Part shown: positions 1 through 64,000 of the stretch, piece by piece | How positions within the stretch are numbered: the stretch's first letter is position 1 | How the letters are laid out: every line of letters starts with the position of its first letter | Source: Candidatus Bipolaricaulota bacterium | GTDB taxonomy: Bacteria; Bipolaricaulota; Bipolaricaulia; RBG-16-55-9; DRXL01 | NCBI GenBank assembly: GCA_025060395.1 | Contig: JANXCC010000004.1 | Span: 37,454-101,453, forward strand | DNA length: 64,000 bases | Direction: 5' to 3' | The notes under the pieces: model-generated | Databases searched by the model: none | Seen by the model: only the letters and a program-made list of their open reading frames with translations | What the model was told of the DNA's origin: nothing | Made by a program: the position numbers and the translations under genes

Positions 1-904
1 ACGGATCTCCGATCAGCTTGAGCGAGTTCGTCACTTTCTCGATCACCTCGGAGACATCAAGCTTCACCTCCGAGAGATAGTCGATGATCGCCGCGAAGGG
101 GCGCAACGTCAGAAGACTTGGCTTCTTCTCTAAGTCGTCATAAGCGCGATCCAAGACTCTGTCTAACAATGTATCATAGGTGCGCAGCTCCAGTAGCATG
201 GCTACGGCGTATTCTAACACATCGGGGACATCGTAGCTTTGGCGTGGGTCATAGAGGAATGCTGCGTTCCAATCTATAAGGGCTAGCTCGTCTTCGTAGT
301 ACGAGAGGGGCTGGCGAATCGCCTCTGAAAGCTCTGAAGTGCTGAGCGGTTCGATCTCGCAGCGCAAGATCTTGGCGATCTCGGTGCTGTACTCTGTAAG
401 AAGCTGCTGCGCGCTCAGGGGATACTCAAATTGCTGAATGAAGAAGATCGCATAGTCTTCCCATTCGGTCTCCGCGTTATGCGACGCTTGAACGATCCCT
501 GGAGCGAGGGCCCCTTGTAAGCGTTTCAGTTGTTCGCGTGCTAGCTGATAGACCTTAGGATTGCCCACCAGCTCTGTTGCTACACCCAACAGATCTTTCA
601 ATTCCCCCTGTAGAGGAAGTTTGAAGATAATGCTGATGACCCCGAAATCATAAAGCTTCGCCCGACAGACCGCGGGGGCGTAGTGCGCGCTCAGAGCTAT
701 AGACCCAAGCTCGATCAGCAACGGCGGACGACGATATTGCACATACGCGGGGGTGAGGCGCTCGACGACTAGGTGCGACGTCGTCGGCGCCTCCCCGAAG
801 ATGCTCTCGATTTTGTCTAAGAGAATCTCGTCGCCGACGTCGAAGCAGTAATAGAGCAGGAGCGAGCCATGCTCGATGCGCAGAGCCTTATTAGTATATT
901 CCAT
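1..904 (-). CDS. DUF155/RMD1 (YagE)-family protein, C-terminus cut by window edge
   Basis: Not in ORF track because it runs off the edge. Hand translation from ATG 904 gives MEYTNKALRIEHGSLLLYYCFDVGDEILLDKIES...KLYDFGVISIIF...NSLKLIGDP, open to base 1. Family call is from memory of DUF155 motifs. Confidence 0.5.
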   Translation of the reverse strand, partial: MEYTNKALRIEHGSLLLYYCFDVGDEILLDKIESIFGEAPTTSHLVVERLTPAYVQYRRPPLLIELGSIALSAHYAPAVCRAKLYDFGVISIIFKLPLQGELKDLLGVATELVGNPKVYQLAREQLKRLQGALAPGIVQASHNAETEWEDYAIFFIQQFEYPLSAQQLLTEYSTEIAKILRCEIEPLSTSELSEAIRQPLSYYEDELALIDWNAAFLYDPRQSYDVPDVLEYAVAMLLELRTYDTLLDRVLDRAYDDLEKKPSLLTLRPFAAIIDYLSEVKLDVSEVIEKVTNSLKLIGDP

Positions 905-937
905 GTGTGTGTCACCTAGGTGGCCAACCTCCTTATT

Positions 938-1204
938 TCAATCGAAGAACTCGAAGAACTCTGAAAACCATCCACGTCTTCTCTCTCCACGCCGGCGTTC
1001 CCAGTCGTCATCTTCATCCCAATCATCTCGAGGGCGTTCTCGCGTGAGACGATCTTGCTCTTCATACCATGTGGCTTCTGCAGTCAAAAGCTTCTCCAGC
1101 TCACCTCGATCGAGCCACACGCCCCGGCAATCCGGGCAGATATCAATCCGTACTCCCCGCCGTTCTACCTCTCGCATGGATACATCACACAGTGGGCATC
1201 GCAT
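938..1204 (-). CDS. small TFIIB-type zinc-ribbon protein with Arg/Asp/Trp-rich tail
   Basis: MRCPLCDVSM...ICPDCRGVWLDRGELEKL has two CxxC pairs. ATG 1204 is preceded by GGAGAG. The track start at 1282 would overlap the upstream gene. Confidence 0.6.
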   Translation of the reverse strand: MRCPLCDVSMREVERRGVRIDICPDCRGVWLDRGELEKLLTAEATWYEEQDRLTRERPRDDWDEDDDWERRRGERRRGWFSEFFEFFD

Positions 1205-1274
1205 AGCTGTTCTTCTCTCTCCTTTCCGTAACTTTGAGGCTCCAACAAAGTATAGCGGGTCTTCTGGAACGTGT

Positions 1275-2471
1275 CTATTCATAGCGCAAAGCTTCTACCG
1301 GAGGCAGCTTCGCAGCCGCGCGTGCGGGGAAGAGCCCCGACAGTGCCCCTAACACGAACGAGAAGATTAAAACCCCGAGCATCAGCCCCGGCGAGAACCC
1401 AACTTCCAACGTCGTCCCTGGTAAGAAGATCGGTGCCAAAAACTTAATGCCCACGGCGATCCCTAGCCCAGCAAACACTCCCAGCAAGCCGCCGATTAGC
1501 CCCATGAAGCCCGATTCCAGCAGAAAGAGCACTAGAATATGGCGCCGCCGCGCTCCGACGGCTTTCATCACGCCGATTTCACGCGTGCGCTCTAAGACTG
1601 CCGTGTACATCGTGTTCATCACGCCGACACCGCCCACTAAGAGCGAAATCGCTGCGATCCCACCTAGAGCTGCTTGGAGAATCCCCACTAAGTTCTGCAT
1701 GAGATCGAGCATCTCCCCCGTCGTGTGCACGTTGAGATCGTCCTTGCCGCGCTGTTCCGTGACGACACGACGGACTTCTTTAGCGATAGAAGCGACGTCA
1801 TGGCCAGCGTGCCCGTGCTGCGCCGTGCGAATGAGCACCAGCGAGAGCTTATTCTGCTCGCCGACCAGTTCTTGTAAGGTCGTTATGGGGATCATAATCG
1901 CGTAGTTGACATCGGGGTCAGCGCGCTTTTCTAAGATCCCGACGACCTCAAACTCCAGCGTCTCGATAGTGAATCTGTCGCCCACAGACAGCCCCAAGTC
2001 TTGGGCAATATTGTTCCCAAGAACAGCTGTCTGAGTCTCGCCTGGTTTCAGCAACCGACCGAGTGCAGGCTTATAGTAAGTACCAAATGCCTGCATCAGC
2101 TCCGGCGCCATGCCCCACGTCAAGAGATATCCTTCGCGCCGCCCAGCGCTGATATACGGCGTCTTGACTAAGACCCCGCCGACGGCCTCAACCCCATGGA
2201 TCTTCTTCAACGGCTCCAAATCAAGCTGGAACGTGTGCACGCCAAGGAGGGCGCCCATGCCCAAGCGATGCTCGCCGTGTCCCGCGATCATCACGACGTT
2301 ATAGCCGAAGGCCTCAAACTCTTGAGCGATAGACTTTTGCATCCCCTGCCCCAGCGAGACTAAAGCGACCACCGCCGCGACGCCGATTAAGATCCCTAAG
2401 ATCGTCAGCCAACTGCGCTTAGGACGATGACGTAAATGGCGCACCGAAAGCCTGATACTATCGAGAAGCAT
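1275..2471 (-). CDS. MacB/FtsX-type ABC transporter permease
   Basis: 398 aa with an N-terminal TM, a large extracytoplasmic domain and a C-terminal FtsX-like bundle (REIGVMKAVGARRRHILVLFLLES). Overlaps the ATPase gene by 14 nt. Confidence 0.85.
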   Translation of the reverse strand: MLLDSIRLSVRHLRHRPKRSWLTILGILIGVAAVVALVSLGQGMQKSIAQEFEAFGYNVVMIAGHGEHRLGMGALLGVHTFQLDLEPLKKIHGVEAVGGVLVKTPYISAGRREGYLLTWGMAPELMQAFGTYYKPALGRLLKPGETQTAVLGNNIAQDLGLSVGDRFTIETLEFEVVGILEKRADPDVNYAIMIPITTLQELVGEQNKLSLVLIRTAQHGHAGHDVASIAKEVRRVVTEQRGKDDLNVHTTGEMLDLMQNLVGILQAALGGIAAISLLVGGVGVMNTMYTAVLERTREIGVMKAVGARRRHILVLFLLESGFMGLIGGLLGVFAGLGIAVGIKFLAPIFLPGTTLEVGFSPGLMLGVLIFSFVLGALSGLFPARAAAKLPPVEALRYE

Positions 2472-3159
2472 AGGGACCTCCTCTCGTCACGGTAACTTCT
2501 TCGACCAAGCGCCCATCTTTGATACGTAAGATGCGCTGGGCGTAGGCCGCCGCTTCGGGATTATGCGTCACTAGGATAATCGTCTTCCCCTCACGGTGGA
2601 GCTGCGCTAAGAGTTCGAGAATTGTTTGACCGGTCTCGGAGTCCAAGTTGCCGGTAGGTTCATCAGCTAAGATGATCTCTGGGTCGTTAGCGAGCGCTCG
2701 CGCGATGGCGACGCGCTGGCGCTCTCCCCCTGAAAGCTGCGCTGGCTTGTGATGCATTCGCTCCCCAAGACCGACTTTGCTCAAGAGTTCTGCAGCGCGG
2801 GCGCGGCGCTCTGCTCGCGGCACCCCTTGAAAGAACAGAGGCAGCTCGACGTTCTCCAGAGCCGTCAGCGTTGGGATGAGATTAAACGTCTGAAAGACGA
2901 AGCCGATTTTCTTCCCGCGAATCTGCGCGAGCGTATCCTCATCGAGCTTGGTGACGTCGTAGCCCTCGAGCTGGACGGTGCCATCAGTGGGCAGATCTAA
3001 GCAGCCGAGCAAGTGCATCAGCGTAGATTTTCCCGATCCCGACGGCCCCATGATCGCCACAAACTCGCCAGGCTGAATAGTCAGATCTATGCCACGCAGG
3101 GCTGGGACGCTCACCTCGCCCATCGGATAGACTTTTTGGATGTTCTTGAGTTGAATCAT
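2458..3159 (-). CDS. ABC transporter ATP-binding protein (MacB/LolD-like)
   Basis: Walker [10 protein letters not shown], signature LSGGERQR, Walker [20 protein letters not shown] precedes ATG 3159. Confidence 0.9.
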
Positions 3160-3178
3160 AGCGCTCTCCTTCTATGAA

Positions 3179-3232
3179 GCCCTCGCCCCTCCCCCGTAGA
3201 TCGCCTACGGGAGAGGGGCTGGGGGTGAGGGC
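3179..3232. repeat. G/C-tract imperfect palindromic element (long hairpin) inside the operon
   Basis: GCCCTCGCCCCTCCCCCGTAG-atcgc-CTACGGGAGAGGGGCTGGGGGTGAGGGC. The arms pair with a few bulges. A related element lies at 56614..56670. Confidence 0.55.
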
Positions 3233-3235
3233 CTC

Positions 3236-3829
3236 TTACGGCTTGCGCTCAACGCTTATAAGTTCTGTGAGAGCGACGAGCGCCCATTTGTCACCCTCTT
3301 TCTTCTCGATGCGTAGCAGTGGGGGATACGGCAGAATCTTGCGCGACTCCAGATCGCTGATCGCGATAATCGCCCGCTGATCTTCAAACTTCGGATGAGT
3401 ATAGACTCCCTTCACGGCTTTGACTCCCGCGATGATGACTTCTTCGCTGGTGACGAGCTTGGCGCCCTCGGGCAAGAGAATCTCTCTGTTGGGCTGGACT
3501 TCACGAGAGTCGAGCGCGCTGAGCGGCGTCATGTCCAGATACCCTTTAGGGACGTGAGCAAAGCCATGCGAAAAGACCATGACTTGGAGCTGATCGCGCT
3601 CGGCGAGCAACTCGAACGTCTCGGTGACCCGGAACTTCGAGCCCTCTGGCACGATCTTGAGCGTCAGCATTCCCGGGCTGGGATCGTTCTCCATGTTTGT
3701 CAAGCGATAGATAATGGTGAGCGATCCCCCCGTGTAGGGGCCGATGCCGAAGATTTGGGCCAAGACCAAGCTGCCGCCCACGAGCGCAACGAATAGCAAA
3801 GCGATAAGCGCGATGTGCAGTCTCTTCAT
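3236..3829 (-). CDS. hypothetical exported protein, first gene of the ABC module
   Basis: 197 aa with signal/anchor MKRLHIALIALLFVALVGGSLVLA. GGAGG precedes the ATG. No motif recognised. Confidence 0.6.
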   Translation of the reverse strand: MKRLHIALIALLFVALVGGSLVLAQIFGIGPYTGGSLTIIYRLTNMENDPSPGMLTLKIVPEGSKFRVTETFELLAERDQLQVMVFSHGFAHVPKGYLDMTPLSALDSREVQPNREILLPEGAKLVTSEEVIIAGVKAVKGVYTHPKFEDQRAIIAISDLESRKILPYPPLLRIEKKEGDKWALVALTELISVERKP

Positions 3830-3906
3830 TGAACCTCCTTCTTAAGGTTATCTCAAACCGAATTAAGCTGGTGCGAAGCGAGCACGCCAAAGCTGAGCAG
3901 CGCGGG

Positions 3907-4251
3907 CTACAGCGTAGGGGGATGCCAGAGGGATTCAGGGACGAGAAGATCCTTCGCTAGCGGTTCTATAGCGATAAATCCCCTGTATGGGATGTCAAAG
4001 CAAAAATCAGCGATGGCACCGGGCAAGGCAGGGCAAGCCCCGCAGCAGAGACTCCTATGAGCACTGAGCGCATCGCCCGCCTGCTCGCAGCAGTGATGCT
4101 GTAGCAGCGCGATCGTATCTGACGCAGGGTGATCATGCGCGTTGTGCTCCGGGTGCACCGAGACATTCAAGAACCAGTGAGGGAGCAAGAGCCAGTGGCT
4201 CCCCAGCGCGATCATGATCACGCATAATAAGATGACTTTACTTGTTCTCAT
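3907..4251 (-). CDS. small His/Cys-rich membrane protein (candidate copper-handling factor)
   Basis: 114 aa with an N-terminal TM, then HPEHNAHDHP, HHCCEQ and CCGAC motifs. Sits 8 nt downstream of csoR. Confidence 0.55.
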   Translation of the reverse strand: MRTSKVILLCVIMIALGSHWLLLPHWFLNVSVHPEHNAHDHPASDTIALLQHHCCEQAGDALSAHRSLCCGACPALPGAIADFCFDIPYRGFIAIEPLAKDLLVPESLWHPPTL

Positions 4252-4259
4252 GATCTCTC

Positions 4260-4571
4260 TCAGAAGTTCTTCAGATACTTGAAGACTTCCATTAGTTCGT
4301 CGATCTTCTCTGCGCCCCGGCCCGATTGGATCGCCTCAGTAAGACACGTCTGCATGTGCCCTTTCGTTAAGATCTGAGCGATCTGGGAGAGCGACGCTTG
4401 CACGGCAGCGATTTGCTTGAGAATCTCGATGCAATACTCTTCGTGCTCGATCATTGTTTCGATGCCCTCGATGTGACCACGCACCGTGCGGATGCGGCGC
4501 AAGAGATCGCGCTTCATCTGGGGCAGATGCCGGAGCGCGCCGTGCTTGTGAGCCTCCACGTGCGTTGGCAT
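4260..4571 (-). CDS. csoR: CsoR-family copper-sensing repressor
   Basis: ATG 4571 with AAGGAG. 103 aa. EYC...GHMQTC gives the Cys / His-x3-Cys Cu(I) ligand pattern of CsoR. Confidence 0.85.
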   Translation of the reverse strand: MPTHVEAHKHGALRHLPQMKRDLLRRIRTVRGHIEGIETMIEHEEYCIEILKQIAAVQASLSQIAQILTKGHMQTCLTEAIQSGRGAEKIDELMEVFKYLKNF

Positions 4572-4587
4572 GGTGTTGCTCCTTTCT

Positions 4588-7074
4588 TTAAGTAGCAGCA
4601 ACGAGCGGCGCACGGAATCTCCGCAGGCGCAGCGCGTTGCTGACAACACTTACCGATGACAACCCCATCGCCCCAGCGGCAAGAATCGGGTCGAGCAGCC
4701 CCAGCGCCGCCACGGGAATGAGCACCGTGTTATAGAGAAACGCCCAGAAGAGATTCTGACGAATATTTCTCACCGTGGCTCTGCTGAGGGCAATCGCCGT
4801 CACGACGCCGCGCAGATCGCCTCCTACTAAAGTAATATCGGATGCTTCCATCGCGATGTCAGTGCCCGTTCCGATGGCGATCCCCACATCGGCTTGAGCT
4901 AAGGCCGGTGCGTCGTTAATCCCGTCTCCGACCATCGCCACGACCTTGCCCTGCGCTTGAAGCTTCTTCACGATCTCGGCTTTCTCACCAGGCAAGACCT
5001 CAGCGAAGACTTGCTCAATCCCAATTTGGCGAGCAATCACTTCGGCAGTCTTTTTGTTGTCCCCAGTGATCATCACGACTTCCAAGCCCAAAGCCTTCAG
5101 AGCAGCTATGGCTTCCCGCGCGCCCTCTTTTACCGTGTCAGCGATAGCGATCACGCCTAGGGCCTCGCCGTCTTGAGCAATGAACACGGGCGTCTTGCCT
5201 TCAGCTGAGAAGCGTTCAGCGTGTTCGAGCAACCCATCGAGCACGACGTTCTCATCGCGCATCAGTTTGAGATTGCCCACGAGCACTTGATGACCGTTCA
5301 GATGGGCGCGAATTCCGTGTCCGGGGATGGCCGCAAACTCGCGGGCTTCTTCTAGTGTGAGCTGCTTCTCTTGAGCATACTTCACGATAGCTTCGCCCAG
5401 GGGATGCTCGGAGACTTGTTCAACTGAAGCCGCAAGCTGCACAAACTGCTCCGCAGAAACTCCAGGGATCGTCATGATATCAGTGACTTGGGGGCGGCCC
5501 TTCGTGAGCGTGCCCGTCTTGTCTAAAATTATTGTCGTGAGCTTATGCGCGGTCTCGAGCGCATCGCCGCCGCGAATGAGAATCCCGTGTTCTGCGCCCT
5601 TGCCCATGCCGACCATAATGCTCGTTGGCGTTGCCAAACCCAATGCACACGGACACGCTATGATCAAGACCGCGACAAAATTCAAAAGGGCTTTCGTGAG
5701 CGCCGGCTGCGGCCCAAAGAAATACCAACCCAAGAACGTCACGATAGCAATCCCAATAACAGGTGGGACGAAGTAGCTTGCGATCACGTCGGCAAGCTTA
5801 GCGATGGGAGGCTTGGCGCTTTGCGCTTCTTCGACTAATCTAATAATCTGCGCAAGAGCTGTTTCACTGCCGACTTTAGTCGCCCTGAATGTGAACGAGC
5901 CGGTCTTGTTGAGTGTCCCTCCAATGACCTCGTCGCCAGGGAGTTTTTCGACGGGAAGCGACTCTCCAGTAATCATAGATTCGTCCACTGCCGAAGCGCC
6001 CTCGATGACGACGCCGTCCACGGGGATTTTTTCGCCAGGACGCACAAGAACGAGATCGCCGACTTGGACCTCTTCGACGGGGATATCTCGCGCTTGACTG
6101 TCACGGATGACGCGGGCGGTCTTGGCTTGTAAGCCGATGAGCTTTCTGATCGCTTCCGAGGTGCGCCCCTTGGCCCGCGCTTCGATCAATCGCCCTAAGA
6201 GAATGATCGTAATGATCGCCGCTGATGTGTCAAAGTACAAGTCCATGTGCCCGTGGGCATTGAAGAACGGCAGGAGGGCGCTGTAGCCATAGGCTGCCGT
6301 CGTGCCCACGGCGATCAACGTGTTCATGTCTGTCGTTTTATTGCGGGCGGCCGCCCACGCGCCGCGATAGAACTGCCAGCCGGCCCAAAACTGCACCGGC
6401 GTCGCCAACAGTAACTGTAAGAGATAGTTCCATTGATCAGCGATGGGCAGCCTCAGTCCCAGCATCCCCGGGTACATCAAGAGAAAAATCGCCCCGGTGA
6501 GCACCGACGAAACGACAAGCTTACGGCGTAGGTGCGCTTCGTGTTCTTCATGATGGCGAATGTGCGCATAGGGTTTTTCTTCTGGAACGTCGTACCCGAT
6601 CCTGCGCACGGCTTCTTTCAAGGTCTCAGCCGTGACGTGCGGAGCGACGCGCACGGTCGCTCTTGCGGTAGCCAAGTTCACGCTGGCGTCGAGAACTCCT
6701 GGGACGCTCGTGAGGGCCTTTTCGACTTTCGCGACGCAGCTAGCGCAGCTCATCCCCGCAATGGGCAGAGTGATGGACCTCTCCCCTCGCCTCTCTCTTA
6801 CGCCTAGAGAAGGCCTGATCTTCAGGGGAGCTTTCGAAGGGCGTGGCTCATCTTCGTCAGCCTCTGCGCTCAGCTCTTCAGCTTCGTAGCCTGCGTCTGT
6901 GATGGCTTGCTTCAGGCTCATCGGCGAGACACTCTCGTTGTGCTCGATCTCGGCGCGGCCGCGCTCCAGCGAGACACTGACAGCGCGAACGCCCGCGATG
7001 CCCTGCAAAGCTTTAGTCACTGATTGGACGCAGTGCTGACAGCTCATCCCTTTGACTTTTAGAATTGTCTTCAT
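4588..7074 (-). CDS. copA: Cu(I)-translocating P1B-type ATPase
   Basis: ATG 7074 with GGAGGA. Two HMA domains (GMSCQHC, GMSCASC), plus CPC, DKTGT and GDGINDAP motifs. Confidence 0.95.
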
Positions 7075-7083
7075 AGTAATCCT

Positions 7084-7102
7084 CCCCACCTGGGGGGGGT
7101 AT
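7084..7102 (-). promoter_or_regulatory. putative CsoR operator (C-tract/G-tract pseudo-palindrome)
   Basis: The minus strand reads ATACCCCCCCCAGGTGGGG with core CCCCA-GG-TGGGG. It lies between the -10 hexamer and the copA SD. Confidence 0.45.
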
Positions 7103-7106
7103 AGAG

Positions 7107-7135
7107 AGTATACTCGATGCGCGAGCGAATGTCAA
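7107..7135 (-). promoter_or_regulatory. sigma70-type promoter of the copA-csoR operon
   Basis: On the minus strand: TTGACA (7135..7130), 17-nt spacer, TATACT (7112..7107). Confidence 0.6.
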
Positions 7136-7153
7136 GCGTTATAATAGCTCTCT

Positions 7154-8308
7154 ATGAAACTGACGGCGCAGATCAGCCGCACCGTCTTTTTGTTAGGGAT
7201 TGTCAGTCTATTGAACGATCTTGCAGGCGAGCTGATCATGGCTGTCTTGCCCATCTTTTTGATAGGGCTTGGCAGCGCCGGGTGGGTCGTGGGGCTGATC
7301 GGCGGTCTGGAAGACGCCACAAAAAGTCTTTTGAGTCTCGTCTTTGGGGGTCTTGCTGATAGACTAGGGCGCAAGAAGCCCTTGGTCTTCTTGGGCTATC
7401 TCATCCCGTCGGTCTTTCGCATCGCGTTGCCGTTCTCGACCCATTGGGCGATGGCGCTGGCCTTCCGGGTGCTCGATAGGATGGGCAAAGGGATGCGAAC
7501 CGCGCCACGCGATGCACTCATCGCCGACTCGGTCACGGAAGCAACACGCGGGGCGAACTTCGGCTTCCACCGCGCGATGGATACAGGGGGAGCGCTGCTC
7601 GGCTCAGCGCTCGCGTTTGTCTTCTTCTGGTGGCTCAATCTCCCCGTGCCAGGGATCATTCTCGTAGGCGGGCTGATCTCGGTAGCGTCGCTCATCCCCT
7701 TAGGTTTCGTCTCAGAATCTGTAAGCGCAGCTCAGCGTAGCAAGCTCTTCGAGGGCCTGCGCGAGCTGCCAAAGGCGTTCTATCTGAATCTGCTGGGGAT
7801 GAGCATCTTCGCCTTGGCCAATTTTAGCTATATGTTCTTCTTGCTCAAGGTAAACGCAGCGTATACAGACAAGCTCGCGGTCGGTCTGCCTATAGGAATG
7901 TACGTGCTCTATAACTTCACGTACACGCTCTGTGCGCTCCCCGCGGGGGTGCTCTCAGACAAGATCGGGCGGCGCGCCGTCTTGCTCATGGGGTATCTGA
8001 TATTCGGCATGACGTCCTTGGGGTTTGCGTTTGCGCGGAGTTTAGTGCTCTTTGTGCCGCTTTTTGCGTTCTACGGGATCGCGTATGCGTTCATAGAGTC
8101 CAACCAACGAGCGTTTGCAGCAGATTTGGCGCCGCTGGAGCGCCGTGGCACGGCGCTGGGACTCTTTCATATGTGCATCGGCTTTGGCTCGCTGTTGGGC
8201 AGCTGTATCGCTGGAGTGCTCTGGGAGATCTCACACGCGCTGACGTTCTTCTACGGCGCGGCGCTTGCAGCAGTGAGCCTCGCGTTCTTAGCGGCGCGAT
8301 GGGAATGA
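7154..8308 (+). CDS. MFS transporter
   Basis: 384 aa, about 12 TM. Loop motif GGLADRLGRKKP. TATAAT 7140..7145 lies 8 nt before the ATG and there is no SD. Confidence 0.8.
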   Translation: MKLTAQISRTVFLLGIVSLLNDLAGELIMAVLPIFLIGLGSAGWVVGLIGGLEDATKSLLSLVFGGLADRLGRKKPLVFLGYLIPSVFRIALPFSTHWAMALAFRVLDRMGKGMRTAPRDALIADSVTEATRGANFGFHRAMDTGGALLGSALAFVFFWWLNLPVPGIILVGGLISVASLIPLGFVSESVSAAQRSKLFEGLRELPKAFYLNLLGMSIFALANFSYMFFLLKVNAAYTDKLAVGLPIGMYVLYNFTYTLCALPAGVLSDKIGRRAVLLMGYLIFGMTSLGFAFARSLVLFVPLFAFYGIAYAFIESNQRAFAADLAPLERRGTALGLFHMCIGFGSLLGSCIAGVLWEISHALTFFYGAALAAVSLAFLAARWE

Positions 8309-8331
8309 ATCTGGCTCGGTGCAAAATTTTC

Positions 8332-8340
8332 TGTTACAAT
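8332..8340 (+). promoter_or_regulatory. extended -10 promoter element (TGtTACAAT)
   Basis: TG at 8332..8333 and TACAAT at 8335..8340, 23 nt upstream of the small-ORF ATG. Confidence 0.45.
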
Positions 8341-8362
8341 ACGAGGATGTGAGGAGGCTCCT

Positions 8363-8467
8363 ATGGCCAAGATGAACCCACGATATCGGCCCAAATGGTT
8401 GCGAAAGTTCAAGCGCAAGATGGCTGCGAAGCGTCGTCAGGCCCGTCGTGCCAAGCTCTATCCGTAG
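8363..8467 (+). CDS. 34-aa hyper-basic small protein (possible ribosome/nucleic-acid-associated)
   Basis: Hand translation gives MAKMNPRYRPKWLRKFKRKMAAKRRQARRAKLYP-stop. GAGGAGG lies 5 nt upstream. It is the first cistron after the promoter and is below the track cutoff. Confidence 0.5.
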   Translation: MAKMNPRYRPKWLRKFKRKMAAKRRQARRAKLYP

Positions 8468-8478
8468 GAGGTATCGCC

Positions 8479-8898
8479 ATGCCCAGCGCTACGGTGCGAT
8501 TAGTCGAGGGAATGCAATTTGTAGCGACAAGCGAGAGCGGTCACGCCGTCGTCATGGACACTACGGAAGATATTGGGGGACACGACACCGGCCCGCGCCC
8601 TATGGAGCTGGTGCTCATGGCGCTTGGGGGCTGTACGGGGATGGATGTCGTCTCGATCCTGCGCAAGATGCAGGTCCAGTTTACGCGCTTCGAGATGAAG
8701 GTTGAGGGGGAGCGCGCTGCCGAGCACCCCAAATACTTCACGAAAATCAGAGTGCTCTATAGAATCTGGGGCGATGTCCCTGAAGAGAAGCTCAAGAGAG
8801 CGATTGATCTCTCGTTGGAAAAGTACTGTTCAGTCTCTCACTCGCTCAAGCCTAAAGCCGAGATCTCGTATGCCTATCAGATCAATCCGCCTAGCTAG
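8479..8898 (+). CDS. OsmC-family peroxiredoxin-like protein
   Basis: ATG 8479 with TAGGAGGT. 139 aa with paired Cys motifs LGGCTGMD and KYCSVSHSL. Confidence 0.85.
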   Translation: MPSATVRLVEGMQFVATSESGHAVVMDTTEDIGGHDTGPRPMELVLMALGGCTGMDVVSILRKMQVQFTRFEMKVEGERAAEHPKYFTKIRVLYRIWGDVPEEKLKRAIDLSLEKYCSVSHSLKPKAEISYAYQINPPS

Positions 8899-8910
8899 AA
8901 AGGAGCTTCT

Positions 8911-10077
8911 ATGGCTGACGTGGTGATTGTCGACGCGGTGCGCACACCAATGGGTCGGTTCCAAGGGCGGCTTGCTCAATTTAGTTCGACGGAGCTTGGA
9001 GCTGCCGTGATCCGTGCTCTCAAAGAGCGCATGCATCTTAAGGGCGACGAAGTTGATGAAGTCATCATGGGGCAAGTAGTGCAAGCGGGTTCGGGCCAAG
9101 CCCCAGCACGTCAGGCCGCTATTCGGGGAGGCATCTCCCCAAGTGTGCCTGCCGTCACGATCAACAAGGTCTGTGGGTCAGGGCTGAAGGCCGTCATTAT
9201 GGCCGCCCAAGCGATTAAAGCCGGTGATGCTAAGATCGTCATCGCCGGCGGGATGGAGTCGATGAGCAACACGCCCTACTTGCTGAAGGGCGCTCGCGCG
9301 GGCTTTAAGTTTGGCGATCAGAAGCTTGTCGATGCCATGATATATGACGGGCTGTGGTGTGCGTTTGAGAACCAGCATATGGGGATGGCCGCTGAGTACA
9401 CGGCCGCCAAGTCGAGAATTACTCGTGAGGAGCAGGATCGCTTCGCATACGAGAGCCATATGAAGGCCGTGGCGGCGATAAAGGCTGGGAAATTCGCTCA
9501 GGAGCTGATTCCCCTCGAAGGCAAGGACGGTCCGATCACCGAAGACGAGACCCCGCGTCCCGACACGTCGCTCGAGAAATTAGCCAAGCTCAAGCCCGCC
9601 TTTAAAGAAGGGGGCACGGTAACGGCGGGGAACGCTCCGGGGCTGAATGACGGAGCTTCGGCGCTCCTGATTATGTCCAGCGATGAAGCCAAGAAGCGCG
9701 GCTACAAGCCATTAGCAAAGATTGTAGATTACGCCATAGCCGCCACCGAGCCTATTGATCTCTTCTACGCCCCCGTCGAGTCGACCAAGAAGCTCTTAGC
9801 CAAGATGAAGCTCTCTGTGAACGACTTCGATCTTATCGAGGTGAACGAAGCGTTCGCCGCTCAGACGCTTGCCGACGGTAAGGAGTTAGGGTGGGACTGG
9901 GCGCGGGTCAACGTGCATGGTGGAGCCATAGCGCTGGGGCACCCCATCGGGGCCAGCGGCGCTCGGATTCTGACGACGCTCGTGTGGGCCATGCGTGATC
10001 GCCAGGCTCAGTTGGGCCTCGCGACGATCTGCATGGGTGGCGGCATGGGGATCTCCTTGGCGGTGGAGCAGCTATGA
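8911..10077 (+). CDS. acetyl-CoA C-acetyltransferase (thiolase II)
   Basis: VCGSGLKA active Cys, NEAFAAQ, GHPIGASGARIL, CMGGGMG. Confidence 0.92.
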   Translation: MADVVIVDAVRTPMGRFQGRLAQFSSTELGAAVIRALKERMHLKGDEVDEVIMGQVVQAGSGQAPARQAAIRGGISPSVPAVTINKVCGSGLKAVIMAAQAIKAGDAKIVIAGGMESMSNTPYLLKGARAGFKFGDQKLVDAMIYDGLWCAFENQHMGMAAEYTAAKSRITREEQDRFAYESHMKAVAAIKAGKFAQELIPLEGKDGPITEDETPRPDTSLEKLAKLKPAFKEGGTVTAGNAPGLNDGASALLIMSSDEAKKRGYKPLAKIVDYAIAATEPIDLFYAPVESTKKLLAKMKLSVNDFDLIEVNEAFAAQTLADGKELGWDWARVNVHGGAIALGHPIGASGARILTTLVWAMRDRQAQLGLATICMGGGMGISLAVEQL

Positions 10078-10727
10078 AAGATACATGGATCTGGATTCTG
10101 ATCGCAGCTCTGGCCGGTTTTCTCGCGGCCTATCTGCTCCTTCAGCCCAGGCGCGAGCAGCCTATTGATCAGCCTCTTCCAGGACAAACAGCTCCTAGGG
10201 ACTTGCTAGACGAGCCAGCTCAGGGCGCCGCAGAGGCCCCAGTCACGATCATTGAATTTGCCGACTTTAGGTGCGGTTTCTGCGTGAGACATTTCGTTCA
10301 GACTCTGCCCATTCTCTATGAAGAGTACATTCAGACGGGGAAGGTGCGCTATATCTTTCGCAATTTTCCGATCTTAGGGGTGCAGTCGCGCTGGGCTGCT
10401 TTAGCCGCAGAGTGCGCTCACGAACAGGGACGCTTTTGGGAGTATCACGATAAGCTCTTTGCGCTGACCCAGCAAGGCCAGGAGTTTCTGCGCTCGCGTC
10501 TTAAGAGCGTAGCAGCAGAGCTTGGCCTTGACGCGGCCCGGTTTGAGAGTTGCTTGGACTCACAAAAGTATCTTGAAGAAGTGCAAGAAGATCTGGCCCT
10601 AGGCCAGAAGGAGGGCATCACAGGCACCCCAGCGTTCCTCATCAACGGGGAGCTGCTCATCGGGGCACAGCCCATCACGGTCTTTCGCCAGAAGATCGAA
10701 GAGGCGCTGGCTAAGACCGGTCGCTAG
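10074..10727 (+). CDS. membrane-anchored DsbA-family thiol:disulfide oxidoreductase
   Basis: N-terminal TM and a CGFC active site in FADFRCGFCVRH. ATGA overlap with the thiolase stop. Confidence 0.8.
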   Translation: MKDTWIWILIAALAGFLAAYLLLQPRREQPIDQPLPGQTAPRDLLDEPAQGAAEAPVTIIEFADFRCGFCVRHFVQTLPILYEEYIQTGKVRYIFRNFPILGVQSRWAALAAECAHEQGRFWEYHDKLFALTQQGQEFLRSRLKSVAAELGLDAARFESCLDSQKYLEEVQEDLALGQKEGITGTPAFLINGELLIGAQPITVFRQKIEEALAKTGR

Positions 10728-10733
10728 AATCAC

Positions 10734-10762
10734 TTGACAAGCGAGATCCTTCATGCTATACT
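10734..10762 (+). promoter_or_regulatory. near-consensus sigma70 promoter of csp
   Basis: TTGACA 10734..10739, 17-nt spacer, TATACT 10757..10762. Confidence 0.65.
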
Positions 10763-10901
10763 GCACTGTGCTTGCTCTCAGGAGTGGCACGGGAGCAAGA
10801 ACACATGGCTGTCAGAGTCAATGACGTTGCCGGTGGCTGAACCCTCCGGCCAAGTCGTTGTCGTCGAGCAGTCAAATCTAGGCCACAAGGAGGGAGGTCA
10901 C

Positions 10902-11108
10902 ATGGCGACGGGCAAAGTCAAGTGGTTCAACGACGCCAAGGGCTATGGGTTCATCCAGCAAGATAATGGTGGCCCGGACGTCTTCGTGCACTTCTCGGCC
11001 ATCAGAGCCGAAGGCTTTAAGACTTTGCGCGAAGGACAAGCCGTCGAGTTCGATATCGAACAAGACCCCAAGGGCCTACGCGCCGCCAACGTCCGGGTGA
11101 AGAGCTGA
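10902..11108 (+). CDS. cspA: cold-shock protein (CspA family)
   Basis: [18 protein letters not shown]...VFVHFSAI contains the RNP1/RNP2 motifs. GGAGG precedes ATG 10902. Confidence 0.95.
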
Positions 11109-11135
11109 TCAGTAGTAAACATCGCTTGTATGCCC

Positions 11136-11169
11136 AATCGTCCCAGTCCAGGACTGGGACGATTCTTTT
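11136..11169. terminator. hairpin terminator between convergent csp and peptidase genes
   Basis: AATCGTCCCAGTCC-a-GGACTGGGACGATT followed by CTTTTC. Confidence 0.6.
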
Positions 11170-13014
11170 CTAGCCTCCTTGGAATGCGCGCGCGAAGAAG
11201 TCTACCAGGCTCAGATAGAGAGTCTTTTGATTGCTCGGGCGCATGATCCCGTGCCCTTCGTCGTCGAAGACAAGCACTTCATAGGGAATCCCGACGCGAT
11301 CCAGAGCTGCTCTGACGGCGCGGACGTTCTCGGGAGTGACGTTGGGATCGCGCGCTCCTTGGACGATCAGAAGCTTGCCCCGAATGTGCTGTACGAAATT
11401 GATGGGCGAGCGCTCGTAGTATTTTTGTGGGACTTGCTCTGGGGAGCCGCCCATCATCTCTTCACTATAGGGGCGCAAGTCTGGGCGCGTCGTTTGATAG
11501 TCTACGACGAGATCGGTCATGCCGCAGACAGGCGCTGCAGCAGCAACGATCTCTGGAGGCCAGCGCGTGATCGCGCACCAGCACGAGTACCCGCCATACG
11601 AAGTCCCAGTGACGCCGACCTTGCCCGGCTGAGCGATTCCCAGTTTTAGGAGATGTTCGATGCCCGTGCGAATGTCGTCTTGCTCTCGGCCACCCCAGCC
11701 GTCTTCTTTGATCTTCTCTTGGAACGCCAAGCCAAAGCCGGTGCTCCCGCGATAGTTGGGATCGAAGACGTGAAAGCCTTGAGACACGAAGAACTGAATC
11801 TGGACGCTGAAGCGATCTTCACTGTGAGCCGTAGGGCCGCCGTGGATATAGACGATCGTGCCCTTGGGCTTTGGAGCTCGGGTGCGATAGAGCCAGCCTT
11901 GGATCTCTAGATTATCTACGGAGCGCCAGCGTATCTCTTCGGCGGGAGTGAGATCTTGCGGGCGTACCGAGGTGCGCTCCCAGATGCGCGTCAGGCTTAC
12001 AAAGCGCTCGGGATGAATCGCGTCGAGCGAGAAGCGCACAAGATCTGCAGGTTGGCGCGCGCTATAGTACTCTCCGATCCACTCAGTCTCTTGGGGATTA
12101 CACGGCGCGAGCGGGATGAGATTGCCTTCGATCTTGGGCAAGACAAATTCTTTGTGAGTTTTCGGGTCAAGCAGGGACGAGCGCACACGGGCTTGAGCGA
12201 TCTCGACAAGCACGATCTTCGAGCTGTTGGCTGGCACAAATGCGTATTCGATATTGCGCTGTGGGTCGTCGAGTAACCAAGTAATTTGCCCAGTACGCAT
12301 CTCCCAGACCCCAAGACGCCGATGGGTCTTGGCTTCGGCGAGAAAGAGCACGCGCTGGCCGTCGGGAAACCACGACGCTTCTATTTTGGCTGTTGGCCCA
12401 AAGTTCAAGATCTCTTGGTCGCTCTGGCCGTCAATATCTACGATCCAGATCTGAGTCCCCGCAGGATGGAGATCTTTTCGTGGGTAGAGAATGTGCGTCC
12501 CCTGGAGATTAAGCTTAGGAACGATATAGCCGCCGCGCTGCGGGCGCGCGAGCACCGTGCGCTCCCCCGTGAGTAAGTCATGGCGATAGATGAGCGTTGG
12601 CTCGATCTCTTGAGATTTTTCAAAGTCATAATTTGCGCCATAGACGAGCCAGCGGCCGTTGGAGTGGAGCTGACCTCCGCGTATATAGTAATTGGGACTG
12701 GGCTCGGTGAGCGGGACCATGACGCCGGGTCTTTCGATCTCTACGCGAAAGAGCCGCACGCGCTCGTCGCCGCCCCTGTCTTCTTCGACAATAACAGCTT
12801 TGCTATCTGGAGTCCAAGAGACGACAAAAGTATTCTCAGAAGTCTCAGTCAAGCGTATGGGAGAGCGTGAGCCATCCGCAGGCGCGAGAAAGACATCGGC
12901 TGCTGGGCCGACGCGAAACCACGTCCACGCCACCCACTTGCCGTCGGGAGAGACCAGCGGATCTACTAGACCGGGGATGTTGAGCAATGCATCTAAAAAC
13001 TCTTGGGGACTCAT
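11170..13014 (-). CDS. S9-family serine peptidase (prolyl oligopeptidase/acylaminoacyl peptidase type)
   Basis: 614 aa. The N-terminal half is propeller-like. GTSYGGY nucleophile elbow and C-terminal D/H region. Confidence 0.85.
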   Translation of the reverse strand: MSPQEFLDALLNIPGLVDPLVSPDGKWVAWTWFRVGPAADVFLAPADGSRSPIRLTETSENTFVVSWTPDSKAVIVEEDRGGDERVRLFRVEIERPGVMVPLTEPSPNYYIRGGQLHSNGRWLVYGANYDFEKSQEIEPTLIYRHDLLTGERTVLARPQRGGYIVPKLNLQGTHILYPRKDLHPAGTQIWIVDIDGQSDQEILNFGPTAKIEASWFPDGQRVLFLAEAKTHRRLGVWEMRTGQITWLLDDPQRNIEYAFVPANSSKIVLVEIAQARVRSSLLDPKTHKEFVLPKIEGNLIPLAPCNPQETEWIGEYYSARQPADLVRFSLDAIHPERFVSLTRIWERTSVRPQDLTPAEEIRWRSVDNLEIQGWLYRTRAPKPKGTIVYIHGGPTAHSEDRFSVQIQFFVSQGFHVFDPNYRGSTGFGLAFQEKIKEDGWGGREQDDIRTGIEHLLKLGIAQPGKVGVTGTSYGGYSCWCAITRWPPEIVAAAAPVCGMTDLVVDYQTTRPDLRPYSEEMMGGSPEQVPQKYYERSPINFVQHIRGKLLIVQGARDPNVTPENVRAVRAALDRVGIPYEVLVFDDEGHGIMRPSNQKTLYLSLVDFFARAFQGG

Positions 13015-14372
13015 AGTCGTGCCTCTAAGGCTTTCAGAGCGATCTTACTCAGCACTTTCACCCCAAACTCTAAGCTCTCTATATCGACGCGCTCGTTGTC
13101 GCCGTGAATGAGCTTCTCTCGGTCTGCGAGACTCATCTTCGTTGAGAGTGGGCAGAATCCGTAAGATTTTACGCCCAGCTCGCGCACGAAGCGCGAATCC
13201 GTCGCGCCTGTCAACATAATTGGGATCGTTTCGACGCCGGGAAGCTCTTCTTTTACGGTGCTCTCGATCAGCTTATAGAGGGGGTCATCGATAGGCGACT
13301 CAGAGACATCGTGTTGTTGGATTGTCTCGATCTCGATGTCGTTCTTATATCTTTCTGCGAGCTCCAACAGCGTCTCGCGTACTTTCTGTTGAGTGTAGCC
13401 AGGCACCAGCCGACAGTCTAAGACGAATTCACAGCTATCAGGGATGACGTTTTCTTTGACCCCCGCGTGGATCATCGTGGGCGAGATCGTCGTGCGCACA
13501 AGAGCATTGAGCAGAGTCGCGCTGATAGGTGAGTCCTTGGGCAGCAGCGAGAGATCGAGCTCTTGGGATTCGTCTACCAGCACGAGCGCGAGCTTTTTGA
13601 TCTCTGGGCCAAGAGCTTCACCGGCTTTGAGAATAAACTCGCGCACTGCTGGGGCGATTTTTTTCGGGAATCTATAGTTCGAGACGCGATCGATAATATA
13701 TGCAGCTTTCGCGAGTGCGTTATCAGGATGTGGGAGCGAGCCGTGCCCCGAGGTGCCCTTGACGCGCACCTTGAACCACCACAGGCCCTTCTCCACGCTC
13801 TCGATGGTGTAAAAAATCTTGGAGCTGATCTGCAGAGGCAGGCCGCCGCCTTCCGTCAGACACCAATCAGCGCGAAGCTGCTCTGGATGAGTCTTCGCGA
13901 GCCATCCCGCACCATACGCGGAGCCCTTCTCTTCGTCGGCGGTCGCAGCAAAGATCAGCTCACCAGCAAAGTCTATCTTCATGCGCTGAAAGAGCGTGAA
14001 GACGCTATAGTGTATCGCTGTAATGTTCTTCATATCGAGAGCACCGCGCCCCCAGATGTACCCTTCAGCGATAGCTCCACTAAACGGGGGATACTTCCAT
14101 TTCTTGGGATCAGGCACAGGGACGACGTCCACATGCGAAAGCAATAAGAGCTTTTTGCCGGGGCGTCGGCCCCGCAACCGCGCAACCAAATTCGACCGCC
14201 CAGGCTCGCGCTCGAAGACTTCGCTGGAGATCCCTTCCGCAGCGAGTCTCTTTTGCAGATACTCAACAGCCTTGTATTCGTTACCCGGAGGGTTAGTCGT
14301 GTCTATTTGAATCAGCTCCGAAAGCATAAGTGTTGTTTCCTTGCCTAAAGCCGCCCAATCGACCTCTGGCAT
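13011..14372 (-). CDS. M20-family metallopeptidase
   Basis: ATG 14372 with GGAGG. LLLSHVDVVP, ATADEE and GATDSR motifs. 4-nt overlap with the S9 gene. Confidence 0.85.
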   Translation of the reverse strand: MPEVDWAALGKETTLMLSELIQIDTTNPPGNEYKAVEYLQKRLAAEGISSEVFEREPGRSNLVARLRGRRPGKKLLLLSHVDVVPVPDPKKWKYPPFSGAIAEGYIWGRGALDMKNITAIHYSVFTLFQRMKIDFAGELIFAATADEEKGSAYGAGWLAKTHPEQLRADWCLTEGGGLPLQISSKIFYTIESVEKGLWWFKVRVKGTSGHGSLPHPDNALAKAAYIIDRVSNYRFPKKIAPAVREFILKAGEALGPEIKKLALVLVDESQELDLSLLPKDSPISATLLNALVRTTISPTMIHAGVKENVIPDSCEFVLDCRLVPGYTQQKVRETLLELAERYKNDIEIETIQQHDVSESPIDDPLYKLIESTVKEELPGVETIPIMLTGATDSRFVRELGVKSYGFCPLSTKMSLADREKLIHGDNERVDIESLEFGVKVLSKIALKALEARL

Positions 14373-14482
14373 AGAAACCTCCATAACTCGTGAGAGTACG
14401 ATCATCGTACCTGAGCGATGGGGAATCTGTCAACCCTTCTTGCGACTTGACGCAACAAGAGGGAGCGTTTACCCTAAAGGGC

Positions 14483-15253
14483 ATGGACCCACGTGATCTC
14501 ATTGTTCAAGAGGAGTTTGATCGGCAAGCTGAGCGTTGGTTCCGACGTCAGCTCTCCCCTTACGAGCGCGCGATGTTAGAGCAAATCGCTCAGCTTGCTC
14601 AAGTCGGTCCGGCTGATCGCGTGCTCGACGTCGCCTGCGGCACAGGCTTGGTGAGCTTTGTCTTAGCGCCGTACGCTCGTGAGGTCGTGGGGATAGATAT
14701 CTCTCCGGGAATGCTGGCCAAAGCTCGGGAGATCCGGCACCGTCGCGAGGTGCGTAACGTACACTTTGTCTTAGGCGAAGCAGAACATATGCCCTTCAAG
14801 GATGGGGAGTTCGACGTCGTGGTCTGTCGGTTGGCGATTCATCACTTTCCCCAACCCGAACGAGAGCTTCGAGAGATGGTCCGCGTGCTTAAACCTGGGG
14901 GACGCCTGGTGATCTCCGACACGGTCTCCTCGGAAGATGAGCGCGAGGCACGCCTGCACAACGCTTTAGAGCGCTTACGTGACCCTTCCCACGCCCGGAT
15001 GCTTGCGCCTACAGAGCTCGTCCACCTTATTGAGCGCATAGGCGTGCGGGTCCAGGAGCGCTTACTTCAGCGCCGTGATCGCACCTATGACGACTGGATG
15101 GACGTGATCAACGATCCAATCCGCACGGAGAACTTGAAGATAGTCATGGAGGAGTTAGCGCGCGCTGGGAGAGGTGCCGGGCTGCGGCTTCGCATAGAAG
15201 ACGGGCAACTCTGGCTCACTCATACGATTGCAGTGATAAAAGCGATCAAGTGA
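14483..15253 (+). CDS. class I SAM-dependent methyltransferase
   Basis: VLDVACGTG motif I and the Methyltransf_11 pattern. Start chosen at ATG 14483. Confidence 0.8.
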   Translation: MDPRDLIVQEEFDRQAERWFRRQLSPYERAMLEQIAQLAQVGPADRVLDVACGTGLVSFVLAPYAREVVGIDISPGMLAKAREIRHRREVRNVHFVLGEAEHMPFKDGEFDVVVCRLAIHHFPQPERELREMVRVLKPGGRLVISDTVSSEDEREARLHNALERLRDPSHARMLAPTELVHLIERIGVRVQERLLQRRDRTYDDWMDVINDPIRTENLKIVMEELARAGRGAGLRLRIEDGQLWLTHTIAVIKAIK

Positions 15254-16582
15254 TCACTCGTAGCGCAGGGCTTCGATGGGATTGACCCGGGCTGCTTGCC
15301 AAGCTGGATAGAGCCCACTCAAGATCCCAACAGCTATCCCCGTTAACACCGCGATAAGATACCAGGTGGGCACAAACACGAAGGGGATCTCGCGCAACCC
15401 TTGCACTAAAGCAACGGTCAATTTGATGAACCATACCGAGAGGAACATCCCCACGAGCACACCTAGCACCGCCCCTACTACACAGATAATTGTCGATTCA
15501 GTGAGGAAGAGCTTAAGCACCGCAGCACGCGTCGCTCCTGTGGCTTTCATCACCCCGATCTCGCGCGTCCGCTCCTTCACCGTGATGAGCATAATGTTCA
15601 TCACGCCGATCATCCCCACAAGCAGCGCGACGAGCGCGATCGCCCCTAAGAACGCCGTAAACTGCAAGAAACTCTTCTTGATCTCGTTAATGATCTCTTC
15701 CAGGGTGTTGATCTCGACTCTCTTCTCCTCACCAAGGAGCTTGCGCGCATCCGAAGAGTTCGGGTTATTAAAGTACTCTTCAACGGCCTTTTTGACAGCA
15801 CCAAGCTGCCCCAGCTCAGAGACACTCACGATGACGCCAGAATAGACAGGCACTTCGACGCCATCTATCGTCTCGGTAAATCCTTGATAGTCAGAGCTGA
15901 CATAGCATGCTGTGCCGATAATAAACTGCGAGTCTTTGACAATCCCTACGATCCGAAGCTCGTCTTCTCTCAACTGGCCATCAGAGGATAAAAACCGTAA
16001 CTTCAGCGGTTGCCCTAGGATGCGCTGGGCAAGCTCTGGCTTGGTTCCTGGGCTCTTGCACTCGTCTGTAAGGGCCTCGTCGTTTTCGGGGATCTGGCGC
16101 TCTTCAGCTAAGATCCGCCGGCAGATCACTTCCGCGATGCGCGCCCCGATGACGATCTCGCCCTTCGCCTGGACGTTGCGCCCAACGTCGAGGGGGATGA
16201 GCTCTGTGCTCGTTGTGATGCGGGTCGTTGCGTCGAGCAGCCGTCGATTATTGAAGTAAAGGGCATCGCCGCGCACGCGCCCGATGACGTCAGCGGCCTT
16301 CACCCCTGGGATCTTTCTCAAATATTCGATATCGCGGGTGGAGAAGACCTGAGCCGTGCCGAAGAGCCCCGGGCTCCCTTCGACAGTCACTGTGATCATA
16401 TTGGCTCGCAAGAGATCTTTAGTGAGGGTATCAAGGAGCGCGTCTTGTAATCCCGTCGTCATGGTCACGATCGCGATCACCGCCGCGATTCCAATAGTAA
16501 CGCTGACGATGGCAAGCGCATTGCGCAGCTTATGCGCGCGGATGTTCGTCCAGCTGAGCTGGAACGCTTCTCTTAGGCTCAT
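15254..16582 (-). CDS. MacB/FtsX-type ABC transporter permease (second module)
   Basis: 442 aa with the same architecture as 1275..2471 (REIGVMKATGATRAAVLKLFLTES). Confidence 0.85.
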   Translation of the reverse strand: MSLREAFQLSWTNIRAHKLRNALAIVSVTIGIAAVIAIVTMTTGLQDALLDTLTKDLLRANMITVTVEGSPGLFGTAQVFSTRDIEYLRKIPGVKAADVIGRVRGDALYFNNRRLLDATTRITTSTELIPLDVGRNVQAKGEIVIGARIAEVICRRILAEERQIPENDEALTDECKSPGTKPELAQRILGQPLKLRFLSSDGQLREDELRIVGIVKDSQFIIGTACYVSSDYQGFTETIDGVEVPVYSGVIVSVSELGQLGAVKKAVEEYFNNPNSSDARKLLGEEKRVEINTLEEIINEIKKSFLQFTAFLGAIALVALLVGMIGVMNIMLITVKERTREIGVMKATGATRAAVLKLFLTESTIICVVGAVLGVLVGMFLSVWFIKLTVALVQGLREIPFVFVPTWYLIAVLTGIAVGILSGLYPAWQAARVNPIEALRYE

Positions 16583-17265
16583 CGGCGTTCATCTCCTACG
16601 AGTTTACCATCTAAGAGATAGAGGACTCGGCGGGCGTACGAAGCAACGGTGGCATCGTGCGTGACCACGACGACTGTTCGCCCGGCTCTATTGAGCTCGA
16701 CGAAGAGCTCTAGGATAGTCTTGCCTGTCTTAGTGTCGAGATTACCCGTGGGTTCATCAGCCAAGAGGATCTTAGGGTCATTGGCGAGAGCCCGTGCGAT
16801 GGCGACGCGCTGGCGCTCGCCGCCAGAGAGTTCGCTGGGCAAGTGATGAAGTCTGTGGCCTAAACCTACGCTCTCGAGGAGCTCTTGCGCACGGCGGCGC
16901 CGCTCCTTGGGAGGGATCTTGTCTAGGAACGTCATAGGGAGTAAGACATTGGCGAGGGCGTCGATTCGAGGGATGAGATTGAACGTCTGAAAGACGAAGC
17001 CGATATACGCACCACGCAGCCGCGCTAACTGCCGGTCGCTCAGCCGCGAGATATCAGTCCCGTTGATCGAGATCGTTCCTGAGCTGGGCTTGTCCAAACA
17101 CCCAATAAGGTTCAGAAGGGTGCTCTTACCGGAGCCCGACGGCCCCATGATCGCCACGAATTCCCCCTCTTCAAGAGAGAAGCTCACGCCGTCGAGTGCC
17201 ACGACGTGCACCTTATCCATCTGATAGATCTTGGTGACGTTCTGTGCAGAGACGACAGCCCCCAT
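16579..17265 (-). CDS. ABC transporter ATP-binding protein (second module)
   Basis: [28 protein letters not shown]. Confidence 0.9.
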   Translation of the reverse strand: MGAVVSAQNVTKIYQMDKVHVVALDGVSFSLEEGEFVAIMGPSGSGKSTLLNLIGCLDKPSSGTISINGTDISRLSDRQLARLRGAYIGFVFQTFNLIPRIDALANVLLPMTFLDKIPPKERRRRAQELLESVGLGHRLHHLPSELSGGERQRVAIARALANDPKILLADEPTGNLDTKTGKTILELFVELNRAGRTVVVVTHDATVASYARRVLYLLDGKLVGDERR

Positions 17266-17270
17266 GGTGA

Positions 17271-18053
17271 TTATTTGAGCACCTCAAACCCCTCAGGGAA
17301 GAGATCGTGGCGATAGCCGATGAGGCGGGTTGTCGCTGACTCCCCTGCAAATCCCCAGAGGGTGCCATCGCTGGAAGAAAAAATCTCTAAAGAGAATTCA
17401 CCGTCAGCGCGCTTAAGCCTGGCGCGCTGGGCCTCGAGGATCTTCGTTCCGCTTTTGATCTTCACCGGACTGAGGCGCTCTACGGTCAATTCGATCAAGG
17501 GCTTCTCGATATTCGTTGGATCCAACGCAAGAAAAGTCCTCTTCTGCTCTTTCATCTTGAGTGTGATGATCTTCTGAATCACGATCAACTGTCCGGCGGC
17601 GATGCCCGTCGTGATGAACTCATCTTCTAGGAGGACTTCGCGCGCTTGGTTATTCTCCTTGCCATCGGTGCTCTTAAACTGAAAGGCGATCTTGGCAAGC
17701 TGACCCTCAACTTTGACGGTTACGGTGAGCTTTCCACGCGCTGTCTCCGACTGCAGCGAGTACTCTAAGAGCTTCCAATCTTTATTCACAGTGATCGTCT
17801 CGTTGAAGAGCTTATCGGTTTCAAACTGTGAGATCAGCTCTTGGGACTTGGCTATAAAGCTGGAGCTGAGCTTGAGTCTGTTCTGATCGAGCTCTTCGAT
17901 CTTGAAAGACTCTTCTCCTGCAATCTCGCTCTTAGCGGTGGTCTTGCTGATAGTTTGATAGAGAAACTTCCCAGAGTCCACAGGCCTTTGAACGATCTCT
18001 GTCAGGACCCATACCAACGTCGCTGCCCATAGCACAGCAAGAATCGTGCGCAC
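17271..18053 (-). CDS. hypothetical exported protein, first gene of the second ABC module
   Basis: 260 aa. GTG start with AAGGAGG. N-terminal anchor MRTILAVLWAATLVWVL. Lys/Glu-rich and AT-richer than its neighbours by eye. Confidence 0.6.
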   Translation of the reverse strand: MRTILAVLWAATLVWVLTEIVQRPVDSGKFLYQTISKTTAKSEIAGEESFKIEELDQNRLKLSSSFIAKSQELISQFETDKLFNETITVNKDWKLLEYSLQSETARGKLTVTVKVEGQLAKIAFQFKSTDGKENNQAREVLLEDEFITTGIAAGQLIVIQKIITLKMKEQKRTFLALDPTNIEKPLIELTVERLSPVKIKSGTKILEAQRARLKRADGEFSLEIFSSSDGTLWGFAGESATTRLIGYRHDLFPEGFEVLK

Positions 18054-18481
18054 GGTCTCCTCCTTGGTAGTTTAGGGTACCGTGTATTATATCCCAAAGA
18101 GTGGTGCTCAGGACAGATGACGGATATTCAGTTCTGTAGGGTCTTTGATCGAAGTAAAGAATAGATTTGTTCGATGCCATCAAAATAAAGATCGAGCAAG
18201 TGCGATTTATGCTCAACAGAAGAGGGGTTGCATCTCTTCCTCCTTGTGCCCGTGTCAGAAGTCGGGACCCTTGGGGTATCATAAGGGCGATTAAGGGTGC
18301 ACTCATCACCTCCTTGAGCAGAGGGCTTGGCCCGCGCATGGTGCATCCGAGAGCGAGCTCTCATGAGCTCGCCGGCGGTCCAGGGTTTTGCCCGTACCCC
18401 CAGCGGGATTTTTCCCCAGACCGCTAAGGAGGCGGTTCGAGTCCGTATGGGTCAAGCCCTCCCTCCTTCCTCCATTCCTCG

Positions 18482-18510
18482 TTGACACGATCGCTAGGGA
18501 ATGCTACAAT
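18482..18510 (+). promoter_or_regulatory. consensus-like sigma70 promoter of the hydrolase gene
   Basis: TTGACA 18482..18487, 17-nt spacer, TACAAT 18505..18510. Confidence 0.6.
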
Positions 18511-18552
18511 CCTTGCACAGCCCGGAGAGGCCGTAGAATCCAAGGAGGCTTC

Positions 18553-19299
18553 ATGCACGAAGCATTTGAGTATCTTGAGGCAGGTCAAGGGCCGGCCGTT
18601 CTGTTGCTTCATGGGCTCTTTGGAGGGCCAGAGAACTGGGCACCCTGCATCCCACTCCTTGCCTCAGACTTCCACGTCTTAGCTCTTAAATTCCCTCTCG
18701 ACGGTTCCATGGCTCTCACCTCGCTGCAGACGCTGACAGAATTTGTCAAGGCATTTTTAGATGCCAAGGGGATCGAACAAGTAGCCCTCTGCGGCAACTC
18801 CTTGGGAGGTCATGTAGCGCTCGACTTCTGCTTGAAATATCCCCACCGAGTGACTAAGCTCATCTTAGCAGGCAGTGCTGGGCTCTACGAACGCCATCTC
18901 TCTGATGGCTCCTTGCCCAAACCCAATAAAGACTTTATTCGCGAGCAGGCCCAAAAGATCTTCTTCGACAAGCGCCATATCAATGAAGACCTCATCGATC
19001 GAGTCTATCATCAGCTTCAGGACCGTCAGTACGTGCGTTTTCTCATCCGCGTTGCCAAACTCACAAGAGACTACAGAATGGATAATGAGCTTGCGAAGGT
19101 CCAGGTGCCTACTTTGCTCATCTGGGGTGCTCAAGACGAGGTTACTCCACCCAGCGTAGCTTATCAATTTCAGAAGCATCTCCCCAAGGCAACCCTGATC
19201 TTCTTGGACCGATGCGGCCACGCCCCTCCCATCGAACATCCAGAGCGATTCAGTCAGGCGGTGCGCGAGTTTCTGCTGTCCACGCCTGCTGCTGTCTAG
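18553..19299 (+). CDS. alpha/beta-fold hydrolase
   Basis: ATG 18553 with AAGGAGG. HGLFGG oxyanion region, GNSLGG nucleophile elbow, C-terminal CGH. Confidence 0.8.
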   Translation: MHEAFEYLEAGQGPAVLLLHGLFGGPENWAPCIPLLASDFHVLALKFPLDGSMALTSLQTLTEFVKAFLDAKGIEQVALCGNSLGGHVALDFCLKYPHRVTKLILAGSAGLYERHLSDGSLPKPNKDFIREQAQKIFFDKRHINEDLIDRVYHQLQDRQYVRFLIRVAKLTRDYRMDNELAKVQVPTLLIWGAQDEVTPPSVAYQFQKHLPKATLIFLDRCGHAPPIEHPERFSQAVREFLLSTPAAV

Positions 19300-19343
19300 G
19301 GAGCCCCTGTGGCGTTGGGAGGAAGGATCAGCTAGCATAAGCT

Positions 19344-19913
19344 ATGCGTATCGTTGGCGGGCGCTTGAGCGGCCGTCCCTTGCTCGAGCCTACACCCAGA
19401 ATGAAGAAGTTCTTGCGTCCTATGCGCGAGGCCGTGCGCGCTGCGCTCTTTGATATCCTCGGGGACTCGGTGATCGAGGCGCGCTTTCTCGATCTCTTTG
19501 CGGGGACTGGGAGCATCGGGCTTGAAGCCCTCAGCCGCGGTGCGCGCTCGTGTGTCTTCGTCGAGATCTCCGAGGAAGCCTGCCAGATCATCCGAAAAAA
19601 CATAGAGAATCTTGGGCTCTCCGCACAGACGAGACTCTATCAGCTCGATGTGCTCAAAGCGATCGAGTACTTCCATCGTCAGGGAGAGCAATTCGATCTT
19701 GTCTTCCTCGGGCCGCCTTATGGGAAAGAGCTCGCCCATAAGACCTTGAGCCATCTTGCCGCTCATCCTATCACGACTCCAGGAGCGCTTGTCGTCACCG
19801 AGGTCTTCAAGAAAGAGTCAGTTCAACCTGAGTACGGTCTTTTAAGGTCCTTTGACGTGCGCACCTATGGGGACAATCGCCTTTGGTTTTACCGATGGGG
19901 TGATTTCCAGTAA
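19344..19913 (+). CDS. rsmD: 16S rRNA (guanine966-N2)-methyltransferase
   Basis: RPMREAVRAALFDIL, LDLFAGTGSIGLEALSRGA, FLGPPY. Confidence 0.85.
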   Translation: MRIVGGRLSGRPLLEPTPRMKKFLRPMREAVRAALFDILGDSVIEARFLDLFAGTGSIGLEALSRGARSCVFVEISEEACQIIRKNIENLGLSAQTRLYQLDVLKAIEYFHRQGEQFDLVFLGPPYGKELAHKTLSHLAAHPITTPGALVVTEVFKKESVQPEYGLLRSFDVRTYGDNRLWFYRWGDFQ

Positions 19914-19939
19914 AATACGAGGGGAAAGGGGGAGATTTG

Positions 19940-20278
19940 ATGAAGCGAGAGTTAACGTTCGTCTTGGGGTCGGTGGCGTTCTTGGTGGCGTTAGTGATCG
20001 GGGTGCAGGTCCTGTGGCAGACGGCGCAGAGCCAACCGCAAATCCCCAATGAGCTGGTTGTGCGCCCGTTTGTGGAGATCAAATTCGAGTCTCCTTCAGA
20101 TTGGAAGAGCGAGATGCGCGGGAGCTGCGTCGCTTACATCCCCAAGGGAGGGCGTGTCGCGAAAGTGACGGTCACGCGCTCCGATGGCACTCGTATAGAT
20201 CATCAAGTCGCTTCGACAGGCTCTGTCGTGGTCTGCGAGAACATCGTCCATGTCGATACAGTAGGGCGAGGGTTCTAA
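19940..20278 (+). CDS. hypothetical small exported protein
   Basis: MKRELTFVLGSVAFLVALVIGVQVLWQTAQS/QPQ... looks like a signal peptide. GGGGGAG precedes ATG 19940. Confidence 0.55.
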   Translation: MKRELTFVLGSVAFLVALVIGVQVLWQTAQSQPQIPNELVVRPFVEIKFESPSDWKSEMRGSCVAYIPKGGRVAKVTVTRSDGTRIDHQVASTGSVVVCENIVHVDTVGRGF

Positions 20279-20292
20279 GAATCTATTAAGGG

Positions 20293-21129
20293 ATGATGCG
20301 CATGAATCGGATCTTCGTCATTGTGGGCATTGCCTTGCTCGCGATGGCCGGCTTGGTGCTCTTCTACACAACTCGTGGGCCTCAACCACGCGAGGGCGCG
20401 GTCAGCGTCGTACAGATCTCGGACGATATTCACGTCTATAGCTATAAAGTGCTGAAAGCTTTTCCTCATGATCCCCAAGCGTTTACCCAGGGCTTGGTCT
20501 ACTACAAAGACGATATTCTCTATGAAGGAACGGGAATGTGGGGGGAGTCATCGCTGCGAAAAGTAGATCTTCTGACGGGCAATGTCTTACAGATTCATCG
20601 GCTCCCCAATGAGATCTTCGGCGAGGGGATCACTCTCTGGAACGATACAATCATTCAGTTGACCTGGCAGCACCGCAAGGGCTTCGTCTACGACCGCGAG
20701 ACGTTCACGCTGCTGAGAGAGTTTTATTATCCGACGGAGGGCTGGGGGATCACCCACGATGGCCGGCGCTTGATCATGAGCGATGGCTCGGCGACGCTCT
20801 TTGTCTGGGATCCGGAGACATTTCAAGAAATCGGGCGCATCGAGGTCCGAGACGACAATGGCCCAGTCGTACGCCTGAATGAGCTTGAGTACATTAACGG
20901 GCTGATCTATGCTAACGTCTGGCTGACGGATCGCATCGCGATCATTCAGCCGGAGACGGGGCGGGTCGTGGGCTGGATTGATCTCACAGGGTTGCTTAAG
21001 CCCGAAGATCGTCATGCCCGCGTCGACGTGCTCAACGGCATCGCGTACGATGCCCAGGGCGACCGGCTCTTTGTGACCGGCAAATATTGGCCCAAGCTCT
21101 TTCAGATTCAGATAACAAGGGGGAAGTAA
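20293..21129 (+). CDS. glutaminyl-peptide cyclotransferase (beta-propeller type)
   Basis: FTQGLVYYKDDILYEGTGMWGESSLRKVD, GEGITLWND, EGWGITHDG, NELEYINGLIYANVW. N-terminal TM anchor. Confidence 0.8.
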   Translation: MMRMNRIFVIVGIALLAMAGLVLFYTTRGPQPREGAVSVVQISDDIHVYSYKVLKAFPHDPQAFTQGLVYYKDDILYEGTGMWGESSLRKVDLLTGNVLQIHRLPNEIFGEGITLWNDTIIQLTWQHRKGFVYDRETFTLLREFYYPTEGWGITHDGRRLIMSDGSATLFVWDPETFQEIGRIEVRDDNGPVVRLNELEYINGLIYANVWLTDRIAIIQPETGRVVGWIDLTGLLKPEDRHARVDVLNGIAYDAQGDRLFVTGKYWPKLFQIQITRGK

Positions 21130-21290
21130 AGCCCCTTGATGGCTATTGCCTCTGGGTCAAGTGCTCTGATGGAACTGAGGGCGTCCCATCGCTCGTCTCA
21201 AACCTCTTCCCGCGTTGCTTTGTCGGCCCAGATGCGCTTGCCAAGCAGGGGAATCGACATGAAGGGCGCGGGTAGCTCTGTGAGAAATGA

Positions 21291-22706
21291 TCATCCACCA
21301 CCGCCCACGCCAGCGACAAAGCCCCCTTGCGTCATCTTGCGCACGTCTAAGATCTCGTCGAGCTTCTTTGGAGGCAAGAGCTTCATCTCCAGGACGACTT
21401 CGCGGATCGTCTTCCCTTCGGCCATCGCTCGCTTCACGACTTCGGCAGCCTTGTCGTAGCCGATATACGGGTTGAGCGCCGTCGCTAAGATCGCATTTTG
21501 ATGAGCGAGACGCTCCATCTGCTCGCGATTGGCAATAATGCCCGCAATGCATTTATCAGCGAAGACACGACACGCATTGCTCAAGATCGTGACAGCCTGC
21601 AAGAGATTGTGCGCGATCACGGGTAGAGCGACGTTCAGCTCAAAGTTCCCCGATGCCGCGGCTTGAGTGACGACGACGTCATTGCCCATCACTTGCATCG
21701 CGACCATCATGACGGCTTCGGGGATGACGGGATTGACCTTCCCCGGCATGATCGACGAACCAGGCTGGAGCGCGGGAAGCCGAATTTCTGCGAGGCCTGC
21801 TTGTGGGCCGGAGTTCATCCATCTCAAATCGTTGGCGATCTTGTAGAGCGCCACGGCTAAAGCTTTGAGCGCGCCGCTCAGCTCGACGGCGGTCTCCATC
21901 GTCGCTTGCGCCGCGAAGTGATTGCGCGTCTCTCTGAAAGTGATCTTTGTCTCCTGGGCGAGCGCTTGAGCAATTCTCTGACCAAATTCCGGATGGGTGT
22001 TGATTCCCGTGCCCACGGCCGTGCCCCCAAGCGCAAGTTCATAGAGTCTGGGTAAGACAGCTTCGATGCGCTCGCGTGCGAGCGCAATCTGTGTAGCGTA
22101 CCCGGAAAATTCCTGCCCCAGCGTGATGGGCATGGCGTCCATCAAATGGGTGCGCCCCGTCTTGACGATATCTGAGAATTCTCGTGCTTTCGCTTCGAGA
22201 GCTTTTTGAAGGTGCTCTAACGCCGGGAGAAGCTGCTCGTGCACGGCTAACGCTGCCGAGATGTGCACGCAGGCGGGGATGACGTCATTGGAAGACTGCC
22301 CCAAATTGACGTGATCGTTCGGATGCACGGCTGTTTTATCGCCGCGCTTGACGCCTAAAATCTCGCACGCGCGGTTGGCGATCACTTCGTTGGCGTTCAT
22401 ATTCGTCGAGGTGCCTGAACCCGTTTGGAAGATATCTATGGGGAAGTGTTCATCGAGCTTGCCATCGACGACCTCACGAGCGGCTTGCTCAATGGCTTTG
22501 GCATGGATCTCGTCGAGCAGCTTGAGCTGATAGTTGACTCTCGCCGCGCAGAGCTTGACTAACCCTAACGCCCGGATGAACGTACGAGGGAAGCGTATTC
22601 CGCTGATGGGAAAATTCTCGACAGCGCGCTGAGTCTGCGCGCCCCAGTAGGCGTCCTGTGGGACTTTCACTTCGCCGAGGGAGTCCTTCTCGATGCGATA
22701 GTTCAT
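21291..22706 (-). CDS. fumC: class II fumarate hydratase
   Basis: ATG 22706 with [24 protein letters not shown]... and the [11 protein letters not shown] signature. 471 aa. Confidence 0.95.
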
Positions 22707-22838
22707 AATAAATCTCCTCTCTTGTCTTTGAGCTACATAAAGAAGTATAAGTGAAATGCGGTCTGTCAGCAATGACACCAGGCAGACTTCAACTCTTGCT
22801 CGTGGTTTCGAGTATAATTGTTTTGGGAGGCAGCAAGC

Positions 22839-24389
22839 ATGGCAGTCCAGGCAGCTGCTACGGCGGAGAAGCCCTGGCTTACAGGGACTGTCACGATTCT
22901 CTTTAGCGATATCGAGGGCTTTACTGACTACACGGGGCGTGCGGGAGATGCGGCTGCTTACCAACTCTTGCAAGACCATAATGCTATCATTCGGGAAGAA
23001 CTCCAGCGTTATGGCGGGATAGAGGTCAAGACTCTTGGGGATGGATTTATGGCGGTCTTCTCCAGCGCACGCGCCGCAGTCCTCTGCGCTGTGCAAATAC
23101 AGAAGCGCCTCACTGAGTATGCCCAGCGCTATCCCGAAACGCCCCTGCGGGTGCGCATCGGGCTCCATGCGGGAGAGCCCATTGCTCGTGAGCAAGACTT
23201 TATCGGACAAGCCGTCAATATTGCCGCGCGCATCACTGCCTGTGCTCAAGGGAGCCAGATCTGGGTCTCCGATGTAGTGCGCCAATTGGTCGGCCATATA
23301 GAAGGGATTCGCTTTGAGGAGCGAGGCTGGAAGGATCTCAAAGGGGTGGCAGAGCGCCAGCATCTTTATGAAGTCATCTGGGAGGAGAGCTCATCAGCTC
23401 AGCCTCCTGAGCTCTCGTACTGGCTTAGGGAAGAAGAAGTCACGATTCGACAGCGCTGGCGTGGCCAAGCCCAGATCTTCATCCATCTGAAAGGCTGGCG
23501 CTTGTTATGGGCTAGCTTGCGATTGCTCTTCCGGCGCCGTCATCTTGCCATATTGGCTCCTTTTCTGACTACTATGATCATCTACTTCACGTTCAGCTAC
23601 TTTGCTTATGGCCCCCCTGTTCTGATAAAAGAACCTGCTACCCCTGCTCAAGAAGGCTCACAGCCACGTATCAGAGCGACGGTCAAGTTTGAACCACAAT
23701 TCCTTGAGAGCGTCCTTGAGATCCTCATCCTAGCTCTCATTAGCCCTCTGATCGCAGGCATTACGATCCGGATGGTGATGAATGCTGTAGAGCGACAGAA
23801 GCTCCTTCCTGTTCCCGAATTGCGCCAACTTATCCTAAAAAGATATGGAGGGCTGCTCAAGGCAAGCTTGGCTTACGTGGGGCTGAGCACTTTGGGAATC
23901 ATAGGGCCACCTTCTCTCGCGTATTATCTCGTTTTTCAGCCATTGGGGGTTCCCAACGATTGGCGGATGGTTCTGGGGCTTCTGCCTTTGGGTATACCAG
24001 GAGGGATAGCCTTTTTACGATGGGCTCTCTACCTGCACGCGACGCTTATAGAAGGGCGAGGGCCATGGGAGAGCCTCCGCTGGAGTTGGCACGCCACCCG
24101 AGGGAATGCGGGCGCAATCGCGGCTATAGCGTTCATCCCCTCCCTCGTAACTTTGCTTGTCTTCTCACCGTTGTATAATTTCATTACACTTGTCGTTCAA
24201 TTTACAAAAGATCAGCCGCTTCCTATAGCTGTGAAGGCTGCTTGGCAGTCGGGAGCAAATTTCGCATTTCACTATGAACCGCTGGTGATGCTGATCAACC
24301 CTTGGACGTGGGCGGCATTAACGCTGGCTTACTTGCAACTGCGTGAGGGGATGACGCGCTGGATTGCTCAACAATCGAGGAGGACGTGA
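22839..24389 (+). CDS. class III adenylate/guanylate cyclase domain fused to a C-terminal ~6-TM domain
   Basis: ATG 22839 with [28 protein letters not shown] and AVNIAARI in the first ~190 aa. About 6 hydrophobic spans after residue ~220. Confidence 0.8.
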
Positions 24390-25207
24390 TGGAACGCATT
24401 CGGACTGCAGCCGTTGCCGGAAGTTTTTATCCCGCAAGCTCAGAGCGCCTGCGCAAGACTGTTGAGACGTTGCTCGCTCAAGCACAGCCTAAGACGCTCG
24501 AGGGCAAACTGCGAGGCCTGATCGTGCCCCATGCAGGGTATATCTACTCGGGGCCAATAGCCGCGACAGGGTATAAGCTCCTTCAGGACCTCTCCTCTAG
24601 CCCCTTGAAGGAAGGGGGCCAGGAGATGAGGTCTCTTTTGCTCGGTCCAGCGCATTATGTTTACTTCGTCGGCGCGGCCACTCTAGACTGCGACGCGTGG
24701 CAGACCCCGCTCGGTTTAATACAATCTGCAAGAGACTTGATCGCCCGTGCTCTAGAGTGTGGCGATCTTCAGAATAATCCCGCTGCCCACGTCCCAGAGC
24801 ATTCTCTAGAAGTACAGCTCCCCTTTGTGCAGACGGTGCTTCCCAACTGCGAGATCTTTCCGATCTTGACCGGCGAATGTGACTATCGCGAGCTGGCGCG
24901 CACCCTAAGCCCATATATTGATGACATAGATCTCGTCATCGTCAGCTCAGATCTGAGTCACTATTATCCCTATGAAGAAGCTCTTAAGCGCGACGCGCTC
25001 GCGCATCGAGCGATTGAACACTTCGATTTCGATCTGATGGAGGATCGCGTTGAAGCTTGCGGTAAGACAGCTATTTTGACGCTCATGCGGATCGCTAAAG
25101 AGCGGGGCTGGAAGGCCAAGCTCTTGAACTATCGTAACTCCGGAGACACAGCAGGGGATAAATTCCGTGTCGTGGGCTACGGGTGCTATGCGTTCTATGA
25201 GGAGTGA
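24389..25207 (+). CDS. AmmeMemoRadiSam system protein B (MEMO1-like)
   Basis: AAVAGSFYPAS...GLIVPHAGYIYSGPIAA. The ATG shares one base with the cyclase TGA. GAGGAGGA lies upstream. Confidence 0.85.
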   Translation: MERIRTAAVAGSFYPASSERLRKTVETLLAQAQPKTLEGKLRGLIVPHAGYIYSGPIAATGYKLLQDLSSSPLKEGGQEMRSLLLGPAHYVYFVGAATLDCDAWQTPLGLIQSARDLIARALECGDLQNNPAAHVPEHSLEVQLPFVQTVLPNCEIFPILTGECDYRELARTLSPYIDDIDLVIVSSDLSHYYPYEEALKRDALAHRAIEHFDFDLMEDRVEACGKTAILTLMRIAKERGWKAKLLNYRNSGDTAGDKFRVVGYGCYAFYEE

Positions 25208-25211
25208 AAAG

Positions 25212-26261
25212 ATGATCGTCACCCTAGCAGAGCTACTCGATGCGCGCACACGCCCAGGCGAACTCTACGAGAAGCTCGAAGAGAATAGAGTACGCTGCTA
25301 CGCGTGCGCCCATCGCTGCGTGATCTTTGATGGAAAACGGGGCATCTGCCAGGTGCGCTTTAATAGAGACGGAAAGCTCTACGTGCCCTGGGGCTATGTC
25401 AGCTCGCTAGGGCTCGACCCAATAGAGAAGAAGCCGTTCTATCACGTCTTGCCTGGCGCACGCACGCTCACCTTCGGGATGCTCGGATGCGATTTGCACT
25501 GTCCATACTGCCAGAACTGGGAGATCTCACAGACACTGCGAGACAGAAACGCTGGTGCCCTCCCGCATGACGTCACCCCAGAAAAGTTAGTCAGCCTCGC
25601 TCGGCGCTCCGGCGCGCGCGCTGTCATCAGCTCCTACAATGAGCCATTGATCACTTCAGAATGGGCCATCTCGGTCTTTCAAGAAGCCAAGAGATTTGGT
25701 CTGCTGACAGGCTACGTCTCCAACGGCAACGCGACGCGCGAGGTCTTGCAGTATCTGCGCCCATATCTCGACTGCTACAAGATAGACTTAAAGACCTTTC
25801 AAGACAAGAACTACCGTGTGCTTGGAGCAGTCTTGTCTAGAATCTTAGATGGCATCGGAATGGTGCACGACCTGGGCTTTTGGCTGGAGATTGTGACGCT
25901 AGTTGTCCCAGGGTTTAACGACTCCGACGATGAGCTGAGACAGATCGCGAAATTTTTAGTTTCAATATCGCCGGATATCCCTTGGCATGTGACGGCTTTT
26001 CACAAGGACTACAAGATGACTGACCCAGAGAATACCCCCGCGGGGACGCTCATTCGAGCAGCCCAGATCGGCTACGACGCAGGACTGCACTTCGTCTACA
26101 CGGGAAATCTCCCCGGCATGACCGGACGATTCGAGAACACCTACTGTCCAGGCTGTGGGGCGCTGCTCATCGAACGCTATGGCTTTGCCATCTTACAAAA
26201 CAGACTTCGCGATGGGCATTGCCCCGACTGCGGGCAGGCAATCCCGGGAGTATGGGCTTAA
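25212..26261 (+). CDS. AmmeMemoRadiSam system radical SAM enzyme
   Basis: CDLHCPYCQNW (CxxxCxxC), an N-terminal Cys cluster CYACAHRC and a C-terminal CPGCG...CPDCG. Confidence 0.85.
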   Translation: MIVTLAELLDARTRPGELYEKLEENRVRCYACAHRCVIFDGKRGICQVRFNRDGKLYVPWGYVSSLGLDPIEKKPFYHVLPGARTLTFGMLGCDLHCPYCQNWEISQTLRDRNAGALPHDVTPEKLVSLARRSGARAVISSYNEPLITSEWAISVFQEAKRFGLLTGYVSNGNATREVLQYLRPYLDCYKIDLKTFQDKNYRVLGAVLSRILDGIGMVHDLGFWLEIVTLVVPGFNDSDDELRQIAKFLVSISPDIPWHVTAFHKDYKMTDPENTPAGTLIRAAQIGYDAGLHFVYTGNLPGMTGRFENTYCPGCGALLIERYGFAILQNRLRDGHCPDCGQAIPGVWA

Positions 26262-28321
26262 GCGAGTGCTTCTGCGACGAGCTCAGCTATATCTTTGTTC
26301 TCGAACTCGGCATTCTTTGATTTAATGCCGTCTTCGAGCATGATCATGCAGAACGGACATGCACTAGCTACGAACTTTGCGCGACCGTTGGTCTGAGCTT
26401 GCGCGAACGCCTCCTGAGCTTGCTTGACTCGGAGTTCGTTGACGCGCTTGCCGGGCTCCTCTTCGAGCCACATCAGCCCGCCCCCTGCGCCGCAGCACAT
26501 GCCCCGTTCGCGATGGCGCTCCATCTCAATGAGCTTCACGCCCGAAATCTTTTTCAGAATATCTCTCGGCGCGTCAAAGATTCTGTTATAGCGCCCAAGA
26601 TAACACGAGTCGTGATACACAATCGTCGCGGGGATCTCTTTCATGAGCTTGAGCCGTCCATCTCTCAGCAATTGCGCGATCAGCTCCGTGTGATGGATGA
26701 CTTCGTACTGCCCACCAAGCGCAGGATACTCGTTCTTGAGCGTGTTGAAGCAGTGCGGGCAGATCGTGAGAATCTTCTTGACGTTATAGTTATTCAACGT
26801 CTCAATGTTCTGCTGGGCTAAGATCTGGAAGATATACTCATGGCCGATGCGGCGGGCGGGATCACCGGTGCAGCCCTCTTCTTCGCTGAGCACAGCGAAC
26901 TTTATTCCAGCGTGTTGCAAGATCTTGACGACGCTGCGAGCGATCTTTTGTGTTCGGGGATCAAACGACGCCGCGCACCCGACAAAGAAGAGATACTCAA
27001 AGTCTGGTCTGGGGTTGGACGCAGCTATCGTTGCAGCAACTGGCACATCGAGGCCCTTCATCCAGGCTAAACGTTCTGATGCGGGCATGTCCCAGGGGTT
27101 GCCACGCCCGTCCATCCCCTTGAAGACGTCAGTGAAGCCCGCAGGATATTTGTCTTGGATCATCACTTCGTTGCGGCGCAGCTCTAAAATCTTATTCAGG
27201 GGATCAATGAAGACTGGGCAGACCTCGACACACGCCATGCACGTTGTGCACGCCCAGATCTCTTCAGGCTTTATAGAGTACCCGATAATCTGTTTGTGCT
27301 CTTTAGGCTTGCCAAAAGCAGGAAACTCTTCATTAGCATGAGCGCGCAGTTCTAAAATGATCTCGCGCGGCGAGAGAATCTTCCCCGACAGATGTGCAGG
27401 GCAGTTCGCCTCGCAGCGCCCGCACTCGGTGCAACTTGCTAAATCCAAAAAGTCTTTGCGAGTTAAGTCTTTTAAAGTTTGAAAGCCCAAGACTTCGTTG
27501 CGCTCGAATGCGCCCTCAACGTCGAGGACTTCTAAGCGTCCGCGCGGACGCATCTCTTGAAAGAAAAGATTGACTCCTGCCGAGAGAATGTGCATCACCT
27601 TTGGAGCATAGGGCAAGTAGGCAATCCAGCCCAGTGCCAAAATCCCATGCGCCCACCAGAGAGCTAGATGCCAACTGCGCAGCGTCTCCACGGACGCCCC
27701 CTGCACCCATTGAGAGACAAAAAACCCCGCCCACGACCAGCGCGGATCGTAAGTCAGCTCCGACGCTGTCGCTGCCAAGCGCAAACCTTCGACGAGAAAG
27801 CCCGTCACCCCAATGAGCAAGAGCCATACGGGCAGCACTAGATCTAACGGCTTCCAGGTGAGCTGCGGCGGCTTGAGCCCATAGCGCCGGACCAGCGCCC
27901 AGATCAGTCCAGCAAGAAAGAGCACGCCCAACGTGTCCAAGATCAGCTCATACCCCAAGAAGAACGAGCCGACCCAAAAGCCATGTTTCATCCCTAAAAT
28001 CTTCTGAAAGAGATCGTACTCAATCGTGACGATCACCGTGCCGATGAAAAGCACGACGAAGCCCCACATGATGAGAAAGTGCATCACGCCAGCGGAGGCG
28101 TCATGACGCAGGATCGTTCTGTTGGCTGCGATGCTCACTAGGGCCGCGCCGAGCTTAGCCCAGAAGGGGCGCACGGTGAACGCTACTTTCTTGCCTTGAA
28201 GGATTCTGCGCACATGGGCATAGATACCATAGGCGAAGATCACAATAGCGATCAGGGCGATCAGATAGAAGATCAATTCGCCGAAGGACGAGATGTTCCA
28301 GAAGACTTTGCGTGTCGCCAC
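26258..28321 (-). CDS. membrane-bound Fe-S oxidoreductase (cytochrome-b-like TM domain + 2x[4Fe-4S] + two CCG domains; HdrD/GlpC/DsrMK-like)
   Basis: Five to six N-terminal TMs, CTECGRCEANCP, CTTCMACVEVCP, FFVGCAASF, MCCGAGGG. Confidence 0.8.
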   Translation of the reverse strand: MATRKVFWNISSFGELIFYLIALIAIVIFAYGIYAHVRRILQGKKVAFTVRPFWAKLGAALVSIAANRTILRHDASAGVMHFLIMWGFVVLFIGTVIVTIEYDLFQKILGMKHGFWVGSFFLGYELILDTLGVLFLAGLIWALVRRYGLKPPQLTWKPLDLVLPVWLLLIGVTGFLVEGLRLAATASELTYDPRWSWAGFFVSQWVQGASVETLRSWHLALWWAHGILALGWIAYLPYAPKVMHILSAGVNLFFQEMRPRGRLEVLDVEGAFERNEVLGFQTLKDLTRKDFLDLASCTECGRCEANCPAHLSGKILSPREIILELRAHANEEFPAFGKPKEHKQIIGYSIKPEEIWACTTCMACVEVCPVFIDPLNKILELRRNEVMIQDKYPAGFTDVFKGMDGRGNPWDMPASERLAWMKGLDVPVAATIAASNPRPDFEYLFFVGCAASFDPRTQKIARSVVKILQHAGIKFAVLSEEEGCTGDPARRIGHEYIFQILAQQNIETLNNYNVKKILTICPHCFNTLKNEYPALGGQYEVIHHTELIAQLLRDGRLKLMKEIPATIVYHDSCYLGRYNRIFDAPRDILKKISGVKLIEMERHRERGMCCGAGGGLMWLEEEPGKRVNELRVKQAQEAFAQAQTNGRAKFVASACPFCMIMLEDGIKSKNAEFENKDIAELVAEALA

Positions 28322-28325
28322 GGTG

Positions 28326-29447
28326 TCACTCCTTCGTGGTGCGTGCTCTCAGGCGAAAGTTTAACGCACCCTCGTTGAGCGCGTCAAATAGTTTGGCAAT
28401 GATCTTCTTGTTTGCAGCTGGGAACGCGTATCTGTGCAAATCCTCGGGGCTGACCCACGTCCAGGCCGTGCATCCACGGCAGCGCGGCTGGCCGCCGGCG
28501 TACCGCCCTTGAAAGACATGAATCGTTACGCGAAAGTGCGAGTAGCTATGACGTACGGTCATAAAGGGCGAAAGCTCGCCCACGTGCACGTTGACCTCTT
28601 CGAGGATCTCGCGACGTACGCAGTCTTCAAGAGATTCATTAGGTTGGCGCTTACCTCCAGGGAACTCCCATAAGCCGCCAAGAAGTCCATCGTTCGGTCT
28701 TCTTGTAATAAGAATCTTATCGTCTCTCCAGATAATCCCCACGGCGACGTCGTAATGGGGTTTCGGGCGAGCCTTGGGGTGCTTGGGAAGCTCATTCTGA
28801 ATCCCAAGCCGGCGTGCCTCGCAAAGTTTCGTGAGCGGACAGATGAGACAGCGCGGCTCATGAGCAAGACAGATCGTCGCTCCCAAGTCCATAAGGGCTT
28901 GGTTGAATAGCCCAGCTTGTCCAGTAGGTAAGAGCGCTCGTGCCAGCTCTTCCAGCTCCGTTTGAGTGTGCACGCGGCGTAGCGCAAAGAGCCGTGGCAA
29001 GACCCGACGCACGTTGGCGTCTACGACGGGTTCGTCTTGTCCAAAGGCGATGCTCAAGACTGCGCCGGCGGTGTAGCGCCCGATGCCAGGGAGCTTTAGG
29101 AGCTTCTCGCGCTCTTGAGGGATTTTTCCGTTGTAGTCGCGCACAATGATCTGCGCAGCTCTGTGGAGATGACGGGCGCGGCTGTAGTAACCTAAGCCTT
29201 CCCACGCTTTGAGCACTTCCTCAAGGGGGGAGCGCGCCAACTCTTCAAGTGTTGGGAATCTCTCGAGAAATCTCTCATAATACTGGCGCACACGCGCGAC
29301 TTGCGTCTGCTGGAGCATTATCTCAGAGACTAAGATCCGATACGGATCTTGCGTTCTGCGCCATGGAAGGTCACGCTGATAACGGCTATACCACTCAAGC
29401 AGAGCTTTTCTAATTTGGGCGAGCTTTTTTTTAGACGGTAGGGGCAT
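28326..29447 (-). CDS. mutY: A/G-specific adenine DNA glycosylase
   Basis: ILVSEIMLQQTQV, GIGRYTAGA, a Cys cluster C..C..C...C and a C-terminal NUDIX-like domain (GGLWEFPGGK). Confidence 0.9.
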   Translation of the reverse strand: MPLPSKKKLAQIRKALLEWYSRYQRDLPWRRTQDPYRILVSEIMLQQTQVARVRQYYERFLERFPTLEELARSPLEEVLKAWEGLGYYSRARHLHRAAQIIVRDYNGKIPQEREKLLKLPGIGRYTAGAVLSIAFGQDEPVVDANVRRVLPRLFALRRVHTQTELEELARALLPTGQAGLFNQALMDLGATICLAHEPRCLICPLTKLCEARRLGIQNELPKHPKARPKPHYDVAVGIIWRDDKILITRRPNDGLLGGLWEFPGGKRQPNESLEDCVRREILEEVNVHVGELSPFMTVRHSYSHFRVTIHVFQGRYAGGQPRCRGCTAWTWVSPEDLHRYAFPAANKKIIAKLFDALNEGALNFRLRARTTKE

Positions 29448-29793
29448 TGAGGATATCGCGTGGGGGCAAGCCCTCCTGCTCGCGGCAGAGCAACTCCCAA
29501 AAGACCTTCATGCGATAGCGTGGCGTATCTTTAAGCATTGCCGCGATCCTCTTGCGCAGCTTCGTCGTCAAATAATAGACCGACTGCAGGGGATTATAGA
29601 GCGAGGGCCAATGCAAATAGACGTACTCTTTACGTATCAGGTCCTCTAGGCCCTCTAAGAGCTCCGAAGCCGGGCGGCCTAAGCGTTGCTCTAGGCGAAG
29701 GACGCTGGCGGCGCCGTCGCGCCAGAGCGATTGGAGAAGCTCGGCTTCTAGCTCGAGCAATTCCTCCTTAGAGAGCTGGGGGATCGTCTCCAT
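29431..29793 (-). CDS. hypothetical protein
   Basis: 120 aa and helical-looking. Overlaps the mutY start by 17 nt. No motif recognised. Confidence 0.45.
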   Translation of the reverse strand: METIPQLSKEELLELEAELLQSLWRDGAASVLRLEQRLGRPASELLEGLEDLIRKEYVYLHWPSLYNPLQSVYYLTTKLRKRIAAMLKDTPRYRMKVFWELLCREQEGLPPRDILNAPTV

Positions 29794-29896
29794 AGTGCTC
29801 CACCTCCAGCACTATAGCGTCACAAGAAGCGTTTGTCAAGGGCCTCCTAGCAGAGCTTGGCTTCTCAGCCTGCGCTCTGAGTATAATCAAGACGCT

Positions 29897-31123
29897 ATGT
29901 TTATTATCAATATTGGGCAGCTAGTTACTCCCCAGGGGAGGCACGCTCTGGGGGGACACACCATGCGCCAGCTCACCGTCATATCTAATGCATATCTTAA
30001 GATCGAGAACGGCACAGTCGCGCAAATCGGCCCGATGCGCGAGCTGCGCACTTGGGGTCTCTCGGAAGCGTTCGACGCTCAGGGGGGCGTCGTGATCCCT
30101 GGTCTGATCGACCCTCATACCCACGCAGTCTTCTACGGCACCCGCGAAGATGAGTTCCTAGCGCGTTGCCAGGGCGCACAGTACGGCAAGGGCATCCTTA
30201 CTACCGTCGAGAGAGTCCGGCAAGCTTCAGCAGACCAAATCCTCCATTTCTCGAAAGATTTTCTCCAAGCGATGCTGCGGCTGGGAACAACGACTGTAGA
30301 GATCAAGAGCGGCTATGGCCTAGATACCGAGAACGAGCTGAAGCTCCTGCGCGTCATCCAAAGGCTGAAAGAGACGATGCCCATCGAGATCGTGCCGACG
30401 TTCTGCGGGGCACACGCTGTGCCTGTCGGTGTCGAGAAATCTCAATATATCGAAGAGATCATTGAGAAGATGCTGCCGCGTGTGCGTGCGGAGGATCTCG
30501 CAGAGTTTGGCGACGTCTTCTGCGAGCAAGGCTTCTTCGAGCTCGACGAGAGCCGCGCTCTTCTCCGGGCAACTCAGCAAGTGGGACTAGGAGTCAAAAT
30601 CCACGCCGATGAGCTGAGTCCCTTGGGCGGGGCCGAACTCGCGGCTGAGCTAGAAGCCGTCTCCGCAGATCATCTGTTGCACATCTCCGAGCGCGGCATA
30701 GAGGCCCTCAGGCGCGCGGGTGTCGTCGCTGTACTCTTGCCAGGAACGGCGTTTTCGCTCAATGTCGAGTACGCCCCTGCTCGGAGGATGATCGACGCTG
30801 GGCTTGCTGTCGCCCTAGGAACAGACTTCAACCCTGGCACGTGTCTCATCTATTCGATGTTCTTCATGATCGCGCTTGCCGTGCTGAAGATGCGAATGAC
30901 CGTTGAAGAAGCCCTCACGGCCGCGACGCTCAACGCAGCGGCAGCGGTTCGTCGTGCTCACATCGCTGGGAGCCTTGAGCCGGGCAAGCGCGCCGATCTT
31001 GTAGTCTTAGATCTTAAGAACTACAAACAGATCCCATATTTTATTGGTCATGAGGGGCACTTTGTGCGCGCGGTGATCGCCCAAGGCCGTCTCGTATATG
31101 ATCGCGACCAAGCTCGTCATTAA
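29897..31123 (+). CDS. hutI: imidazolonepropionase
   Basis: ATG 29897. IDPHTHAVF, IKSGYGLD, HADELS, GTDFNPG. TATAAT 29882..29887 lies 9 nt upstream. Confidence 0.85.
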   Translation: MFIINIGQLVTPQGRHALGGHTMRQLTVISNAYLKIENGTVAQIGPMRELRTWGLSEAFDAQGGVVIPGLIDPHTHAVFYGTREDEFLARCQGAQYGKGILTTVERVRQASADQILHFSKDFLQAMLRLGTTTVEIKSGYGLDTENELKLLRVIQRLKETMPIEIVPTFCGAHAVPVGVEKSQYIEEIIEKMLPRVRAEDLAEFGDVFCEQGFFELDESRALLRATQQVGLGVKIHADELSPLGGAELAAELEAVSADHLLHISERGIEALRRAGVVAVLLPGTAFSLNVEYAPARRMIDAGLAVALGTDFNPGTCLIYSMFFMIALAVLKMRMTVEEALTAATLNAAAAVRRAHIAGSLEPGKRADLVVLDLKNYKQIPYFIGHEGHFVRAVIAQGRLVYDRDQARH

Positions 31124-31970
31124 AGCTTTTGCCAAGATCAATCTGGGCCTACGAGTTCAAGGAAAACGTCCCGACGGCTATCACGAGATCGAGACAGTCT
31201 TCCAGAGCCTTGATCTGAGCGATACGCTCACGCTAGAGCTGAGCGAACTCCCTGGGATTCATCTTGAGATCTCGAGCCCTTGGAGGCTCCCTCACGGACA
31301 AGAGAACCTCGTCTATCGCGGGGCAGCGCTCATACTTGCTCGTGGTAAAGTCACAGATCGGGGAGTGCGTATTCTGCTTGAGAAGCGCATTCCAGTGGGC
31401 GCGGGCTTAGGTGGCGGCTCCAGCGATGCCGCTGCCACGTTAGGAGGGCTCAACGAACTTTTTGGATTAAAACTTAGCAGCGCTGAGCTCCATGAACTGG
31501 CGTTGCAGCTGGGCAGCGACGTGCCGTACTTTTTAGTTGGAGGGCTTTGTCGCGGCCGCGGCCGCGGCGAACTCCTCGAAAAGCTTCCCGAGCGCTTTGC
31601 AGGTTACAGCTTTGTGCTGGCTATGCCTCATAGCACGCTCTCGACGGCAGAGGTCTATCGCCGATACGACGAGTTGTGCAGTCGGGGCTGGCAGCCCTCG
31701 CCGCCACGGCTCTGGAAGAACATAGATTGGGCTAACGATCTCGAGGAGGCCGCGCTTGAGCTCTGCCCGGAGCTGCGCACTCTGCGAGAGCTAATAAAAA
31801 CCCTTCGTCCAGAGCTATGGGGCATGAGCGGCAGCGGGCCAACATATTATGCCGCCTGGGCCTCGTCTGCTCCAGTGCGATCAGCTGCCCAGCTACTAAC
31901 ACAAAAGAACTATGTTATCTATCTGGCTCGGCCGACGCCTCGAGGATATGAGCTTTGCTGTCGCTTGTGA
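31098..31970 (+). CDS. ispE: 4-diphosphocytidyl-2-C-methyl-D-erythritol kinase
   Basis: AFAKINLGLRV..RPDGYHEIETVF and PVGAGLGGGSSDAAA. Confidence 0.88.
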   Translation: MIATKLVIKAFAKINLGLRVQGKRPDGYHEIETVFQSLDLSDTLTLELSELPGIHLEISSPWRLPHGQENLVYRGAALILARGKVTDRGVRILLEKRIPVGAGLGGGSSDAAATLGGLNELFGLKLSSAELHELALQLGSDVPYFLVGGLCRGRGRGELLEKLPERFAGYSFVLAMPHSTLSTAEVYRRYDELCSRGWQPSPPRLWKNIDWANDLEEAALELCPELRTLRELIKTLRPELWGMSGSGPTYYAAWASSAPVRSAAQLLTQKNYVIYLARPTPRGYELCCRL

Positions 31971-31989
31971 CATCGATTAAGATAACTTT

Positions 31990-33675
31990 ATGAATGTCCG
32001 AATCGGCTTAGCGCAGATCAACACGATCGTCGGCGATCTGGAGGGCAATTCTCGAAAAATCTTAGAGTATCTTGAGCGCGCCCGCTCTGAAGACGTTGAT
32101 ATTATCGCATTCCCGGAGCTGACGCTCACCGGCTATCCCCCGGAAGACCTTCTGCTACGCAATGACTTTCTCGAAGCCACGAAGAGAGTACTTCAAGAGC
32201 TCATCCCGCACGTGCGCAATCTCGTCGCCATTGTCGGCTTTGCTGAGTGCGATGGCAATCACAGATATAATGCAGCGGCCGTCATCTGCGATGGACAGCT
32301 TGTTGGGATCTATCGCAAGCAATGCCTGCCCAACTATGGGGTCTTCGACGAGCTGCGCTACTTCCGCCCCGGTGAGCTCCTAGGGGTCTTCAGCGACGGT
32401 CATCTCTCTTTTGGAGTGACAATCTGTGAAGACCTTTGGTGCTCCGACAACCCCATCTCAGCACAAGCGCGCGCGGGAGCCCAGCTCATTATCAATATCT
32501 CTGCATCGCCCTATGAGATCTATAAGCCGGCTCGTCGCGAATCTCTAGTCGCCAAGCACAGTGCCCAAGCACGCGTGGCCCTCGCGTTGTGCAACCTCGT
32601 AGGCGGTCAGGACGAGCTCGTCTTCGATGGCCAGAGCTTGGTCTACGACCAAGCTGGAAGGCTTATCGCGCGAGCCAAGGCATTTGAAGAGGATCTCCTG
32701 ATCGCCGATCTCTCCTTGGTGTCGTCGAGCCGGACCGCTTCATCGAACGCCATCATGGCACTCCCGCGGGCCGTGGGCCGTTATCCCGTTCAGAGAAGAG
32801 CACCCCGCGTCGAGCCACTCCTGCCTGAAGCCCAGGAGATCTATCGCGCCTTGGTGCTCGCGACGAGAGATTACGTACGCAAGAATGGCTTCCACAAAGT
32901 TATCGTTGGGCTGTCGGGAGGGATCGACTCAGCGCTCGTCGCGTGCATTGCCGTTGACGCCCTTGGCCCCGAAAATGTCCTTGGAGTCTTTTTGCCTTCG
33001 CGGTTCACCTCGCAACTCAGTCGTACCAGCGCAATCCAGGTCGCCCGCAACCTCGGGATCGAGCTTGTGGAGATCGACATAGACCCTCTCTACGAGAGCA
33101 CTCTCCGGGCGCTCGCTCCTGTGTTCGGTCAGACTCAATTCGATGTCACCGAGGAGAACGTGCAATCACGCGTACGCGCCGTCGTCTGGATGGCACTGGC
33201 CAACAAGTTCCGAGCGCTCGTGCTGACCGCGGGCAACAAGAGCGAACTCGCCGTCGGCTACGCAACGCTCTACGGCGACATGGCCGGAGGGTTCTGCGTG
33301 CTCAAAGATATTACGAAGACAAGGGTCTATCAGCTGGCCCGCTGGCGTAATACCCAGGCTGAAGTCATCCCTCTGAGTATCTTGGAGCGCGCCCCCACGG
33401 CAGAGTTGCGCCCGCATCAAACCGACGAAGCAGACTTGCCCGCACCGTACCGGGACTTAGATCGCGTACTGGAAGCGTACGTCGAGCGCAACCAGAGCCC
33501 ACGAGAGATTGCCCAGACGTTGCAGCTTGCAGAGAGCGTGGTGCGCGAGATCATCTCGCTCATTCACAAGAGCGAATATAAGCGTCGCCAGGCTCCCGTC
33601 GGGCCGAAGATCACCCCACGGGCTTTTGGACGCGATTGGCGCCAGCCTATCGTCAATTCTTTTGCACCCCCTTAG
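31990..33675 (+). CDS. nadE: glutamine-dependent NAD+ synthetase
   Basis: N-terminal CN-hydrolase domain (FPEL, CEDLW) plus a C-terminal domain with GLSGGIDSA. Confidence 0.92.
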   Translation: MNVRIGLAQINTIVGDLEGNSRKILEYLERARSEDVDIIAFPELTLTGYPPEDLLLRNDFLEATKRVLQELIPHVRNLVAIVGFAECDGNHRYNAAAVICDGQLVGIYRKQCLPNYGVFDELRYFRPGELLGVFSDGHLSFGVTICEDLWCSDNPISAQARAGAQLIINISASPYEIYKPARRESLVAKHSAQARVALALCNLVGGQDELVFDGQSLVYDQAGRLIARAKAFEEDLLIADLSLVSSSRTASSNAIMALPRAVGRYPVQRRAPRVEPLLPEAQEIYRALVLATRDYVRKNGFHKVIVGLSGGIDSALVACIAVDALGPENVLGVFLPSRFTSQLSRTSAIQVARNLGIELVEIDIDPLYESTLRALAPVFGQTQFDVTEENVQSRVRAVVWMALANKFRALVLTAGNKSELAVGYATLYGDMAGGFCVLKDITKTRVYQLARWRNTQAEVIPLSILERAPTAELRPHQTDEADLPAPYRDLDRVLEAYVERNQSPREIAQTLQLAESVVREIISLIHKSEYKRRQAPVGPKITPRAFGRDWRQPIVNSFAPP

Positions 33676-34283
33676 TCCATATAAGACTTCAGCCATGGGG
33701 GAAGCTCTCCTTCACGAGCTACGGGCGGATCTTGGGTGAAATCCAGAAGTGCATAGTTCCTTGGGCTCATCGGCTCGTTGGTAAGCACAATGAGATCCGC
33801 CTGTTCGCTCAATCTATCTAAGACGTCTTCGCGGCGCACGAGATCGAGCTTGATCCCCACCAGGGGGCGGCCGCTCGCTTCATAGAATATTTGATACGAC
33901 TGGCTAGCAGGCATGTGGACTTCGATGGTTCCCGCGCTGCTGACGCACGCCCTAGGAGCCGCTTGTGTTGCGCGCACGATCACCCCGTAGGGCCCGGGCA
34001 AGCACCGTTCAAGCGCTCGGCGCAGCCTTGGAAGAACAGGAGCAACATAGAGCCGAAATTCTGTGATACTACTAATATAGAGGGCCAGGGGGCTTGACAT
34101 CTCTTGACGGAGAGTGCGCACGCGATGGACTAATTGCTGGTTGAACGCATCGCCTCCAACAACATATGAAACATCGCTAGGGAAGATGAGGATCTGGCCC
34201 TCCCTGACCGCCGAGGCGATCTGCTCAAAGGCCTCCTTGGGAAGGCCTCTGCCCATCTGAAATTCGATGATCTGCGCTCGCAT
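33672..34283 (-). CDS. YrdC/Sua5-domain protein (threonylcarbamoyl-AMP synthase family)
   Basis: ATG 34283 with GAGAGGA. GQILIFPSDVSYVVG and SSPLALYI. Confidence 0.75.
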   Translation of the reverse strand: MRAQIIEFQMGRGLPKEAFEQIASAVREGQILIFPSDVSYVVGGDAFNQQLVHRVRTLRQEMSSPLALYISSITEFRLYVAPVLPRLRRALERCLPGPYGVIVRATQAAPRACVSSAGTIEVHMPASQSYQIFYEASGRPLVGIKLDLVRREDVLDRLSEQADLIVLTNEPMSPRNYALLDFTQDPPVAREGELPPWLKSYMD

Positions 34284-34357
34284 GATCCTCTCACCGGGAG
34301 AGAAAGCACGGGTGCTCAACCCTCCCAGGATTATTGTGCGTGCTCCTAGTGCGTTTG

Positions 34358-35248
34358 TCAAGCCTTCTGCAGGGCGCGGAGTTTAGCGCTACGGGCGCGC
34401 GGGTTCTGGGTGGACTCTTCCGGTGAAGGCCGGAGTGGACCCCAGATCTGCGCGGCTCGGCCAGCTTTAAGCTGCGCCCGAAAGAATCTCTTCACTATGC
34501 GATCTTCAAGGGAGTGAAACGAGATGACTACGAAGCGTCCACCTGGAGCCAGACGCTCAAACCCAGCCATCAGGGCTTTTTGGAGGTTCTCCAGCTCGTT
34601 GTTGACGGCGATGCGCAGGGCTTGAAAGACACGTGTTGCCGGATGAATTCGGCTCTTATAGCGCGCAGCTGCCGGGATGCTTTGCTCGACAATTTTCACC
34701 AAGTCTGACGTTGTCTCGATAGGGTTGTTCTGTCGGGCGCGCACGAGATTCTTCGCGATGCGCGCGGCCCAACGCTCTTCGCCATAGTCACGAAAGATTC
34801 TTTCTAGTTCGCGCTCGTCAAGGGAATTGACGAGATCAGCTGCTGTCAGTTCTTGAGTTGGATCGAGGCGCATATCTAACGGACCCGCGAGCCGGAAGCT
34901 CAAGCCACGCTCGGCTGTATCAAGCTGCGTGAGCGAGACCCCTAAATCTAAGAGAATGCCATCGACAGAGTGAATCTTTAGCTCGTCTAAGACCCTATCA
35001 AGGTGAGCAAAGTTCGCGTGGATGAGCTTCACTCGATCTGTAAACTCTTGGAGATGCCTGCGAGCGATCTCGAGGGCGTTGGGATCACAATCTAACCCAA
35101 TCAAGAGTCCGTTCTTCAGGCGCGAGGCGATCGCGTGCGCGTGGCCGCCGCCGCCGACCGTTCCGTCAAGATAAATCCCATCGGGCTTGACAGCTAAAGC
35201 TTCTAAGACTTCGGTGACCATTACCGGCTGATGAGCTCGCGGATTCAT
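34358..35248 (-). CDS. rsmH: 16S rRNA (cytosine1402-N4)-methyltransferase
   Basis: HQPVMVTEVLEAL..DGIYLDGTVGGGGHA and SFHSLEDRIVK. Start chosen at ATG 35248. Confidence 0.9.
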   Translation of the reverse strand: MNPRAHQPVMVTEVLEALAVKPDGIYLDGTVGGGGHAHAIASRLKNGLLIGLDCDPNALEIARRHLQEFTDRVKLIHANFAHLDRVLDELKIHSVDGILLDLGVSLTQLDTAERGLSFRLAGPLDMRLDPTQELTAADLVNSLDERELERIFRDYGEERWAARIAKNLVRARQNNPIETTSDLVKIVEQSIPAAARYKSRIHPATRVFQALRIAVNNELENLQKALMAGFERLAPGGRFVVISFHSLEDRIVKRFFRAQLKAGRAAQIWGPLRPSPEESTQNPRARSAKLRALQKA

Positions 35249-35448
35249 AGTATCCTGATTTATCATACTAGGGTTGCCCACGAACTTCATTTCAGCCTTT
35301 CTCAGCAGCGAGAAGCATGTATGGGCCGAGGCCCAAATTGCGACGCCCAACAATCGCACAGCGGGGGGAGGATCCAAGTTCCAGCCCAGCGGTGCAGATT
35401 ACCCTCTAGGAGTATATAATTTGGCTAATGAAGGGGACGGATGAGCTA

Positions 35449-36335
35449 ATGAAGTATCTTCTGGTAGCAACAACTATCATGGAGGTTTAGGACTAGCTCT
35501 GCTACCATCTAGGAGTGAGGGGACAGTCGGCCAAGAGAGGCCACTTCTCGTGGGGGTGTCTCAAGATTTTCCCACTATACAAGCTGCCGTTGATGCCGTC
35601 GCGGAGTGAGGGACGGTGCTCATCGGTCCGGGGACTTACCAAGAGAGGATTCACATAGCAAAAAGCCTGCGCTTAATAGGAGCCAGCCGAGAGTTAGTGC
35701 TCATCAAAGCTGACAGGGCCATAGATGTAACAAATACGGAGAGGAGGCCCATGCAAGTCAGCCTCTCAGACCTCACGGTAGAGGCCCGGCAGCTCGGCAT
35801 TAGTGTTGGTCTGGGGCTTCCCAGGTGGGCATTCTTGCTGTAGGAAGTCATTTAAATCTTCAGAAGGCAACTATTAGGGAGAACTACATCGGGATCGCCC
35901 CTTACCTAGAGGCCATCTTAAGCGTTCAAGACTCGACCATTAAGGAGAGCAACATAGGTATAGCTGCTATCGTTGGGATTTTGAGAAGCGTCTTTATGGG
36001 AAAACGAGATCAACGCCAATGGAGTGGGGATCTATCTCGGCTACGATTTCTATCAGGAGAACCAAGGGTATTAGGGAAGATCGATCCCTCGACTGATATA
36101 GATGTATCAAAACAAAATTTTTGGGAACTTATATATACTATGGAATGGCTCTCCATCGCAAGGAGTGCGAGGATGAGGTCCTTAGCAAGATCATGGAAGG
36201 ATTCTTACCTTTACACCCGCTAGGATGGGGTGAGGCCTCGTTGGAAGGGACTGTCTTTACGGGATGGAACAACGAGATTCGAGATAATGGTAAGGGTGAC
36301 CTCTGCCCGCCCGACTACTCCTGGCGGGATTTAGG
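35449..36335 (+). pseudogene. decayed parallel beta-helix repeat protein gene
   Basis: Signal-like MKYLLVATTIMEV-stop. A second frame reads ...DFPTIQAAVDAVAE-TGA(35607)-GTVLIGPGTYQERIHIAKSLRLIG. The remaining repeats are split over two further frames (ORFs 35825.. and 36121..). Confidence 0.6.
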
Positions 36336-37401
36336 AAGTAATACCAAGGTCACTCGCGATCACGCCAATCGCCTCATCGAGAGATCGCTGCGCTGTCATT
36401 TGCAAGGTCGTCCGCGCTTGACGCAGACGCTCTTGTAACTCAACTCTTCGAGCAGAAAGCTCTAGAATCTGCTGCACCAGCGCGCCCTCAGTCAGCATAT
36501 CTGAAGTACTCCACCATCGTATGGGATATGCGCAGACTTCTTCAATGCGGCGCAGAAAGCTTTCGATCTTGGGATCGTAGCTGAGGGCGCAGAACGGCAC
36601 CCCACAAAGCAGCGCAAAGACCAGGCTGTGCAGGCGCATTCCCAGCACAACATCTACGCTGCTCAAAGCTTGTAGAAGATCATCAGGGCGATGAACTTCG
36701 GCAACGGGGATAGTGAGAGCAAGTCCTTGCAACACGTCGAGGTCCTGGTCGGCTTGAAACGGCAGGAAGACGAGCTCGAAGTCCTTTGAGAGGGTGCGCA
36801 GCGCGCGCCGGAGCACGGCAATATTTGCAGGGGAGAGCCCCGGACGGAGTGAGAGCCCGAGCTTGGCCCTCTCCCTTGGAAGGGGAGCGTGGTTTGGAGC
36901 GAGGACCAGCACCGCCAAATCCTCTCCAAGTAGAGCACGAACACCGCGCGCCAATGCCCACTCATAACTGAGTCGATCGCGCATCAAGACGAGCTGTGCT
37001 CGTTGGAGTGTCTGAGCAACCCAGCCCCTAGAACGCTGTGAGCGCAACGGCCCAATCCCTTGACCGATCAAATACGTCGGCAGACCATATCGCTGCGCCC
37101 AACGGAGCAGACCTAAATAATACAGTAAAGAGCGAGTACTTGTGGCATCTTGGAGCAAGCCCCCCGGACCAAGAATAAACGCCGACGCTCGCGTGAGGGC
37201 GTGATGGATCTCCCATGGATTCCAGCGATTGATCGAGTCCGTAGAGTGCAGGCGAGCCGTCTGCGGCGGATCATTGGAGAGCACGACGAGCCGTGCATGG
37301 GGCAGTGCATCGCGCAGAGAGCGTATCAATACGGAAAGCGCCGCTTCATCGCCCCAGTTGCCAAAGCCATAATAGCCTGCGATCACAAGCGTCGGCGCCA
37401 T
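36331..37401 (-). CDS. csaB: polysaccharide pyruvyl transferase
   Basis: ATG 37401. MAPTLVIAGYYGFGNWGDEAAL... The track ORF extension to 37773 overlaps the upstream gene. Confidence 0.8.
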   Translation of the reverse strand: MAPTLVIAGYYGFGNWGDEAALSVLIRSLRDALPHARLVVLSNDPPQTARLHSTDSINRWNPWEIHHALTRASAFILGPGGLLQDATSTRSLLYYLGLLRWAQRYGLPTYLIGQGIGPLRSQRSRGWVAQTLQRAQLVLMRDRLSYEWALARGVRALLGEDLAVLVLAPNHAPLPRERAKLGLSLRPGLSPANIAVLRRALRTLSKDFELVFLPFQADQDLDVLQGLALTIPVAEVHRPDDLLQALSSVDVVLGMRLHSLVFALLCGVPFCALSYDPKIESFLRRIEEVCAYPIRWWSTSDMLTEGALVQQILELSARRVELQERLRQARTTLQMTAQRSLDEAIGVIASDLGITS

Positions 37402-38945
37402 CGTTTGATTCCCCACAACACAGAACACGCGAAGAGACCGAGAAGTAAGCCCAGCATTAACCCGTTGAGCGTGCGCCAGAGCGAGAGCATTAATGGCGTG
37501 TGTAGGTGCACAAATGTGTTGATAATAGACGCTTGGCCCAAGGCGCCAAGTGCGAGCAAACTCTTCTGAACCAGATTCTGTTCGCGCCTCCAGAGCAAGA
37601 GCGCAGGATGTCCAACGAAAAACTCTTTGAAACGCGGGCGTGCCGTCAGCCAATCCTCCAAGCGCTCCCGTAGAAGCTCTTCCCAACGAGCTACAGGGAT
37701 CACAGGAAGATTGCCACTGCGCTCCAGGACGAGCACAAACAAAGCCCCCAGTCCTAAAGCAGGGATGAGCCATCCCCCGCGCTTCAGCTGGGCTGTGAGC
37801 TGGTTCCCTCCACGCAAGAGCTCAGTAAGAATAATGAGCAGTGACGGCGCGATCAGCGCGAGTTTGACGCCCCGAAACTCAGCGAGCTTCAGAAAGAACG
37901 AGAGCTCGCTCAGCACCGCTGCGGCAGCCAGTCCTGCGCAACTCGATCCCAGCGAGACCAAAAGCAGCAACTTCCAGCCCAATAGCCTCTCTTTGCTCAT
38001 AAGGAGGAGAAGCCAGGGAGCGAGCACAGCAATCATCAAGGCGAGGGCTTGGCGCGCTAAATCGAGATCCCACCTCCCCACAAGCGCGAGCGCAATCACG
38101 CCGACCGCCCCTCCTAAGAGGAGCGCCATTGCAGACAGCCTCGAGACTTCCATAAACACGAGCACAATCAAGCTGACAAAACCTAGCCCTATCACAAGAT
38201 AGATCCAATACGAGCTCTCAAACGGCGCTGGAGCCGATGGCGGTCCAAGCTCCATCCCAAGCTGGATCAGCCGTTGGCTGAGGCGTTCCAAATATTGAGG
38301 AAATCGCCGATGCTCGGTAATCCAGAGTAATCTGATGGTACGCTCCTGGACAGCGCGCTCCCAGCGCGCCACTGCGCCCTCGAGTCCTAGACGATCGAGT
38401 TCCTGGGATTTGATCGCATGAGCGCGCACGAAGTTCCGTTGGCCCCATCGATAGAGGTCTTCTAGCCCCGATGGTTCAGAAAACTCAAGGACCCCTATCA
38501 GAGCAGAAGGGAGATCGGTCATTATCCATGAGGGTACTAGTGAACCGTGCTCCGACCGTAAGATCACATAATCGGGACGCAAGGCCACTGATGGTATCTC
38601 TTGATGATCGGCATCGACGACGAACGCCACCCTCAGCCCAATAGCTTGTGCGGCGCGAACGATCTCAAACACCTTATCGCTAAGATCTGTTCTTGGAAGA
38701 TTCCACTCTGAGAAATCAGCAAGTTCCACACTGAGGGCAACAACGCCTTGAGCACGCAGTCGTGTCAGAGAGATGTCTAGCTCACCCTCAGTGAGGGAGC
38801 CTTTCAACTCCTGTGCAGGGACGACGAGACCCACAGTCTGATACGCTCTATCCCATGCTATACGCTGTAATCCTACTCCTAGGGAAGTCACTATGGCTAG
38901 GGCAAGCACGCTATACAGAAGATGCCGGGCAACCATTCCTCTCAC
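37383..38945 (-). CDS. polytopic membrane protein with a large N-terminal extracytoplasmic domain (unknown function, cotranscribed with csaB)
   Basis: 520 aa with one N-terminal TM, a ~220-aa domain, then about 8 TMs. Start is uncertain (GTG 38945 or ATG 38936). Confidence 0.6.
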   Translation of the reverse strand: MRGMVARHLLYSVLALAIVTSLGVGLQRIAWDRAYQTVGLVVPAQELKGSLTEGELDISLTRLRAQGVVALSVELADFSEWNLPRTDLSDKVFEIVRAAQAIGLRVAFVVDADHQEIPSVALRPDYVILRSEHGSLVPSWIMTDLPSALIGVLEFSEPSGLEDLYRWGQRNFVRAHAIKSQELDRLGLEGAVARWERAVQERTIRLLWITEHRRFPQYLERLSQRLIQLGMELGPPSAPAPFESSYWIYLVIGLGFVSLIVLVFMEVSRLSAMALLLGGAVGVIALALVGRWDLDLARQALALMIAVLAPWLLLLMSKERLLGWKLLLLVSLGSSCAGLAAAAVLSELSFFLKLAEFRGVKLALIAPSLLIILTELLRGGNQLTAQLKRGGWLIPALGLGALFVLVLERSGNLPVIPVARWEELLRERLEDWLTARPRFKEFFVGHPALLLWRREQNLVQKSLLALGALGQASIINTFVHLHTPLMLSLWRTLNGLMLGLLLGLFACSVLWGIKRWRRRL

Positions 38946-39071
38946 GAATCTTCACTATAGCAGAAATAAGCAACCCGATGCCAGGGTGATCGGTGTCTGG
39001 GCACAAACGCCCGTACGCCATTGACGCTCTGGGCAATGATAACGTACCGTGGCCAGCAGAGAGGTGAGAGC

Positions 39072-39581
39072 ATGGCACGAGCACTCTCTATAGTGCTGGG
39101 GATCATTCTTGGGATGGGTGGGTATGCCCACGCTGCGGTAGCACAGGAGCCTTCTCCTGATCTCTCGCAGGATCGCACCTTGGGAATCGGGCTGCAAGCT
39201 CCTTGTATCTTCAGCTTTCGCTATTGGCTTACTGAAGGGTTCGCACTCGAGCTGAATGGCTTTGTGATCTCGATAGGGGATTTTACCAGCGGCTGTGTCG
39301 CGAGCAAGATGCTGGCGCGCCTTGCGGACACTGGGGTCTTCGACTTCTATGTGATCTTCGAAGGCAATCTCCATATTGGAGAGTACTGGGGCGAGCCCAG
39401 CGTGGGGGATATCGCGCTCAAGGCCGGCATGGAACTGAGCGTTCTGCCCAGCTTAGCAATCAATCTGGAATTTGGCGAAGCGGTGTTCTTCGGCCCAGCC
39501 GGGGTGAGTGCCTCCCCGGCCATCAGCTTAGGGTTGCACTATTACTTTACACGTGCCCCTCAACCAAAGCCCGCCGAATAA
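39072..39581 (+). CDS. small beta-barrel outer-membrane-protein-like protein
   Basis: Signal peptide ...GGYAHA/AVA, alternating hydrophobic strands, and ...LGLHYYF near the C-terminus. Confidence 0.6.
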   Translation: MARALSIVLGIILGMGGYAHAAVAQEPSPDLSQDRTLGIGLQAPCIFSFRYWLTEGFALELNGFVISIGDFTSGCVASKMLARLADTGVFDFYVIFEGNLHIGEYWGEPSVGDIALKAGMELSVLPSLAINLEFGEAVFFGPAGVSASPAISLGLHYYFTRAPQPKPAE

Positions 39582-39601
39582 TGATCCCCTAGGAGGCTAA
39601 G

Positions 39602-40090
39602 ATGAAGAAGATCATCGCCATCGGGAGCTTAGCGCTTGTCGCGTTGCTGATGAGCGTATTCTCGGCTATGGCTCTCGAGAACCTCTCCAGGCAACATGGG
39701 TTTGGCACGGGGATACAATTAACATTTCCCATGGAGCCACCTCACGCCCTGCCCGCGTCGGGGATGAGTCTGAGGGTCTGGCTTGCAGATCTCTACGGGG
39801 TTGAGGCGAATTTCTTTGTAGTTGGTAGCGCCCTGAGCTTTACTCCGCGAGCGTTCTTGAAGGTCATAAATCTTGAGATCGCCGATCTCTACGTCGGCCT
39901 TGGGGTGAGCGCCTTCGTCTATGCGCCGCCGCAGGACGCTCTAATGCTCTACACGCCTTTACAGGGGATTATAGGGTTGGAGATGCGTCTGACCCCCCGG
40001 ATCGCGCTCAACGCCGAGCTTGGGATCTTCGGGCTTGGGGGAACAAGGGGTGGGGTGACGTCAGGGGTGGGCCTACACTTCTATTTCTGA
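39602..40090 (+). CDS. small beta-barrel outer-membrane-protein-like protein (paralog)
   Basis: Signal peptide MKKIIAIGSLALVALLMSVFSAMA. Ends in GVGLHFYF, a terminal Phe typical of OMP C-terminal signatures. Confidence 0.65.
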   Translation: MKKIIAIGSLALVALLMSVFSAMALENLSRQHGFGTGIQLTFPMEPPHALPASGMSLRVWLADLYGVEANFFVVGSALSFTPRAFLKVINLEIADLYVGLGVSAFVYAPPQDALMLYTPLQGIIGLEMRLTPRIALNAELGIFGLGGTRGGVTSGVGLHFYF

Positions 40091-40093
40091 TAC

Positions 40094-40122
40094 TTGCTTG
40101 AGCCGCGCGCACGCCCTAAAAT
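40094..40122 (+). promoter_or_regulatory. recA promoter; leaderless or near-leaderless transcript
   Basis: TTGCTT 40094..40099, 17-nt spacer, TAAAAT 40117..40122. ATG follows 10 nt later with no SD. Confidence 0.5.
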
Positions 40123-40132
40123 TACAAGTGCT

Positions 40133-41158
40133 ATGGGCAAGCGCGAGGTCTTGGAGAGCGTCCTCGCCCAAATTAAGAAGAAACACGGTGAGGGCGCGAT
40201 CATGTGGCTGGGGGAGCAGCCACATCTAGAGATTGAAACCATACCGACGGGCTCGCTCTCGCTCGACATCGCCCTTGGGATTGGAGGCGTTCCCCGGGGA
40301 CGGATTGTTGAGATCTTTGGCCCTGAAGCCTCGGGAAAGACGACGCTCGCGCTGCATATCATCGCCGAGGCCCAAAAGTTGGGGGGCACGGTCGCGTTCG
40401 TGGATGCTGAACACGCGCTCGACCCAAACTACGCCCGCGCTATCGGCGTCGACTTAGATAAGATTCTCCTGAGCCAGCCAAACTCCGGCGAGCAAGCGCT
40501 AGAGATCACCGATCACCTGGTGCGCAGTGGCGCTATCGACGCCATCGTGATCGATTCGGTTGCAGCGCTCGTGCCAGAGGCCGAGCTGGAAGGCGCGATG
40601 GGCGATGCGCAAGTGGGGTTGCAAGCGCGCCTTATGAGCCAGGCGATGCGCAAGCTCGCCTCATCGATTGCGCAATCGAAGACGACCGTCGTCTTCGTCA
40701 ATCAGATCCGGCAGACGATCTCCGGGACGGCCTGGGGGCCAACGACGACGACCACTGGCGGCTTGGCCCTCAAGTTCTACACCTCGGTCCGTATGGAGAT
40801 CAAGAAAATTGGCTCTATCGAAGAGGGCGATGAGAAGATCGGGAGTGAGACGCTCGTGCGCGTCGTCAAGAACAAATTAGCACCGCCCTTCAAAGAGGCG
40901 CGCTTTGATATCATCTACGGCAAGGGAATCGCGCGCTCGCGCGAGCTCATCAAGCTCGGTGAACAACTCGGGCTTGTGAAGAAGAGCGGCTCGTGGTTCT
41001 CTTGGGGCACGATCCAACTGGGGCAGGGACTCTCCAACAGCGCGGCCTATTTAGATGATCATAAAGATGTCGCTGAGCAATTAGAGCAGGCGATCCGTCA
41101 GAAAGCAGGCTTGCCCTTCGACAAGAGCAAGATGAAGCAGCCTACTCTCCTGCCGTGA
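40133..41158 (+). CDS. recA: recombinase RecA
   Basis: GPEASGKTT and the canonical RecA core ([19 protein letters not shown]). 341 aa. Confidence 0.97.
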
Positions 41159-41604
41159 CCGAAGAAGAGCGTGCCCGTGCATATTTAGTGAGGCTTTTCA
41201 GGCATCGTCCGCGCAGCCGGTATGAAGTCGTCACCCGGTTGCGGCAGAAGGGCTTCTCGAGAGAGACTATCGAGTCAGTAGTCGAGCAAGCAGAACGTGC
41301 AGGGCTTTTAGACGATGCACGGTTTGCCCAACTTTGGGTTGAGGATCGTCTGGCGCGTCGTCCCCGAAGCCGTCAGATGCTTGAGCGTGAGCTCCGTGCC
41401 AAGGGCGTCGCTCCGGAGCACATTCACAGGGCTATCGCGCGTGCAGAGCTTGATGACGAGGCATTAGCCAAACAACTCGTCGCTGAGCGCTGGCCCCGGC
41501 TGCTTGCGCTCGACGAACAGACGCGTCTGCGGCGGCTCACAAGCTTTTTGCGCCGTCGAGGGTTCTCGGAAGAGATCATCCGTCGCGCCTTAGATAATCC
41601 CTAA
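41155..41604 (+). CDS. recX: RecA regulator RecX
   Basis: 149 aa. GTGA overlap with the recA stop. RecX-type helical repeats ([15 protein letters not shown]...). Confidence 0.85.
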
Positions 41605-43038
41605 CTGACGCAAGAACTCTTTATCATTGAATGCAAGCTCATGATCAGAGAAGATCTGAGTACGCTCGTGGCCCTTGCCCGCAATGAGTACGCAGTCTCC
41701 TGGCCGTGCAAGCTCTAACGCCCGCACGATCGCTTCCGGACGAGCTACCAGCACTTCGTAAGGAGCCTCGAGAGCTCGAATTCCAGCTTCAATCTGCCTT
41801 GCGATCTCGTAAGGATCTTCGCTCTTAGGGTTGTCGCTGGTGATGATCGTGTAATCAGCCAAACGCCCGCTGATTTCCCCCATGATGGGTCTCTTGGAGG
41901 GATCGGATTCGCCTCCGCAACCGAAGACGCTGATCACCCTGGGATAGAAGCCTTTGAGCATACGTAGCATCTTTTCCAAAGAGTCTGGCGAGTGCGCAAA
42001 GTCTATCCAGACGAAAACTCCGTTGCGGGTGCGATAGCGCTCGCAGCGGCCCTCAATGTGCTTGACAGACTTAATTCGTGCCGTGATCGTATCAAGGTCG
42101 AGCCCGCGCTCGATCCCTACCCCTATCGCCGCGAGAATGTTATAGACATAGAACTGCCCAGGAAAGCTCGTCTCGACAGGCGTAACTCCGAGGGGAGTGT
42201 ACGCGAGAAATCTCGATCCTGTTGGGCTGAGCTCGATCTGGTCGGCCCATAAATCATGCTCTGGATTGAGGCCATACGTCCAGATTTGCGCTCGCGTTGC
42301 CGCGATAAACTCTTGGGCATATGGATCATCACCGTTGATGATGGCGCGTGCGTCTGCGCGTAAGTTCTCAAAGAGCTTGCGCTTCGCGCGAAGATACTCA
42401 TCCATGGTGCGATAGTAATCGAGATGGTCATGGGTGAGGTTGGTGAAGATCGCGACGTCAAAGTCGATCCCGTGGACGCGCTCTTGGGAGAGGGCGTGTG
42501 CCGAGACCTCGAGCACGAAGTGCTTCTGTCCGAGCTGAACGGCTTCCCAAGCGCGACGTTGAATCTCAACAGCCTTTGGGGTCGTGTAGGGCGACTCGTG
42601 CTCCAAGGCGTTGTGCACGGTCGTGCTCAGAGCTGATTCGCCCAAGACCGTGGCAGAAAGCACGCTGACGGAGGTCTTCCCGTTGGTGCCCGTGACCCCA
42701 ACTGTATAGAGTTTTTTAGTTGGGAAGTCATAGAACGCACAGGCGAGTTCTGCAAGGGCGCGGCGGCTCTCTGCAACGAGTACATATGGGATATGTGCAG
42801 GCAATCTCAAATCAGCTCGTTGTCCAACGACAGCGACAGCGCCCTTGGCTATAGCTGTCCCAATATAGTGATGCCCATCGGTGCGAGTTCCAGGGACGGC
42901 GACGAAGAGGGCACCAGGTTGAACTTCTCGAGAGTCATCGGTGATCTGAGAGATCCTTACAGAGCGATCACCGTAGACAGCGCGATAGGAAACAAACGCC
43001 AAGAGCTCCTGCAGAGGCTTTTCGCGTGGTGTAGGCAT
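41590..43038 (-). CDS. murE: UDP-N-acetylmuramoyl-L-alanyl-D-glutamate--2,6-diaminopimelate ligase
   Basis: DSREVQPGALFVAVPG, GVTGTNGKTS. The Mur ligase C-terminal domain includes a DNPR-like DNPK motif. Confidence 0.92.
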   Translation of the reverse strand: MPTPREKPLQELLAFVSYRAVYGDRSVRISQITDDSREVQPGALFVAVPGTRTDGHHYIGTAIAKGAVAVVGQRADLRLPAHIPYVLVAESRRALAELACAFYDFPTKKLYTVGVTGTNGKTSVSVLSATVLGESALSTTVHNALEHESPYTTPKAVEIQRRAWEAVQLGQKHFVLEVSAHALSQERVHGIDFDVAIFTNLTHDHLDYYRTMDEYLRAKRKLFENLRADARAIINGDDPYAQEFIAATRAQIWTYGLNPEHDLWADQIELSPTGSRFLAYTPLGVTPVETSFPGQFYVYNILAAIGVGIERGLDLDTITARIKSVKHIEGRCERYRTRNGVFVWIDFAHSPDSLEKMLRMLKGFYPRVISVFGCGGESDPSKRPIMGEISGRLADYTIITSDNPKSEDPYEIARQIEAGIRALEAPYEVLVARPEAIVRALELARPGDCVLIAGKGHERTQIFSDHELAFNDKEFLRQLGII

Positions 43039-43126
43039 ACCTGCACTCTATATGGAGGCCCAAAGGAGCACAAGGGCGCTTGTCCGATCCTGAGAGGGTT
43101 TTTGGGTGTAGTGCGGGGCTCCTTGC

Positions 43127-43155
43127 TTGCATTGCCTTGCGTCCTGCGCTAAACT
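43127..43155 (+). promoter_or_regulatory. tyrS promoter; near-leaderless
   Basis: TTGCAT 43127..43132, 17-nt spacer, TAAACT 43150..43155. ATG follows 10 nt later with no SD. Confidence 0.5.
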
Positions 43156-43165
43156 CAGCCTGTCT

Positions 43166-44368
43166 ATGAAGCATCTGACCGTTGAGGAACAGCTTCGATT
43201 TCTCAAGCGCCGCGCTGTAGATGTCATTCCTGAGGCGGATTTGATCAGAAAATTGGAGCGCTCTGCTCGCACTGGCAAGCCCCTCAGGGTGAAGTTGGGG
43301 GTCGACCCTACTAGCCCCGATATCCACATTGGGATTGGCGTCGTCTTGCAGAAGCTGCGCGATTTTCAAGAGCTGGGCCATACGGCGGTCCTAATCGTGG
43401 GAGACTTCACGGCTCGTATCGGCGATCCCTCGGAGCGCGTCAGCCAACGCAGGATGCTCTCTAAAGAAGAAGTTGAAGCCAATATGAAAGCTTATAGAGA
43501 GCAAGCCCTCAAGATCTTGGACCCACAGCGCACCGAGTTCCGCTATAACTCTGAATGGCTGGAGAAGATGGACTTTGCTAAGCTCTTGGAGTTAGCCTCG
43601 AAATACACCGTCGCGGCGATGCTGGAGCGCGATGATTTCGCGAAACGTTTCCGCGAGGGCAACCCCATCAGCATCGTTGAGTTTCTCTATCCTTTGGCTC
43701 AAGGCTACGATTCTGTCGCGATTCAAGCTGATGTCGAACTAGGGGGAACGGATCAGCGCTTTAATCTCTTAGTCGGGCGCGCTCTGCAAGAACGCTACGG
43801 CCAGGAGCCCCAGGTCTGTTTCATCATGCCTCTTTTAGAGGGCTTGGACGGCGTTAAAAAGATGAGCAAGAGCTATGGCAATTATGTCGGGATCACTGAG
43901 CCGCCCAACGAGATGTTCGGCAAATTGATGTCTATCCCTGATACGCTCATTGAAAAGTACGTGAAGCTGCTGACAGACTTGGACTGGGAGGAGCTAAAGC
44001 AGCTCCACCCCAAAGAACAAAAGCAGAAGATGGCTCACGCGGTGGTGGCACGCTATCACTCCCTGGAAGCTGCCGATAAAGCCCAAGAAGAATTCGAGCG
44101 AGTCTTTGCTCGCAAAGAGCGCCCAACAGAAGTTTCTAAGCTCTGGTTAGACAGAAAGCTTCTCAAGCCCGATGGCACGGTCTGGATTGTTGACTTGATC
44201 GCGCCGCTTTGCAAGAGTCGCTCGGAAGCGAAGCGCCTCATCGAGCAAGGGGCCGTCGAACTCGACGGCGTGAAGATCACCCGGTTTGATCAGAACGTCT
44301 CGGTAAGAGACGGGATGCTCGTGCGCGTGGGTAAGCATACGTTTGCTGAAATCTCTTTGAAGGAGTAG
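43166..44368 (+). CDS. tyrS: tyrosine--tRNA ligase
   Basis: A HIGH-type motif (PDIHIGIG), KMSKS, and a C-terminal S4 domain. Confidence 0.93.
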   Translation: MKHLTVEEQLRFLKRRAVDVIPEADLIRKLERSARTGKPLRVKLGVDPTSPDIHIGIGVVLQKLRDFQELGHTAVLIVGDFTARIGDPSERVSQRRMLSKEEVEANMKAYREQALKILDPQRTEFRYNSEWLEKMDFAKLLELASKYTVAAMLERDDFAKRFREGNPISIVEFLYPLAQGYDSVAIQADVELGGTDQRFNLLVGRALQERYGQEPQVCFIMPLLEGLDGVKKMSKSYGNYVGITEPPNEMFGKLMSIPDTLIEKYVKLLTDLDWEELKQLHPKEQKQKMAHAVVARYHSLEAADKAQEEFERVFARKERPTEVSKLWLDRKLLKPDGTVWIVDLIAPLCKSRSEAKRLIEQGAVELDGVKITRFDQNVSVRDGMLVRVGKHTFAEISLKE

Positions 44369-44372
44369 AACC

Positions 44373-44783
44373 ATGGGCTGCGTCTTTTGCAAGATCGTGC
44401 GCGGAGAACTTCCTGCTCATAAGATCTATGAAGATTCGGAGACCCTAGCGTTTCTCGATATCTATCCCATGACCGATGGGCATACGCTTGTCATTCCAAA
44501 GCTGCACGCTGAGCGGCTCGCTGATCTGCCTCCGGAGCTGGCGGGCAAGCTCTTCCAGACGGTCCAGAAGGTCACAGCTCGTCTGACCCAAGCGCTAGGA
44601 GCCCCAGCGTTTAACGTCGGGTTCAACGATGGACGCGCGGCCGGCCAAGCCGTCCCCCATCTGCACTTTCATATCATCCCGCGCTTTCCCGGGGATGGCG
44701 GTGGCTCCCTGCACTCTATCATCCATAAGCCGAACACCCGTCCCTTAGAGGAGATCCATCGTCTGATTGCAGGCTCGTGGTGA
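44373..44783 (+). CDS. HIT-family (HinT-like) nucleotide hydrolase
   Basis: CVFCKI... and the HLHFHIIPR histidine triad. Confidence 0.88.
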   Translation: MGCVFCKIVRGELPAHKIYEDSETLAFLDIYPMTDGHTLVIPKLHAERLADLPPELAGKLFQTVQKVTARLTQALGAPAFNVGFNDGRAAGQAVPHLHFHIIPRFPGDGGGSLHSIIHKPNTRPLEEIHRLIAGSW

Positions 44784-44799
44784 ATTTGTTATAGTAATT

Positions 44800-44816
44800 C
44801 TGTTCACTCTGAACAG
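44800..44816. promoter_or_regulatory. perfect 7-3-7 palindrome CTGTTCA-ctc-TGAACAG (operator or hairpin)
   Basis: Starts 5 nt after a putative promoter (TTGCAG 44767..44772, 17-nt spacer, TATAGT 44790..44795). Followed by a T-rich tract, upstream of prs. Confidence 0.35.
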
Positions 44817-44855
44817 CTATCTTCTCTTTTTGGATGAAAGGGCGGGAGGTTGGAC

Positions 44856-45791
44856 GTGCCGGGCGAATTGAAGTTGATCGCGGGTAATGCTAATCCTGCG
44901 TTAGCCAAGGAGATCAGCGCCCACTTGGGGATCCAGATGACCGCGGCGGAGGTCAGCCGCTTCCCCGATGGCGAGATCAGCGTGCATATTAAAGAGACGG
45001 TGCGCGGGGCCGATGTCTGCGTCATCCAGCCCACTTGCCCCCCTGTTAACGAGAATCTCATGGAATTGTTGCTCATCATTGATGCGCTCAAGCGGGCCTC
45101 TGCTGAGCGCATTACTGCTGTCATCCCGTATTACGGCTACGCTCGTCAAGATCGCAAGCATATCGGGCGTGTGCCGATCAGCGCCAAACTCGTCGCCAAT
45201 ATGATCGTCACCGCGGGAGCTGACAGGGTCTTAACCCTGGACTTGCCCGCCGGTCAGATCCAAGGGTTCTTTGATATCCCCGTGGATAACCTCCGAGGGG
45301 ATCCCATCATAGCAGATTACTTTCGCCATCAAGACCTAGAGAACACCGTGATCGTCGCGCCCGATGTTGGAGCTGCTAAACGCGCTCGCGCCGTGGCCGA
45401 ACGCCTTGAGCTCCCCTTAGCCATAGTCGAGAAGAGTCGTATCAGCCCTACCGAAGTGCGCGCGCTCAATATCATCGGCGACGTCAAGGGCAAGCGTGCT
45501 ATCTTGGTCGACGATATCTTAGCAACGGGTGGGACGATCATTGAAGCGACCAATCTTCTCCTGGAATTTGGCGCGCGCGAAGTCTCAGCCGCGTTCATTC
45601 ATGGGGTCTTTGCCGGTGATGCCGTCCAGAGATTAGAAGCCTCGCCGGTGAAGAAGATCGTCGTCACGAATACGATCCCACCGCCTCGCAGCCCTAAGGT
45701 CGATGTGATCTCCGTTGGAGTCTTGTTCGCAGAGACAATCAAGCGCATTCATGCCCAAGAATCTGTCAGCGAGATGTTTCCACATTATTGA
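44856..45791 (+). CDS. prs: ribose-phosphate pyrophosphokinase
   Basis: GTG 44856 lies 6 nt after GGGAGG (track TTG 44850 abuts the SD). YYGYARQDRK and DDILATGGT. Confidence 0.93.
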   Translation: MPGELKLIAGNANPALAKEISAHLGIQMTAAEVSRFPDGEISVHIKETVRGADVCVIQPTCPPVNENLMELLLIIDALKRASAERITAVIPYYGYARQDRKHIGRVPISAKLVANMIVTAGADRVLTLDLPAGQIQGFFDIPVDNLRGDPIIADYFRHQDLENTVIVAPDVGAAKRARAVAERLELPLAIVEKSRISPTEVRALNIIGDVKGKRAILVDDILATGGTIIEATNLLLEFGAREVSAAFIHGVFAGDAVQRLEASPVKKIVVTNTIPPPRSPKVDVISVGVLFAETIKRIHAQESVSEMFPHY

Positions 45792-45816
45792 GGATCTGCA
45801 AGGGAGGAGATACAGT

Positions 45817-46488
45817 ATGGACTATACGCTTCAGGTGATGCTGCGGGGGAAGAAGCCTAATCCCCGCGAGCTGAGACGCACCGGGTTCATCCCTGGCGTC
45901 CTCTATGGGCACGGCATCCATCACCGTATCATGGTGAGAGCTCGAGATCTCGAGATGTTGCTCTCTCGCATTACCCGCAGCACGCGTATCACCGTGGAAT
46001 TAGACGGCAAGAAGCTCCCCACGTTTATTAAGGAGATCCAGTATGATCCGCTGACGGATCGCGTCATCCATCTCGATCTCTATCATCCTGCCCCAGATAA
46101 GCCAGTCACTCTTGAGGTGCCAGTACGTCTGCGCGGTGAAGCCAGGGGACGTAAGGAAGGCGGCGTGCTTCAGATCCTACGCGACGTCGTCACGGTCCGA
46201 GGGCCCCTAGAGGTCATCCCAGAGATCATCGAGATCGATGTAACTCAGCTGGGGATTGGCCAAGCAATACACGTTAACGACCTCAAACTGGAGGGTGTTC
46301 AACTGCTGACGCCTGGGGAGGTCACGATCGTGGCGGTTGTAGCGCCGCGCAAGGAGGAAGCCGCTGTTGCTGTAGCAGTTCCGGGCGTTGAAGGTGCGGT
46401 GCCGACAACAGCTCCGACCTCGGAGGCAGTCCCACCAACCCCAGCTGCTCCAGCTAAGCCTGAGGAGAAAAAGCCCGAAAAGAAGTAA
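45817..46488 (+). CDS. rplY: 50S ribosomal protein L25/general stress protein Ctc
   Basis: ATG 45817 with GGGAGGAG. RRTGFIPGVLYGHG. Ala/Pro/Lys-rich tail. Confidence 0.9.
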   Translation: MDYTLQVMLRGKKPNPRELRRTGFIPGVLYGHGIHHRIMVRARDLEMLLSRITRSTRITVELDGKKLPTFIKEIQYDPLTDRVIHLDLYHPAPDKPVTLEVPVRLRGEARGRKEGGVLQILRDVVTVRGPLEVIPEIIEIDVTQLGIGQAIHVNDLKLEGVQLLTPGEVTIVAVVAPRKEEAAVAVAVPGVEGAVPTTAPTSEAVPPTPAAPAKPEEKKPEKK

Positions 46489-46493
46489 TCGCT

Positions 46494-47084
46494 GTGAAGG
46501 CCGTCATTGGCTTAGGCAATCCGGGGAGGCAATACGAGCGCACGCGCCATAATATGGGGCGTCTGGCTGTGCGCTCCCTGCTTCAACGCTATACCCAGCT
46601 AGAAACAGTAGAGCATAAGCTGTCGGTTGTCTATCGGATTGGCGAGCTAGCTCTTGTAGTGGAGCCGTTAACCTATATGAATGTAAGCGGGCTTGCCGTG
46701 AAAGAGATCTGCGAGCGCTACTCTGTGACGCCCCAGGAGTGCCTTGTAGTCTACGACGACTATGCGCTTCCGTTTGGGAAGCTGCGGGCGCGCAAGCGCG
46801 GGAGCGCCGGGGGCCATCATGGCATGGAGTCTGTTATCGCTGAGTTGCAAACTGAAGATATTCCGCGGCTGCGCATCGGGATCGGAACAGAGCAGCCCTT
46901 GCCCGATCTGATCGACTACGTCTTGGGCGAGTTCACCCCTGAAGAGCAAGCCAAACTTCCCGAGATTCTCTCGCGCGCCGCCGATGCCATCGAGTGCTTT
47001 CTCCAGACCGATATCGAGACGGTGATGAACAGATTTAACGCCCCTGCCGAGCGGCAAACGAAAGAACAACCCCTAACGCGATAG
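46494..47084 (+). CDS. pth: peptidyl-tRNA hydrolase
   Basis: IGLGNPG..Y..TRHNMG and GSAGGHHGMESV. Confidence 0.92.
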   Translation: MKAVIGLGNPGRQYERTRHNMGRLAVRSLLQRYTQLETVEHKLSVVYRIGELALVVEPLTYMNVSGLAVKEICERYSVTPQECLVVYDDYALPFGKLRARKRGSAGGHHGMESVIAELQTEDIPRLRIGIGTEQPLPDLIDYVLGEFTPEEQAKLPEILSRAADAIECFLQTDIETVMNRFNAPAERQTKEQPLTR

Positions 47085-47643
47085 ACAGATACGCAGCGCT
47101 GGTGACGCGCCACGCCGGCGGCAACGAGAACGTTATCGTATGAGCTGGGATCCAAAATAGAATCAAAGAGAGAAAGACGATCCTAGCCCAACGACGTGTC
47201 TCTGGTCTGCCTAGGACTTCCCAGGGCCAGCAGAATCTCCCAGCGATCATCGCATCAATCCAATAGTGCGTGAACATCATCGAAAACGCATAGCCTCCAA
47301 GGAGATTAATCCACGCGCTCATCCAGAATGGGTTTGCTGGAACCCATAAGTGACTGGACGAGATCGCCTGCACGCCTCCAGCGACAAAGGGGAACGCCGC
47401 TGTAAACCAGAGTCCAAAGATCCCCCAGACGAGAAAGCGTATAGCGAGCTTGTCCGGGATCCAATGACCCGTTGTCAGGCGATGTCTCAAGCACTCCCCA
47501 AATGTCGCTAAAAGGGCGATCTTAGCAAACCCCATCGGATACGGATAAGTCTCCGTTAGTCGAATGAAGAGCTCGTTCTGAAAGACGATGAACGCCGTGA
47601 TCGCCCCCAAATAGAGAGCGCCTACAATGTCAGAGAATCTCAC
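47035..47643 (-). CDS. hypothetical polytopic membrane protein
   Basis: 202 aa, Trp/Phe-rich, about 6 TM. Its 3' end overlaps the pth 3' end by 50 nt. Confidence 0.55.
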   Translation of the reverse strand: MRFSDIVGALYLGAITAFIVFQNELFIRLTETYPYPMGFAKIALLATFGECLRHRLTTGHWIPDKLAIRFLVWGIFGLWFTAAFPFVAGGVQAISSSHLWVPANPFWMSAWINLLGGYAFSMMFTHYWIDAMIAGRFCWPWEVLGRPETRRWARIVFLSLILFWIPAHTITFSLPPAWRVTSAAYLSIALGVVLSFAARQGR

Positions 47644-47668
47644 GTCGGCCTCCTTGAGTGAGAGATTT

Positions 47669-49063
47669 TTATAAGATATATCGGCTAAGGTCTAAGTCTT
47701 CGACAATGCCCTTGAGCTTGGCGTGCACATACGCAGCGTCGATGGTAAAAGTCTTCGGCTCAGGCAGATCGCACGTCTCAAAGGCAATATCTTCCATAAG
47801 TTTCTCCATCACGGTGTGCAAGCGCCGCGCCCCGATATTTTCTAAGCGCTCATTGAGGCGGAACGCGATCTCAGCAATCGCGTCGAGCGCATCATCCGTA
47901 AATTCTAGGCATAGCCCCTCCGTAGCCATCAACGCTTGGTACTGTTTTGTCAGGGCATCTTCAGGCTCCTTGAGGATCCGGCGAAAGTCTTCTTTGCTGA
48001 GGGGTTTAAGCTCAACGCGGATGGGGAGCCGCCCTTGGAGCTCCGGGATGAGATCCGACGGCTTAGACATAGTAAACGCTCCTGCTGCGATAAAGAGAAT
48101 ATTATCGGTGCGCACGTTGCCATAGCGGGTGCGTACCGTTGAGCCCTCCAAGATGGGCAAGAGATCGCGTTGCACCCCCTGCCGCGATACCCCAGGACCG
48201 AAGCGTTCCTCCCGCCCCCCTGCGGCGATCTTGTCAATCTCATCGATAAAAATAATCCCCATCTCTTCAGCACGTTGCACTGCCTGGCGCTTGATCTCAT
48301 CGAGATTGATGAGCTTATCAGCTTCTTCGTTGAAGAGCAGTTCGCGCGCCTCCTTGATCTTCATGCGCTTGACCGTGTAGCCGAAGCCCAAGGGATTGAG
48401 CTTCTCCAACAGCTCGCTCAGATCTACACCCAGCTGCTCCACCCCTTCAGCTGTGAAGAACCCGACTTGTGAGAAGGGGGACTCGCGCTTCACTCGGATC
48501 TCAACGTAGTGCTCTTCAAGGGCTCCGGCTCGCAACTTCTCTCGCAGCTTTTCGCGGGTCTGGCGCCAGGAGTCGCGACGTTCCTCATCCGCACTGCTGG
48601 GCGGCGTTGCCCCTATCAGGGCATCTAAGAGCCGCTCCTCTACGGCGCGCTCTGCTTCGTGCTTCACCTTCTCGATGGCCTCCTGGCGTACCATCTGGAA
48701 GCTTACTTCGACGAGATCCCGAACCATCGACTCGACATCGCGCCCGACATAGCCCACTTCAGTGTACTTTGTCGCTTCTACCTTTAAAAACGGTGCCTTG
48801 ATCAAGCTCGCAAGCCTGCGGGAGATCTCAGTCTTTCCCACCCCCGTAGGGCCGATCATCAAGATGTTCTTGGGAAGGATCTCTTTGCGGATGGGATCAG
48901 TCACGCGCATGCGTCGGATGCGATTTCTGAGAGCAATGGCCACCGCGCGCTTCGCCTCATACTGCCCAATAATATACTTATCGAGCTCGGCCACGATCTC
49001 CCTCGGGGAGAGCGCGCGTTTACTCGTGCGTTCGAACGCGTTGATCTCGACGATGTCAGCCAT
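47669..49063 (-). CDS. hslU: ATP-dependent protease ATPase subunit HslU
   Basis: [26 protein letters not shown], and C-terminal ...DLSRYIL. Confidence 0.95.
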
Positions 49064-49066
49064 CAG

Positions 49067-49615
49067 TCACCACTCAAGGGTTTCGATCGATATATGTTGA
49101 TTAGTATAGATATCCAACGCTCCTGCGATCTCCAGGGCTTTCCGCGCGATCTCCACGATGGGCAGTTGGGTGTTCTGGCGCAGGGCCTTGGCAGCCGCAA
49201 GCGCATAGGTTCCTCCAGACCCCAGCCCGATCATCTCGTCATCGGGCTCGAGAACATCCCCAGCCCCAGAGATCAGCAACAATCCTTCGGCGTTGACGAC
49301 AACCATCATGGCCTCTAAGCGCCGCAGGACTCTGTCGGTGCGCCAGTCTTTAGTGAGCTCGACCGCTGCACGCTTTAGGTTCCCGCCAAATTCTTTTAAT
49401 TTGCTCTCGAAACGCTCAAAGAGCGTGATGGCGTCGGCGGTCGCTCCGGCAAACCCCACCAAGACCTGATCGTTATAGATCTTGCGGATCTTTTTCGCCG
49501 TACTCTTTAGCACGACATTGTTGAGCGTCGCCTGCCCATCAGAAGCGATGACCGCGCGACGCTCCCGCGCTGAGCGAATCGCTAGAATAGTCGTGCCGTG
49601 GATACGCGCTTTCAT
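49067..49615 (-). CDS. hslV: ATP-dependent protease subunit HslV
   Basis: MKARIHG/TTILAIRS...GDGQATL and GSGGTYALAAA. Confidence 0.93.
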   Translation of the reverse strand: MKARIHGTTILAIRSARERRAVIASDGQATLNNVVLKSTAKKIRKIYNDQVLVGFAGATADAITLFERFESKLKEFGGNLKRAAVELTKDWRTDRVLRRLEAMMVVVNAEGLLLISGAGDVLEPDDEMIGLGSGGTYALAAAKALRQNTQLPIVEIARKALEIAGALDIYTNQHISIETLEW

Positions 49616-49657
49616 GCGCTTATTCTAATCTAGAAGTGTATAGCTCGCAAGCGCCGT

Positions 49658-50611
49658 TTAGCGCAGTTCAAACTTCTGCACTCGATGGTTATCTGAATCA
49701 GCGATATAGATGAAGTTTCCAAAGATTGCGATGCCACGCGGATTCTGAAACTCCCCGGGCGCACTCCCCTCCTTGCCCCACACAAATAAGAGCTTCCCTG
49801 AGGGGTCGAAGGCTTGGATACGATGATGCCCCTGATCCGTCACGTAGATACGATTAAGCCTGTCCACAGCAAGATGATACGGCCGGCGCATCTGGTCGTC
49901 GGCTGTGCCCGGGCCGCCGAGCTTAGCTAAAAACTTCCCCGTTGGGTCAAACTTCTGCACCCGATCGTTCTTGTTGTCTGAGACATAGATATTGCCCTCG
50001 GCGTCCAGGGAAATCCCCGCGGTGATGTTAAACTGTCCATCGCCGGTGCCGAAGCTTCCGAACTTCCCCAAGAACTTGCCTGTGGGGCTGAACTTCTGCA
50101 CGCGATGGTTGAAGGCGTCAGCGACGTAGAGATTCCCGTCTTTGTCAAGGGCGATACCGACGGGGAAATAAAACTGCCCATCACCAAGCTGGAGGGGACC
50201 GGGCCCATCAGGATCGACACAGCCTCTACCCGATTGGAGCTCGCAGGGGGTCCCCCACTTGGCCAAGAACCTCCCGTCCTTGTCAAATTTCTGGATGCGA
50301 TTGTTAAATGTGTCCGCGACGTATATATTCCCCGCGCTATCCACAGCGATGCCTCCAGGACTCTCAAACTGCCCGTTGTGAGCCCCCTTGGAGCCCCACT
50401 GAGCGAGGAACCTCCCCTCAGCGTCGAACTTCTGAATGCGATGGTTCTCCGTGTCCGCAACATAGACATTCCCTTGGGCATCTACGGCGATGCCCTCAGG
50501 AGCATTGAATTGTCCAGCCTTGTTGCCGAGCTGGCCCCACTGAGTGACAAAGACAACCGGTGCTTGTGCTCCCACCCCAACGATAAGTACAACTATGAGA
50601 CCAAGGCGCAC
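49658..50611 (-). CDS. secreted six-bladed NHL-repeat protein
   Basis: Six repeats of G.F..P.GIAVD..GN[IV]YV[AS]D..N.R[IV]QKF, also visible as DNA-level repeats. Confidence 0.85.
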   Translation of the reverse strand: MRLGLIVVLIVGVGAQAPVVFVTQWGQLGNKAGQFNAPEGIAVDAQGNVYVADTENHRIQKFDAEGRFLAQWGSKGAHNGQFESPGGIAVDSAGNIYVADTFNNRIQKFDKDGRFLAKWGTPCELQSGRGCVDPDGPGPLQLGDGQFYFPVGIALDKDGNLYVADAFNHRVQKFSPTGKFLGKFGSFGTGDGQFNITAGISLDAEGNIYVSDNKNDRVQKFDPTGKFLAKLGGPGTADDQMRRPYHLAVDRLNRIYVTDQGHHRIQAFDPSGKLLFVWGKEGSAPGEFQNPRGIAIFGNFIYIADSDNHRVQKFELR

Positions 50612-50635
50612 CAGAGCTGCCTCCTTTCTCTTTAT

Positions 50636-51775
50636 CTATCTGAGCTGCCCAAAGATCTCAAGCAACTGGGCCACCGAGTGGTGAATGCTCATCTGTCGCG
50701 CTCGCTCCTTGGAGTTTCTCCCCAAGAGCTTGCGTCGATGCGGATCGTGCAAGAGTTGTGCTACCGTTTGGGCGAAGATCTGCTCGTCCTCTGGGACGAG
50801 TACCCCGGTCTCCCCATCACAGACGATATCCGCAACGCCTAGAGCGCGCACGGCCACCGCTGGGAGCCCCGCAGCCATCGCTTCCATCAAGACCAAGCCT
50901 TGGGTCTCCGTCTTCGAAGCAAAGACGAACAAGTCCGCTCCACGATAGTAATCAACCAACTCTGCGCGCGGGACGAACCCCACAAAGAGCACCCGATCTC
51001 CAAGCTTCAGGTGTTTGGCATACTCCTCGAAGAGGGGCTGATGGGGCCCCCCTCCCGCAAGCACTAATCGTATAGGCCGTGGATCGTCCCACTGGTCTAG
51101 GATCATGCGAAACGCGCGCAGCAAGAAGTGTAAGTTCTTTTCAATCCCCAGACGCCCTGCGTAGAGCAAGAAGAACTCCTCGGGGGCAAGCCCAAGAACC
51201 TTGCGCGCGTCAATTCTTATGGGGCGCTCGAAGGGCTCTATATCTACCCCAAAGGGCAGCACATAAATGGGCTTTTGGACGCCATAACGAAGAAGCTCTT
51301 CTTTCATGGCTTGGGAAGGGGTGGTAATCGCGTCGCATCGGTTACAGAATGCCGCACTCATGCGCTCAGCCATGCGCCGCGAGGGGCGGATGAGTCTAGG
51401 AAGATAGTGCAGATACTCTGTAAAGAGCGTGTGATACGTATGCACATGAGGAAGGCTATATTTTCGGGCGACGTGGATCGCCAGCAACCCCATCGAGACC
51501 GGCGTATGGCTGTAGACGATGTTGAGCTGAGGAAAGACAGCAAACGCTCGACGATCATAGGGAATGACAATACGGCTATCTTTGTGGAAATAAGCCGTTA
51601 GCGCCGGAAACCGAAAGATTCGGCCGTTCTCGTTTCGTTGAGCGCGCGAGTATGCAGGAGCGAAGATATAGACGTCATGGCCTTGGCGCGTCAGCACACG
51701 ATCTAATTCTTCGAGAACGCTGGTGACACCGTTGATTTGTGGTGTGAACGTATCAGTAAAAATCCCAATCTTCAT
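50636..51775 (-). CDS. GT4-family (GT-B) glycosyltransferase
   Basis: MKIGIFTDTFTPQINGV..., a C-terminal E-x7-E-like region (ETQGLVLMEAMAAGLP). Confidence 0.88.
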   Translation of the reverse strand: MKIGIFTDTFTPQINGVTSVLEELDRVLTRQGHDVYIFAPAYSRAQRNENGRIFRFPALTAYFHKDSRIVIPYDRRAFAVFPQLNIVYSHTPVSMGLLAIHVARKYSLPHVHTYHTLFTEYLHYLPRLIRPSRRMAERMSAAFCNRCDAITTPSQAMKEELLRYGVQKPIYVLPFGVDIEPFERPIRIDARKVLGLAPEEFFLLYAGRLGIEKNLHFLLRAFRMILDQWDDPRPIRLVLAGGGPHQPLFEEYAKHLKLGDRVLFVGFVPRAELVDYYRGADLFVFASKTETQGLVLMEAMAAGLPAVAVRALGVADIVCDGETGVLVPEDEQIFAQTVAQLLHDPHRRKLLGRNSKERARQMSIHHSVAQLLEIFGQLR

Positions 51776-51781
51776 TGGCGG

Positions 51782-52345
51782 TCACCTCTCTTCCTCTGCC
51801 TGAGGAGGGGGAGGAGCTGGAGGTGAGGGTGACTTCCCACAAATCGGACAGAAATTCTCTTCGCTCAGGAAGCCGCACTGGGGACAGGGCTTCCAGCCTA
51901 GCTTCCAACGGGCCTTCTCCATTATCTTGGCTTTCCGCATAAGTTGCTTCACTGTGGCGCGCAGGGTCGGGTCGGCAAGCTCTACAACAAGCTGCTCGAT
52001 CTCGTGCTCTTCTTCAGGGCTCAGCTCAACAGCCTCGAGCGAGAGCACTGGGCGTGGCTTAGGGAAGCTCTCGACGCGAAAGCGAATCTCCTTGACGCGC
52101 TCGGCCCCCAAAGCGCTGTTGAGCTTTCTTCTGAATTCTTCTCGCATTAGGCTGAACTCGTGCTGGACGATGTGATTGGGCACCGCGACGAAGAGCACGC
52201 CCTCATGGACCCAGATCGGTCGCGCTAACCGTGAGATCCTCTGTCCAACAACGCGATCCCACATAAGCGCTGGCTCCTGCTCGCGATATCCTTCGAGCAG
52301 GCCGTACTTGCGTAACACCCTCTCGATCAGTGTTGCTTCGATCAT
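51782..52345 (-). CDS. DUF721 (DciA-like) protein with a C-terminal zinc ribbon
   Basis: The N-terminal ~95 aa fit DUF721 (W..VVG..I...A.P......VLFV.V......E). C-terminal CPQCG...CPICG and a Pro-rich tail. Confidence 0.7.
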   Translation of the reverse strand: MIEATLIERVLRKYGLLEGYREQEPALMWDRVVGQRISRLARPIWVHEGVLFVAVPNHIVQHEFSLMREEFRRKLNSALGAERVKEIRFRVESFPKPRPVLSLEAVELSPEEEHEIEQLVVELADPTLRATVKQLMRKAKIMEKARWKLGWKPCPQCGFLSEENFCPICGKSPSPPAPPPPQAEEER

Positions 52346-52346
52346 C

Positions 52347-53447
52347 TCATCCCTGCTTGAGCTTCCCTTCTCCTTGAGAGGGGAGAGGGATCACTCTTCC
52401 GTTCTCTATGGCGAAGATGCGCCGAGCTACCGCACGCACCTCCGGAAAGAGTTCTTCAGGGTCCATTGCTGTATGAGTGAGAAAGATCTGAATATCTTTA
52501 GGCAGAAGCTGCAAGAGCCGTTGGAGCCGAGGGCGATCCAGCTCCGTGAGCACGTCGTCCAAGATCAAGATAGGATAATCCCCGAAGCGCTGAAAGCCTA
52601 GATCAAGCTGGGCGAGCAAGACCGCGCAGAGCGCAGATTTCTGCTCCCCTTGTGAGCCAAAGCGCCTCAAGTCATGGCCATCGAGCATAAAGCGTAGATC
52701 GTCGCGATGAGGGCCGACTAAGATCATACGACGCCGGATCTCTTCTGGAGTGGCATCCCTGATGAGTTGAGCAAGGGGCACCGAAGGCCCCTCATAGCTG
52801 AGCACTAACTTGCTCTCGCGACCACAGATCGCTTGGTAGCGCTCGGGAAGCATCTTGTTGAGCTCCCGAATATATTCGCGTCGCTGAGCGATGAGCCAAC
52901 TCCCTCGCTCTACGAGCTCCTGGTTGAAGACCTCCAGGACTTCAGGATCAGGGGTCTCCTGATGCAATAGAGCGCTCTTGCGCTGGAGCACCTGCTCATA
53001 CTCGCGCAGCACATATCGATATTCACGCGAAATCTCGGAGATACTGCGGTCGAGAAAGCGCCGGCGCTGCTCAGGACGACCTTTGAGAATCTGTAATTCA
53101 TCTGGGGTAAAGAGCACGACGTGCAGCCGTGCGCTCAACTCGCTCTGGGTCTTCCTTTCGTGATTGAGCTCGATAGTCTTGGCACGCGCTCGTCCGTTGA
53201 GATGAACTCGGATCTCATCACCGTTGACAGAAAGCTCGATAGCGGCTTCTTGCTGCCCGAAGGCAATCACGTCACGCTGGCGCTCCCCCTTAAGCAACCA
53301 GCCTTTAGCAACGTAATAGATCGCTTCGCAGAGATTGCTCTTGCCTGCGGCATTGGGCCCAATGATGAGATTGAGCCCACCATCGGGCATCAGCTCTAGA
53401 GGCGCTAGATTGCGAAAGTTATAGAGCGCGAGACGCTCAACCTTCAT
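52347..53447 (-). CDS. recF: DNA replication/repair protein RecF
   Basis: NFRNL...GPNAAGKSNL Walker A, an SMC-like signature SQGEQK, and ILILDDV. Confidence 0.92.
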   Translation of the reverse strand: MKVERLALYNFRNLAPLELMPDGGLNLIIGPNAAGKSNLCEAIYYVAKGWLLKGERQRDVIAFGQQEAAIELSVNGDEIRVHLNGRARAKTIELNHERKTQSELSARLHVVLFTPDELQILKGRPEQRRRFLDRSISEISREYRYVLREYEQVLQRKSALLHQETPDPEVLEVFNQELVERGSWLIAQRREYIRELNKMLPERYQAICGRESKLVLSYEGPSVPLAQLIRDATPEEIRRRMILVGPHRDDLRFMLDGHDLRRFGSQGEQKSALCAVLLAQLDLGFQRFGDYPILILDDVLTELDRPRLQRLLQLLPKDIQIFLTHTAMDPEELFPEVRAVARRIFAIENGRVIPLPSQGEGKLKQG

Positions 53448-53459
53448 CTCGATGATATT

Positions 53460-54530
53460 TTACTCTGTGCGCTCAGCTAATGCGAGCAGCTGGGCTTTTA
53501 AGTGAGCGATCTCTCCGGCGAAGAGTGGGCTTTCGGCTAAGGCCTTGGCTTTACGATATGCATGCATGATCGTGGTATGATCGCGCCCCCCGAAGCTCAT
53601 CCCCAAGGCTGGGAAGGAGCGCTCGGTCAGTTCACGTGCGAGGTAGATCGCGATTTGACGCGCGCAGGCGATGCGTCGCTCTCGGCTCTCCCCTTCGAGG
53701 TCTTCGACGCTTATCTGATAATATCGCGCGACCTCGCGCTTGATGAGCTCGGGGGTGAGGAACTTGGGGCGCTCTGGCGGAGGGAGCACGTCCTTCAAGG
53801 CATCTTCGGAGAGCTCATGGCCGTTGAGCGAGATCGTAGCGGTCAAGCGCACCAGAGCCCCTTCTAAGGCGCGCACGTTCGAGCGCACCCGCTCCGCGAT
53901 ATACTCAAGTATGCTCGGGGGAAGTTCGAGCTGGAGCTCTTCGGCTTTCGTACGCAAGATCGCCAAGCGTGTCTTGGCATCAGGGGGCTGAATCTCCGCT
54001 ACTAACCCCCAGCCAAACCGTGAGATCAGCCCCTCTGGAAGATGGGGCAAGGCCTCTGGAGAGCGCGTCGAGGTCAAGACGATCTGTTTGCCGCGTTGGT
54101 AGAGATCGTTGAACGTGTGCAAGAGCTCTTCTTGGATAGCGGCTTTCTCACGGAGGAAGTGTACGTCGTCTAATAACAAGATATCTGCTGAGCGATAAGT
54201 CTTTCGAAACTGCGCGGTCTTGCCCTCTTGGAGGGCGCGGTAGAACTCGGTGGCGAAGCGCTCGCAAGTGACATAGAGAATCTTGAGCCAAGGGAAGCGA
54301 CGCGCTGCTTCGTTGCCGATGGCATGGAGAAGATGAGTCTTGCCTAAGCCCGAGGCGCTGTAGATAAACAAGGGATTATAAATGCGTGCGGGATTCTCTG
54401 CGACCGCAAGGGAAGCGGCGTATGCCAATCGGTTGCTCTCGCCACGGACGAATCGCGTGAACGTATACTCTGGCCGTAGCGTCGAAACAACAGCTGGGGG
54501 AGAGTCTCGCAACACAGCTTCTGATCGCAT
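53460..54530 (-). CDS. dnaA: DnaA-family protein consisting only of the AAA+ (III) and DNA-binding (IV) domains
   Basis: ATG 54530. YTFTRFVRGESNRLA, GLGKTHLLHAIGN, LLLDDVHFL, GGRDHTTIMHA. Only ~18 residues precede domain III. Confidence 0.85.
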   Translation of the reverse strand: MRSEAVLRDSPPAVVSTLRPEYTFTRFVRGESNRLAYAASLAVAENPARIYNPLFIYSASGLGKTHLLHAIGNEAARRFPWLKILYVTCERFATEFYRALQEGKTAQFRKTYRSADILLLDDVHFLREKAAIQEELLHTFNDLYQRGKQIVLTSTRSPEALPHLPEGLISRFGWGLVAEIQPPDAKTRLAILRTKAEELQLELPPSILEYIAERVRSNVRALEGALVRLTATISLNGHELSEDALKDVLPPPERPKFLTPELIKREVARYYQISVEDLEGESRERRIACARQIAIYLARELTERSFPALGMSFGGRDHTTIMHAYRKAKALAESPLFAGEIAHLKAQLLALAERTE

Positions 54531-54563
54531 CGTCGCTAACCCCTGGTGCTGGTAGGTACCCTC

Positions 54564-54593
54564 AGCATAGCAGAGATCCCAGGGCGTTGTCAA
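54564..54593 (-). promoter_or_regulatory. dnaA promoter
   Basis: On the minus strand: TTGACA (54593..54588), 18-nt spacer, TATGCT (54569..54564). The track's TTG start is part of the -35 hexamer. Confidence 0.5.
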
Positions 54594-54753
54594 GTCTGGA
54601 TCAAGAGGAACGATGGCGAGAAAACCCTTATTCCAAAAGTATTTTTTGCGTAGCCTCGTCGGGGTGACGCAACGGAGTCAGTGAGGTGATGAACATGACA
54701 CCGGTTTACTCGTTGGGCAGACGCGCCGTAGATTTTGCGGGAAATTGATCACC

Positions 54754-55518
54754 CTAGTTAGCAGACATAGCCCGTGTGAGGGTCACAACTCCCAGGGTAA
54801 TGGCCAACAGAGCGATCAAGGCTCTCAGGAAGCGCACGGGGAGCTTGTGCACGGTAAACGCGGCTAAGGGTGTCGAGATCACGGCGCCAATGAGAATAGG
54901 CACCGCGAGCTGCCAATTGATAGTGCTTACACTGAGCCAATACATGAGAACGCCGACGAGCGAGACGACTCCTTCGGAGAGACTAGTGATGCCCACGGCG
55001 GCCTTGGGGCTCAGCCCAGCGAGGATCTGGCCGGCCGTAATGATCGGACCATAGCCACCTCCGCTCACCCCTTTATTAAAAGAACTGAGCAATCCGATCC
55101 CAACAAGCCGCAGCCAAGAGAATCTCTGACTGCCCGAGGGCGTCACGAGCACGAAGACCCCCAGGGCGAGCACTAGCACGCCAATATAGACTTTGATTAT
55201 CCACGCAGGGAGCTTCACGGCTACAGTAACGGCAATCACTGCTCCCAGCGCGCCGATGAGCGAGAGCACTAGGACGACTCGAGAATCAAGAGAGCTCTTG
55301 CGGAAGCTCACGTTCCGATACGTATGATGAAACCCTGCGGCGACTAAGCCGGTGACGAATTCCGAGAGCAAGACAACAGGGACGATCTGGAGCGGCGTGA
55401 ACCCTAGCAACAATAGCAACGGGGTAAGAGTCGTGCCGTAGCCCATGCCAAGAGAAGAGTCTATATACTCAGCGACGAAAGCGAGCGCCACCAAGATCAA
55501 GAAGAATTCCCAGGCCAC
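54754..55518 (-). CDS. TauE/SafE-family anion exporter
   Basis: 254 aa, 7-8 TM, with the duplicated Gly-rich TM pattern typical of TauE. Confidence 0.8.
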   Translation of the reverse strand: MAWEFFLILVALAFVAEYIDSSLGMGYGTTLTPLLLLLGFTPLQIVPVVLLSEFVTGLVAAGFHHTYRNVSFRKSSLDSRVVLVLSLIGALGAVIAVTVAVKLPAWIIKVYIGVLVLALGVFVLVTPSGSQRFSWLRLVGIGLLSSFNKGVSGGGYGPIITAGQILAGLSPKAAVGITSLSEGVVSLVGVLMYWLSVSTINWQLAVPILIGAVISTPLAAFTVHKLPVRFLRALIALLAITLGVVTLTRAMSAN

Positions 55519-55595
55519 AACGCAGTATACCCCAAAGCGGATCTCCTAAGCAAATTTGCGCCGGGGCTCTCTATGAGCTATGATGGCGTCGTGCT

Positions 55596-55790
55596 ATGAG
55601 CTGGCGCTGGTTGTTGGCTTTGTTGATCGTTAGCAGCTTGCTGTTCTTAGGGGCACGCTATTTTATACTTGCGCGGCTCAAGAACGAAGAATATCATCAG
55701 TGCCCACACTGCAAGAGCTTCTATCGCGGTGCGGTGATGTACTGTCCGCACTGCGGACAAGTCGTCGCTCGGTGGTCCAATAGGCGCTAA
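55596..55790 (+). CDS. small membrane-anchored zinc-ribbon protein
   Basis: 64 aa with one TM, then CPHC...CPHCG. Confidence 0.5.
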   Translation: MSWRWLLALLIVSSLLFLGARYFILARLKNEEYHQCPHCKSFYRGAVMYCPHCGQVVARWSNRR

Positions 55791-55803
55791 GCGTTCCGCT
55801 CGC

Positions 55804-56520
55804 TTACTCGTTCACTTCAAGGACTGTGCTCAGTATGAGCTCCGTTGAGGTCGCCTGGTAAGCCGCTTGGCCTTCTCCTTCGATCTTGCTTGCTCCCGGC
55901 TGCTCGACCGTCACCGTATAGACCCACTCATGTGATCCCCCCTTGGTAAGCCGTAGGAGCATGAACTCCAAGTCCTCATAAGAGCTCAAAGTATAGGGCA
56001 GGATCTCGCGCCAATAGATATATTCGATATCGCGCTTGGCCGTCACTCGCAGTTTGATCTGAATCGTCTCACCGACTTGGAGGGGTCTGTTGGGGAGGAT
56101 GCGCTCGACGATGACCAGCTCGTTCTCTACCCGTTCGACGCGGAACGCCGGAGGCGGCGGCGCGAGCACGGTGATCTTCGTGCTCGCGGTGTCGGCCTGA
56201 CCCGCTTGGTCGTAGACCGTCAGGTGGATGGTGTACTGCCCGGGCTTGTCAAACGTCGGGGTGATTTGTATCCCAGTAAATTCACGACCATCGCTCAGCT
56301 TCCAGTGGATGAGCACGAGCCCACGGTCGTCCTTTGACTGCGACGCATCCAAGATCACGGTCAACGGGGCAACGCCTGTGCGCTCCTTTTGGCAGTTTGG
56401 ACACTCCAAAGCGATCACAGCCATGGGAGGTTGATCGGGCTTCTCCCCAATCGGAATAGGCTGAGTGCACCCTGCCAGCACCACAAGCGCGAATAAGCTT
56501 ATCACCTTTGAAGATCTCAT
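55804..56520 (-). CDS. PKD-domain lipoprotein
   Basis: Lipobox LAGC. PKD-like APLTVILDAS..WKLSDG...GQYTIHLTVYDQAG. Confidence 0.65.
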   Translation of the reverse strand: MRSSKVISLFALVVLAGCTQPIPIGEKPDQPPMAVIALECPNCQKERTGVAPLTVILDASQSKDDRGLVLIHWKLSDGREFTGIQITPTFDKPGQYTIHLTVYDQAGQADTASTKITVLAPPPPAFRVERVENELVIVERILPNRPLQVGETIQIKLRVTAKRDIEYIYWREILPYTLSSYEDLEFMLLRLTKGGSHEWVYTVTVEQPGASKIEGEGQAAYQATSTELILSTVLEVNE

Positions 56521-56613
56521 GTTCTCATCTCCTTAGCTGAGCTGTTACCCTTAGACTACCCTAAAGGGCATTCACCCAATATCCCAGAGCGCAACAAGGA
56601 CTGTGACGTTGAT

Positions 56614-56670
56614 CACCCTACACCCTTGACTTCCCTCTCCCTTGGAGGGGAGAAGGGTTAGGGAGGGGAG
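56614..56670. repeat. second copy of the G/C-tract palindromic element
   Basis: CACCCTACACCC..TTCCCTCTCCC-ttgga-GGGGAGAAGGGTTAGGGAGGGGAG, an imperfect long hairpin. Its right arm resembles that of 3179..3232. Confidence 0.45.
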
Positions 56671-56677
56671 AAGGAGT

Positions 56678-56706
56678 TTGACAGTTCTCTCTTGATGAGC
56701 TACACT
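56678..56706 (+). promoter_or_regulatory. promoter of the HU-like gene
   Basis: TTGACA 56678..56683, 17-nt spacer, TACACT 56701..56706. Confidence 0.55.
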
Positions 56707-56731
56707 AAACCAAACCCGCGGGGAGGGGCCT

Positions 56732-57064
56732 ATGCGCAAGATCGACTTAGTCGCTCAAGTAGCGCAGCGGACAGGAATGCCTAAGGAGGCCATTTTGAAG
56801 TCATTAAACGCCGCGCTTGCTGTGATCTCGGAGACGATAGCCCAGGGGGAAGAGGTGCGGTTAAAGGGATTTGGGACCTTTGTGGTACGACCGCGTCGCC
56901 CTACGCGGCGCAGCAATCTGTGGACTCGTCAGGTCTTTGCTATCCCAAGCAAGCCGATACCGCGCTTTGTCCCAGGAAAGGCTCTCAAGCAGCGTGTGCT
57001 CAGCAATCTCACCGTAGTAGAACTGCCAAGTGGACGTCTAGCTATCCGTCCAAAGTCTGGCTAG
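56732..57064 (+). CDS. HU/IHF-family DNA-binding protein with a C-terminal extension
   Basis: MRKIDLVAQVAQRTGMPK...VRLKGFGTFVVR...FVPGKALKQRV. Confidence 0.85.
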   Translation: MRKIDLVAQVAQRTGMPKEAILKSLNAALAVISETIAQGEEVRLKGFGTFVVRPRRPTRRSNLWTRQVFAIPSKPIPRFVPGKALKQRVLSNLTVVELPSGRLAIRPKSG

Positions 57065-58509
57065 AGGCGCTTCAAGAATTGCTCCGCTTCGTCTTTGTAA
57101 GAATGGAACGGATCGGCCAGGACGAGGGTGCGCTTAGGCTCGACGAAGACCCCGTCCCACTCGATCATATATTCGCCGACGGTTCGACCCCGTAAGCCGC
57201 GCACGATCAGAGCCCGCCCATAAGCCCTAGTGTCAGAAGGAGGCTCCTCTATAGCTCGTTCGATCTGGGAATTGCTTACGAGCCGCCGTCGCGACTCGAG
57301 CGCATAGTAGAGCCCTTGCTCCGGGTCTATATTGTGATATTCTAAATCTAGGCTATGTAAGGCATCGTCTTGCCAGGTGAGCCCTTCGGCGTCCTTGAAA
57401 AGCTGGATCATGGAGAATTTAGCGACCCAATCGAGGCGGTCAGCCAGCTCCATAGGATCGCGCTCGAGGGCGTCGAGGGTCTCTTCCCATTCGCGCAGGA
57501 CTTCATCGGTCTCCGGATCACGTCCGGCAAAGTGCCGCTGGGCGGCCTGCAGATAGAGGCGTTGCAGGTCGATGGCAGAGATCGTCGAACCATCGTCACG
57601 TCGGACGATCCAGGTGTGTGTCGGATCGCGAGAGATCTCCTTGAGGGCGCGCAATGGCGCGGCCAACTCCACCCCGGAGGGAACGGCTTGTTCTTCTAGC
57701 AGATCCAAGACCAAGATCGTTGTGCCCACCTTGAGAAACGTTGCGTATTCTGAGGGATTGGCCTCGCCAAAGAGCAGGTGGAGTCGTGGGCTGCGGGAGA
57801 GCTCGTACATCTGATCCCACTTGGGATTAATCAGGGCGCGGCTGAAGCGCACCCGCCCGGAGACCGTATGCAGAATATGATCGGCACGTTGAGAGAGCTG
57901 GAAGTCCACGGTTGGATCGGGCTCGACCCCGTAGGCTGAGTCGACAAAGACCGTATCGGCGATATGGCGGGACTTGGTCTGCCACGTGGTAGTCAAGCGA
58001 TGGCCACCGACCCGTCCCGCTCCAGCAAAGATCTGGCGTGTCACTAAGAAGGGGACTAATTTCTCGAGCGCATGCCGCCAGGAGAGCGACTCGGGATCGA
58101 CAGAATAATTCTCATGGCAGCCAAACGTATGGCCCGCAAAGTGATCGACGCTATTGTTATAGAAGCTGACTCGATCGTGGAGGCGGAGATCGCGCAATAC
58201 TTTCAAAATGAGTCGCTGTCCGGCTCGCTCGTAGGCGATCAAGTCGCGTAGCGATCGGCACTCCGGCGTAGCATACTCAAGGTGCGAGCCAACGGCATCG
58301 ATATAGAGCCGTCCCCCGTTGATTAAGAATCCTCCGGCCTCAGCAGGCTCAAAGTACATATCACGAGTATGCAAGTCGAGGAGACCCCAGCGTCTGTTGC
58401 GAAAGACCTCGTCCTTGACCCGCTCCACGATCTCTTCATAGGGCCCAAGTCGGGGATCGCGCACCAGACAGCCAAACTCCGTCTCCAGCCCGACAACGCG
58501 ATGATCCAT
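57061..58509 (-). CDS. pafA: Pup/UBact ligase PafA homolog
   Basis: 482 aa. GLETEFG...LEYATPEC...GCHENY. Lacks the insertion seen in the 501-aa paralog. It is the last gene of the proteasome operon. Confidence 0.8.
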   Translation of the reverse strand: MDHRVVGLETEFGCLVRDPRLGPYEEIVERVKDEVFRNRRWGLLDLHTRDMYFEPAEAGGFLINGGRLYIDAVGSHLEYATPECRSLRDLIAYERAGQRLILKVLRDLRLHDRVSFYNNSVDHFAGHTFGCHENYSVDPESLSWRHALEKLVPFLVTRQIFAGAGRVGGHRLTTTWQTKSRHIADTVFVDSAYGVEPDPTVDFQLSQRADHILHTVSGRVRFSRALINPKWDQMYELSRSPRLHLLFGEANPSEYATFLKVGTTILVLDLLEEQAVPSGVELAAPLRALKEISRDPTHTWIVRRDDGSTISAIDLQRLYLQAAQRHFAGRDPETDEVLREWEETLDALERDPMELADRLDWVAKFSMIQLFKDAEGLTWQDDALHSLDLEYHNIDPEQGLYYALESRRRLVSNSQIERAIEEPPSDTRAYGRALIVRGLRGRTVGEYMIEWDGVFVEPKRTLVLADPFHSYKDEAEQFLKRL

Positions 58510-58546
58510 CGTTCACGCTCCTGTTCATAACATTAGCTGATTGGGA

Positions 58547-59281
58547 TCATCTTGGCAAGAACGGCTTCAGTTCCTGGTCACTCAAGAAGCGGAAGCGGCG
58601 CTCACGCCGCGATACCCGCTCCAGGAAGGCCGCTTCGACCATGCCCGTCTTGAGCGCTTCGGAAAGCACAGCGCGCCATTCAAGCGCGGAGGAAGCTTCG
58701 TGGCGTCCTACCGCCCAGGCCTCGAGCGCCTTCTCCAAGGCCGCGTCTCGTTTGGGCACCTTCTTAGTGAACTCCACGAGCACGCGCTCCATCATCTCGC
58801 GAGCGCGCTCCGTCCCCGCCGCCACTCCAAAGCGATAGGTCAGCGAAAACTCCCCGTCATAGTTGAGCAGATAAAACAGATCGCTGTCGGGAGTATCGCC
58901 CAGCTGTGCAAAGAGCCCGCGCACGACTAAGGGTAATCGTAATGGATCGCTGAAGCTGCGCTTCATGGCTGGGCTGAGCGCCACGCCCACGACCCGTTGG
59001 ATCGAGACGTCTTGAGGGCTACGGGCAAACCCTTCCGCGTGAGCAAAGTCAACAGCGAGCTGGCGAATCGTTTCTAAGTCTGATTGATTGCCTAAGCCCG
59101 CAAATGCCAATCTATCGTAGATCTCGAAGATCTTCTGCTGGTGAGCGCGACGCACCGTCACTAACAAGATCCCTTCGTGACACGAGAGGCCCACGATGGG
59201 GCTCCCCTCGCGTAAGCGATCCTCAACGTAATCGGCCTTCTGACGGAGCGTTTGCTGCCAATCGTAGGGGGTGAATGCCAT
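58547..59281 (-). CDS. prcA: 20S proteasome alpha subunit (bacterial type)
   Basis: KIFEIYDRLAFAGLGNQSDLETIR pattern and no N-terminal Thr. Starts at ATG 59281, or at GTG 59287 overlapping the prcB stop. Confidence 0.85.
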   Translation of the reverse strand: MAFTPYDWQQTLRQKADYVEDRLREGSPIVGLSCHEGILLVTVRRAHQQKIFEIYDRLAFAGLGNQSDLETIRQLAVDFAHAEGFARSPQDVSIQRVVGVALSPAMKRSFSDPLRLPLVVRGLFAQLGDTPDSDLFYLLNYDGEFSLTYRFGVAAGTERAREMMERVLVEFTKKVPKRDAALEKALEAWAVGRHEASSALEWRAVLSEALKTGMVEAAFLERVSRRERRFRFLSDQELKPFLPR

Positions 59282-59283
59282 AG

Positions 59284-60078
59284 TCACTCTTTCAGCAAAG
59301 TCTTTTGGAGGGAGCGTAAGAGCTCTTCGGGGACGTCGGCGACGCCTTCAGCCGTTACGGTCTTAGCGAGGGGCAAGTGGTGATGAATCCCACCGGTTGC
59401 TGTGTCCAGAGACGCCGCGATCTCAAGCAAGAGGAGCGTCTCACGCAGTGCTGCTTCCAGCGTCATAGTGTGAAACGGGCCCTTAGTGCGCACGATATAC
59501 TCGAAGGCACCCCGAATCCGTTCTGCGCCAGAGCCAGCGGCACCGAACTCCCGGCTCTCAAAGCGCGCGCCCATCACATCGTAGAAGAATATACGCCCTT
59601 CATGCTTTTCCCTATCGAAGGCGCTGACGATGGGCAAGAACCCGCCGATCCCCTGAAGAGCCCCGGGGAGAGACCGACTGAGCACGCGCGAGACCTCAGA
59701 GAGTTTGCCCTCCAAACTGAGCTCTTGGAGCTGGCTCCGGGCATAGTACTTAAAAGAATGCTGCAAGAAGCGCACGGCCTCAAACGCTGCGGCGTAAGAC
59801 CCAGCAATAGCGATGAGCGTCTCATCATCGAGCTTTAAGATCTTTTCGGCCTCTTCATAGAAGATCGCGTTGCCCGCTGTAGCACGGCGGTCAGCGACGT
59901 TTAAGACGCCCTTATCGAACTTCACGGCGATGACTGTCGTGCCATGGGCCCAGACCCCGTTGGCACACTGCCCGTGGGTTCTATCTTCGCCGGCTGCAAG
60001 CTGGCGAGGGCGAATATCCCAGACGGAGTCTGGCATCCCATAGGCCTCAAGGAGCTTGGCGAAGTCGCCGTAGCTCAT
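59284..60078 (-). CDS. prcB: 20S proteasome beta subunit with a 46-aa propeptide
   Basis: ATG 60078. The propeptide ends ...VWAHG/TTVIAVKF. Asp17 and Lys33 are in register with Thr1. Confidence 0.9.
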   Translation of the reverse strand: MSYGDFAKLLEAYGMPDSVWDIRPRQLAAGEDRTHGQCANGVWAHGTTVIAVKFDKGVLNVADRRATAGNAIFYEEAEKILKLDDETLIAIAGSYAAAFEAVRFLQHSFKYYARSQLQELSLEGKLSEVSRVLSRSLPGALQGIGGFLPIVSAFDREKHEGRIFFYDVMGARFESREFGAAGSGAERIRGAFEYIVRTKGPFHTMTLEAALRETLLLLEIAASLDTATGGIHHHLPLAKTVTAEGVADVPEELLRSLQKTLLKE

Positions 60079-60082
60079 CGAC

Positions 60083-60253
60083 TCACTCTCCGCTGCGTTG
60101 GCGATAACGCTGCGCTTGCCGCGGGTCGACGCGGCGCATCCGCTCCAAGAGCCTCTCGGTGTCGGGCTTGGGCACATTGGGAGTGCGCGGGCCGTCGTCC
60201 GTGGGCTTGGTCAACGGATCCTGTGGTATGGGTCTTGTGATGCGTTCCGGCAT
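60083..60253 (-). CDS. UBact/Pup-family prokaryotic ubiquitin-like modifier (56 aa)
   Basis: Hand translation gives MPERITRPIPQDPLTKPTDDGPRTPNVPKPDTERLLERMRRVDPRQAQRYRQRSGE-stop. GGAGGA lies 6 nt upstream. Positioned between dop and prcB and absent from the ORF track. Confidence 0.75.
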   Translation of the reverse strand: MPERITRPIPQDPLTKPTDDGPRTPNVPKPDTERLLERMRRVDPRQAQRYRQRSGE

Positions 60254-60256
60254 CGG

Positions 60257-61762
60257 TTATCCTCCTTTCGTCTCAAGAGTCTGCTGTATGATACCCAAAA
60301 GCTCGCGTGGCGTCGAGACCCCCTTCGCCCAGTGAGGGAGCATTGCGACCCGACCGTCGACGAGCGAGCGCAGATCGATCGTGAAGTCTTGGCTGTTGTG
60401 CGAAAGCGTTATTCGCCCCCAGTTGAGCGCCCGGATGGCCGAAGAGAACTTTCTCACGCACAGCCCACGGATGTACGCACGTGTATCGTGTGGGGGGTCA
60501 TGGAGGGCGCGGACGATCTCGTCGTCAGAGACGAGTCGGCGCAGCATCCCTTGATTCTGTAACTCATAGAAGAGACCGCGAGTTGGATCGAGAGCGTGGT
60601 ACTCTAAGTCTAGACTTTGAACGATCTCATCGCGCCAGCTCAGCTTTTCAGTTTCAATAAAAGTCTGGAGCAATTGGCGCTTAGCGACCCAGTCGAGCCG
60701 GTCGGCACAGCGCATCGGATCGGCTTCGAGATCGTCCAGCACAGATTCCCATTCTTTCAGGAGCCAATCGGTCTCAGCGTCGCGATGGCCGAAGAGCTCT
60801 TGGGCGGCTTTCAGATATGCCCGCTGGACCTCAAGGGCTGAGAGAGTGCCTTCTTCTTCAAGCTCGACGAGCCATCTATAAGCTTGATCACGCGAGAGCT
60901 CTTTAAGCGTTTTAATGGGGTCTTTGAGGGTCCCAGGTGGGTCGTAGCCCGCTTCCAATAACCCCACAACCAGGGCTGTTGTACCGACCTTGAGGGCGAG
61001 AGCGTACTCGCTGAGGTTCGCATCCCCGCAGATGACATGCAGTCTTCTATAGAGTCTTTCATCGGCGTGCGGCTCGTCGCGACTATTTATGAGCGGGCGG
61101 CGATCCAGCGTGTCCACGCTGCACAACTCTGTAAAAAAATCAGCGCGCTGGGAGAGCTGAAAGTCGACCCAACTCTCCTCGCCACCGACGCGACCTGCTC
61201 CCGTAAAGAGAATGCGCGTTACCAGAAACGGAATCAGCCCGGCAATCAGCTTCTCGAAGGGGAGTGCCCGTGAGACTAAATAGTTCTCATGGCAGCCGAA
61301 GCTCATGCCGTGATAGTCGATATTGTTTTTAAAGATCGAGACGGAGCGTCTTGTCTTCTGAGCATAGGCTTGGGCTGCCGCCCAGACGATGCGTTCCCCT
61401 GCTTTGTCATGGGCGACAAGCTCCCGAAGTGACCGACACTCGGGGGTACTGTATTCGGGATGGCCGTGATCGTGATAAAAGCGTGCGCCGTTGGCTAAGA
61501 CTTTATCAGCGTGATCTTCAGAAGCACTTAAGTGTTTACGCGAGGGCTTTTCGTAGGCGTCGTCTTTGGGATTAGTTGTTAAAAACGGGGCACGCCAGCC
61601 ACGGGCATCTCGGAGAGGGTCTTCGTCGCGATAGTCCCAGGGCTGGGCAGAAGGCCCAGAATAGCTTTGCACAACGGCGCGGACCTCATCGACGAGATCC
61701 GTGACGTCCACACCATCTATGAGAATACCGTATTCAGTCTCGATGCCAAGCAAGCGATCCAT
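60257..61762 (-). CDS. dop: depupylase/deamidase Dop homolog
   Basis: ATG 61762, 501 aa. GIETEYG...PEYSTPEC...GCHENY. A ~50-residue insertion relative to the pafA paralog sits at the position of the Dop loop. Confidence 0.8.
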   Translation of the reverse strand: MDRLLGIETEYGILIDGVDVTDLVDEVRAVVQSYSGPSAQPWDYRDEDPLRDARGWRAPFLTTNPKDDAYEKPSRKHLSASEDHADKVLANGARFYHDHGHPEYSTPECRSLRELVAHDKAGERIVWAAAQAYAQKTRRSVSIFKNNIDYHGMSFGCHENYLVSRALPFEKLIAGLIPFLVTRILFTGAGRVGGEESWVDFQLSQRADFFTELCSVDTLDRRPLINSRDEPHADERLYRRLHVICGDANLSEYALALKVGTTALVVGLLEAGYDPPGTLKDPIKTLKELSRDQAYRWLVELEEEGTLSALEVQRAYLKAAQELFGHRDAETDWLLKEWESVLDDLEADPMRCADRLDWVAKRQLLQTFIETEKLSWRDEIVQSLDLEYHALDPTRGLFYELQNQGMLRRLVSDDEIVRALHDPPHDTRAYIRGLCVRKFSSAIRALNWGRITLSHNSQDFTIDLRSLVDGRVAMLPHWAKGVSTPRELLGIIQQTLETKGG

Positions 61763-61768
61763 ACAACT

Positions 61769-61777
61769 ATTATGCCA
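61769..61777 (-). promoter_or_regulatory. extended -10 element (TGgCATAAT) giving a leaderless dop transcript
   Basis: The minus strand reads TGGCATAAT-agttgt-ATG, so only 6 nt separate the hexamer from the ATG. Confidence 0.45.
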
Positions 61778-61832
61778 GAAAACCGTTCGAAGTTCGAGTC
61801 TTGCTCTCAGCTTCCGGTGCAGGCAGGAATGG

Positions 61833-61861
61833 TTGACGAGCGGAGCAAGAGCCGTTATAAT
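61833..61861 (+). promoter_or_regulatory. tRNA operon promoter
   Basis: TTGACG 61833..61838, 17-nt spacer, TATAAT 61856..61861, 10 nt before tRNA-Asp. Confidence 0.6.
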
Positions 61862-61871
61862 GTGCCTATGC

Positions 61872-61948
61872 GGGGGTGTGGTGTAGAGGCCTAACACGCT
61901 GCCCTGTCAAGGCAGAGATCGCGGGTTCAAATCCCGTCATCCCCGCCA
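61872..61948 (+). tRNA. tRNA-Asp (GTC), CCA encoded
   Basis: Cloverleaf folded by hand: acceptor GGGGGTG/CATCCCC, D stem GTGT/ACAC, anticodon stem CTGCC/GGCAG with loop CTGTCAA, T arm GCGGG-TTCAAAT-CCCGT, G73, CCA. Confidence 0.93.
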
Positions 61949-62016
61949 GGCCGCCTGGACCGTTCATCTTCGACAGCCGGAGGCTGGCGAAGGCATACAA
62001 GTTCAGACGAAGTCTG

Positions 62017-62089
62017 GCCGAGGTAGCTCAGGTGGTAGAGCACAGGACTGAAAATCCTGGTGTCGGCGGTTCGAGTCCGCCCCTCGGCA
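62017..62089 (+). tRNA. tRNA-Phe (GAA), no encoded CCA
   Basis: Acceptor GCCGAGG/CCTCGGC, D stem GCTC/GAGC, anticodon stem CAGGA/TCCTG with loop CTGAAAA, T arm GGCGG-TTCGAGT-CCGCC, A73. Confidence 0.93.
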
Positions 62090-62172
62090 TTCTTTTCTCA
62101 TCTACTTGCGCTCCCACGCTCTCTTCCGTTAAACTGTGAGCACAAGACTCTATCTTCTAAAGGAGACATAAC

Positions 62173-62553
62173 ATGGCCTATCCCAAAGAGTATCGCTACA
62201 CCAAAGAACACGAATGGGTCAAGCTCGAAAACGGCAAAGCTCGCATCGGGATCACCGACCATGCCCAGCATCAGTTGGGCGATATCGTCTACGTCGAGTT
62301 GCCCAAGATCGGCACTAAGGTCAAACAAATGCAAGAGTTCGCCACCGTCGAGTCCGTCAAGGCCATCTCTCCGATTTATGCCCCTCTCAGTGGTGAGGTC
62401 ATCGACGTCAATAAAGAGCTCGAAACGAAACCCGAATTGATCAATCAATCCCCCCATGAGCAAGGCTGGATCGCTATCATCGCCCCAAGCGATCTCACAG
62501 AGCTCGACTCTCTGCTTACAGCTGAACAATACGAGAGACATATAGGGGCTTGA
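62173..62553 (+). CDS. gcvH: glycine cleavage system protein H
   Basis: YTKEHEWV...VESVKA with the lipoyl-Lys. AAAGGAG precedes the ATG. Confidence 0.95.
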   Translation: MAYPKEYRYTKEHEWVKLENGKARIGITDHAQHQLGDIVYVELPKIGTKVKQMQEFATVESVKAISPIYAPLSGEVIDVNKELETKPELINQSPHEQGWIAIIAPSDLTELDSLLTAEQYERHIGA

Positions 62554-62579
62554 GCCCTTGACCCTCAAAGGAGGTATGA

Positions 62580-63923
62580 ATGACTGCGTTTGAGTTCATC
62601 CCCAACACATTAGAAGATCAGCGCAAGATGCTTGCGGAGATCGGGCTCTCTGATGTTGAGGAGCTCTTTGTGGATATCCCTGCAGAGGTGTTGAAACGAT
62701 TTAAGCCCCTTGGGCTTAAGCCCATCAGCGAGCTTGAGGTCTCTCAACTCGTTAGTCGAATGGCATCCGAGAACGCCCATACGGGACAGTACGTGAGCTT
62801 CCTTGGTGGAGGCATCTATGATCACTATGTTCCGGCAATTATCTCGCATCTCATCTCACGCGGGGAATTCTTGACGTGTTACACCCCCTACCAAGCCGAG
62901 CTTTCCCAAGGGACGCTCACCTGGATGTTTGAGTTCCAGACGATGATCTGCGAGCTGACAGCGATGGAGGTCGCCAACTCTTCTATGTATGACGGCGGCT
63001 CCGCTCTAGCTGAAGCGATGCTCATGGCCAAGAACATCACAGGAAGGAAGAGATTCTTAGTCTCCAAGAGCCTCAATCCCCATCACAGAAGGTGTTTGGA
63101 GACGTATGCCTGGGGCGTGGGCCTAGAGCTGATAGACGTGCCCTTCACCGAGACGGGCCAGCTCGACCGCGCGGCCCTCCAGCCCGGCGAGCTTGATGAT
63201 CTAGGGGGGCTTATCGTGCAGACCCCCAATTTCTTTGGGGTGATCGAAGATCTCTCTGGACTGAAAGAGCTGATCAAAGACGCGTTCTTGATCGTGAGCG
63301 TCAATCCCATATCGCTGGGGCTTTTGGCCCCTCCGGGGCTCTTTGGGGCAGATATCGTCGTAGGGGAGGGGCAGCCCTTGGGCATCCCCCAGAGCTTTGG
63401 CGGCCCGCTCTTGGGGATCTTTGCGACAAGAATGAACTATGTGCGCAGGATGCCGGGGCGCATGTCTGGGCGCACCGTCGACGCCGACGGGCGCGTCGGC
63501 TATGTGATGGCCCTGCAGACGCGAGAACAACACATCCGACGAGAGAAAGCGACGTCGAACATCTGCACCAACCAAGCCTTGATGGCATTGTGTGCGACTA
63601 TTTATATGGCGACTCTGGGGCGGCACGGCCTGCGAAAATTAGCCGAGCTCAACCTTCAGAAAGCCCACTATCTTGCGGAGAAGATCGCCAAGCTCCCAGG
63701 GTTTGCGCTGAGATTTTCCGGGCCGTTCTTCAACGAATTTGTCGTTCGGACCCGCAAGAAGCCCAGCCGTCTGCTCAAGGCGCTTCGCGATGAGGGCTTC
63801 TTAGGAGGGCTCGATCTGGAATCCTACGAACTCCTAGACGGCAATAATCTCCTGGTCGCGGTCACCGAAAAGCGCACCCGCGACGAAATGGATCGCTTCG
63901 TCAAGGTCTTGAAAGGAGCGTAA
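62580..63923 (+). CDS. gcvPA: glycine dehydrogenase (aminomethyl-transferring) subunit 1
   Basis: 447 aa. FLGGGIYDHYVP, YTPYQAELSQG, EKATSNICTNQAL. Confidence 0.95.
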   Translation: MTAFEFIPNTLEDQRKMLAEIGLSDVEELFVDIPAEVLKRFKPLGLKPISELEVSQLVSRMASENAHTGQYVSFLGGGIYDHYVPAIISHLISRGEFLTCYTPYQAELSQGTLTWMFEFQTMICELTAMEVANSSMYDGGSALAEAMLMAKNITGRKRFLVSKSLNPHHRRCLETYAWGVGLELIDVPFTETGQLDRAALQPGELDDLGGLIVQTPNFFGVIEDLSGLKELIKDAFLIVSVNPISLGLLAPPGLFGADIVVGEGQPLGIPQSFGGPLLGIFATRMNYVRRMPGRMSGRTVDADGRVGYVMALQTREQHIRREKATSNICTNQALMALCATIYMATLGRHGLRKLAELNLQKAHYLAEKIAKLPGFALRFSGPFFNEFVVRTRKKPSRLLKALRDEGFLGGLDLESYELLDGNNLLVAVTEKRTRDEMDRFVKVLKGA

Positions 63924-63926
63924 GCT

Positions 63927-64000
63927 ATGGGAAACACCATCTTCGATATTGGTGAGGAGAACCGCATTGGACTTCGGCTGCCTGCTCTCGATGTTCCCGA
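63927..64000 (+). CDS. gcvPB: glycine dehydrogenase subunit 2, N-terminal fragment (cut by window edge)
   Basis: MGNTIFDIGEENRIGLRLPALDVP... starts 3 nt after the gcvPA stop. GAAAGGAG lies upstream. Confidence 0.75.
   Translation, partial: MGNTIFDIGEENRIGLRLPALDVP

Follow-up and report, generated by a model that had tools for sequence, protein, structure and literature searches.

A conserved 34-residue hyper-basic protein encoded upstream of osmC in Bipolaricaulota, a candidate ribosomal mini-protein

A short open reading frame at 8363..8467 (forward strand) of a 64,000-nucleotide stretch of a Bipolaricaulota genome, referred to below as the window, is with near certainty, as judged by comparison of sequences, a genuine protein-coding gene under strong purifying selection. 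We read its product as a new lineage-specific ribosomal (rRNA-binding) mini-protein of one order-level Bipolaricaulota clade, with a probability of roughly 0.55, based on its size, charge, predicted helix, residue-level conservation and the precedent of other such proteins; a nucleic-acid binder outside the ribosome, clearly less probable, is ranked second.

The small gene, its expression signals and its conservation

The window belongs to a metagenome-assembled genome (1.7 Mb, 88% complete, with a bacterial 16S rRNA), and its DNA was detected in hot-spring metagenomes. Public records label its close relatives Candidatus Bipolaricaulota (Acetothermia), and a few of them "Fraserbacteria". The small gene starts with the ATG at 8363 and comprises 34 codons followed by the TAG at 8465-8467 (stop included in the coordinates above); its product, MAKMNPRYRPKWLRKFKRKMAAKRRQARRAKLYP, contains 7 Lys and 8 Arg (15 of 34 residues), lacks Asp and Glu, and has a mass of 4.3 kDa and a pI of about 12. 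The original prediction, made by reading the window alone, had described this frame with its 15 Lys/Arg and no acidic residue, an extended -10 element of its own (TGtTACAAT), a GAGGAGG motif 5 nt before the ATG and a stop codon embedded in the Shine-Dalgarno (SD) sequence of osmC, and coordinates and translation bear out each of these (Table 1), the TAG being the opening of TAGGAGGT. The gene had also been called unannotated; this is correct for the exact sequence of the window's copy, which is absent from the record, and not for near-identical relatives, which are called "hypothetical protein" in public assemblies, one such variant being present on 171 contigs.

Six-frame ORFs of 25-60 aa were collected from the 1.7-Mb genome (n = 13,236). 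A K+R content of at least 40% together with the absence of acidic residues was found in 11 of them, and an SD is present in only 1 of these 11, namely the frame at 8363..8467. The 3' end of the 16S rRNA of the same genome (...GAUCACCUCCUUU / ...CACCUCCUUU) carries the anti-SD CCUCC, so that the SD of the small gene is able to pair with it. Codon adaptation of the small gene is at the 55th percentile, which is uninformative given the weakness of codon usage bias in the genome.

Table 1. Features of the window around the small gene and osmC (positions in the window)
Feature	Position	Strand	Basis
MFS transporter gene, upstream neighbour, outside the unit	7154..8308	+	PF07690, E 9e-35
Weak -35-like element CTGGCT	8311..8316	+	18 nt upstream of the -10 hexamer; TGGC kept in the alignment of 15 relatives
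Extended -10 TGtTACAAT, inside the conserved TTTTCTGnTAcAAT block	8332..8340	+	Sequence; alignment of loci of the window's family
SD of the small gene, GAGGAGG	8351..8357	+	5 nt before the ATG
CDS of the 34-aa hyper-basic protein	8363..8467	+	Intact frame in 24 genomes; dN/dS 0.006-0.09; AlphaFold2 pLDDT 88.6
SD of osmC, TAGGAGGT	8465..8472	+	Overlaps the TAG of the small gene; 6 nt before the osmC ATG at 8479
osmC, true start, 139 aa	8479..8898	+	NF008009 and PF02566 align from residue 4; relatives begin MPSATVR
Thiolase and DsbA-like thioredoxin genes, probably co-transcribed	8911..10727	+	PF00108/PF02803; PF13462

Upstream regions of 15 relatives in the window's family (f1) were aligned. 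In 14 of the 15 aligned loci the TTTTCTGnTAcAAT block hardly varies, TGGC about 18 nt above it is conserved across f1, and every f1 locus has aGGAGG 5-9 nt ahead of its start codon. At locus L006 the TTTTCTGnTAcAAT block lies further upstream, displaced by a G/C-rich leader insert; L004 and L006 carry a G/C-tract hairpin insert between promoter and SD (aggggcagg...cctgcccct and a GAGGG/CCCTC-rich block). The stop of the upstream MFS transporter gene lies 3 nt before the -35-like element. A scan for consensus promoters called none at the small gene, owing to its weak -35. The aligned signals support a small gene that looks separately expressed, with a conserved promoter and SD of its own. A search of public RNA runs found none that contains the locus, and metatranscriptome contigs matching the locus of a relative covered osmC-like sequence only (88% identity, or short conserved pieces), leaving the small gene uncovered.

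Relatives of the small gene were gathered by a six-frame search of 40 related genomes, followed by a profile search of 184 Bipolaricaulota genomes. The gene is in frame and free of stops in 24 of the 184, which fall into three families (f1-f3) of one order. Within the genus of the window, the frame is intact in 11 of 13 other genomes (the two genomes without it are 61% and 85% complete); it was further found in all four f1 genomes outside the genus, in the single genome of f2 and in 7 of 9 genomes of f3. The two f3 genomes that have no copy, G030 and G032, are 88-89% complete, and the gene appears dispensable. The same profile search found no copy in the remaining Bipolaricaulota. Among 1.84 billion protein representatives searched with the profile, only 4 clusters matched, all of the small-gene family, and pattern scans of the genomes of 185,579 species and of JGI metagenomes returned only the same clade or close relatives, with no intermediates.

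Pairwise dN/dS against the window's copy ranged from 0.006 to 0.09 at dS values of 0.6 to above 1.9. Locus L002 differs from that copy by 17 synonymous and 0 non-synonymous substitutions, and of the 40 variable alignment columns 24 are third codon positions. Residues M1, K3, P10, K11, R14, K15, K19, A22 and R25 are invariant family-wide, W12 is nearly so, and Y33-P34 is conserved in f1. Conservation of the frame in relatives, with a dN/dS check, had been proposed as a test of the original prediction; the frame is kept, and under strong purifying selection.

The start of osmC and the genomic setting of the small gene

The ORF track of the window adds 28 spurious codons (8395-8478) to OsmC; these come from the small gene's +2 frame, which is stop-free because of the gene's content of AAG and CGN codons. 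The resulting 167-aa "extended OsmC" from 8395 was rejected as an artefact: the profiles start at the 8479 form, OsmC of all relatives begins MPSATVR, and the spacer that separates the stop of the small gene from the ATG of osmC differs among relatives, with lengths of 9 to 21 nt. Owing to this variable spacer, osmC lies in the small gene's own frame in most relatives, where the stop of the small gene blocks any extension. The original prediction had noted that the track shows an extended OsmC in another frame, and had named a start at 8395 as evidence that would count against the small gene; OsmC begins at 8479. Annotation either misses the small gene or mis-merges it into OsmC, and a correction of the osmC start to MPSATVR is due in Bipolaricaulota that carry the gene.

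Gene order in f1 is always small gene, osmC and thiolase, with various genes upstream; an MFS gene neighbours the small gene in most genomes of the genus and also in G014 and G025. The overlap of the small gene's stop with the osmC SD recurs in most genomes of the genus. In f2 the small gene has neighbours unlike those in f1 and f3. In three f3 genomes (G022, G019 and G028) it stands head-to-head with infB, and a gene for an M32 carboxypeptidase converges on its 3' end, while it follows mutM in G034 and an MFS gene in G025, both also of f3. Between osmC and the small gene of f3 there is a distance of one or several genes, which makes the gene order of f1 look as if this region had contracted later. 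Since the small gene stands alone in f2 and f3, away from osmC, it is not an osmC leader. The f3 copy of G025 (loci L016/L099; contig C4, about 20860-21350, minus strand) has no SD. Upstream, its frame stays open through an ORF for a retropepsin-like aspartyl protease (PF13650/PF13975, E about 2e-6), so that the basic peptide forms the end of a 163-aa open frame, which may reflect a fusion or just a stop codon that is missing.

No terminator-like site was found between the small gene and osmC, or anywhere before 11136 in the window, and the next promoter-like site lies at 10734; from this the small gene probably heads an operon with osmC, the thiolase gene and the DsbA-like gene. The next promoter-like site is near-consensus (TTGACA-17-TATACT with TG, 10734-10762) and, with a strong terminator hairpin at 11136-11164, brackets a next small gene; the two signals likely mark the end of the osmC operon. 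The position of the stop codon inside the osmC SD suggests translational coupling, and coupling of the small gene to osmC is likely on this layout.

Predicted function and alternative readings

AlphaFold2 with the family alignment predicts a turn at residues 6-8 and one helix at residues 11-32, on which W12, F16 and M20 lie on one side and form a narrow hydrophobic stripe, the remaining surface being Lys/Arg. We propose that the gene would be transcribed from the conserved extended -10 and translated from its strong SD into a protein that begins with a short turn (MAKMNPRYRP) and continues as a single long alpha-helix, extremely basic in character, and that this helix would insert into folded RNA; ribosomes ending the small gene in the window's genus would pass on to osmC, then to the thiolase gene and then to the DsbA-like gene. 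The role would be of the same kind as that of bTHX, bS22, bL37 and eL41, in a separate sequence family. Binding to RNA or the ribosome is what we infer from these predicted properties. To our knowledge, essentially all known bacterial proteins of such size and charge are ribosomal.

Pfam and NCBIfam models were scanned with 13 family members at E <= 10, which returned unrelated noise only, save for TIGR00030 (S21p, NCBIfam), matched at E 0.21 by 2 of the 13 members; PF01165 was matched by none. When the family profile was searched against all PDB chains, the best match was eL39 (E 0.44-2.9), followed by a bS21 chain (E 6.9); the protein as encoded in the window had no match among PDB chains at E <= 10. 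The weak echoes in the databases all come from ribosomal proteins: in the PDB from eL39 (E 0.44) and bS21 (E 0.11-6.9), and in NCBIfam from S21p (E 0.21). Profile-profile alignment by hhalign gave P = 0.03 for eL39 (probability 1.6%), P = 0.011 for bS21 (19 columns) and P = 0.11 for bL34 (4 columns). A permutation test, in which the columns of the small-protein family profile were shuffled with composition kept, gave z values of 2.4-3.1 for eL39, 2.4-3.3 for bS21 (local 3.3) and 1.6-2.4 for bL34; the profiles of eL39 and bS21, and that of bL34 in part, were built from sequences typed by hand. Because the likeness to several basic ribosomal helices is equally weak, no membership can be assigned, and with no significant Pfam, NCBIfam, PDB or hhalign match a place in bS22, bTHX, bS21, bL34 or eL39 is not supported.

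The idea that the protein recalls the tiny Lys/Arg-rich ribosomal proteins, put forward in the original prediction, survives as to general type, which is still the best reading, reached by inference; a specific kinship with bTHX or bS22 is not supported. Neither a Pfam or NCBIfam model nor a PDB chain of bS22 was matched at E <= 10, bTHX gave no Pfam match and only noise by tblastn, and the bS21-tail-like stretch noted at the time amounts to a faint echo (E = 0.11, by a distant member), no stronger than that of eL39 or bL34. Against a ribosomal role it counts that the small gene lies outside ribosomal operons, probably heading a stress/metabolism operon in the window's genus, that the gene appears dispensable, and that the protein resembles none of the ribosomal protein families significantly. 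A precedent is found in Flavobacterium johnsoniae, in which a hypothetical protein of 30 aa and pI 12.7 was identified as bS22 only via cryo-EM, as a single helix between h44 and h45 (PMC7797042).

The same composition and single basic helix would suit any polyanion binder, and we regard it as possible, though doubtful, that the protein acts off the ribosome, in nucleoid or RNA compaction, as a chaperone of thermophiles or as a stress-linked factor tied to osmC. The association in the genus with osmC, thiolase and DsbA-like genes rather than translation genes, the origin from hot-spring metagenomes and the absence of the gene from some members of its own clade fit such a role. The osmC link is, however, confined to f1, and the non-basic P10, W12 and A22, with Y33-P34 in f1, are very highly conserved, as would suit a defined binding site better than a general neutralisation of charge; we also know of no bacterial family of nucleic-acid-binding mini-proteins of such size. 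Far less probable still, to the point of being hardly credible, is that the small ORF is only a leader peptide or uORF controlling osmC, or no gene at all with OsmC starting at 8395. The stop codon within the osmC SD in the genus and the open 8395 frame in the window and in L012 could be cited in its favour, but it is the amino-acid sequence itself that is conserved (dN/dS < 0.1), the OsmC profiles start at 8479, the 9-21-nt spacer makes the extension impossible in most relatives, and f2 and f3 carry the small gene without a downstream osmC. A leader as sole function was therefore rejected on the stand-alone copies of f2 and f3 and the dN/dS range; coupling to osmC may be a secondary effect of the small gene.

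A further reading concerns bL34. Canonical bL34 (PF00468) was found above cut-off in 50 of the 184 Bipolaricaulota genomes, of which 47 belong to family f9 and 3 to f4, and is absent from the other 134, every carrier of the small gene included; the same search was positive in 10 of 10 bacterial control genomes. No genome has both genes, and about 110 have neither. An unfiltered search of the six-frame translation of the window's genome with an HMM derived from bL34 of the phylum found no bL34, and the small ORF was not ranked. On the infB tree, only two clades keep bL34, and at least four have lost it. The order rnhB-rpmH-infB is found at 29 of 29 loci in f9, and rpmH precedes an M48 peptidase gene in f4. 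In f3 the small gene of three genera abuts the 5' end of infB and is on the opposite strand; rpmH is co-directional with infB. Searches for a promoter motif shared by rpmH loci and the small gene, and for a "third form" ahead of infB in those families that have neither gene, found none. Weak PF00468 matches in f8 and f10 were set aside as noise, as they lie inside other frames, with G170 as a possible exception: its match at L083 (G170:C28:68-133; E 3.7e-4; ...RNSPSRWKRERRSGFAGRMESSTG...) lies in an 88-aa frame at the start of a contig, and is possibly a decayed rpmH relic or noise, in a family otherwise without bL34. In bacteria at large bL34 is "rarely missing", its frequent loss being known only from tiny symbiont genomes, and neither E. 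coli nor B. subtilis requires it for viability, Mg2+ compensating for its loss (PMC7782861).

The small protein might accordingly be read as the successor of bL34, either as a collapsed, fast-evolved rpmH product, with the N-terminal Y-x-P-basic run and the C-terminal A-K/R-R-R kept and the central HGF...G-R-x-V hairpin deleted, or as a non-orthologous replacement in the bL34 site of the 50S subunit; we hold this to be unlikely, at about the level of the non-ribosomal binder. The distributions are mutually exclusive (50 genomes in f4 and f9 against 24 in f1-f3), bL34 escapes even the unfiltered HMM in the window's genome, and the infB neighbourhood is common to rpmH in f9 and to the small gene in three f3 genera. 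Both proteins are small, have about 40-45% K/R, start M-(A/P)-K (the G014 copy begins MAKRT, bL34 M(P)KRT) and carry Y-x-P and then a basic run near the N-terminus, and when their profiles are aligned globally, the score exceeds that of permuted controls (z 2.2-2.4, p about 0.02-0.03). Unlike bL34, however, the small protein is 10-12 residues shorter, is predicted to be a single helix and lacks the hallmarks HGF and KGR; hhalign aligns 4 columns only, HMM and PDB searches give no bL34 match, and the likeness is no better than that to bS21 or eL39. The small gene is also inverted relative to infB, unlike rpmH, and no intermediate forms were found. Moreover, seven or eight of about ten families have no bL34, among which f5-f8 and f10 also have no small gene, and with five families having neither gene the non-overlap of the two is expected by chance.

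It is more doubtful again, and in our judgement improbable, that the protein is an N-terminally truncated relic of bS21 of which only the C-terminal rRNA-binding helix is left. The f3 member MAKMRLQYMPKWLRKRKRKLAAKRRHRRRMLRKLGR has a bS21B chain as its best PDB match (E 0.11; aligned stretches KPTWARKRKKTAAVKRAHK in the small protein and MPKWLRKRKRKLAAKRRHR in bS21B), TIGR00030 was reached by two members as given above, and hhalign aligned its 19 columns with the P value and local z already quoted. The likeness to the C-terminal helix of bS21 comprises P-x-W-x-RKRK-x-x-AA-x-KR-x-H and a C-terminal (K/R)-L-Y, E. coli bS21 ending in RLY and the small protein in KLYP. None of the bS21 scores is significant, however, the test profile was built from bS21 sequences typed by hand, and the small protein is without the whole N-terminal half of bS21. 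None of the 184 Bipolaricaulota genomes has PF01165 (bS21), so that there is neither a full-length relative nearby nor a complementary pattern of occurrence. The same model is likewise absent from the Thermus, Deinococcus, Thermotoga and Corynebacterium controls. A homologue search with E. coli bS21 as query yielded gammaproteobacterial sequences only, all nearly identical to it.

Significance and comparison with known small ribosomal proteins

Lineage-specific ribosomal mini-proteins such as bTHX, bS22, bL37 and bL38 have so far been found only via ribosome structures of cultured organisms; the small gene is a candidate from comparative genomics alone, in an uncultured, deep-branching, thermophilic phylum. 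If ribosomal, it would extend the known variations of the ribosome by one more family and one more clade. The absence of recognisable bL34 from about 70% of Bipolaricaulota genomes may matter more than the small gene: until now its frequent loss was described for tiny symbiont genomes (PMC7782861), and the Bipolaricaulota without recognisable bL34 (and, in all of them, without bS21) are free-living, with genomes of about 1-4 Mb. Were the small protein the successor of bL34, a minimal peptide would here have naturally taken the place of a core ribosomal protein that lies buried within the 50S subunit.

Sra (formerly S22, rpsV), a small ribosome-associated protein, is encoded two genes from osmC in E. 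coli K-12 (locus L140, 1555826-1557056, in the order sra-bdm / osmC). It does not align with the small protein, contains acidic residues and is restricted to enterobacteria; as the sequences are unrelated, the osmC neighbourhood common to both is probably coincidence. The likeness to eL39 of archaea and eukaryotes extends over 31-34 columns, with MAK..., P-x-W-[IL]-R and AKRR-x-x-RR-x-K shared, and the matches are not significant and need two gaps. The uL23 of the genome keeps a tunnel loop of bacterial length, which occupies the eL39 site, and given this loop and a bacterial organism, an eL39-like protein was rejected.

The reading that we prefer, a lineage-specific ribosomal mini-protein, has its closest counterparts in proteins of the same type. 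Known from Thermus and chloroplasts, bTHX is, like the small protein, a tiny basic protein of thermophiles; a tblastn search of the genome with the Thermus sequence (query typed by hand) returned noise only and left the small ORF unmatched. Still nearer in character are bS22 of mycobacteria and Bacteroidetes and eL41, which have 25-33 aa and a pI above 12, comparable to the 34 aa and pI of about 12 of the small protein. All lack acidic residues and consist of one alpha-helix (predicted for the small protein), and their genes stand alone and for long carried the annotation "hypothetical". Unlike bS22 and eL41, to which it has no detectable sequence similarity, the small protein has its own invariant P10-K11-W12 and A22 signature, and on the evidence of these sequence comparisons it is a family of its own, of a kind already known.

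Follow-up and report, generated by a model that had tools for sequence, protein, structure and literature searches.

Class III cyclases are the main makers of cAMP and cGMP in bacteria and eukaryotes, and their catalytic domains work as head-to-tail pairs. In class IIIc, whose members nearest to the protein described here are Rv1900c, Rv1264 and Ma1120, the dimerisation arm that links the GxHxGE strand to the D-x-x-G motif is shortened. To our knowledge, all well-studied cases relay their signal from an N-terminal membrane module via a rigid helical transducer. Canonical membrane cyclases (Rv1625c, Rv3645 and the mammalian enzymes) accordingly comprise six transmembrane (TM) helices, then a cyclase-transducer element or HAMP domain and then the cyclase domain. 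The control of catalysis by these membrane anchors is an active question, and their role as receptors was demonstrated only recently (PMC4821796, PMC11606603). Six anchor clusters have been distinguished, described as cytochrome-b-like, HAMP-linked, Rv1625c-like, eukaryotic and CqsS-like (PMC4821796).

Other described cyclases approach the present protein in single respects. Ma1120 (PDB 4wp3/4wp9) and Rv1900c LipJ (PDB 1ybt) are its best sequence matches among solved structures, aligning gap-free over about 165 residues; Ma1120 is soluble with little beyond the cyclase domain, while LipJ has an N-terminal lipase-like domain and a C-terminal cyclase, and neither possesses a membrane domain. Proteins of the Rv0386 type (cyclase, NB-ARC/STAND, TPR or HTH) and of the bitopic type (cyclase, one TM helix, ectodomain) do carry their catalytic domain at the extreme N-terminus, as here, but what follows it is either a soluble STAND ATPase or a lone TM helix with a non-membrane domain, and none has a polytopic C-terminal domain. 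Finally, the PycC cyclases of Pycsar systems have a class III-like fold, are often encoded beside a cNMP-binding-domain protein and are patchily distributed.

The gene described here lies in a 64,000-nucleotide stretch of DNA from a hot-spring member of the Bipolaricaulota, the whole of which we refer to as the window. The features of the locus (window positions; residues of the encoded protein) are the following.

21291 to 22706, minus strand: fumC, class II fumarase, divergent neighbour (Pfam Lyase_1 and FumaraseC_C)
22756 to 24385, no strand assigned: 1630-bp segment absent from same-genus genomes, comprising the cyclase gene and an 83-bp leader (tblastn synteny, L036-L043)
22825 to 22830, plus strand: Shine-Dalgarno sequence GGGAGG, 8 nt upstream of the ATG at 22839, read from the sequence
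22839 to 24389, plus strand: whole cyclase gene, 516 aa and a TGA stop; class III cyclase domain, then six-TM domain
22884 to 23378, plus strand: class III (IIIc-like) cyclase homology domain, residues 16-180 (Pfam PF00211, NCBIfam LipJ, PDB matches, invariant residues)
23379 to 23492, plus strand: linker, residues 181-218, variable in sequence and length, predicted to be disordered
23493 to 23543, plus strand: conserved basic amphipathic helix before TM1, residues 219-235, on the predicted cytoplasmic side
23544 to 24347, plus strand: six-TM domain, residues 236-503, predicted N-in and C-in (hydropathy, charge counts, Pfam, hhalign)
23769 to 23846, plus strand: TM2-TM3 loop, residues 311-336, predicted cytoplasmic, motif R-M-x-x-N-A-V-E-x-Q-x-L-L
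24036 to 24107, plus strand: TM4-TM5 loop, residues 400-423, predicted cytoplasmic, hallmark motif of the membrane superfamily
24285 to 24347, plus strand: TM6, residues 483-503, motif L-I-N-P-W ... T-L-x-Y-L-x-x-R-E
24377 to 24383, plus strand: GAGGAGG, Shine-Dalgarno sequence for the Memo-like gene, within the final cyclase codons, read from the sequence
24386 to 26261, plus strand: downstream Memo-like gene (24386 to 25207; Pfam Memo, E value 5.5e-49) and radical SAM gene (25167-26261; Radical_SAM, E value 1.4e-16)

Gene structure and integrity

The enclosing ORF (22818 to 24389, plus strand) opens with TTG. We took the ATG at 22839 as the likely start codon, giving a protein of 516 aa, because a Shine-Dalgarno sequence lies 8 nt upstream and the homologues likewise open with MA(V/T/A), their Met being equivalent to this ATG. 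Logan contigs from runs of two different hot-spring studies (X1, depth 135; X3, depth 25) span positions 22600-24600, neither showing a difference or a gap, and at least eight colinear full-length homologues (484-526 aa, 38-77 % identity) were found in different samples and on independent contigs. The fusion of cyclase and membrane domain is a single intact gene and not an assembly artefact; a frameshift or assembly error joining two genes, which the preliminary description had named as one way in which its reading could fail, is excluded by the contigs of the two studies.

The catalytic domain

The preliminary description had placed an N-terminal catalytic domain near the ATG, and the domain indeed begins at residue 16. 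Pfam Guanylate_cyc (PF00211) matches residues 16-173 (E value 7e-23, 81.6 bits, cut-off 21.9), and both metal-binding Asp residues and the Asn/Arg pair are present, as expected for a class III nucleotidyl cyclase. The best NCBIfam match is to the cyclase part of LipJ (E value 5e-36, 124 bits), and the PDB matches, to Ma1120 (4wp3, E value 3e-30) and LipJ (1ybt, E value 8e-27), are free of gaps, the Ma1120 alignment spanning 166 residues. Six residues (PIAREQ) separate GLHAGE from DFIG, and Ma1120, LipJ and Rv1264 match best, suggesting a class IIIc enzyme; Ma1120, LipJ and the window protein all share the short GLHAGEP-to-DFIG dimerisation arm typical of this class.

Residue roles were assigned from the established class III motif pattern. 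The metal-binding Asp residues would be D24 (in FSDIEGFT) and D68 (in VKTLGDG/GDGF), the adenine-specifying pair K64 (in VKTLGDG) and D120 (in DFIGQ), and the transition-state residues N127 and R131 (in AVNIAARI). All six are invariant in seven homologues, down to 40 % identity. The motifs FSDIEGFT, VKTLGDG and AVNIAARI, quoted previously, are likewise all present and invariant in the seven homologues, and with the Lys/Asp adenine pair the catalytic set is complete. The invariant K64/D120 pair marks the enzyme, at the sequence level, as adenylate-type. The canonical V-N-x-A-A-R is kept, whereas in Ma1120, a characterized adenylate cyclase, the Asn is displaced by two positions. The enzyme is probably active, with cAMP as its product.

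Linker and membrane domain

The linker is poorly conserved (11 % invariant columns), is 12 residues shorter in homologues P0006 and P0007 and has pLDDT values below 50 over residues 184-223 in AF2. No coiled-coil or transducer element was found in it, and HAMP is without a match in the whole protein. The basic amphipathic helix that follows has 41 % invariant columns and a hydrophobic moment of 0.53 (residues 219-231), and is helical in both AF2 models. Canonical membrane cyclases have a helical cyclase-transducer element or HAMP domain where the window protein has this variable linker and amphipathic helix, and their order is reversed here, with the catalytic domain beginning at residue 16 and the membrane domain occupying residues 236-503; the protein is therefore not a canonical membrane adenylate cyclase. 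It does share with that group a six-helix membrane module, short and poorly conserved outer loops, and a dimerising class III domain.

Hydropathy and the AF2 helices place TM helices at about residues 236-254, 292-310, 337-357, 375-399, 424-446 and 483-503, i.e. six predicted helices over about 300 residues, in line with the roughly six hydrophobic spans noticed previously; the loop quoted at the time is found at residues 403-423. Two AF2 models were built, one of the full-length protein (7-sequence alignment; mean pLDDT 57, pTM 0.44) and one of the membrane domain alone (8 sequences; mean pLDDT 49), both being used for helix positions only, as they are too poor to read an interdomain contact or a dimer. 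Segments predicted to be inside carry 15-21 Lys and Arg residues against 6-8 for those predicted to be outside, in 7/7 homologues. Predicted inside loops are fixed in length (26 and 24 residues), whereas outside loops range over 36-46, 14-18 and 36-48 residues. From this pattern of charge and loop length, both ends of the membrane domain are predicted to be cytoplasmic. Invariant columns make up 25-52 % of the predicted cytoplasmic elements and TM6, comparable with the catalytic domain (44 %), but 6-11 % of the outside loops, which are short to medium in length and in which a profile search found no recognisable ligand-binding domain.

The conserved elements differ in their distribution. The TM2-TM3 loop (42 % invariant columns, constant length of 26 residues) aligns poorly with stand-alone relatives of the membrane domain, and its R-M-x-x-N-A-V-E-x-Q-x-L-L motif was found in the cyclase-fused clade only. 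The TM4-TM5 loop, by contrast, is common to the stand-alone proteins of the phylum and to a 225-aa paralogue in the same genome, and falls within the Pfam match to GPDPase_memb. TM6 is the best-conserved helix (52 % invariant columns) and aligns with the final TM helix of the stand-alone relatives.

Relatives of the membrane domain

Profile comparison relates the membrane domain distantly to the GPDPase_memb / DUF7847 / UPF0259 group, making it a remote homologue and not a curated member of PF10110. The window protein matches GPDPase_memb (PF10110) over residues 391-460 with 22.0 bits, below the cut-off of 29.6 (E value 7.9e-5), and the same region is matched in 9/9 family members (best E value 1.3e-7). 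Its score against DUF7847 (PF25231) is 14.0 bits versus a cut-off of 28.7; five of the nine family members match this model (best E value 3.3e-10), and precomputed protein-database annotation assigns PF25231 to P0001-P0005. An hhalign comparison of the membrane domain of the fused family (A2) with the stand-alone relatives (A4) returned a probability of 95.2 % (E value 2.5e-8) in an alignment of 161 columns reaching from TM2 to TM6. These relatives are about 220 aa long, one matching UPF0259 at an E value of 1e-4, and the paralogue in the same genome was recovered with an E value of 1.7e-4. The resemblance to UPF0259 and GDPD-membrane families, which had been proposed in the preliminary description, is thus real but distant, with Pfam matches below threshold and the hhalign alignment in its favour.

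Common to the window protein, PF10110, PF25231 and UPF0259 (PF06790) are the motif P-G-x-x-x-x-x-R-x-x-L-Y ... E-G ... E-x-L-x-x-S-W-x-x-T-x-G-N at TM4-loop-TM5 and a conserved last TM helix. The family description of PF10110 assigns it to glycerophosphodiester phosphodiesterases, as their membrane domain, whereas the partner here is a cyclase. The domain belongs to a different family from the canonical cyclase anchors, being set apart from the published clusters by their descriptions (PMC4821796). A literature search on GPDPase_memb, UPF0259, DUF7847 and the fused architecture found no functional paper, and a word-indexed search with the membrane-domain profile matched only the cyclase-fused family itself. 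One protein consisting of the membrane domain only (P0138, 297 aa) may be a truncated gene call instead of a stand-alone form. The stand-alone paralogue in the same genome is apparently co-transcribed with proline dehydrogenase.

Distribution and genomic context

The fusion is represented by three full-length clusters and one membrane-only piece among 1.84 billion representative proteins, and is patchily distributed in the phylum (6/184 Bipolaricaulota genomes). The cyclase domains of the eight full-length members form one clade (SH-like support 92); the fusion therefore arose once. In 60 of the 265 cyclase-domain proteins closest to the window protein, the cyclase is N-terminal and followed by an extension of 100 residues or more. 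This extension contains exactly one predicted TM helix in 26 of the 60, those inspected continuing into a non-membrane domain, and at least three C-terminal TM helices occur only in the cyclase-fused family. The second cyclase of the same genome is also N-terminal, of the STAND-TPR type. The rare feature is the polytopic C-terminal domain; N-terminal placement of the cyclase is not in itself unusual among the closest relatives. The preliminary description had called the inverted architecture unusual, which holds for the polytopic membrane part after the cyclase but not for the N-terminal cyclase, which is nothing unusual in this branch; its proviso that the architecture might prove common does not hold, given the cluster and genome counts.

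In seven same-genus genomes that lack the cyclase, fumC is directly divergent from the Memo-like gene, with a spacer of 64 bp as measured in L038. The cyclase gene is a clean 1.63-kb indel between these two genes and is dispensable in most same-genus genomes. Its stop overlaps the Memo start (GTGATG), with the same 1-nt overlap in L001 and L019. Prompted by this overlap, we considered a functional link to the Memo/radical SAM pair but set it aside: the overlap is probably incidental, the seven genomes have fumC beside the pair without a cyclase, and other copies of the cyclase gene (including type-B) are in unrelated contexts.

A gene for a 141-aa cNMP-binding protein adjoins the cyclase in 3 of the 5 gene contexts seen, including two unrelated contexts in relatives; it is absent at the window locus and in two other contexts. 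The phosphate-binding cassette of this protein (FGEMAL...PRSA) is intact, and it consists of the cNMP-binding domain only, with no TM or TIR domain. The genome (1.7 Mb) encodes 15 cNMP-binding ORFs versus 2 cyclase domains, and the window gene product is the only membrane-bound cyclase found in it. Context B also holds a gene of the metallo-beta-lactamase fold with generic Lactamase_B matches and a faint match to Apyc1 (20 bits, cut-off 50); that it encodes a cAMP phosphodiesterase would be a guess. None of the RNA-seq runs searched contains the cyclase gene, and a literature search on cAMP in Bipolaricaulota found nothing relevant.

Proposed mechanism and alternatives

We consider it reasonably probable that the protein is a class III (IIIc-like) adenylate cyclase that works as a membrane-anchored homodimer and is controlled through its membrane domain, where activity, cAMP as product, topology, dimerisation and regulation are what we infer. 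The N-terminal catalytic domain would lie in the cytoplasm, with a flexible linker of about 35 residues joining it to the interfacial amphipathic helix and the six-helix membrane domain. Tethering to the membrane, probably with dimerised membrane domains, would bring two catalytic domains together, and the pair would form two symmetric ATP sites. Rather than a degenerate anchor, the membrane domain would be a retained superfamily member whose conserved surface is its cytoplasmic face and TM6; it probably retains a function of its own, because the superfamily hallmarks at TM4-loop-TM5 and TM6 are kept.

In this mechanism, the membrane domain would probably respond to a cue in or at the membrane. 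The signal might be relayed by cytoplasmic loops touching the catalytic dimer directly, or by a change in dimer geometry, and no helical transducer of the canonical membrane-cyclase kind would be involved. The loop at residues 311-336, with its fused-clade-specific motif, would be the best candidate for the contact. The conserved cytoplasmic motif need not have evolved for contact with the cyclase, because it is mostly common to stand-alone relatives. The cAMP produced would be read by the many cNMP-binding proteins of the genome, among them the 141-aa single-domain protein. More tentatively, we suggest that the C-terminal six-TM module could be a genuine receptor of a type new to class III cyclases, with an intramembrane or membrane-proximal cue controlling the catalytic dimer via cytoplasmic loops without a helical transducer; we regard this as possible but not probable. 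The variable, probably disordered linker is compatible with passive tethering as well as with regulation.

Should tethering be all that the six-TM domain provides, it would only fix and dimerise the cyclase, with activity either constitutive or set by substrate, bicarbonate, pH or expression. This somewhat unlikely alternative is consistent with the linker, which is variable, probably disordered and without a transducer element, and with weakly conserved outside loops lacking a recognisable ligand-binding domain. Membrane parts in the same cyclase clade may be N-terminal (two TM helices) or C-terminal (one TM helix), again suggesting loose coupling. However, at an overall identity of about 40 %, the family keeps the hallmark motifs, holds its cytoplasmic loops at constant length and has 42-52 % invariant columns, which would be unexpected for a mere anchor, and the NAVE-Q-LL loop motif is specific to the fused clade.

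The logic might also be reversed, such that the membrane domain is an effector with a transport, lipid or enzymatic function and the cyclase serves as a local cAMP source or ATP-sensing module. The retention of hallmark motifs from stand-alone proteins that work without a cyclase, and the paralogue apparently co-transcribed with proline dehydrogenase, would fit such an arrangement. We nevertheless judge it improbable: the catalytic residues are all invariant, arguing for real turnover beyond nucleotide binding, the genome is rich in cyclic-nucleotide receptors, and genes for them recur beside the cyclase gene, and the literature search returned no function for the superfamily.

Membership in a Pycsar-type phage defence system, in which a neighbouring cNMP-binding protein would sense a pyrimidine cyclic nucleotide, was rejected as very improbable on scores, substrate residues and neighbour architecture. 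PADLOC PycC models match weakly (best E value 5.8e-12, 43 bits) and are far outscored by the general models (81.6 bits for Pfam, 124 bits for LipJ), and the Lys/Asp purine pair is intact. The small cNMP-binding protein matches the cNMP part of PycTIR models, but Pycsar effectors fuse this domain to a TM or TIR domain, whereas the 141-aa neighbour found in relatives carries no such killing domain and is missing at the window locus. The patchy, indel-like distribution and the metallo-beta-lactamase-fold gene of context B, with its faint resemblance to Apyc1, would also suit a defence system; the flanking genes, however, are housekeeping genes, and mobile-element genes were not found nearby. An artefactual fusion or pseudogene (frameshift, mis-assembly or two merged genes), for which the copy broken into ORFs of 405 and 146 aa in same-genus genome G074 might speak, has a negligible probability given a gene sequence identical in contigs of two independent studies and the colinear full-length homologues from different samples.

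Implications

The window protein is a conserved natural case in which the membrane module follows catalysis, belongs to another membrane family and has no transducer, and it would reveal whether an alternative coupling geometry can work in class III cyclases. If the receptor reading is true, the widespread UPF0259/GPDPase_memb/DUF7847 superfamily would gain its first assayable output, cAMP, and a measurable cyclase output linked to this superfamily would permit stimulus screens. In this hot-spring member of the Bipolaricaulota, the protein would be one of two cyclases feeding 15 cNMP-binding proteins.

Gene and catalytic domain

On the + strand of the window, positions 22818-24389 make up a single open frame, probably translated from the ATG at position 22839 into a protein of 516 aa; a GGGAGG sequence (22825-22830) lies 8 nt 5′ of this ATG, and the equivalent Met-Ala is the start in all full-length homologues. 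Residues 16-173 form an adenylate/guanylate cyclase catalytic domain (Pfam, E 7e-23, 81.6 bits), which in NCBIfam scores best against the cyclase portion of LipJ (E 5e-36). The closest solved structures are class IIIc Ma1120 (4wp3, E 3e-30) and Rv1900c/LipJ (1ybt, E 8e-27), both aligning without gaps over ~165 residues, and subclass IIIc is also in keeping with the short arm that links GLHAGE to DFIG. The catalytic residues named in the preliminary description are all present.

Catalytic residues of the cyclase, each unchanged in all of seven homologues, the most distant at 40 % identity
D24, in FSDIEGFT
K64 and D68, in VKTLGDG
D120, in DFIGQ
N127 and R131, in AVNIAARI

Following the established class III pattern, we assign metal binding to two of the Asp residues, adenine specificity to the Lys/Asp pair and a transition-state role to the Asn/Arg pair.

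That a frameshift or assembly error had fused two genes is excluded: Logan contigs from runs of two different hot-spring metagenome studies (depths 135 and 25) are identical across the gene, covering 22600-24600 without difference or gap. Colinear homologues of 484-526 aa (38-77 % identity) were found on unrelated contigs from NCBI, JGI, ENA and Logan; one of the NCBI copies, from a Candidatus Bipolaricaulota MAG, carries the annotation "hypothetical protein". The sole other copy from the same genus (G074:C62; loci L026 and L048) is one of the type-B lineage. It is broken into two ORFs, of 405 aa and 146 aa, as could result from a frameshift, pseudogene formation or misassembly.

The membrane domain

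In the C-terminal part, two AlphaFold models place their helices in agreement with hydropathy; six TM helices are predicted behind the N-terminal cyclase, as had been proposed from the sequence.

Elements of the protein, with the helices from hydropathy and the two models (TM positions approximate), and their invariant columns
Catalytic domain: 44 %
Linker, 181-218: 11 %
Amphipathic helix, 219-235: 41 %
Predicted TM helices, 236-254, 292-310, 337-357, 375-399, 424-446 and 483-503: 52 % in TM6
Inside loop, 311-336: 42 %
Inside loop, 400-423: 25 %
Outside loops: 6-11 %

Given a cytoplasmic catalytic domain, both termini are predicted to lie inside. Lys and Arg residues number 15-21 in the predicted inside segments and 6-8 in the outside ones in 7/7 homologues, among which the two predicted inside loops have constant lengths (26 and 24 residues) and the outside loops vary; conservation per element parallels this pattern of charge and loop length. 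In two homologues the linker is shorter by 12 residues, and its pLDDT in the AlphaFold model is below 50.

A resemblance to UPF0259/GDPD-membrane families had been suggested in the preliminary description. Matches of the window protein to Pfam GPDPase_memb (E 8e-5) and DUF7847 (E 0.03) fall under the curated cut-offs; GPDPase_memb is matched at the same region by 9/9 members of the fused family (best E 1.3e-7) and DUF7847 by 5/9 (best E 3.3e-10). A profile of the membrane domain, searched against 184 genomes of the phylum, weakly matched, in addition to the fused copies, stand-alone ORFs of 215-290 aa in 51 of them, centred on the TM4-loop-TM5 motif. When the fused domain was aligned using hhalign with five such proteins, one of which weakly matches UPF0259, a probability of 95.2 % was returned (E 2.5e-8, 161 columns, TM2 to TM6). 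The genome from which the window derives also encodes a 225-aa stand-alone paralogue of the same superfamily ~20 kb upstream of the window (contig C44; L051 182-1836), which carries an S-W-x-x-T-x-G-N motif, matches GPDPase_memb (E 2.9e-5) and lies directly downstream of a proline dehydrogenase gene, whose stop its start overlaps. The profile matches, the hhalign result and this paralogue show that the suggested resemblance is a real, distant homology. The stand-alone proteins align poorly at the loop motif N-A-V-E-x-Q-x-L-L (315-323), which appears restricted to the cyclase-fused clade. A literature search on GPDPase_memb, UPF0259 and DUF7847 returned no functional literature.

Rarity and phylogeny

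Searching 1.84 billion representative proteins exhaustively with HMMER yielded 65,773 cyclase-domain matches, with full-length matches in only three clusters (P0006, P0123 and P0008); one further protein of 297 aa matched the membrane part alone and could stem from a gene call that is truncated. Within the phylum, six of the 184 species genomes carry the fusion.

Genomes carrying the fusion
The window's own genome
One other of 13 same-genus genomes, with the gene split into two ORFs
One genome of a sister genus
Three genomes of another family of the same order

A FastTree phylogeny of 262 cyclase domains groups the eight full-length members in one clade (SH-like support 92), which fits a single origin of the fusion. 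The weakly supported sister group of this clade (79) consists mostly of small 2TM-cyclase-type proteins, and many proteins of the clade branching next (support 90) have one predicted TM helix behind an N-terminal cyclase domain. Among the 265 closest cyclase-domain proteins, 60 have an N-terminal cyclase domain extended C-terminally by 100 or more residues, this extension containing exactly one predicted TM helix in 26, whereas at least three C-terminal TM helices occur only in the fused family. The catalytic domain is likewise N-terminal in the second cyclase of the window's genome (contig C11; L049 3005-5758; 917 aa), followed by NB-ARC/STAND and TPR domains. The architecture had been put forward as unusual; judging by these relatives and the second cyclase, the inverted order itself is ordinary for this branch, and it is the polytopic C-terminal partner that is unusual.

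Gene neighbourhood

Five arrangements were found around the cyclase gene.

Neighbours of the cyclase gene
Window: divergent fumC across a 133-bp spacer; Memo/radical SAM pair on the other side
Context A (homologue P0005): fumC side plus an extra divergent 141-aa cNMP-binding gene
Context B (homologues P0006 and P0007): M20 peptidase gene, cyclase, convergent 141-aa cNMP-binding gene, metallo-beta-lactamase-fold gene
G097 (genome of the same order): butyrate kinase and phosphotransbutyrylase genes
Homologue P0008: 3-hydroxyacyl-CoA dehydrogenase gene

In the window, the cyclase stop overlaps the Memo start, and the Memo Shine-Dalgarno sequence (GAGGAGG) lies inside the last cyclase codons. In seven same-genus genomes without the cyclase (among loci L036-L043), fumC is directly divergent from Memo (64-bp spacer in L038); hence, the 1630-bp segment 22756-24385 is a clean indel. 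The coupling of cyclase and Memo is taken to be incidental. The radical SAM gene that follows Memo (25167-26261) encodes 364 aa, and its counterparts in relatives (L002 8385-10793; L019 7408-9795) encode 795-802 aa with Intein_splicing and LAGLIDADG matches, so these copies contain an intein.

Contig C33 of the window's genome holds a context-B locus without the cyclase (L010 601-3221), comprising the metallo-beta-lactamase-fold gene (244 aa) and the 141-aa cNMP-binding gene together with an M20 peptidase gene in convergent orientation; its cyclase-holding counterparts in relatives are L004 and L021. The 141-aa protein has an intact phosphate-binding cassette (FGEMAL...PRSA). Between L010 and L004 it is ~85 % identical as judged by eye, whereas the two cyclases are only 51 % identical. 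The genome (1.7 Mb, 88 % complete) has 15 cNMP-binding ORFs versus two class III cyclase domains. The metallo-beta-lactamase-fold gene always adjoins the 141-aa gene (L004 8028-8762; L021 2197-2910; L010 601-1335); its product matches the anti-Pycsar protein Apyc1 faintly (20 bits versus a cut-off of 50) and could be a cyclic-nucleotide phosphodiesterase. A microbial rhodopsin gene lies ~5 kb from the G097 cyclase copy (L047 13530-14426, Bac_rhodopsin E 6e-42, 298 aa).

Proposed function

The reading with the best support is an adenylate cyclase that is tethered to the membrane and works as a homodimer. The domains, catalytic residues, conservation pattern, homology, rarity and gene neighbourhood are observed; activity, product, topology, dimerisation and regulation we infer. 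The enzyme would produce cAMP, and from the cytoplasmic side its six-TM domain, which keeps the features native to its superfamily, probably modulates the dimer of catalytic domains; coupling would proceed without a helical transducer. Published work shows that membrane anchors of cyclases can act as receptors (PMC4821796, PMC11606603). One rival reading makes the six-TM domain a passive anchor. Another reverses the logic, with the membrane domain as the effector. A Pycsar-like defence cyclase is disfavoured: general models score 81.6-124 bits and PycC models 43 bits, the purine pair is retained, and no effector domain is present in the neighbouring cNMP-binding protein.

The window protein is a class IIIc cyclase confined to one lineage, and its C-terminal membrane domain is of UPF0259/GPDPase_memb type. 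The original observation stands and its interpretation is supported, qualified only in that an N-terminal catalytic domain is not by itself rare in this branch. The main value of the protein lies in a natural test of transducer-less coupling and in a way into the function of an orphan membrane superfamily.

Follow-up and report, generated by a model that had tools for sequence, protein, structure and literature searches.

An adenylate cyclase gene at the head of a Memo-radical SAM operon in Candidatus Bipolaricaulota: a probable lineage-specific insertion

Results

Organization of the locus

The window, by which we mean the whole 64,000-nt stretch of DNA analysed, comes from a Candidatus Bipolaricaulota MAG. 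Three intact, tightly joined genes were read from its sequence, encoding a class III adenylate cyclase, a Memo-like protein and a radical SAM protein (rSAM). The same three genes, with products of 516, 272 and 349 aa, are present in the public annotation of contig JAVQSW010000001.1 (GCA_033581635.1). The features of the locus are listed below.

21291..22706, minus strand: fumC, class II fumarase, 471 aa, divergent neighbour (Lyase_1 and FumaraseC_C domains)
22722..22751, plus strand: putative promoter-like element TTGTCT-N18-TATAAG and start of the common leader (from intergenic comparison)
22813..22830, plus strand: TATAAT -10-like element (22813-22818) and GGGAGG ribosome-binding site (22825-22830) before the cyclase ATG (sequence)
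22839..24389, plus strand: membrane-anchored class III adenylate cyclase, 516 aa; ATG at 22839, TGA at 24387-24389 (Pfam, structure alignment)
22884..23357, plus strand: cyclase catalytic domain, aa 16-173 (PF00211; alignment to the Ma1120 and Rv1900c structures)
23481..24386, plus strand: C-terminal multi-helix membrane domain of the cyclase (DUF7847, weakly GPDPase_memb-like; about 5-6 hydrophobic helices)
24377..24391, plus strand: junction 1, GAGGAGGA ribosome-binding site (24377-24384) and TGATG with one shared base (sequence)
24389..25207, plus strand: Memo-like protein (amrB type), 272 aa; stop TGA at 25205-25207 (Pfam/TIGRFAMs)
25199..25214, plus strand: junction 2, GAGGAG ribosome-binding site (25199-25204) within the Memo 3' end, TGA at 25205-25207, rSAM ATG at 25212
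25212..26261, plus strand: AmmeMemoRadiSam-type radical SAM protein (amrS), 349 aa (TIGR04337)
26258..28321, minus strand: membrane Fe-S protein with CCG and 4Fe-4S dicluster domains, 687 aa, convergent (Pfam)

The A at position 24389 ends the cyclase TGA and begins the Memo ATG (24389-24391), and the Memo and rSAM genes are separated by 4 nt (AAAG). Re-reading of the sequence reproduced the coordinates, the shared-base TGATG, the 4-nt gap and the Shine-Dalgarno sequences at both junctions given in the original prediction. The geometry is of the operon type: the genes lie on the same strand, their stops and starts overlap or nearly abut, and a ribosome-binding site is found inside the upstream gene at both junctions. 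A consensus scan detected no terminator-like site at either junction, the number of hits being no higher than in shuffled sequence; its one match in the three-gene stretch, at background level, lies inside the rSAM coding region (25303-25322). The overlaps and ribosome-binding sites thus support the earlier proposal of an operon-like, translationally coupled three-gene unit, and the cyclase is predicted to be co-transcribed with Memo and rSAM. Closely packed junctions are the rule in this genome: of ten further same-strand neighbour pairs in a 21-kb annotated stretch, 5 overlap or lie at most 5 nt apart, so the coupling geometry by itself is not unusual.

The divergent fumC is also found at the related loci L002, L003, L008, L032, L039, L088, L089 and L092. 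A 690-aa ORF reaching position 23363 at fumC was rejected as an artefact of in-frame codons upstream. On the other side, the stop of the Fe-S protein gene overlaps the rSAM stop by 4 nt. This convergent gene is a syntenic neighbour that lies outside the unit; it is absent at L005, and at L002, L003 and L039 a HicA-containing gene pair lies between it and rSAM.

Comparison of the leaders revealed that the TTGTCT-N18-TATAAG element is conserved in relatives both with and without the cyclase, while the equivalent of GTATAAT...GGGAG occurs only in cyclase-bearing loci (the window, L088, L089 and L092). These candidate promoters are proposed from conservation only; a consensus promoter scan called neither TTGTCT...TATAAG nor TATAAT, with matches at background level. 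Inspection of the leader by eye gave no convincing CRP-like palindrome.

Domains and family of the cyclase

The cyclase matches Pfam Guanylate_cyc (PF00211) with 81.6 bits over residues 16-173, and DUF7847 was also matched. The catalytic domain resembles the mycobacterial class III cyclases Ma1120 and Rv1900c (LipJ), scoring 100-111 bits against both structures, and it keeps all six canonical catalytic and specificity residues of this type: metal-binding D24 and D68, adenine-specifying K64 and D120, and transition-state N127 and R131. All six are shared by all family members in which this region is present; P0123 is missing the N-terminal 86 aa. The window protein differs from the Ma1120/Rv1900c type in that its catalytic domain is N-terminal, in that it carries the rare DUF7847 membrane domain and not an alpha/beta-hydrolase or other soluble module, and in that its family is limited to a few Bipolaricaulota. 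A homodimeric mechanism is expected of class III cyclases. In all likelihood the window protein acts as a conventional homodimeric adenylate cyclase, with cAMP as the predicted product.

Only 8 relatives of the cyclase were found among 1.84 billion representative proteins, and the family occurs in only 3 of 185,579 species-representative genomes. The combination of an adenylate cyclase domain with a DUF7847 membrane domain therefore appears to define a rare family confined to Bipolaricaulota. Comparison of the intact cyclase with its L092 and L089 orthologues gave a dN/dS of 0.12-0.13, indicating purifying selection and hence a working gene in its own right. An AlphaFold model built from the 8-sequence alignment (mean pLDDT 45.7, pTM 0.35) was too poor to provide a basis for a fold search.

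The Memo and radical SAM proteins

In the NCBIfam/TIGRFAMs definition, the AmmeMemoRadiSam system consists of an AMMECR1-like protein A (TIGR04335), a Memo-like protein B (TIGR04336) and a radical SAM protein (TIGR04337), and the NCBI symbols amrB and amrS denote the latter two. The window Memo scores 167 bits against PF01875 and 243.1 bits against TIGR04336 (cutoff 26), and rSAM scores 292.5 bits against TIGR04337 (curated cutoff 220), so that both lie well above the family cutoffs. Alignment of Memo to human MEMO1 revealed conservation of the PHAGY, GPxH, EHS and SSDxxH motifs. In rSAM, the CxxxCxxC motif corresponds to C93/C97/C100 in GCDLHCPYC (nt 25488-25511), and the protein also has an N-terminal Cys cluster and a C-terminal CPGC...CPDC zinc-ribbon-like motif. 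The window rSAM is without an intein; in several rSAM relatives, an intein splits the CxxxCxxC cluster motif.

No sign of the AMMECR1-like partner (gene symbol amrA) was detected across the 64 kb, in agreement with the original prediction. The motif LRGCIG/RGChG is absent from all six frames of the window, an AMMECR1 HMM gave no window match at E ≤ 10 (two positive controls scored 1e-64 and 1e-68), and a Pfam scan found no AMMECR1 among window ORFs of at least 100 aa other than those at 938-1282, 56732-57064 and 62098-62568. The B-then-S gene order is that of Ideonella and Segatella. The window departs from the AmmeMemoRadiSam pattern in having no AMMECR1 gene or domain adjacent to, or fused with, its partners, and in having a co-oriented adenylate cyclase gene upstream. 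Its 272-aa Memo is the Memo domain alone, whereas in the canonical examples (Ideonella, Segatella and L087, where the fusion runs off the sequence end) AMMECR1 is fused to the Memo C-terminus. The suggestion that the cyclase occupies the AMMECR1 slot was therefore not supported, since AMMECR1 in these examples is a C-terminal fusion and is not encoded upstream of Memo.

The neighbourhoods of related rSAM genes were surveyed with six-frame stop-to-stop fragments and HMMs. Of the 46 informative loci, 43 have no Memo and no AMMECR1 nearby. The lack of a nearby AMMECR1, which the original prediction had treated as informative, is thus what this branch of the rSAM family usually shows. The Memo-rSAM pair is a conserved functional unit that behaves in this clade as a self-sufficient two-gene module, and rSAM often occurs alone in related lineages; the missing adjacent AMMECR1 should therefore not be over-read.

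Neighbourhoods centred on AMMECR1, with a predicted isoprenoid modification, were reportedly described by Burroughs et al. in 2019 (J Biol Chem 294:10211). The window resembles these and earlier described neighbourhoods in having radical SAM and Memo together. A radical SAM protein and a ring-opening-dioxygenase-like (Memo) protein were reported as persistent gene neighbours in prokaryotes, with AMMECR1 as the central linked or fused partner; AMMECR1 was predicted to be an enzyme that binds nucleotides or nucleic acids, and RNA-base modification was the predicted activity (Balaji & Aravind 2007, PMC2034487). A literature search for functional studies of AmmeMemoRadiSam, of AMMECR1 with radical SAM, or of MEMO1 with AMMECR1 found none.

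Distribution, loss and decay of the cyclase linkage

The three genes in the same order, with the same 1-nt overlap, were found only in the window, L088, L089/90/91 and L092, which belong to one Bipolaricaulota subclade; cyclase linkage does therefore exist in relatives, as the original prediction required. Memo-rSAM occurs without the cyclase at seven loci (L002, L003, L005, L008, L009, L032 and L039), and 75 rSAM-only loci are likewise without it. Every outer lineage, including the outgroups L005 and L009, keeps Memo-rSAM and is missing the cyclase.

Both the loss and the decay of the gene can be seen among close relatives. L032 is cyclase-less at a clean junction, and its Memo and rSAM are 97-99% identical to those of its cyclase-bearing sister L092. 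In L088, the nearest relative of the window, the cyclase is a frameshifted pseudogene with a 38-bp deletion that removes 13 residues, including catalytic K64 and D68. The ends of the deletion lie at an imperfect direct repeat (shared TTATGGCGG), and the remnant, with a 435-aa product, is carried on three contigs. The cyclase is thus dispensable, being absent in L032 and broken in L088.

In a neighbour-joining (NJ) tree of Memo and rSAM, the cyclase-bearing loci form one clade, with the cyclase-less L032 nested as the sister of L092. Bootstrap support is 100% for {L032, L092}, 98% for {window, L088} and 74% for the whole clade. Signs of recombination are also present, the L032 leader being closer to that of the window than to that of its sister L092.

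In the three intact lineages, the three-gene order and the 1-nt overlap persist through synonymous saturation (dS about 1-1.5). Over the same divergence, the flanking synteny (fumC and further genes) is also retained; neighbour gene order is conserved in general at this distance, and adjacency of the cyclase therefore carries little information. The linkage was found neither in distant genomes nor beyond the range of general synteny, but in a single subclade in which the fumC synteny is conserved as well.

The cyclase and its cNMP-binding partner

Relatives of the cyclase at 38-51% identity (L095/96, L097 and L105) do not adjoin Memo or rSAM. In three lineages (L089-91, L095/96 and L105), an orthologous 141-aa cNMP-binding gene lies beside the cyclase, and P0124 and P0248, each with a longest contig of 2188 bp, probably add a fourth lineage with this pairing. 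In L089-91 it sits in the same intergenic region, forming a complete cAMP module beside Memo-rSAM. At L095/96, a metallo-beta-lactamase (MBL)-fold protein with an Apyc1-like Pfam match also adjoins the cyclase, and L100-L102 carry that MBL and cNMP-binding pair, but no cyclase was called on either side of it. The recurring partner across the cyclase family is thus a stand-alone cNMP-binding protein of small size, in some cases accompanied by an MBL-fold protein with an Apyc1-like match. The window's cyclase family resembles stand-alone cNMP-binding and cyclase modules in the recurrence of this neighbour, and the window locus differs in lacking it: no cNMP-binding protein was found at the locus or elsewhere in the 64-kb window. 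Two cNMP-binding homologues that were looked up belong to assemblies other than the window genome.

Discussion

The cyclase is probably a lineage-specific insertion into an existing Memo-rSAM operon, and not a part of, or a substitute in, AmmeMemoRadiSam chemistry. A two-gene amrB-amrS operon would have predated the arrival of the cyclase, and the cyclase gene, with its own -10 element and ribosome-binding site, would have inserted between the leader and the Memo ribosome-binding site. Its ORF would then run into the old Memo ribosome-binding site and end at the TGA overlapping the Memo ATG. Such an ending would account for the apparent translational coupling, and the landing site would account for co-transcription with Memo-rSAM.

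Several features of the junctions are consistent with this scheme. Cyclase-less and cyclase-bearing loci have both the leader 3' of TATAAG and a 15-nt ribosome-binding-site/TGATG block in common; AGGAGGACGTGATGG also precedes Memo in the cyclase-less L032, and AAGGAGGGCATGATGG precedes Memo in both the cyclase-less L008 and the cyclase-bearing L092. The last cyclase codons are the Memo ribosome-binding site, and the cyclase C-terminus (ending ..AQQSRRT) is about 10 aa shorter than that of unlinked relatives (ending ..AQHLRNLATPSALDWSR). The direction of the event, gain by insertion, is suggested by the two-protein NJ tree, in which the key clade has 74% support.

That moderate support for a single gain leaves some room for the reverse history, in which the ancestor of all fumC-linked Bipolaricaulota already had the three genes and the cyclase, a decaying ancestral partner, was lost repeatedly (in L032, in L008 and in the L002/L003/L039 clade). 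Ongoing loss can be demonstrated in L032 and L088, and the leader and ribosome-binding-site junctions would also fit precise deletions. Such a history would require the cyclase to have been cleanly deleted three or more times independently (one gain and one loss suffice otherwise), the outgroups L005 and L009 are cyclase-less, and the 49-51%-identity relatives lie in another context with a longer native C-terminus; we regard it as quite unlikely. The proposal that the cyclase replaces AMMECR1 as the third component of a variant AmmeMemoRadiSam system, by serving as a nucleotide-binding domain, draws on the lack of AMMECR1 in the window, on the predicted binding of nucleotide or nucleic acid by AMMECR1 (PMC2034487) and on the binding of ATP by the cyclase. 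It is highly improbable: close relatives in which the cyclase is absent or broken still have Memo and rSAM under purifying selection, linked AMMECR1 is a Memo C-terminal fusion rather than an upstream gene, and 43 of the 46 related rSAM loci are also without a local AMMECR1. The cyclase moreover keeps all its canonical catalytic residues and its membrane anchor, and we rejected it as an AMMECR1 analogue on the grounds of its loss and decay in relatives, its position and these intact residues.

A functional signalling link would make the operon a regulatory unit, in which the cyclase senses a Memo-rSAM-related signal (such as redox or metal status, or a substrate or product of the membrane lipid or isoprenoid kind), or in which cAMP is made in step with Memo-rSAM expression. 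We know of no cyclase association described for Memo-AMMECR1-radical SAM neighbourhoods. The identical gene order and 1-nt overlap in four lineages, the position of the cyclase at the operon head under purifying selection through dS about 1-1.5, and the cNMP-binding gene in the same intergenic region of L089-91 would all fit such a link. Against these stand the clean absence of the cyclase in L032 and its pseudogene in L088, with Memo-rSAM intact in both, the lack of any cyclase at the seven Memo-rSAM and 75 rSAM-only loci, the location of the 38-51%-identity relatives elsewhere, and the low information content of adjacency where gene order is generally conserved. A link of this kind is thus unlikely, and the original view that the cyclase marks a signalling input or output was not borne out by its distribution, which is confined to one subclade with unlinked distant cyclases.

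The comparative evidence says that the cyclase is a dispensable lineage-specific passenger, probably gained once and lost or broken in the closest relatives. For the Memo/AMMECR1/radical SAM system, and likewise for human MEMO1 and AMMECR1, any conserved partner gene would be a useful clue to function, and on this evidence the cyclase is not such a clue. It is a long shot that in one subclade the membrane cyclase was recruited as a genuine sensor or output of Memo-rSAM, with DUF7847 sensing a modified lipid or isoprenoid, for example, or cAMP gating the pathway; if true, this would open a first physiological route to what the AmmeMemoRadiSam/MEMO1 family does. One useful outcome of the analysis is the finding of a very rare cyclase family, usually encoded beside a 141-aa cNMP-binding protein.

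Gene organization of the triad

The sequence bore out the originally predicted coordinates and junctions of the cyclase, Memo-like and radical SAM (rSAM) genes in full:

22839–24389 (+): cyclase ORF, from ATG at 22839 to TGA at 24387–24389, with GGGAGG 8 nt upstream of the start
24389 (+): cyclase/Memo junction, where the A opens the Memo ATG, with GAGGAGGA at 24377–24384
25205–25212 (+): Memo/rSAM junction, Memo TGA at 25205–25207 and rSAM ATG at 25212, four bases on, with GAGGAG at 25199–25204

Identical gene calls (516, 272 and 349 aa) are found in the public annotation of GCA_033581635.1 (contig JAVQSW010000001.1, 489 kb), a MAG named Candidatus Bipolaricaulota bacterium. The cyclase has a Guanylate_cyc family match at aa 16–173 (81.6 bits), and its C-terminal membrane domain matches DUF7847 and, weakly, GPDPase_memb. 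Memo matches PF01875 (167 bits) and TIGR04336 (243 bits versus a cutoff of 26), and the rSAM protein matches TIGR04337 (292.5 bits versus a cutoff of 220). Such compact spacing is ordinary in this genome: the 21-kb annotated stretch surrounding the triad has 10 further same-strand neighbour pairs, of which 5 overlap or are separated by ≤5 nt. A 690-aa fumC ORF from a mechanical ORF list (21291–23363, −), which would run antisense to the opening 525 bases of the cyclase, was rejected as an artefact; the real, divergent fumC encodes 471 aa from a start at 22706.

Predicted activity and usual partner of the cyclase

For the catalytic domain, the nearest matches are Ma1120 and Rv1900c, class III cyclases from mycobacteria. 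All six canonical residues are retained (metal-binding D24/D68, adenine-specifying K64/D120 and transition-state N127/R131), from which adenylate cyclase activity is predicted. The half towards the C-terminus, with ~5–6 hydrophobic helices, is extremely rare: 1.84 billion representative proteins include 8 relatives at E ≤ 1e-3, and just 3 of 185,579 species-representative genomes, each from Bipolaricaulota, encode it. The recurring neighbour of the cyclase is an orthologous 141-aa stand-alone cNMP-binding protein, encoded at the following loci of cyclase relatives:

L089–L091, 7490–7915 (−): cNMP-binding gene, divergent from the cyclase
L095/L096, 9526–9951 and 10028–10762 (−): cNMP-binding and metallo-beta-lactamase (MBL)-fold genes, the former convergent with the cyclase
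L105, 3539–3997 (−): cNMP-binding gene, convergent with the cyclase

The proteins P0124 and P0248, both with a longest contig of 2188 bp, probably represent a fourth case. The MBL-fold protein adjoining the L095/96 cyclase has an Anti-Pycsar_Apyc1-like Pfam match, and may be a cyclic-nucleotide phosphodiesterase; this MBL and cNMP-binding pair also occurs at L100–L102 (L100 5175–6426), where no flanking cyclase was called. Together, the rare membrane cyclase and the 141-aa protein make up a small cAMP module that is conserved among Bipolaricaulota-like genomes. No cNMP-binding receptor gene was found in the window, and none was traced to its genome among the homologues looked up.

Linkage of the cyclase to Memo and rSAM

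Only seven full-length relatives of the cyclase were found in a search of 5.8 billion protein clusters, and the triad recurs at these loci:

L088: cyclase 91% identical to that of the window; fumC(−), cyclase, Memo, rSAM
L092: cyclase 77% identical; fumC(−), cyclase, Memo, rSAM
L089/L090/L091 (two NCBI MAGs): cyclase 73% identical; fumC(−), cNMP-binding(−), cyclase, Memo, rSAM

In each case the last cyclase base is the Memo start coordinate. The possibility, raised with the original prediction, that no relative carries the linkage is therefore dismissed. The linkage is real but narrow, and members at 38–51% identity (L095/96, L097, L105) have neither Memo nor rSAM adjoining. Purifying selection acts on the intact cyclases (dN/dS 0.12–0.13 at dS ~1.0–1.5).

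Burroughs and colleagues reportedly predicted, in 2019, a role for Memo and rSAM in nucleotide-base or isoprenoid modification. The pair (dN/dS 0.08–0.15) occurs without the cyclase at seven loci, and is thus the conserved unit; L002, L003, L008, L032 and L039 share the divergent fumC of the window, while L005 and L009 carry the pair in another context. A further published prediction for the pair is RNA-base modification (PMC2034487).

Proposed insertion, and decay, of the cyclase gene

All loci compared share a promoter-like TTGTCT...TATAAG beside the fumC start, followed by a ~40 nt leader. After the leader, cyclase-bearing loci have an extra block whose conserved opening, (G)TATAAT and GGGAG, precedes the cyclase ATG. 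Both locus types agree over the 15 nt leading up to and spanning the Memo start (AGGAGGACGTGATGG in L032 and the window, AAGGAGGGCATGATGG in L008 and L092), and therefore the last cyclase codons (RRT*/RRA*) are the Memo ribosome-binding site and the cyclase stop is part of the Memo start context. In unlinked relatives the cyclase C-terminus is longer and different (..AQHLRNLATPSALDWSR versus ..AQQSRRT). This footprint suggests that the cyclase gene inserted into the leader of a pre-existing Memo–rSAM operon, and its ‘coupling’ to Memo would be a geometric outcome of insertion.

A neighbour-joining tree from Memo and rSAM, with L005 and L009 falling outside, gave the topology (((L032,L092),(window,L088)),L089), then L008, then (L003,(L002,L039)). 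The pairs {L032,L092} and {window,L088} had bootstrap values of 100% and 98%, and the cyclase-bearing clade one of 74%. L032 lacks the cyclase, though it matches L092 at 97% (Memo) and 99% (rSAM) identity, and its conserved leader continues directly into the ribosome-binding site of Memo. In L088, the closest relative of the window, the cyclase (7787–9308; aligned to window 22839–23140) has a 38-bp deletion with its ends at an imperfect direct repeat that has TTATGGCGG in common. Lost with it are 13 residues, among them the catalytic KTLGDG segment with K64 and D68, and the frameshift gives a 435-aa product on three contigs; Memo and rSAM are still intact. Judged from its sequence, this gene looks like a fresh pseudogene heading an otherwise intact operon. 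The cyclase is dispensable. A real regulatory link between the cyclase and Memo–rSAM is improbable, though it retains some plausibility, given that selection has maintained the triad in three lineages.

Absence of AMMECR1

As originally predicted, the window lacks AMMECR1. The AMMECR1 signature RGChG (PMC2034487) is absent from all six frames of the window. An AMMECR1 HMM, trained on three archaeal sequences from the PDB plus two bacterial domains (Ideonella, Segatella), gave no window match at E ≤ 10 (positive controls 1e-64 and 1e-68), and the other ORFs of the window yielded neither AMMECR1 nor a cNMP-binding protein in Pfam scans. In this branch of rSAM proteins, such local absence is usual. 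Among 80 metagenome loci with rSAM 61–90% identical to that of the window, AMMECR1 was found only at L087 (7049–8102), as a Memo–AMMECR1 fusion directly 3' of rSAM (62% identical) and running off the contig end. Forty-six of these loci extend ≥1.5 kb in each direction, and in 43 of them neither Memo nor AMMECR1 was nearby; the rSAM gene of Thermoflexus hugenholtzii is likewise alone. Where linked, AMMECR1 is fused to the Memo C-terminus (Ideonella 464 aa, Segatella 491 aa), so its slot is not upstream of Memo, where the cyclase sits. The Ideonella and Segatella systems have Memo–AMMECR1 then rSAM, whereas L087 has the reverse order. That the cyclase replaces AMMECR1 is very unlikely.

Other features of the window and related loci

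An intein of 446–453 aa (Intein_splicing/LAGLIDADG matches) interrupts the rSAM cluster motif of several relatives exactly before the third Cys (GCDLHCPY/C...N/CQNW):

L032, 8246–10753: intein-bearing rSAM gene
L039, 8351–10756: the same
L089/L090, 10385–12793: the same
L092, about 7408–9795: the same

The window, L088, L002, L003 and L008 lack it; L039 and L002 thus differ in the intein with near-identical exteins (99%). A two-gene pair (93–95 aa and an 83-aa HicA_toxin) separates rSAM from the convergent CCG/Fe-S gene in L002 (9082–9611), L003 (8994–9529) and L039 (10791–11320); in the window these two genes instead overlap by 4 nt. Beyond fumC lies a nosZ/nosD/nosL (nitrous-oxide reductase) cluster in L002, L003, L008, L032, L039 and L092, and hydrolase, methyltransferase and glutaminyl-cyclase or TauE genes instead in the window (18388–21129), L088 and L089. 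Cyclase-bearing L092 and cyclase-less L032 both have nos, so this rearrangement does not follow the presence of the cyclase.

Elsewhere in the window, at 57061–61897 (−), two proteasome-subunit genes lie between two PafA/Dop-like genes of the Pup-ligase family, 8 kb from an HslV/HslU-like pair (47669–49615, −). Pup-proteasome clusters are best known from Actinobacteria and Nitrospirae, and this MAG lies outside those lineages. A dnaA gene (377 aa only), a recF-like SMC_N gene and DciA stand in a row (51782–54593, −), so the window may be near a replication origin.

Interpretation

On the sequence evidence, the cyclase is probably a working cAMP-signalling gene of a small Bipolaricaulota group that landed at the head of a Memo–rSAM operon, and would be co-expressed with the pair while standing outside its chemistry. 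What is new is the gene arrangement; its parts were already known.

Follow-up and report, generated by a model that had tools for sequence, protein, structure and literature searches.

A DnaA protein without domains I and II in Candidatus Bipolaricaulota: a conserved truncation and a candidate core initiator

Domain I of DnaA is, in the two model systems, where the helicase is recruited (DnaB in Escherichia coli, via DnaD in Bacillus subtilis) and where most of the regulators dock. The stretch of DNA analysed here (64,000 nucleotides, referred to as the window) comes from an uncultured Candidatus Bipolaricaulota bacterium and carries a dnaA gene that ends, at its N-terminal side, almost where domain III begins. 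This raises the question of whether the gene is a misread copy of a normal dnaA, a paralog that works beside a full-length DnaA, or a minimal but genuine initiator of chromosome replication. A preliminary description of the locus had left the choice between minimal initiator and paralog open. The evidence given below favours the minimal initiator, while for this particular genome the paralog reading still stands as an unlikely one.

The short dnaA gene (53460..54530, reverse strand) encodes a protein of 356 aa made up of an AAA+ domain III and a helix-turn-helix (HTH) domain IV only. The longest open reading frame at this position (53460..54593, reverse strand) starts from a TTG codon and, as had been described, gives 377 aa instead of the 356 aa read from ATG 54530. 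On the 377-aa form, the Pfam domains Bac_DnaA and Bac_DnaA_C cover residues 39-199 and 281-348, respectively. The short protein matches the models of domain III (PF00308, E=2e-62) and domain IV (PF08299, E=3e-27), and a Pfam scan of the protein gave no match to PF11638 (DnaA_N). Domain I and the domain II linker are missing, with 18 residues preceding domain III from ATG 54530, a length that had been noted before; residues 1-14 are disordered in the AF2 model (pLDDT 88.6). The equivalog model TIGR00362 scores the protein at 431.2 bits against a cutoff of 343.9, and the match spans profile positions 98-434 of 437 only.

Domains III and IV had been called complete on the basis of three motifs, GLGKTHLL (at 61), LLLDDVHFL (118) and GGRDHTTIMHA (314), and all three are present, together with SRF (R171) and SNVRALEGAL. 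Throughout the DnaA alignment, Walker A, Walker B, the arginine finger and RDHTT show no variation, nor does R291 in domain IV. The arginine finger, Arg171, corresponds to R285 of E. coli, and Tyr22, which aligns to E. coli His136, is an invariant Tyr. The short DnaA aligns to residues 98-445 of B. subtilis DnaA (8BTG) with 46-47% identity and to the A. aeolicus domain III-IV crystal construct 1L8Q, and its domain IV region matches 1J1V and 3PVP. The AF2 model matches 8BTG, 1L8Q and 2HCB, and its fold compares with 8BV3 and 2Z4R at TM 0.93-0.94. The Pfam matches, the span of the TIGR00362 match and the 8BTG alignment agree on a DnaA without domains I and II, and alignment against DnaA families, a check proposed in the preliminary description, confirms the truncation. 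All testable features that define DnaA are present except the N-terminal domains. Judged from its sequence, the protein keeps an intact core for ATP binding and oligomerisation, and its domain for the recognition of DnaA boxes is intact as well. Since these proteins pass the TIGR00362 equivalog model, their truncation is invisible in current databases and hidden from annotation.

A frameshift, a mis-assembly or a mis-called start could conceal a normal N-terminus. MAG assemblies may contain frameshifts, and one such case was met among 157 dnaA loci of other phyla that served as the background set. In this set, the N-terminus that could precede the NPLF motif has a median length of 162 aa (5th percentile 140), and the sole background locus below 90 aa, L070, has a visible frameshift. 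L070 (6500-8400) is the dnaA of an actinobacterial nanopore MAG; its frameshift falls inside domain II and puts domain I (frame +1) out of register with domain III (frame 0), a picture of a short DnaA that is an artefact. Before the NPLF motif, the short-form loci have room for just 41-75 aa. The gene of the window was found unchanged in an independent Logan assembly of run SRR25904938, the identical protein is recorded at NCBI as MCS7197959.1 / MDW8030606.1, and the window sequence is also contained in MAG GCA_033581635.1 (contig JAVQSW010000001.1, about 351,432-415,431). A domain I HMM built from 48 full-length relatives detected long-form controls at 1e-22 to 1e-34 and found nothing (E > 1) in any reading frame of the window or of L086-L088, the short-form loci to which the scan was confined (L169-L178 lay outside it). 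A frameshift or assembly error that restores domain I, which had been named as a possible refutation, is thus contradicted by both the identical independent assembly and the empty six-frame scan. An in-frame stop lies 28 codons above TTG 54593.

The start region itself also argues against a concealed extension. A sigma-70-type promoter, TTGACA-18-(TG)TATGCT (54564..54593, reverse strand; 10/12 matches, TG extended), was identified about 30 nt upstream of ATG 54530, and TTG 54593 lies inside its -35 hexamer, as had been proposed. Because this TTG is part of the promoter, ATG 54530 is the true start. Six short-form loci that have diverged widely all carry a CTTGACA...TATGCT element ahead of the start codon, and this conservation means that transcription starts within the would-be N-terminal extension. 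The same architecture is also found in 72 of the best 120 protein clusters, drawn from NCBI, JGI, ENA and Logan. An artefact is therefore very improbable; the truncation of DnaA is real and conserved.

The gene upstream of dnaA encodes a TauE/SafE-family membrane protein (54754..55518, reverse strand), which bounds the locus and is unrelated to replication. It ends 160 nt above TTG 54593 and 223 nt above ATG 54530; the neighbour distance of 160 nt given earlier is correct, measured above the TTG, but tauE ends there and does not start there. The spacer between the two genes (54531..54753) holds the promoter and 5' UTR, and no DnaA boxes, AT-rich unwinding element or domain I remnant were found in it. 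The earlier statements that this region has no DnaA-box cluster or unwinding element and no room for a split domain I are both borne out, the latter by the domain I HMM, which finds none in any frame of the window.

The cluster dnaA-recF-DUF721 that had been recognized from the letters alone was verified by Pfam and TIGR matches. The gene recF (52347..53447, reverse strand; TIGR00611, 296 bits) starts 12 nt after the dnaA stop, which leaves no space for an origin between the two genes. It is followed by dciA (DUF721; 51782..52345, reverse strand), with matches to PF05258 (E=1.5e-16) and RecR_ZnF, and by a GT4 glycosyltransferase gene (50636..51775, reverse strand), the last tightly spaced member of an apparent dnaA-recF-dciA-GT4 operon. 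Synteny of GT4 with the dnaA operon is kept in L169, a 68%-identical relative. The conserved promoter is dnaA's own, and recF and dciA are probably transcribed from it as well. No dnaN, gyrB or dnaB was found in Pfam scans of 20 larger ORFs of the window or among the Pfam labels for 52580-64000 (L179), so that the reported absence of a dnaN or gyrB neighbour holds across these ORFs and the labels of the right-hand 11 kb.

Several other features of the surroundings were recorded. A block of genes encoding TyrRS, HIT, Prs, L25 and Pth lies downstream of the dnaA operon in the window (43127-47643) and is inverted, whereas in L169 (5051-9023) it lies upstream of dnaA and is co-oriented, which points to rearrangement around the dnaA locus. 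In L169 (9024-9600), pth and dnaA are separated by an insertion of two small ORFs (49 and 81 aa) with a repeat of the pth 3' end (GAxACCGTGATGAATCGCTTTAA) at its flanks; it resembles a small inserted cassette. A UBact / Pup-ligase (two copies) / proteasome cluster is located just upstream of the dnaA region of the window (57061-61897), and a pair encoding a proteasome-family protein and an AAA_2 ATPase (HslVU-like) just downstream of it (47669-49615). At 36331-38945 on the reverse strand, two long ORFs in different frames, 36331-37773 and 37383-38945 (the latter DUF5693), share about 390 nt, which could reflect a frameshift or a spurious ORF.

How widely the short form is spread was assessed by a search of 5.8 billion proteins, from which the best 120 clusters were examined. 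Short proteins of 343-371 aa, without PF11638 and with 52-100% identity to the window DnaA, make up 72 of these 120 clusters and have a common N-terminus layout. The other 48 are full-length (431-465 aa, with PF11638, 50-58% identity). The named members belong to Candidatus Bipolaricaulota / Acetothermia, and the DciA of the window has 70% identity with an 'Acetithermum autotrophicum' protein. One short-form clade (P0079) is located on the 3.2-Mb JGI contig Ga0315338_1000001, whose LigA is about 56% identical to those of both Latescibacteria and Bipolaricaulota.

Neighbour-joining trees with 200 bootstraps and 18 outgroup DnaAs place the short and long forms together, monophyletic against the outgroups in 200/200 bootstraps. 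All short forms were monophyletic in 83/200 bootstraps, and in 137/200 when the P0071 trio was left out. Given these figures, one or two losses of the DnaA N-terminus are possible on the basis of the trees. The first BLOSUM neighbour-joining trees had the long forms nested inside the short forms, which would need at least three losses; bootstrapping gave no support for this arrangement (7/200). The truncation is ancient, conserved and lineage-wide.

The full-length relatives provide a measure of what a normal locus looks like in this phylum. The long-form loci L003 and L004 (P0057, 441 aa) have a dnaA-oriC-dciA arrangement and no dnaN neighbour. Their dnaA-dciA spacer of 255 bp contains 9-11 DnaA boxes, three of them perfect TTATCCACA, and is identified by these boxes as the origin. 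The short-form loci are arranged dnaA-recF-dciA. As full-length dnaA genes of the same phylum also lack dnaN, the missing dnaN is a phylum trait and uninformative, and dnaA-(recF)-dciA is the canonical locus in Bipolaricaulota.

The window was searched for an origin with TTATCCACA at up to two mismatches, the TTWTGCACA variant, repeated 7-mers, direct and inverted repeats, and GC skew. Eight one-mismatch TTATCCACA sites were found (6.4 expected), none of them clustered, and an unbiased scan for clusters of repeated 7-mers returned none anywhere in the window. No oriC-like cluster was detected in positions 1-64000 or in the 10 kb beyond the right edge (74 kb in total), and GC skew is flat across the window. 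The GC-skew and DnaA-box analysis suggested in the preliminary description therefore yields a flat skew and no cluster within 74 kb. Five other short-form loci likewise have no DnaA-box or other repeat cluster near dnaA. In the window and its 68%-identical relative (L169/L170), recF comes 12-13 nt after dnaA, and the loci hold no box or repeat cluster.

Two further short forms were found with box clusters near the gene. In L171 (P0060, 349 aa, GCA_029907235.1), dnaA and recF are separated by 320 bp in which 10 exact TTWTGCACA boxes occur (0.03 expected). Each strand carries five of them, and an AT-rich stretch comes after. In L177 (P0077, 353 aa, GCA_964443275.1), a cluster of seven exact TTWTCCACA boxes (against 0.27 expected) is located 1.4 kb upstream of the short dnaA; three boxes are followed by four inverted ones, and the flank is AT-rich. 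The origin of the P0060 clade (L171 11051-11370) is built of TTWTGCACA boxes and not of TTWTCCACA as in L003 11326-11582, and the recognition helix of the P0060 DnaA has Arg in place of His (DHSTVIRAY vs DHTTIMHAY). The box variant and the helix change may represent co-variation, to judge from these sequences.

The box clusters beside short dnaA genes in L171 and L177 argue that the short DnaA is a real chromosomal initiator and not a regulatory paralog. Its place at the canonical dnaA-recF-dciA position and its joint clade with the long forms favour orthology, as far as sequence comparison goes. The overall explanation that fits best, and that we consider likely, is an orthologous core initiator DnaA in organisms that recruit their helicase otherwise and have moved the origin away from dnaA. 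The gene of the window would be an ortholog, the chromosomal dnaA of a Bipolaricaulota lineage in whose evolution domains I and II were lost; the remaining core initiator would consist of a short disordered tail followed by domain III (AAA+) and domain IV (DNA-binding). The short DnaA would bind DnaA boxes via domain IV and oligomerise on ATP via domain III, and these activities would suffice for origin opening, as they do for E. coli DnaA without domains I-II in vitro. In the genome of the window, the origin would no longer lie beside dnaA.

Helicase recruitment is the step for which domain I is needed in model bacteria, so organisms with this DnaA would have to load the helicase otherwise. 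E. coli DnaA without domains I-II is as able as the wild type to open oriC in vitro, yet it does not support replication and is non-viable (PMC5448010). Domain I is the stable DnaB-binding site, which is the reason for the failure of the truncated E. coli DnaA in replication (PMC5448010, PMC6127211). His136 at the start of domain III is a second, weak DnaB contact whose aromatic character is conserved (PMC6127211). The DciA domain resembles the DnaA N-terminus (bioRxiv 10.1101/2022.01.24.477630), and DciA binds DnaB (bioRxiv 10.1101/2022.01.24.477630; PMC8216460). Two candidates for the helicase-recruiting role of domain I can thus be proposed in the window: the aromatic residue that domain III retains at its start, Tyr22, and the product of dciA, two genes downstream, with its domain I-like KH fold. 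Helicase recruitment is probably left to domain III and the operon-encoded DciA.

The product of dciA has a DUF721/DciA domain with a KH-like fold. Its AF2 model (pLDDT 79) best matches D. radiodurans DciA (7YKM; TM 0.83, 39% identity), then the V. cholerae DciA-DnaB structure 8A3V and then B. subtilis DnaA domain I (4TPS; probability 1.0). The Bipolaricaulota DciA also carries a C-terminal Cys4 zinc ribbon with invariant C154, C157, C166 and C169. This form of DciA is also encoded in L169 (12185-12709), L171 (12455-13006) and L003 (11582-12085), and the DciA architecture, Cys4 ribbon included, is identical in long-form and short-form lineages. There is hence no direct sign of compensation in DciA. 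A gain of the zinc ribbon to make up for the lost domain I was considered and rejected, as long-form lineages have the same ribbon.

The main rival of the core-initiator reading is that the short DnaA is a paralog, a domain III-IV regulator, transcription factor or titrating factor that works beside a full-length DnaA and an oriC elsewhere in the genome. No origin lies within 74 kb of the gene, and the inspected sequence is about 74 kb of a 489-kb contig in an incomplete MAG. In box VII, the position of E. coli R281 is Gly or Gln in 21 of the 22 clusters of the window clade (P0001-P0022; G167 in the window), whereas Arg is kept in the 51 other short and 48 long forms (99 sequences), and the window protein alone has STR (T155) in place of an otherwise invariant SDR. 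The R281A change makes E. coli DnaA assemble less stably on oriC and bind less DnaB, yet DUE unwinding is retained (PMC6127211). The lack of a nearby origin, the loss of the R281 equivalent and the STR change keep the paralog reading alive for the window clade. It is opposed by the canonical dnaA-recF-dciA position of the gene, by the L171 and L177 short forms at DnaA-box clusters, and by the TIGR00362 score above the equivalog cutoff with the Hda model far below its own. In two NCBI submission batches that hold both kinds of MAG, the short and long DnaA accessions are more than 10,000 apart, a gap that exceeds the proteome expected for one such genome and points to different assemblies. None of the 48 long-form clusters listed shares its longest contig with a short form. 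Taken together, the paralog reading is judged improbable, though by no means negligible.

Another way to retain domain I would be a split gene, with domain I encoded as a separate small protein that acts in trans with the short DnaA. The sequence in view is part of a genome, and stand-alone DnaA_N proteins do exist in metagenomes, one example being P0189; this protein, however, is encoded among hypothetical genes that resemble a mobile element. The six-frame translations of the window and L086-L088 yielded no domain I-like ORF. A Bipolaricaulota domain I profile was searched against 1.84 billion representative proteins, and the top matches examined were fragments of full-length DnaA or unrelated architectures, none of them tied to a short-form genome. 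A split gene is accordingly doubtful, and more so than a paralog. PF11638 was seen in unusual metagenome architectures (P0187, P0165 and P0189), namely a 1149-aa protein with nine matched stretches, a 946-aa protein, and a 167-aa stand-alone protein (L176 1472-1975) located among hypothetical genes in a mobile-element-like setting.

Returning to the core-initiator reading, chances are about even that a deep and diverse lineage, which takes in much of Bipolaricaulota/Acetothermia and their relatives, including the organism of the 3.2-Mb contig, replicates its chromosome with a DnaA devoid of domains I and II and without a second dnaA. No report of a naturally domain I-less DnaA, or of DnaA in Bipolaricaulota/Acetothermum, was found in the literature searched. 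If the reading is true, helicase recruitment in DciA-type bacteria needs no DnaA N-terminus and proceeds via domain III and/or the domain I-like KH module of DciA, and domain I is an accessory and not a universal part of the bacterial initiator. A natural, conserved initiator without domain I would show that evolution can separate origin opening from helicase recruitment. How DciA-dependent helicase loading is targeted to the origin has been poorly understood so far, and such an initiator would provide a minimal system for its study; an in vitro reconstitution could start from few parts, namely the 320-bp L171 spacer, the short DnaA, DnaB and DciA.

Among known systems, the canonical DnaA of E. 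coli, B. subtilis and A. aeolicus shares with the short DnaA the AAA+ Walker A/B, box VII and sensor motifs and the RDHTT signature of domain IV. Clusters of TTATCCACA-type boxes adjoin dnaA in relatives of the short DnaA, as they do for the canonical protein. The canonical domain I (about 75-110 aa, KH-like) and the domain II linker are absent from the short DnaA; domain I of canonical DnaA binds DnaB, DnaD, DiaA, HobA and SirA and is a dimerisation site. The natural short DnaA equals the engineered 1L8Q construct, or E. coli DnaA deprived of domains I-II, a deletion that E. coli does not survive. Hda/HdaA is likewise a shortened AAA+ protein of the DnaA family without domain I, but it has no domain IV and carries an N-terminal clamp-binding motif, whereas domain IV is complete in the short DnaA. 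Identity with Hda is ruled out by this domain and by a TIGR03420 score of 108 bits against a cutoff of 194.8.

The DciA proteins of D. radiodurans (7YKM) and V. cholerae (8A3V) have the DUF721 fold in common with the DciA of the window, whereas its Cys4 zinc ribbon sets it apart, zinc not being mentioned in the DciA diversity survey. The nearest comparison is with the long-form DnaA of the same phylum (P0057), which is 53-58% identical to the window DnaA in domains III-IV. The long-form Bipolaricaulota loci and the window both have dciA downstream and no dnaN neighbour. The long forms keep PF11638 domain I and an oriC in the dnaA-dciA spacer, whereas the window DnaA has no domain I and is followed by recF after 12 nt.
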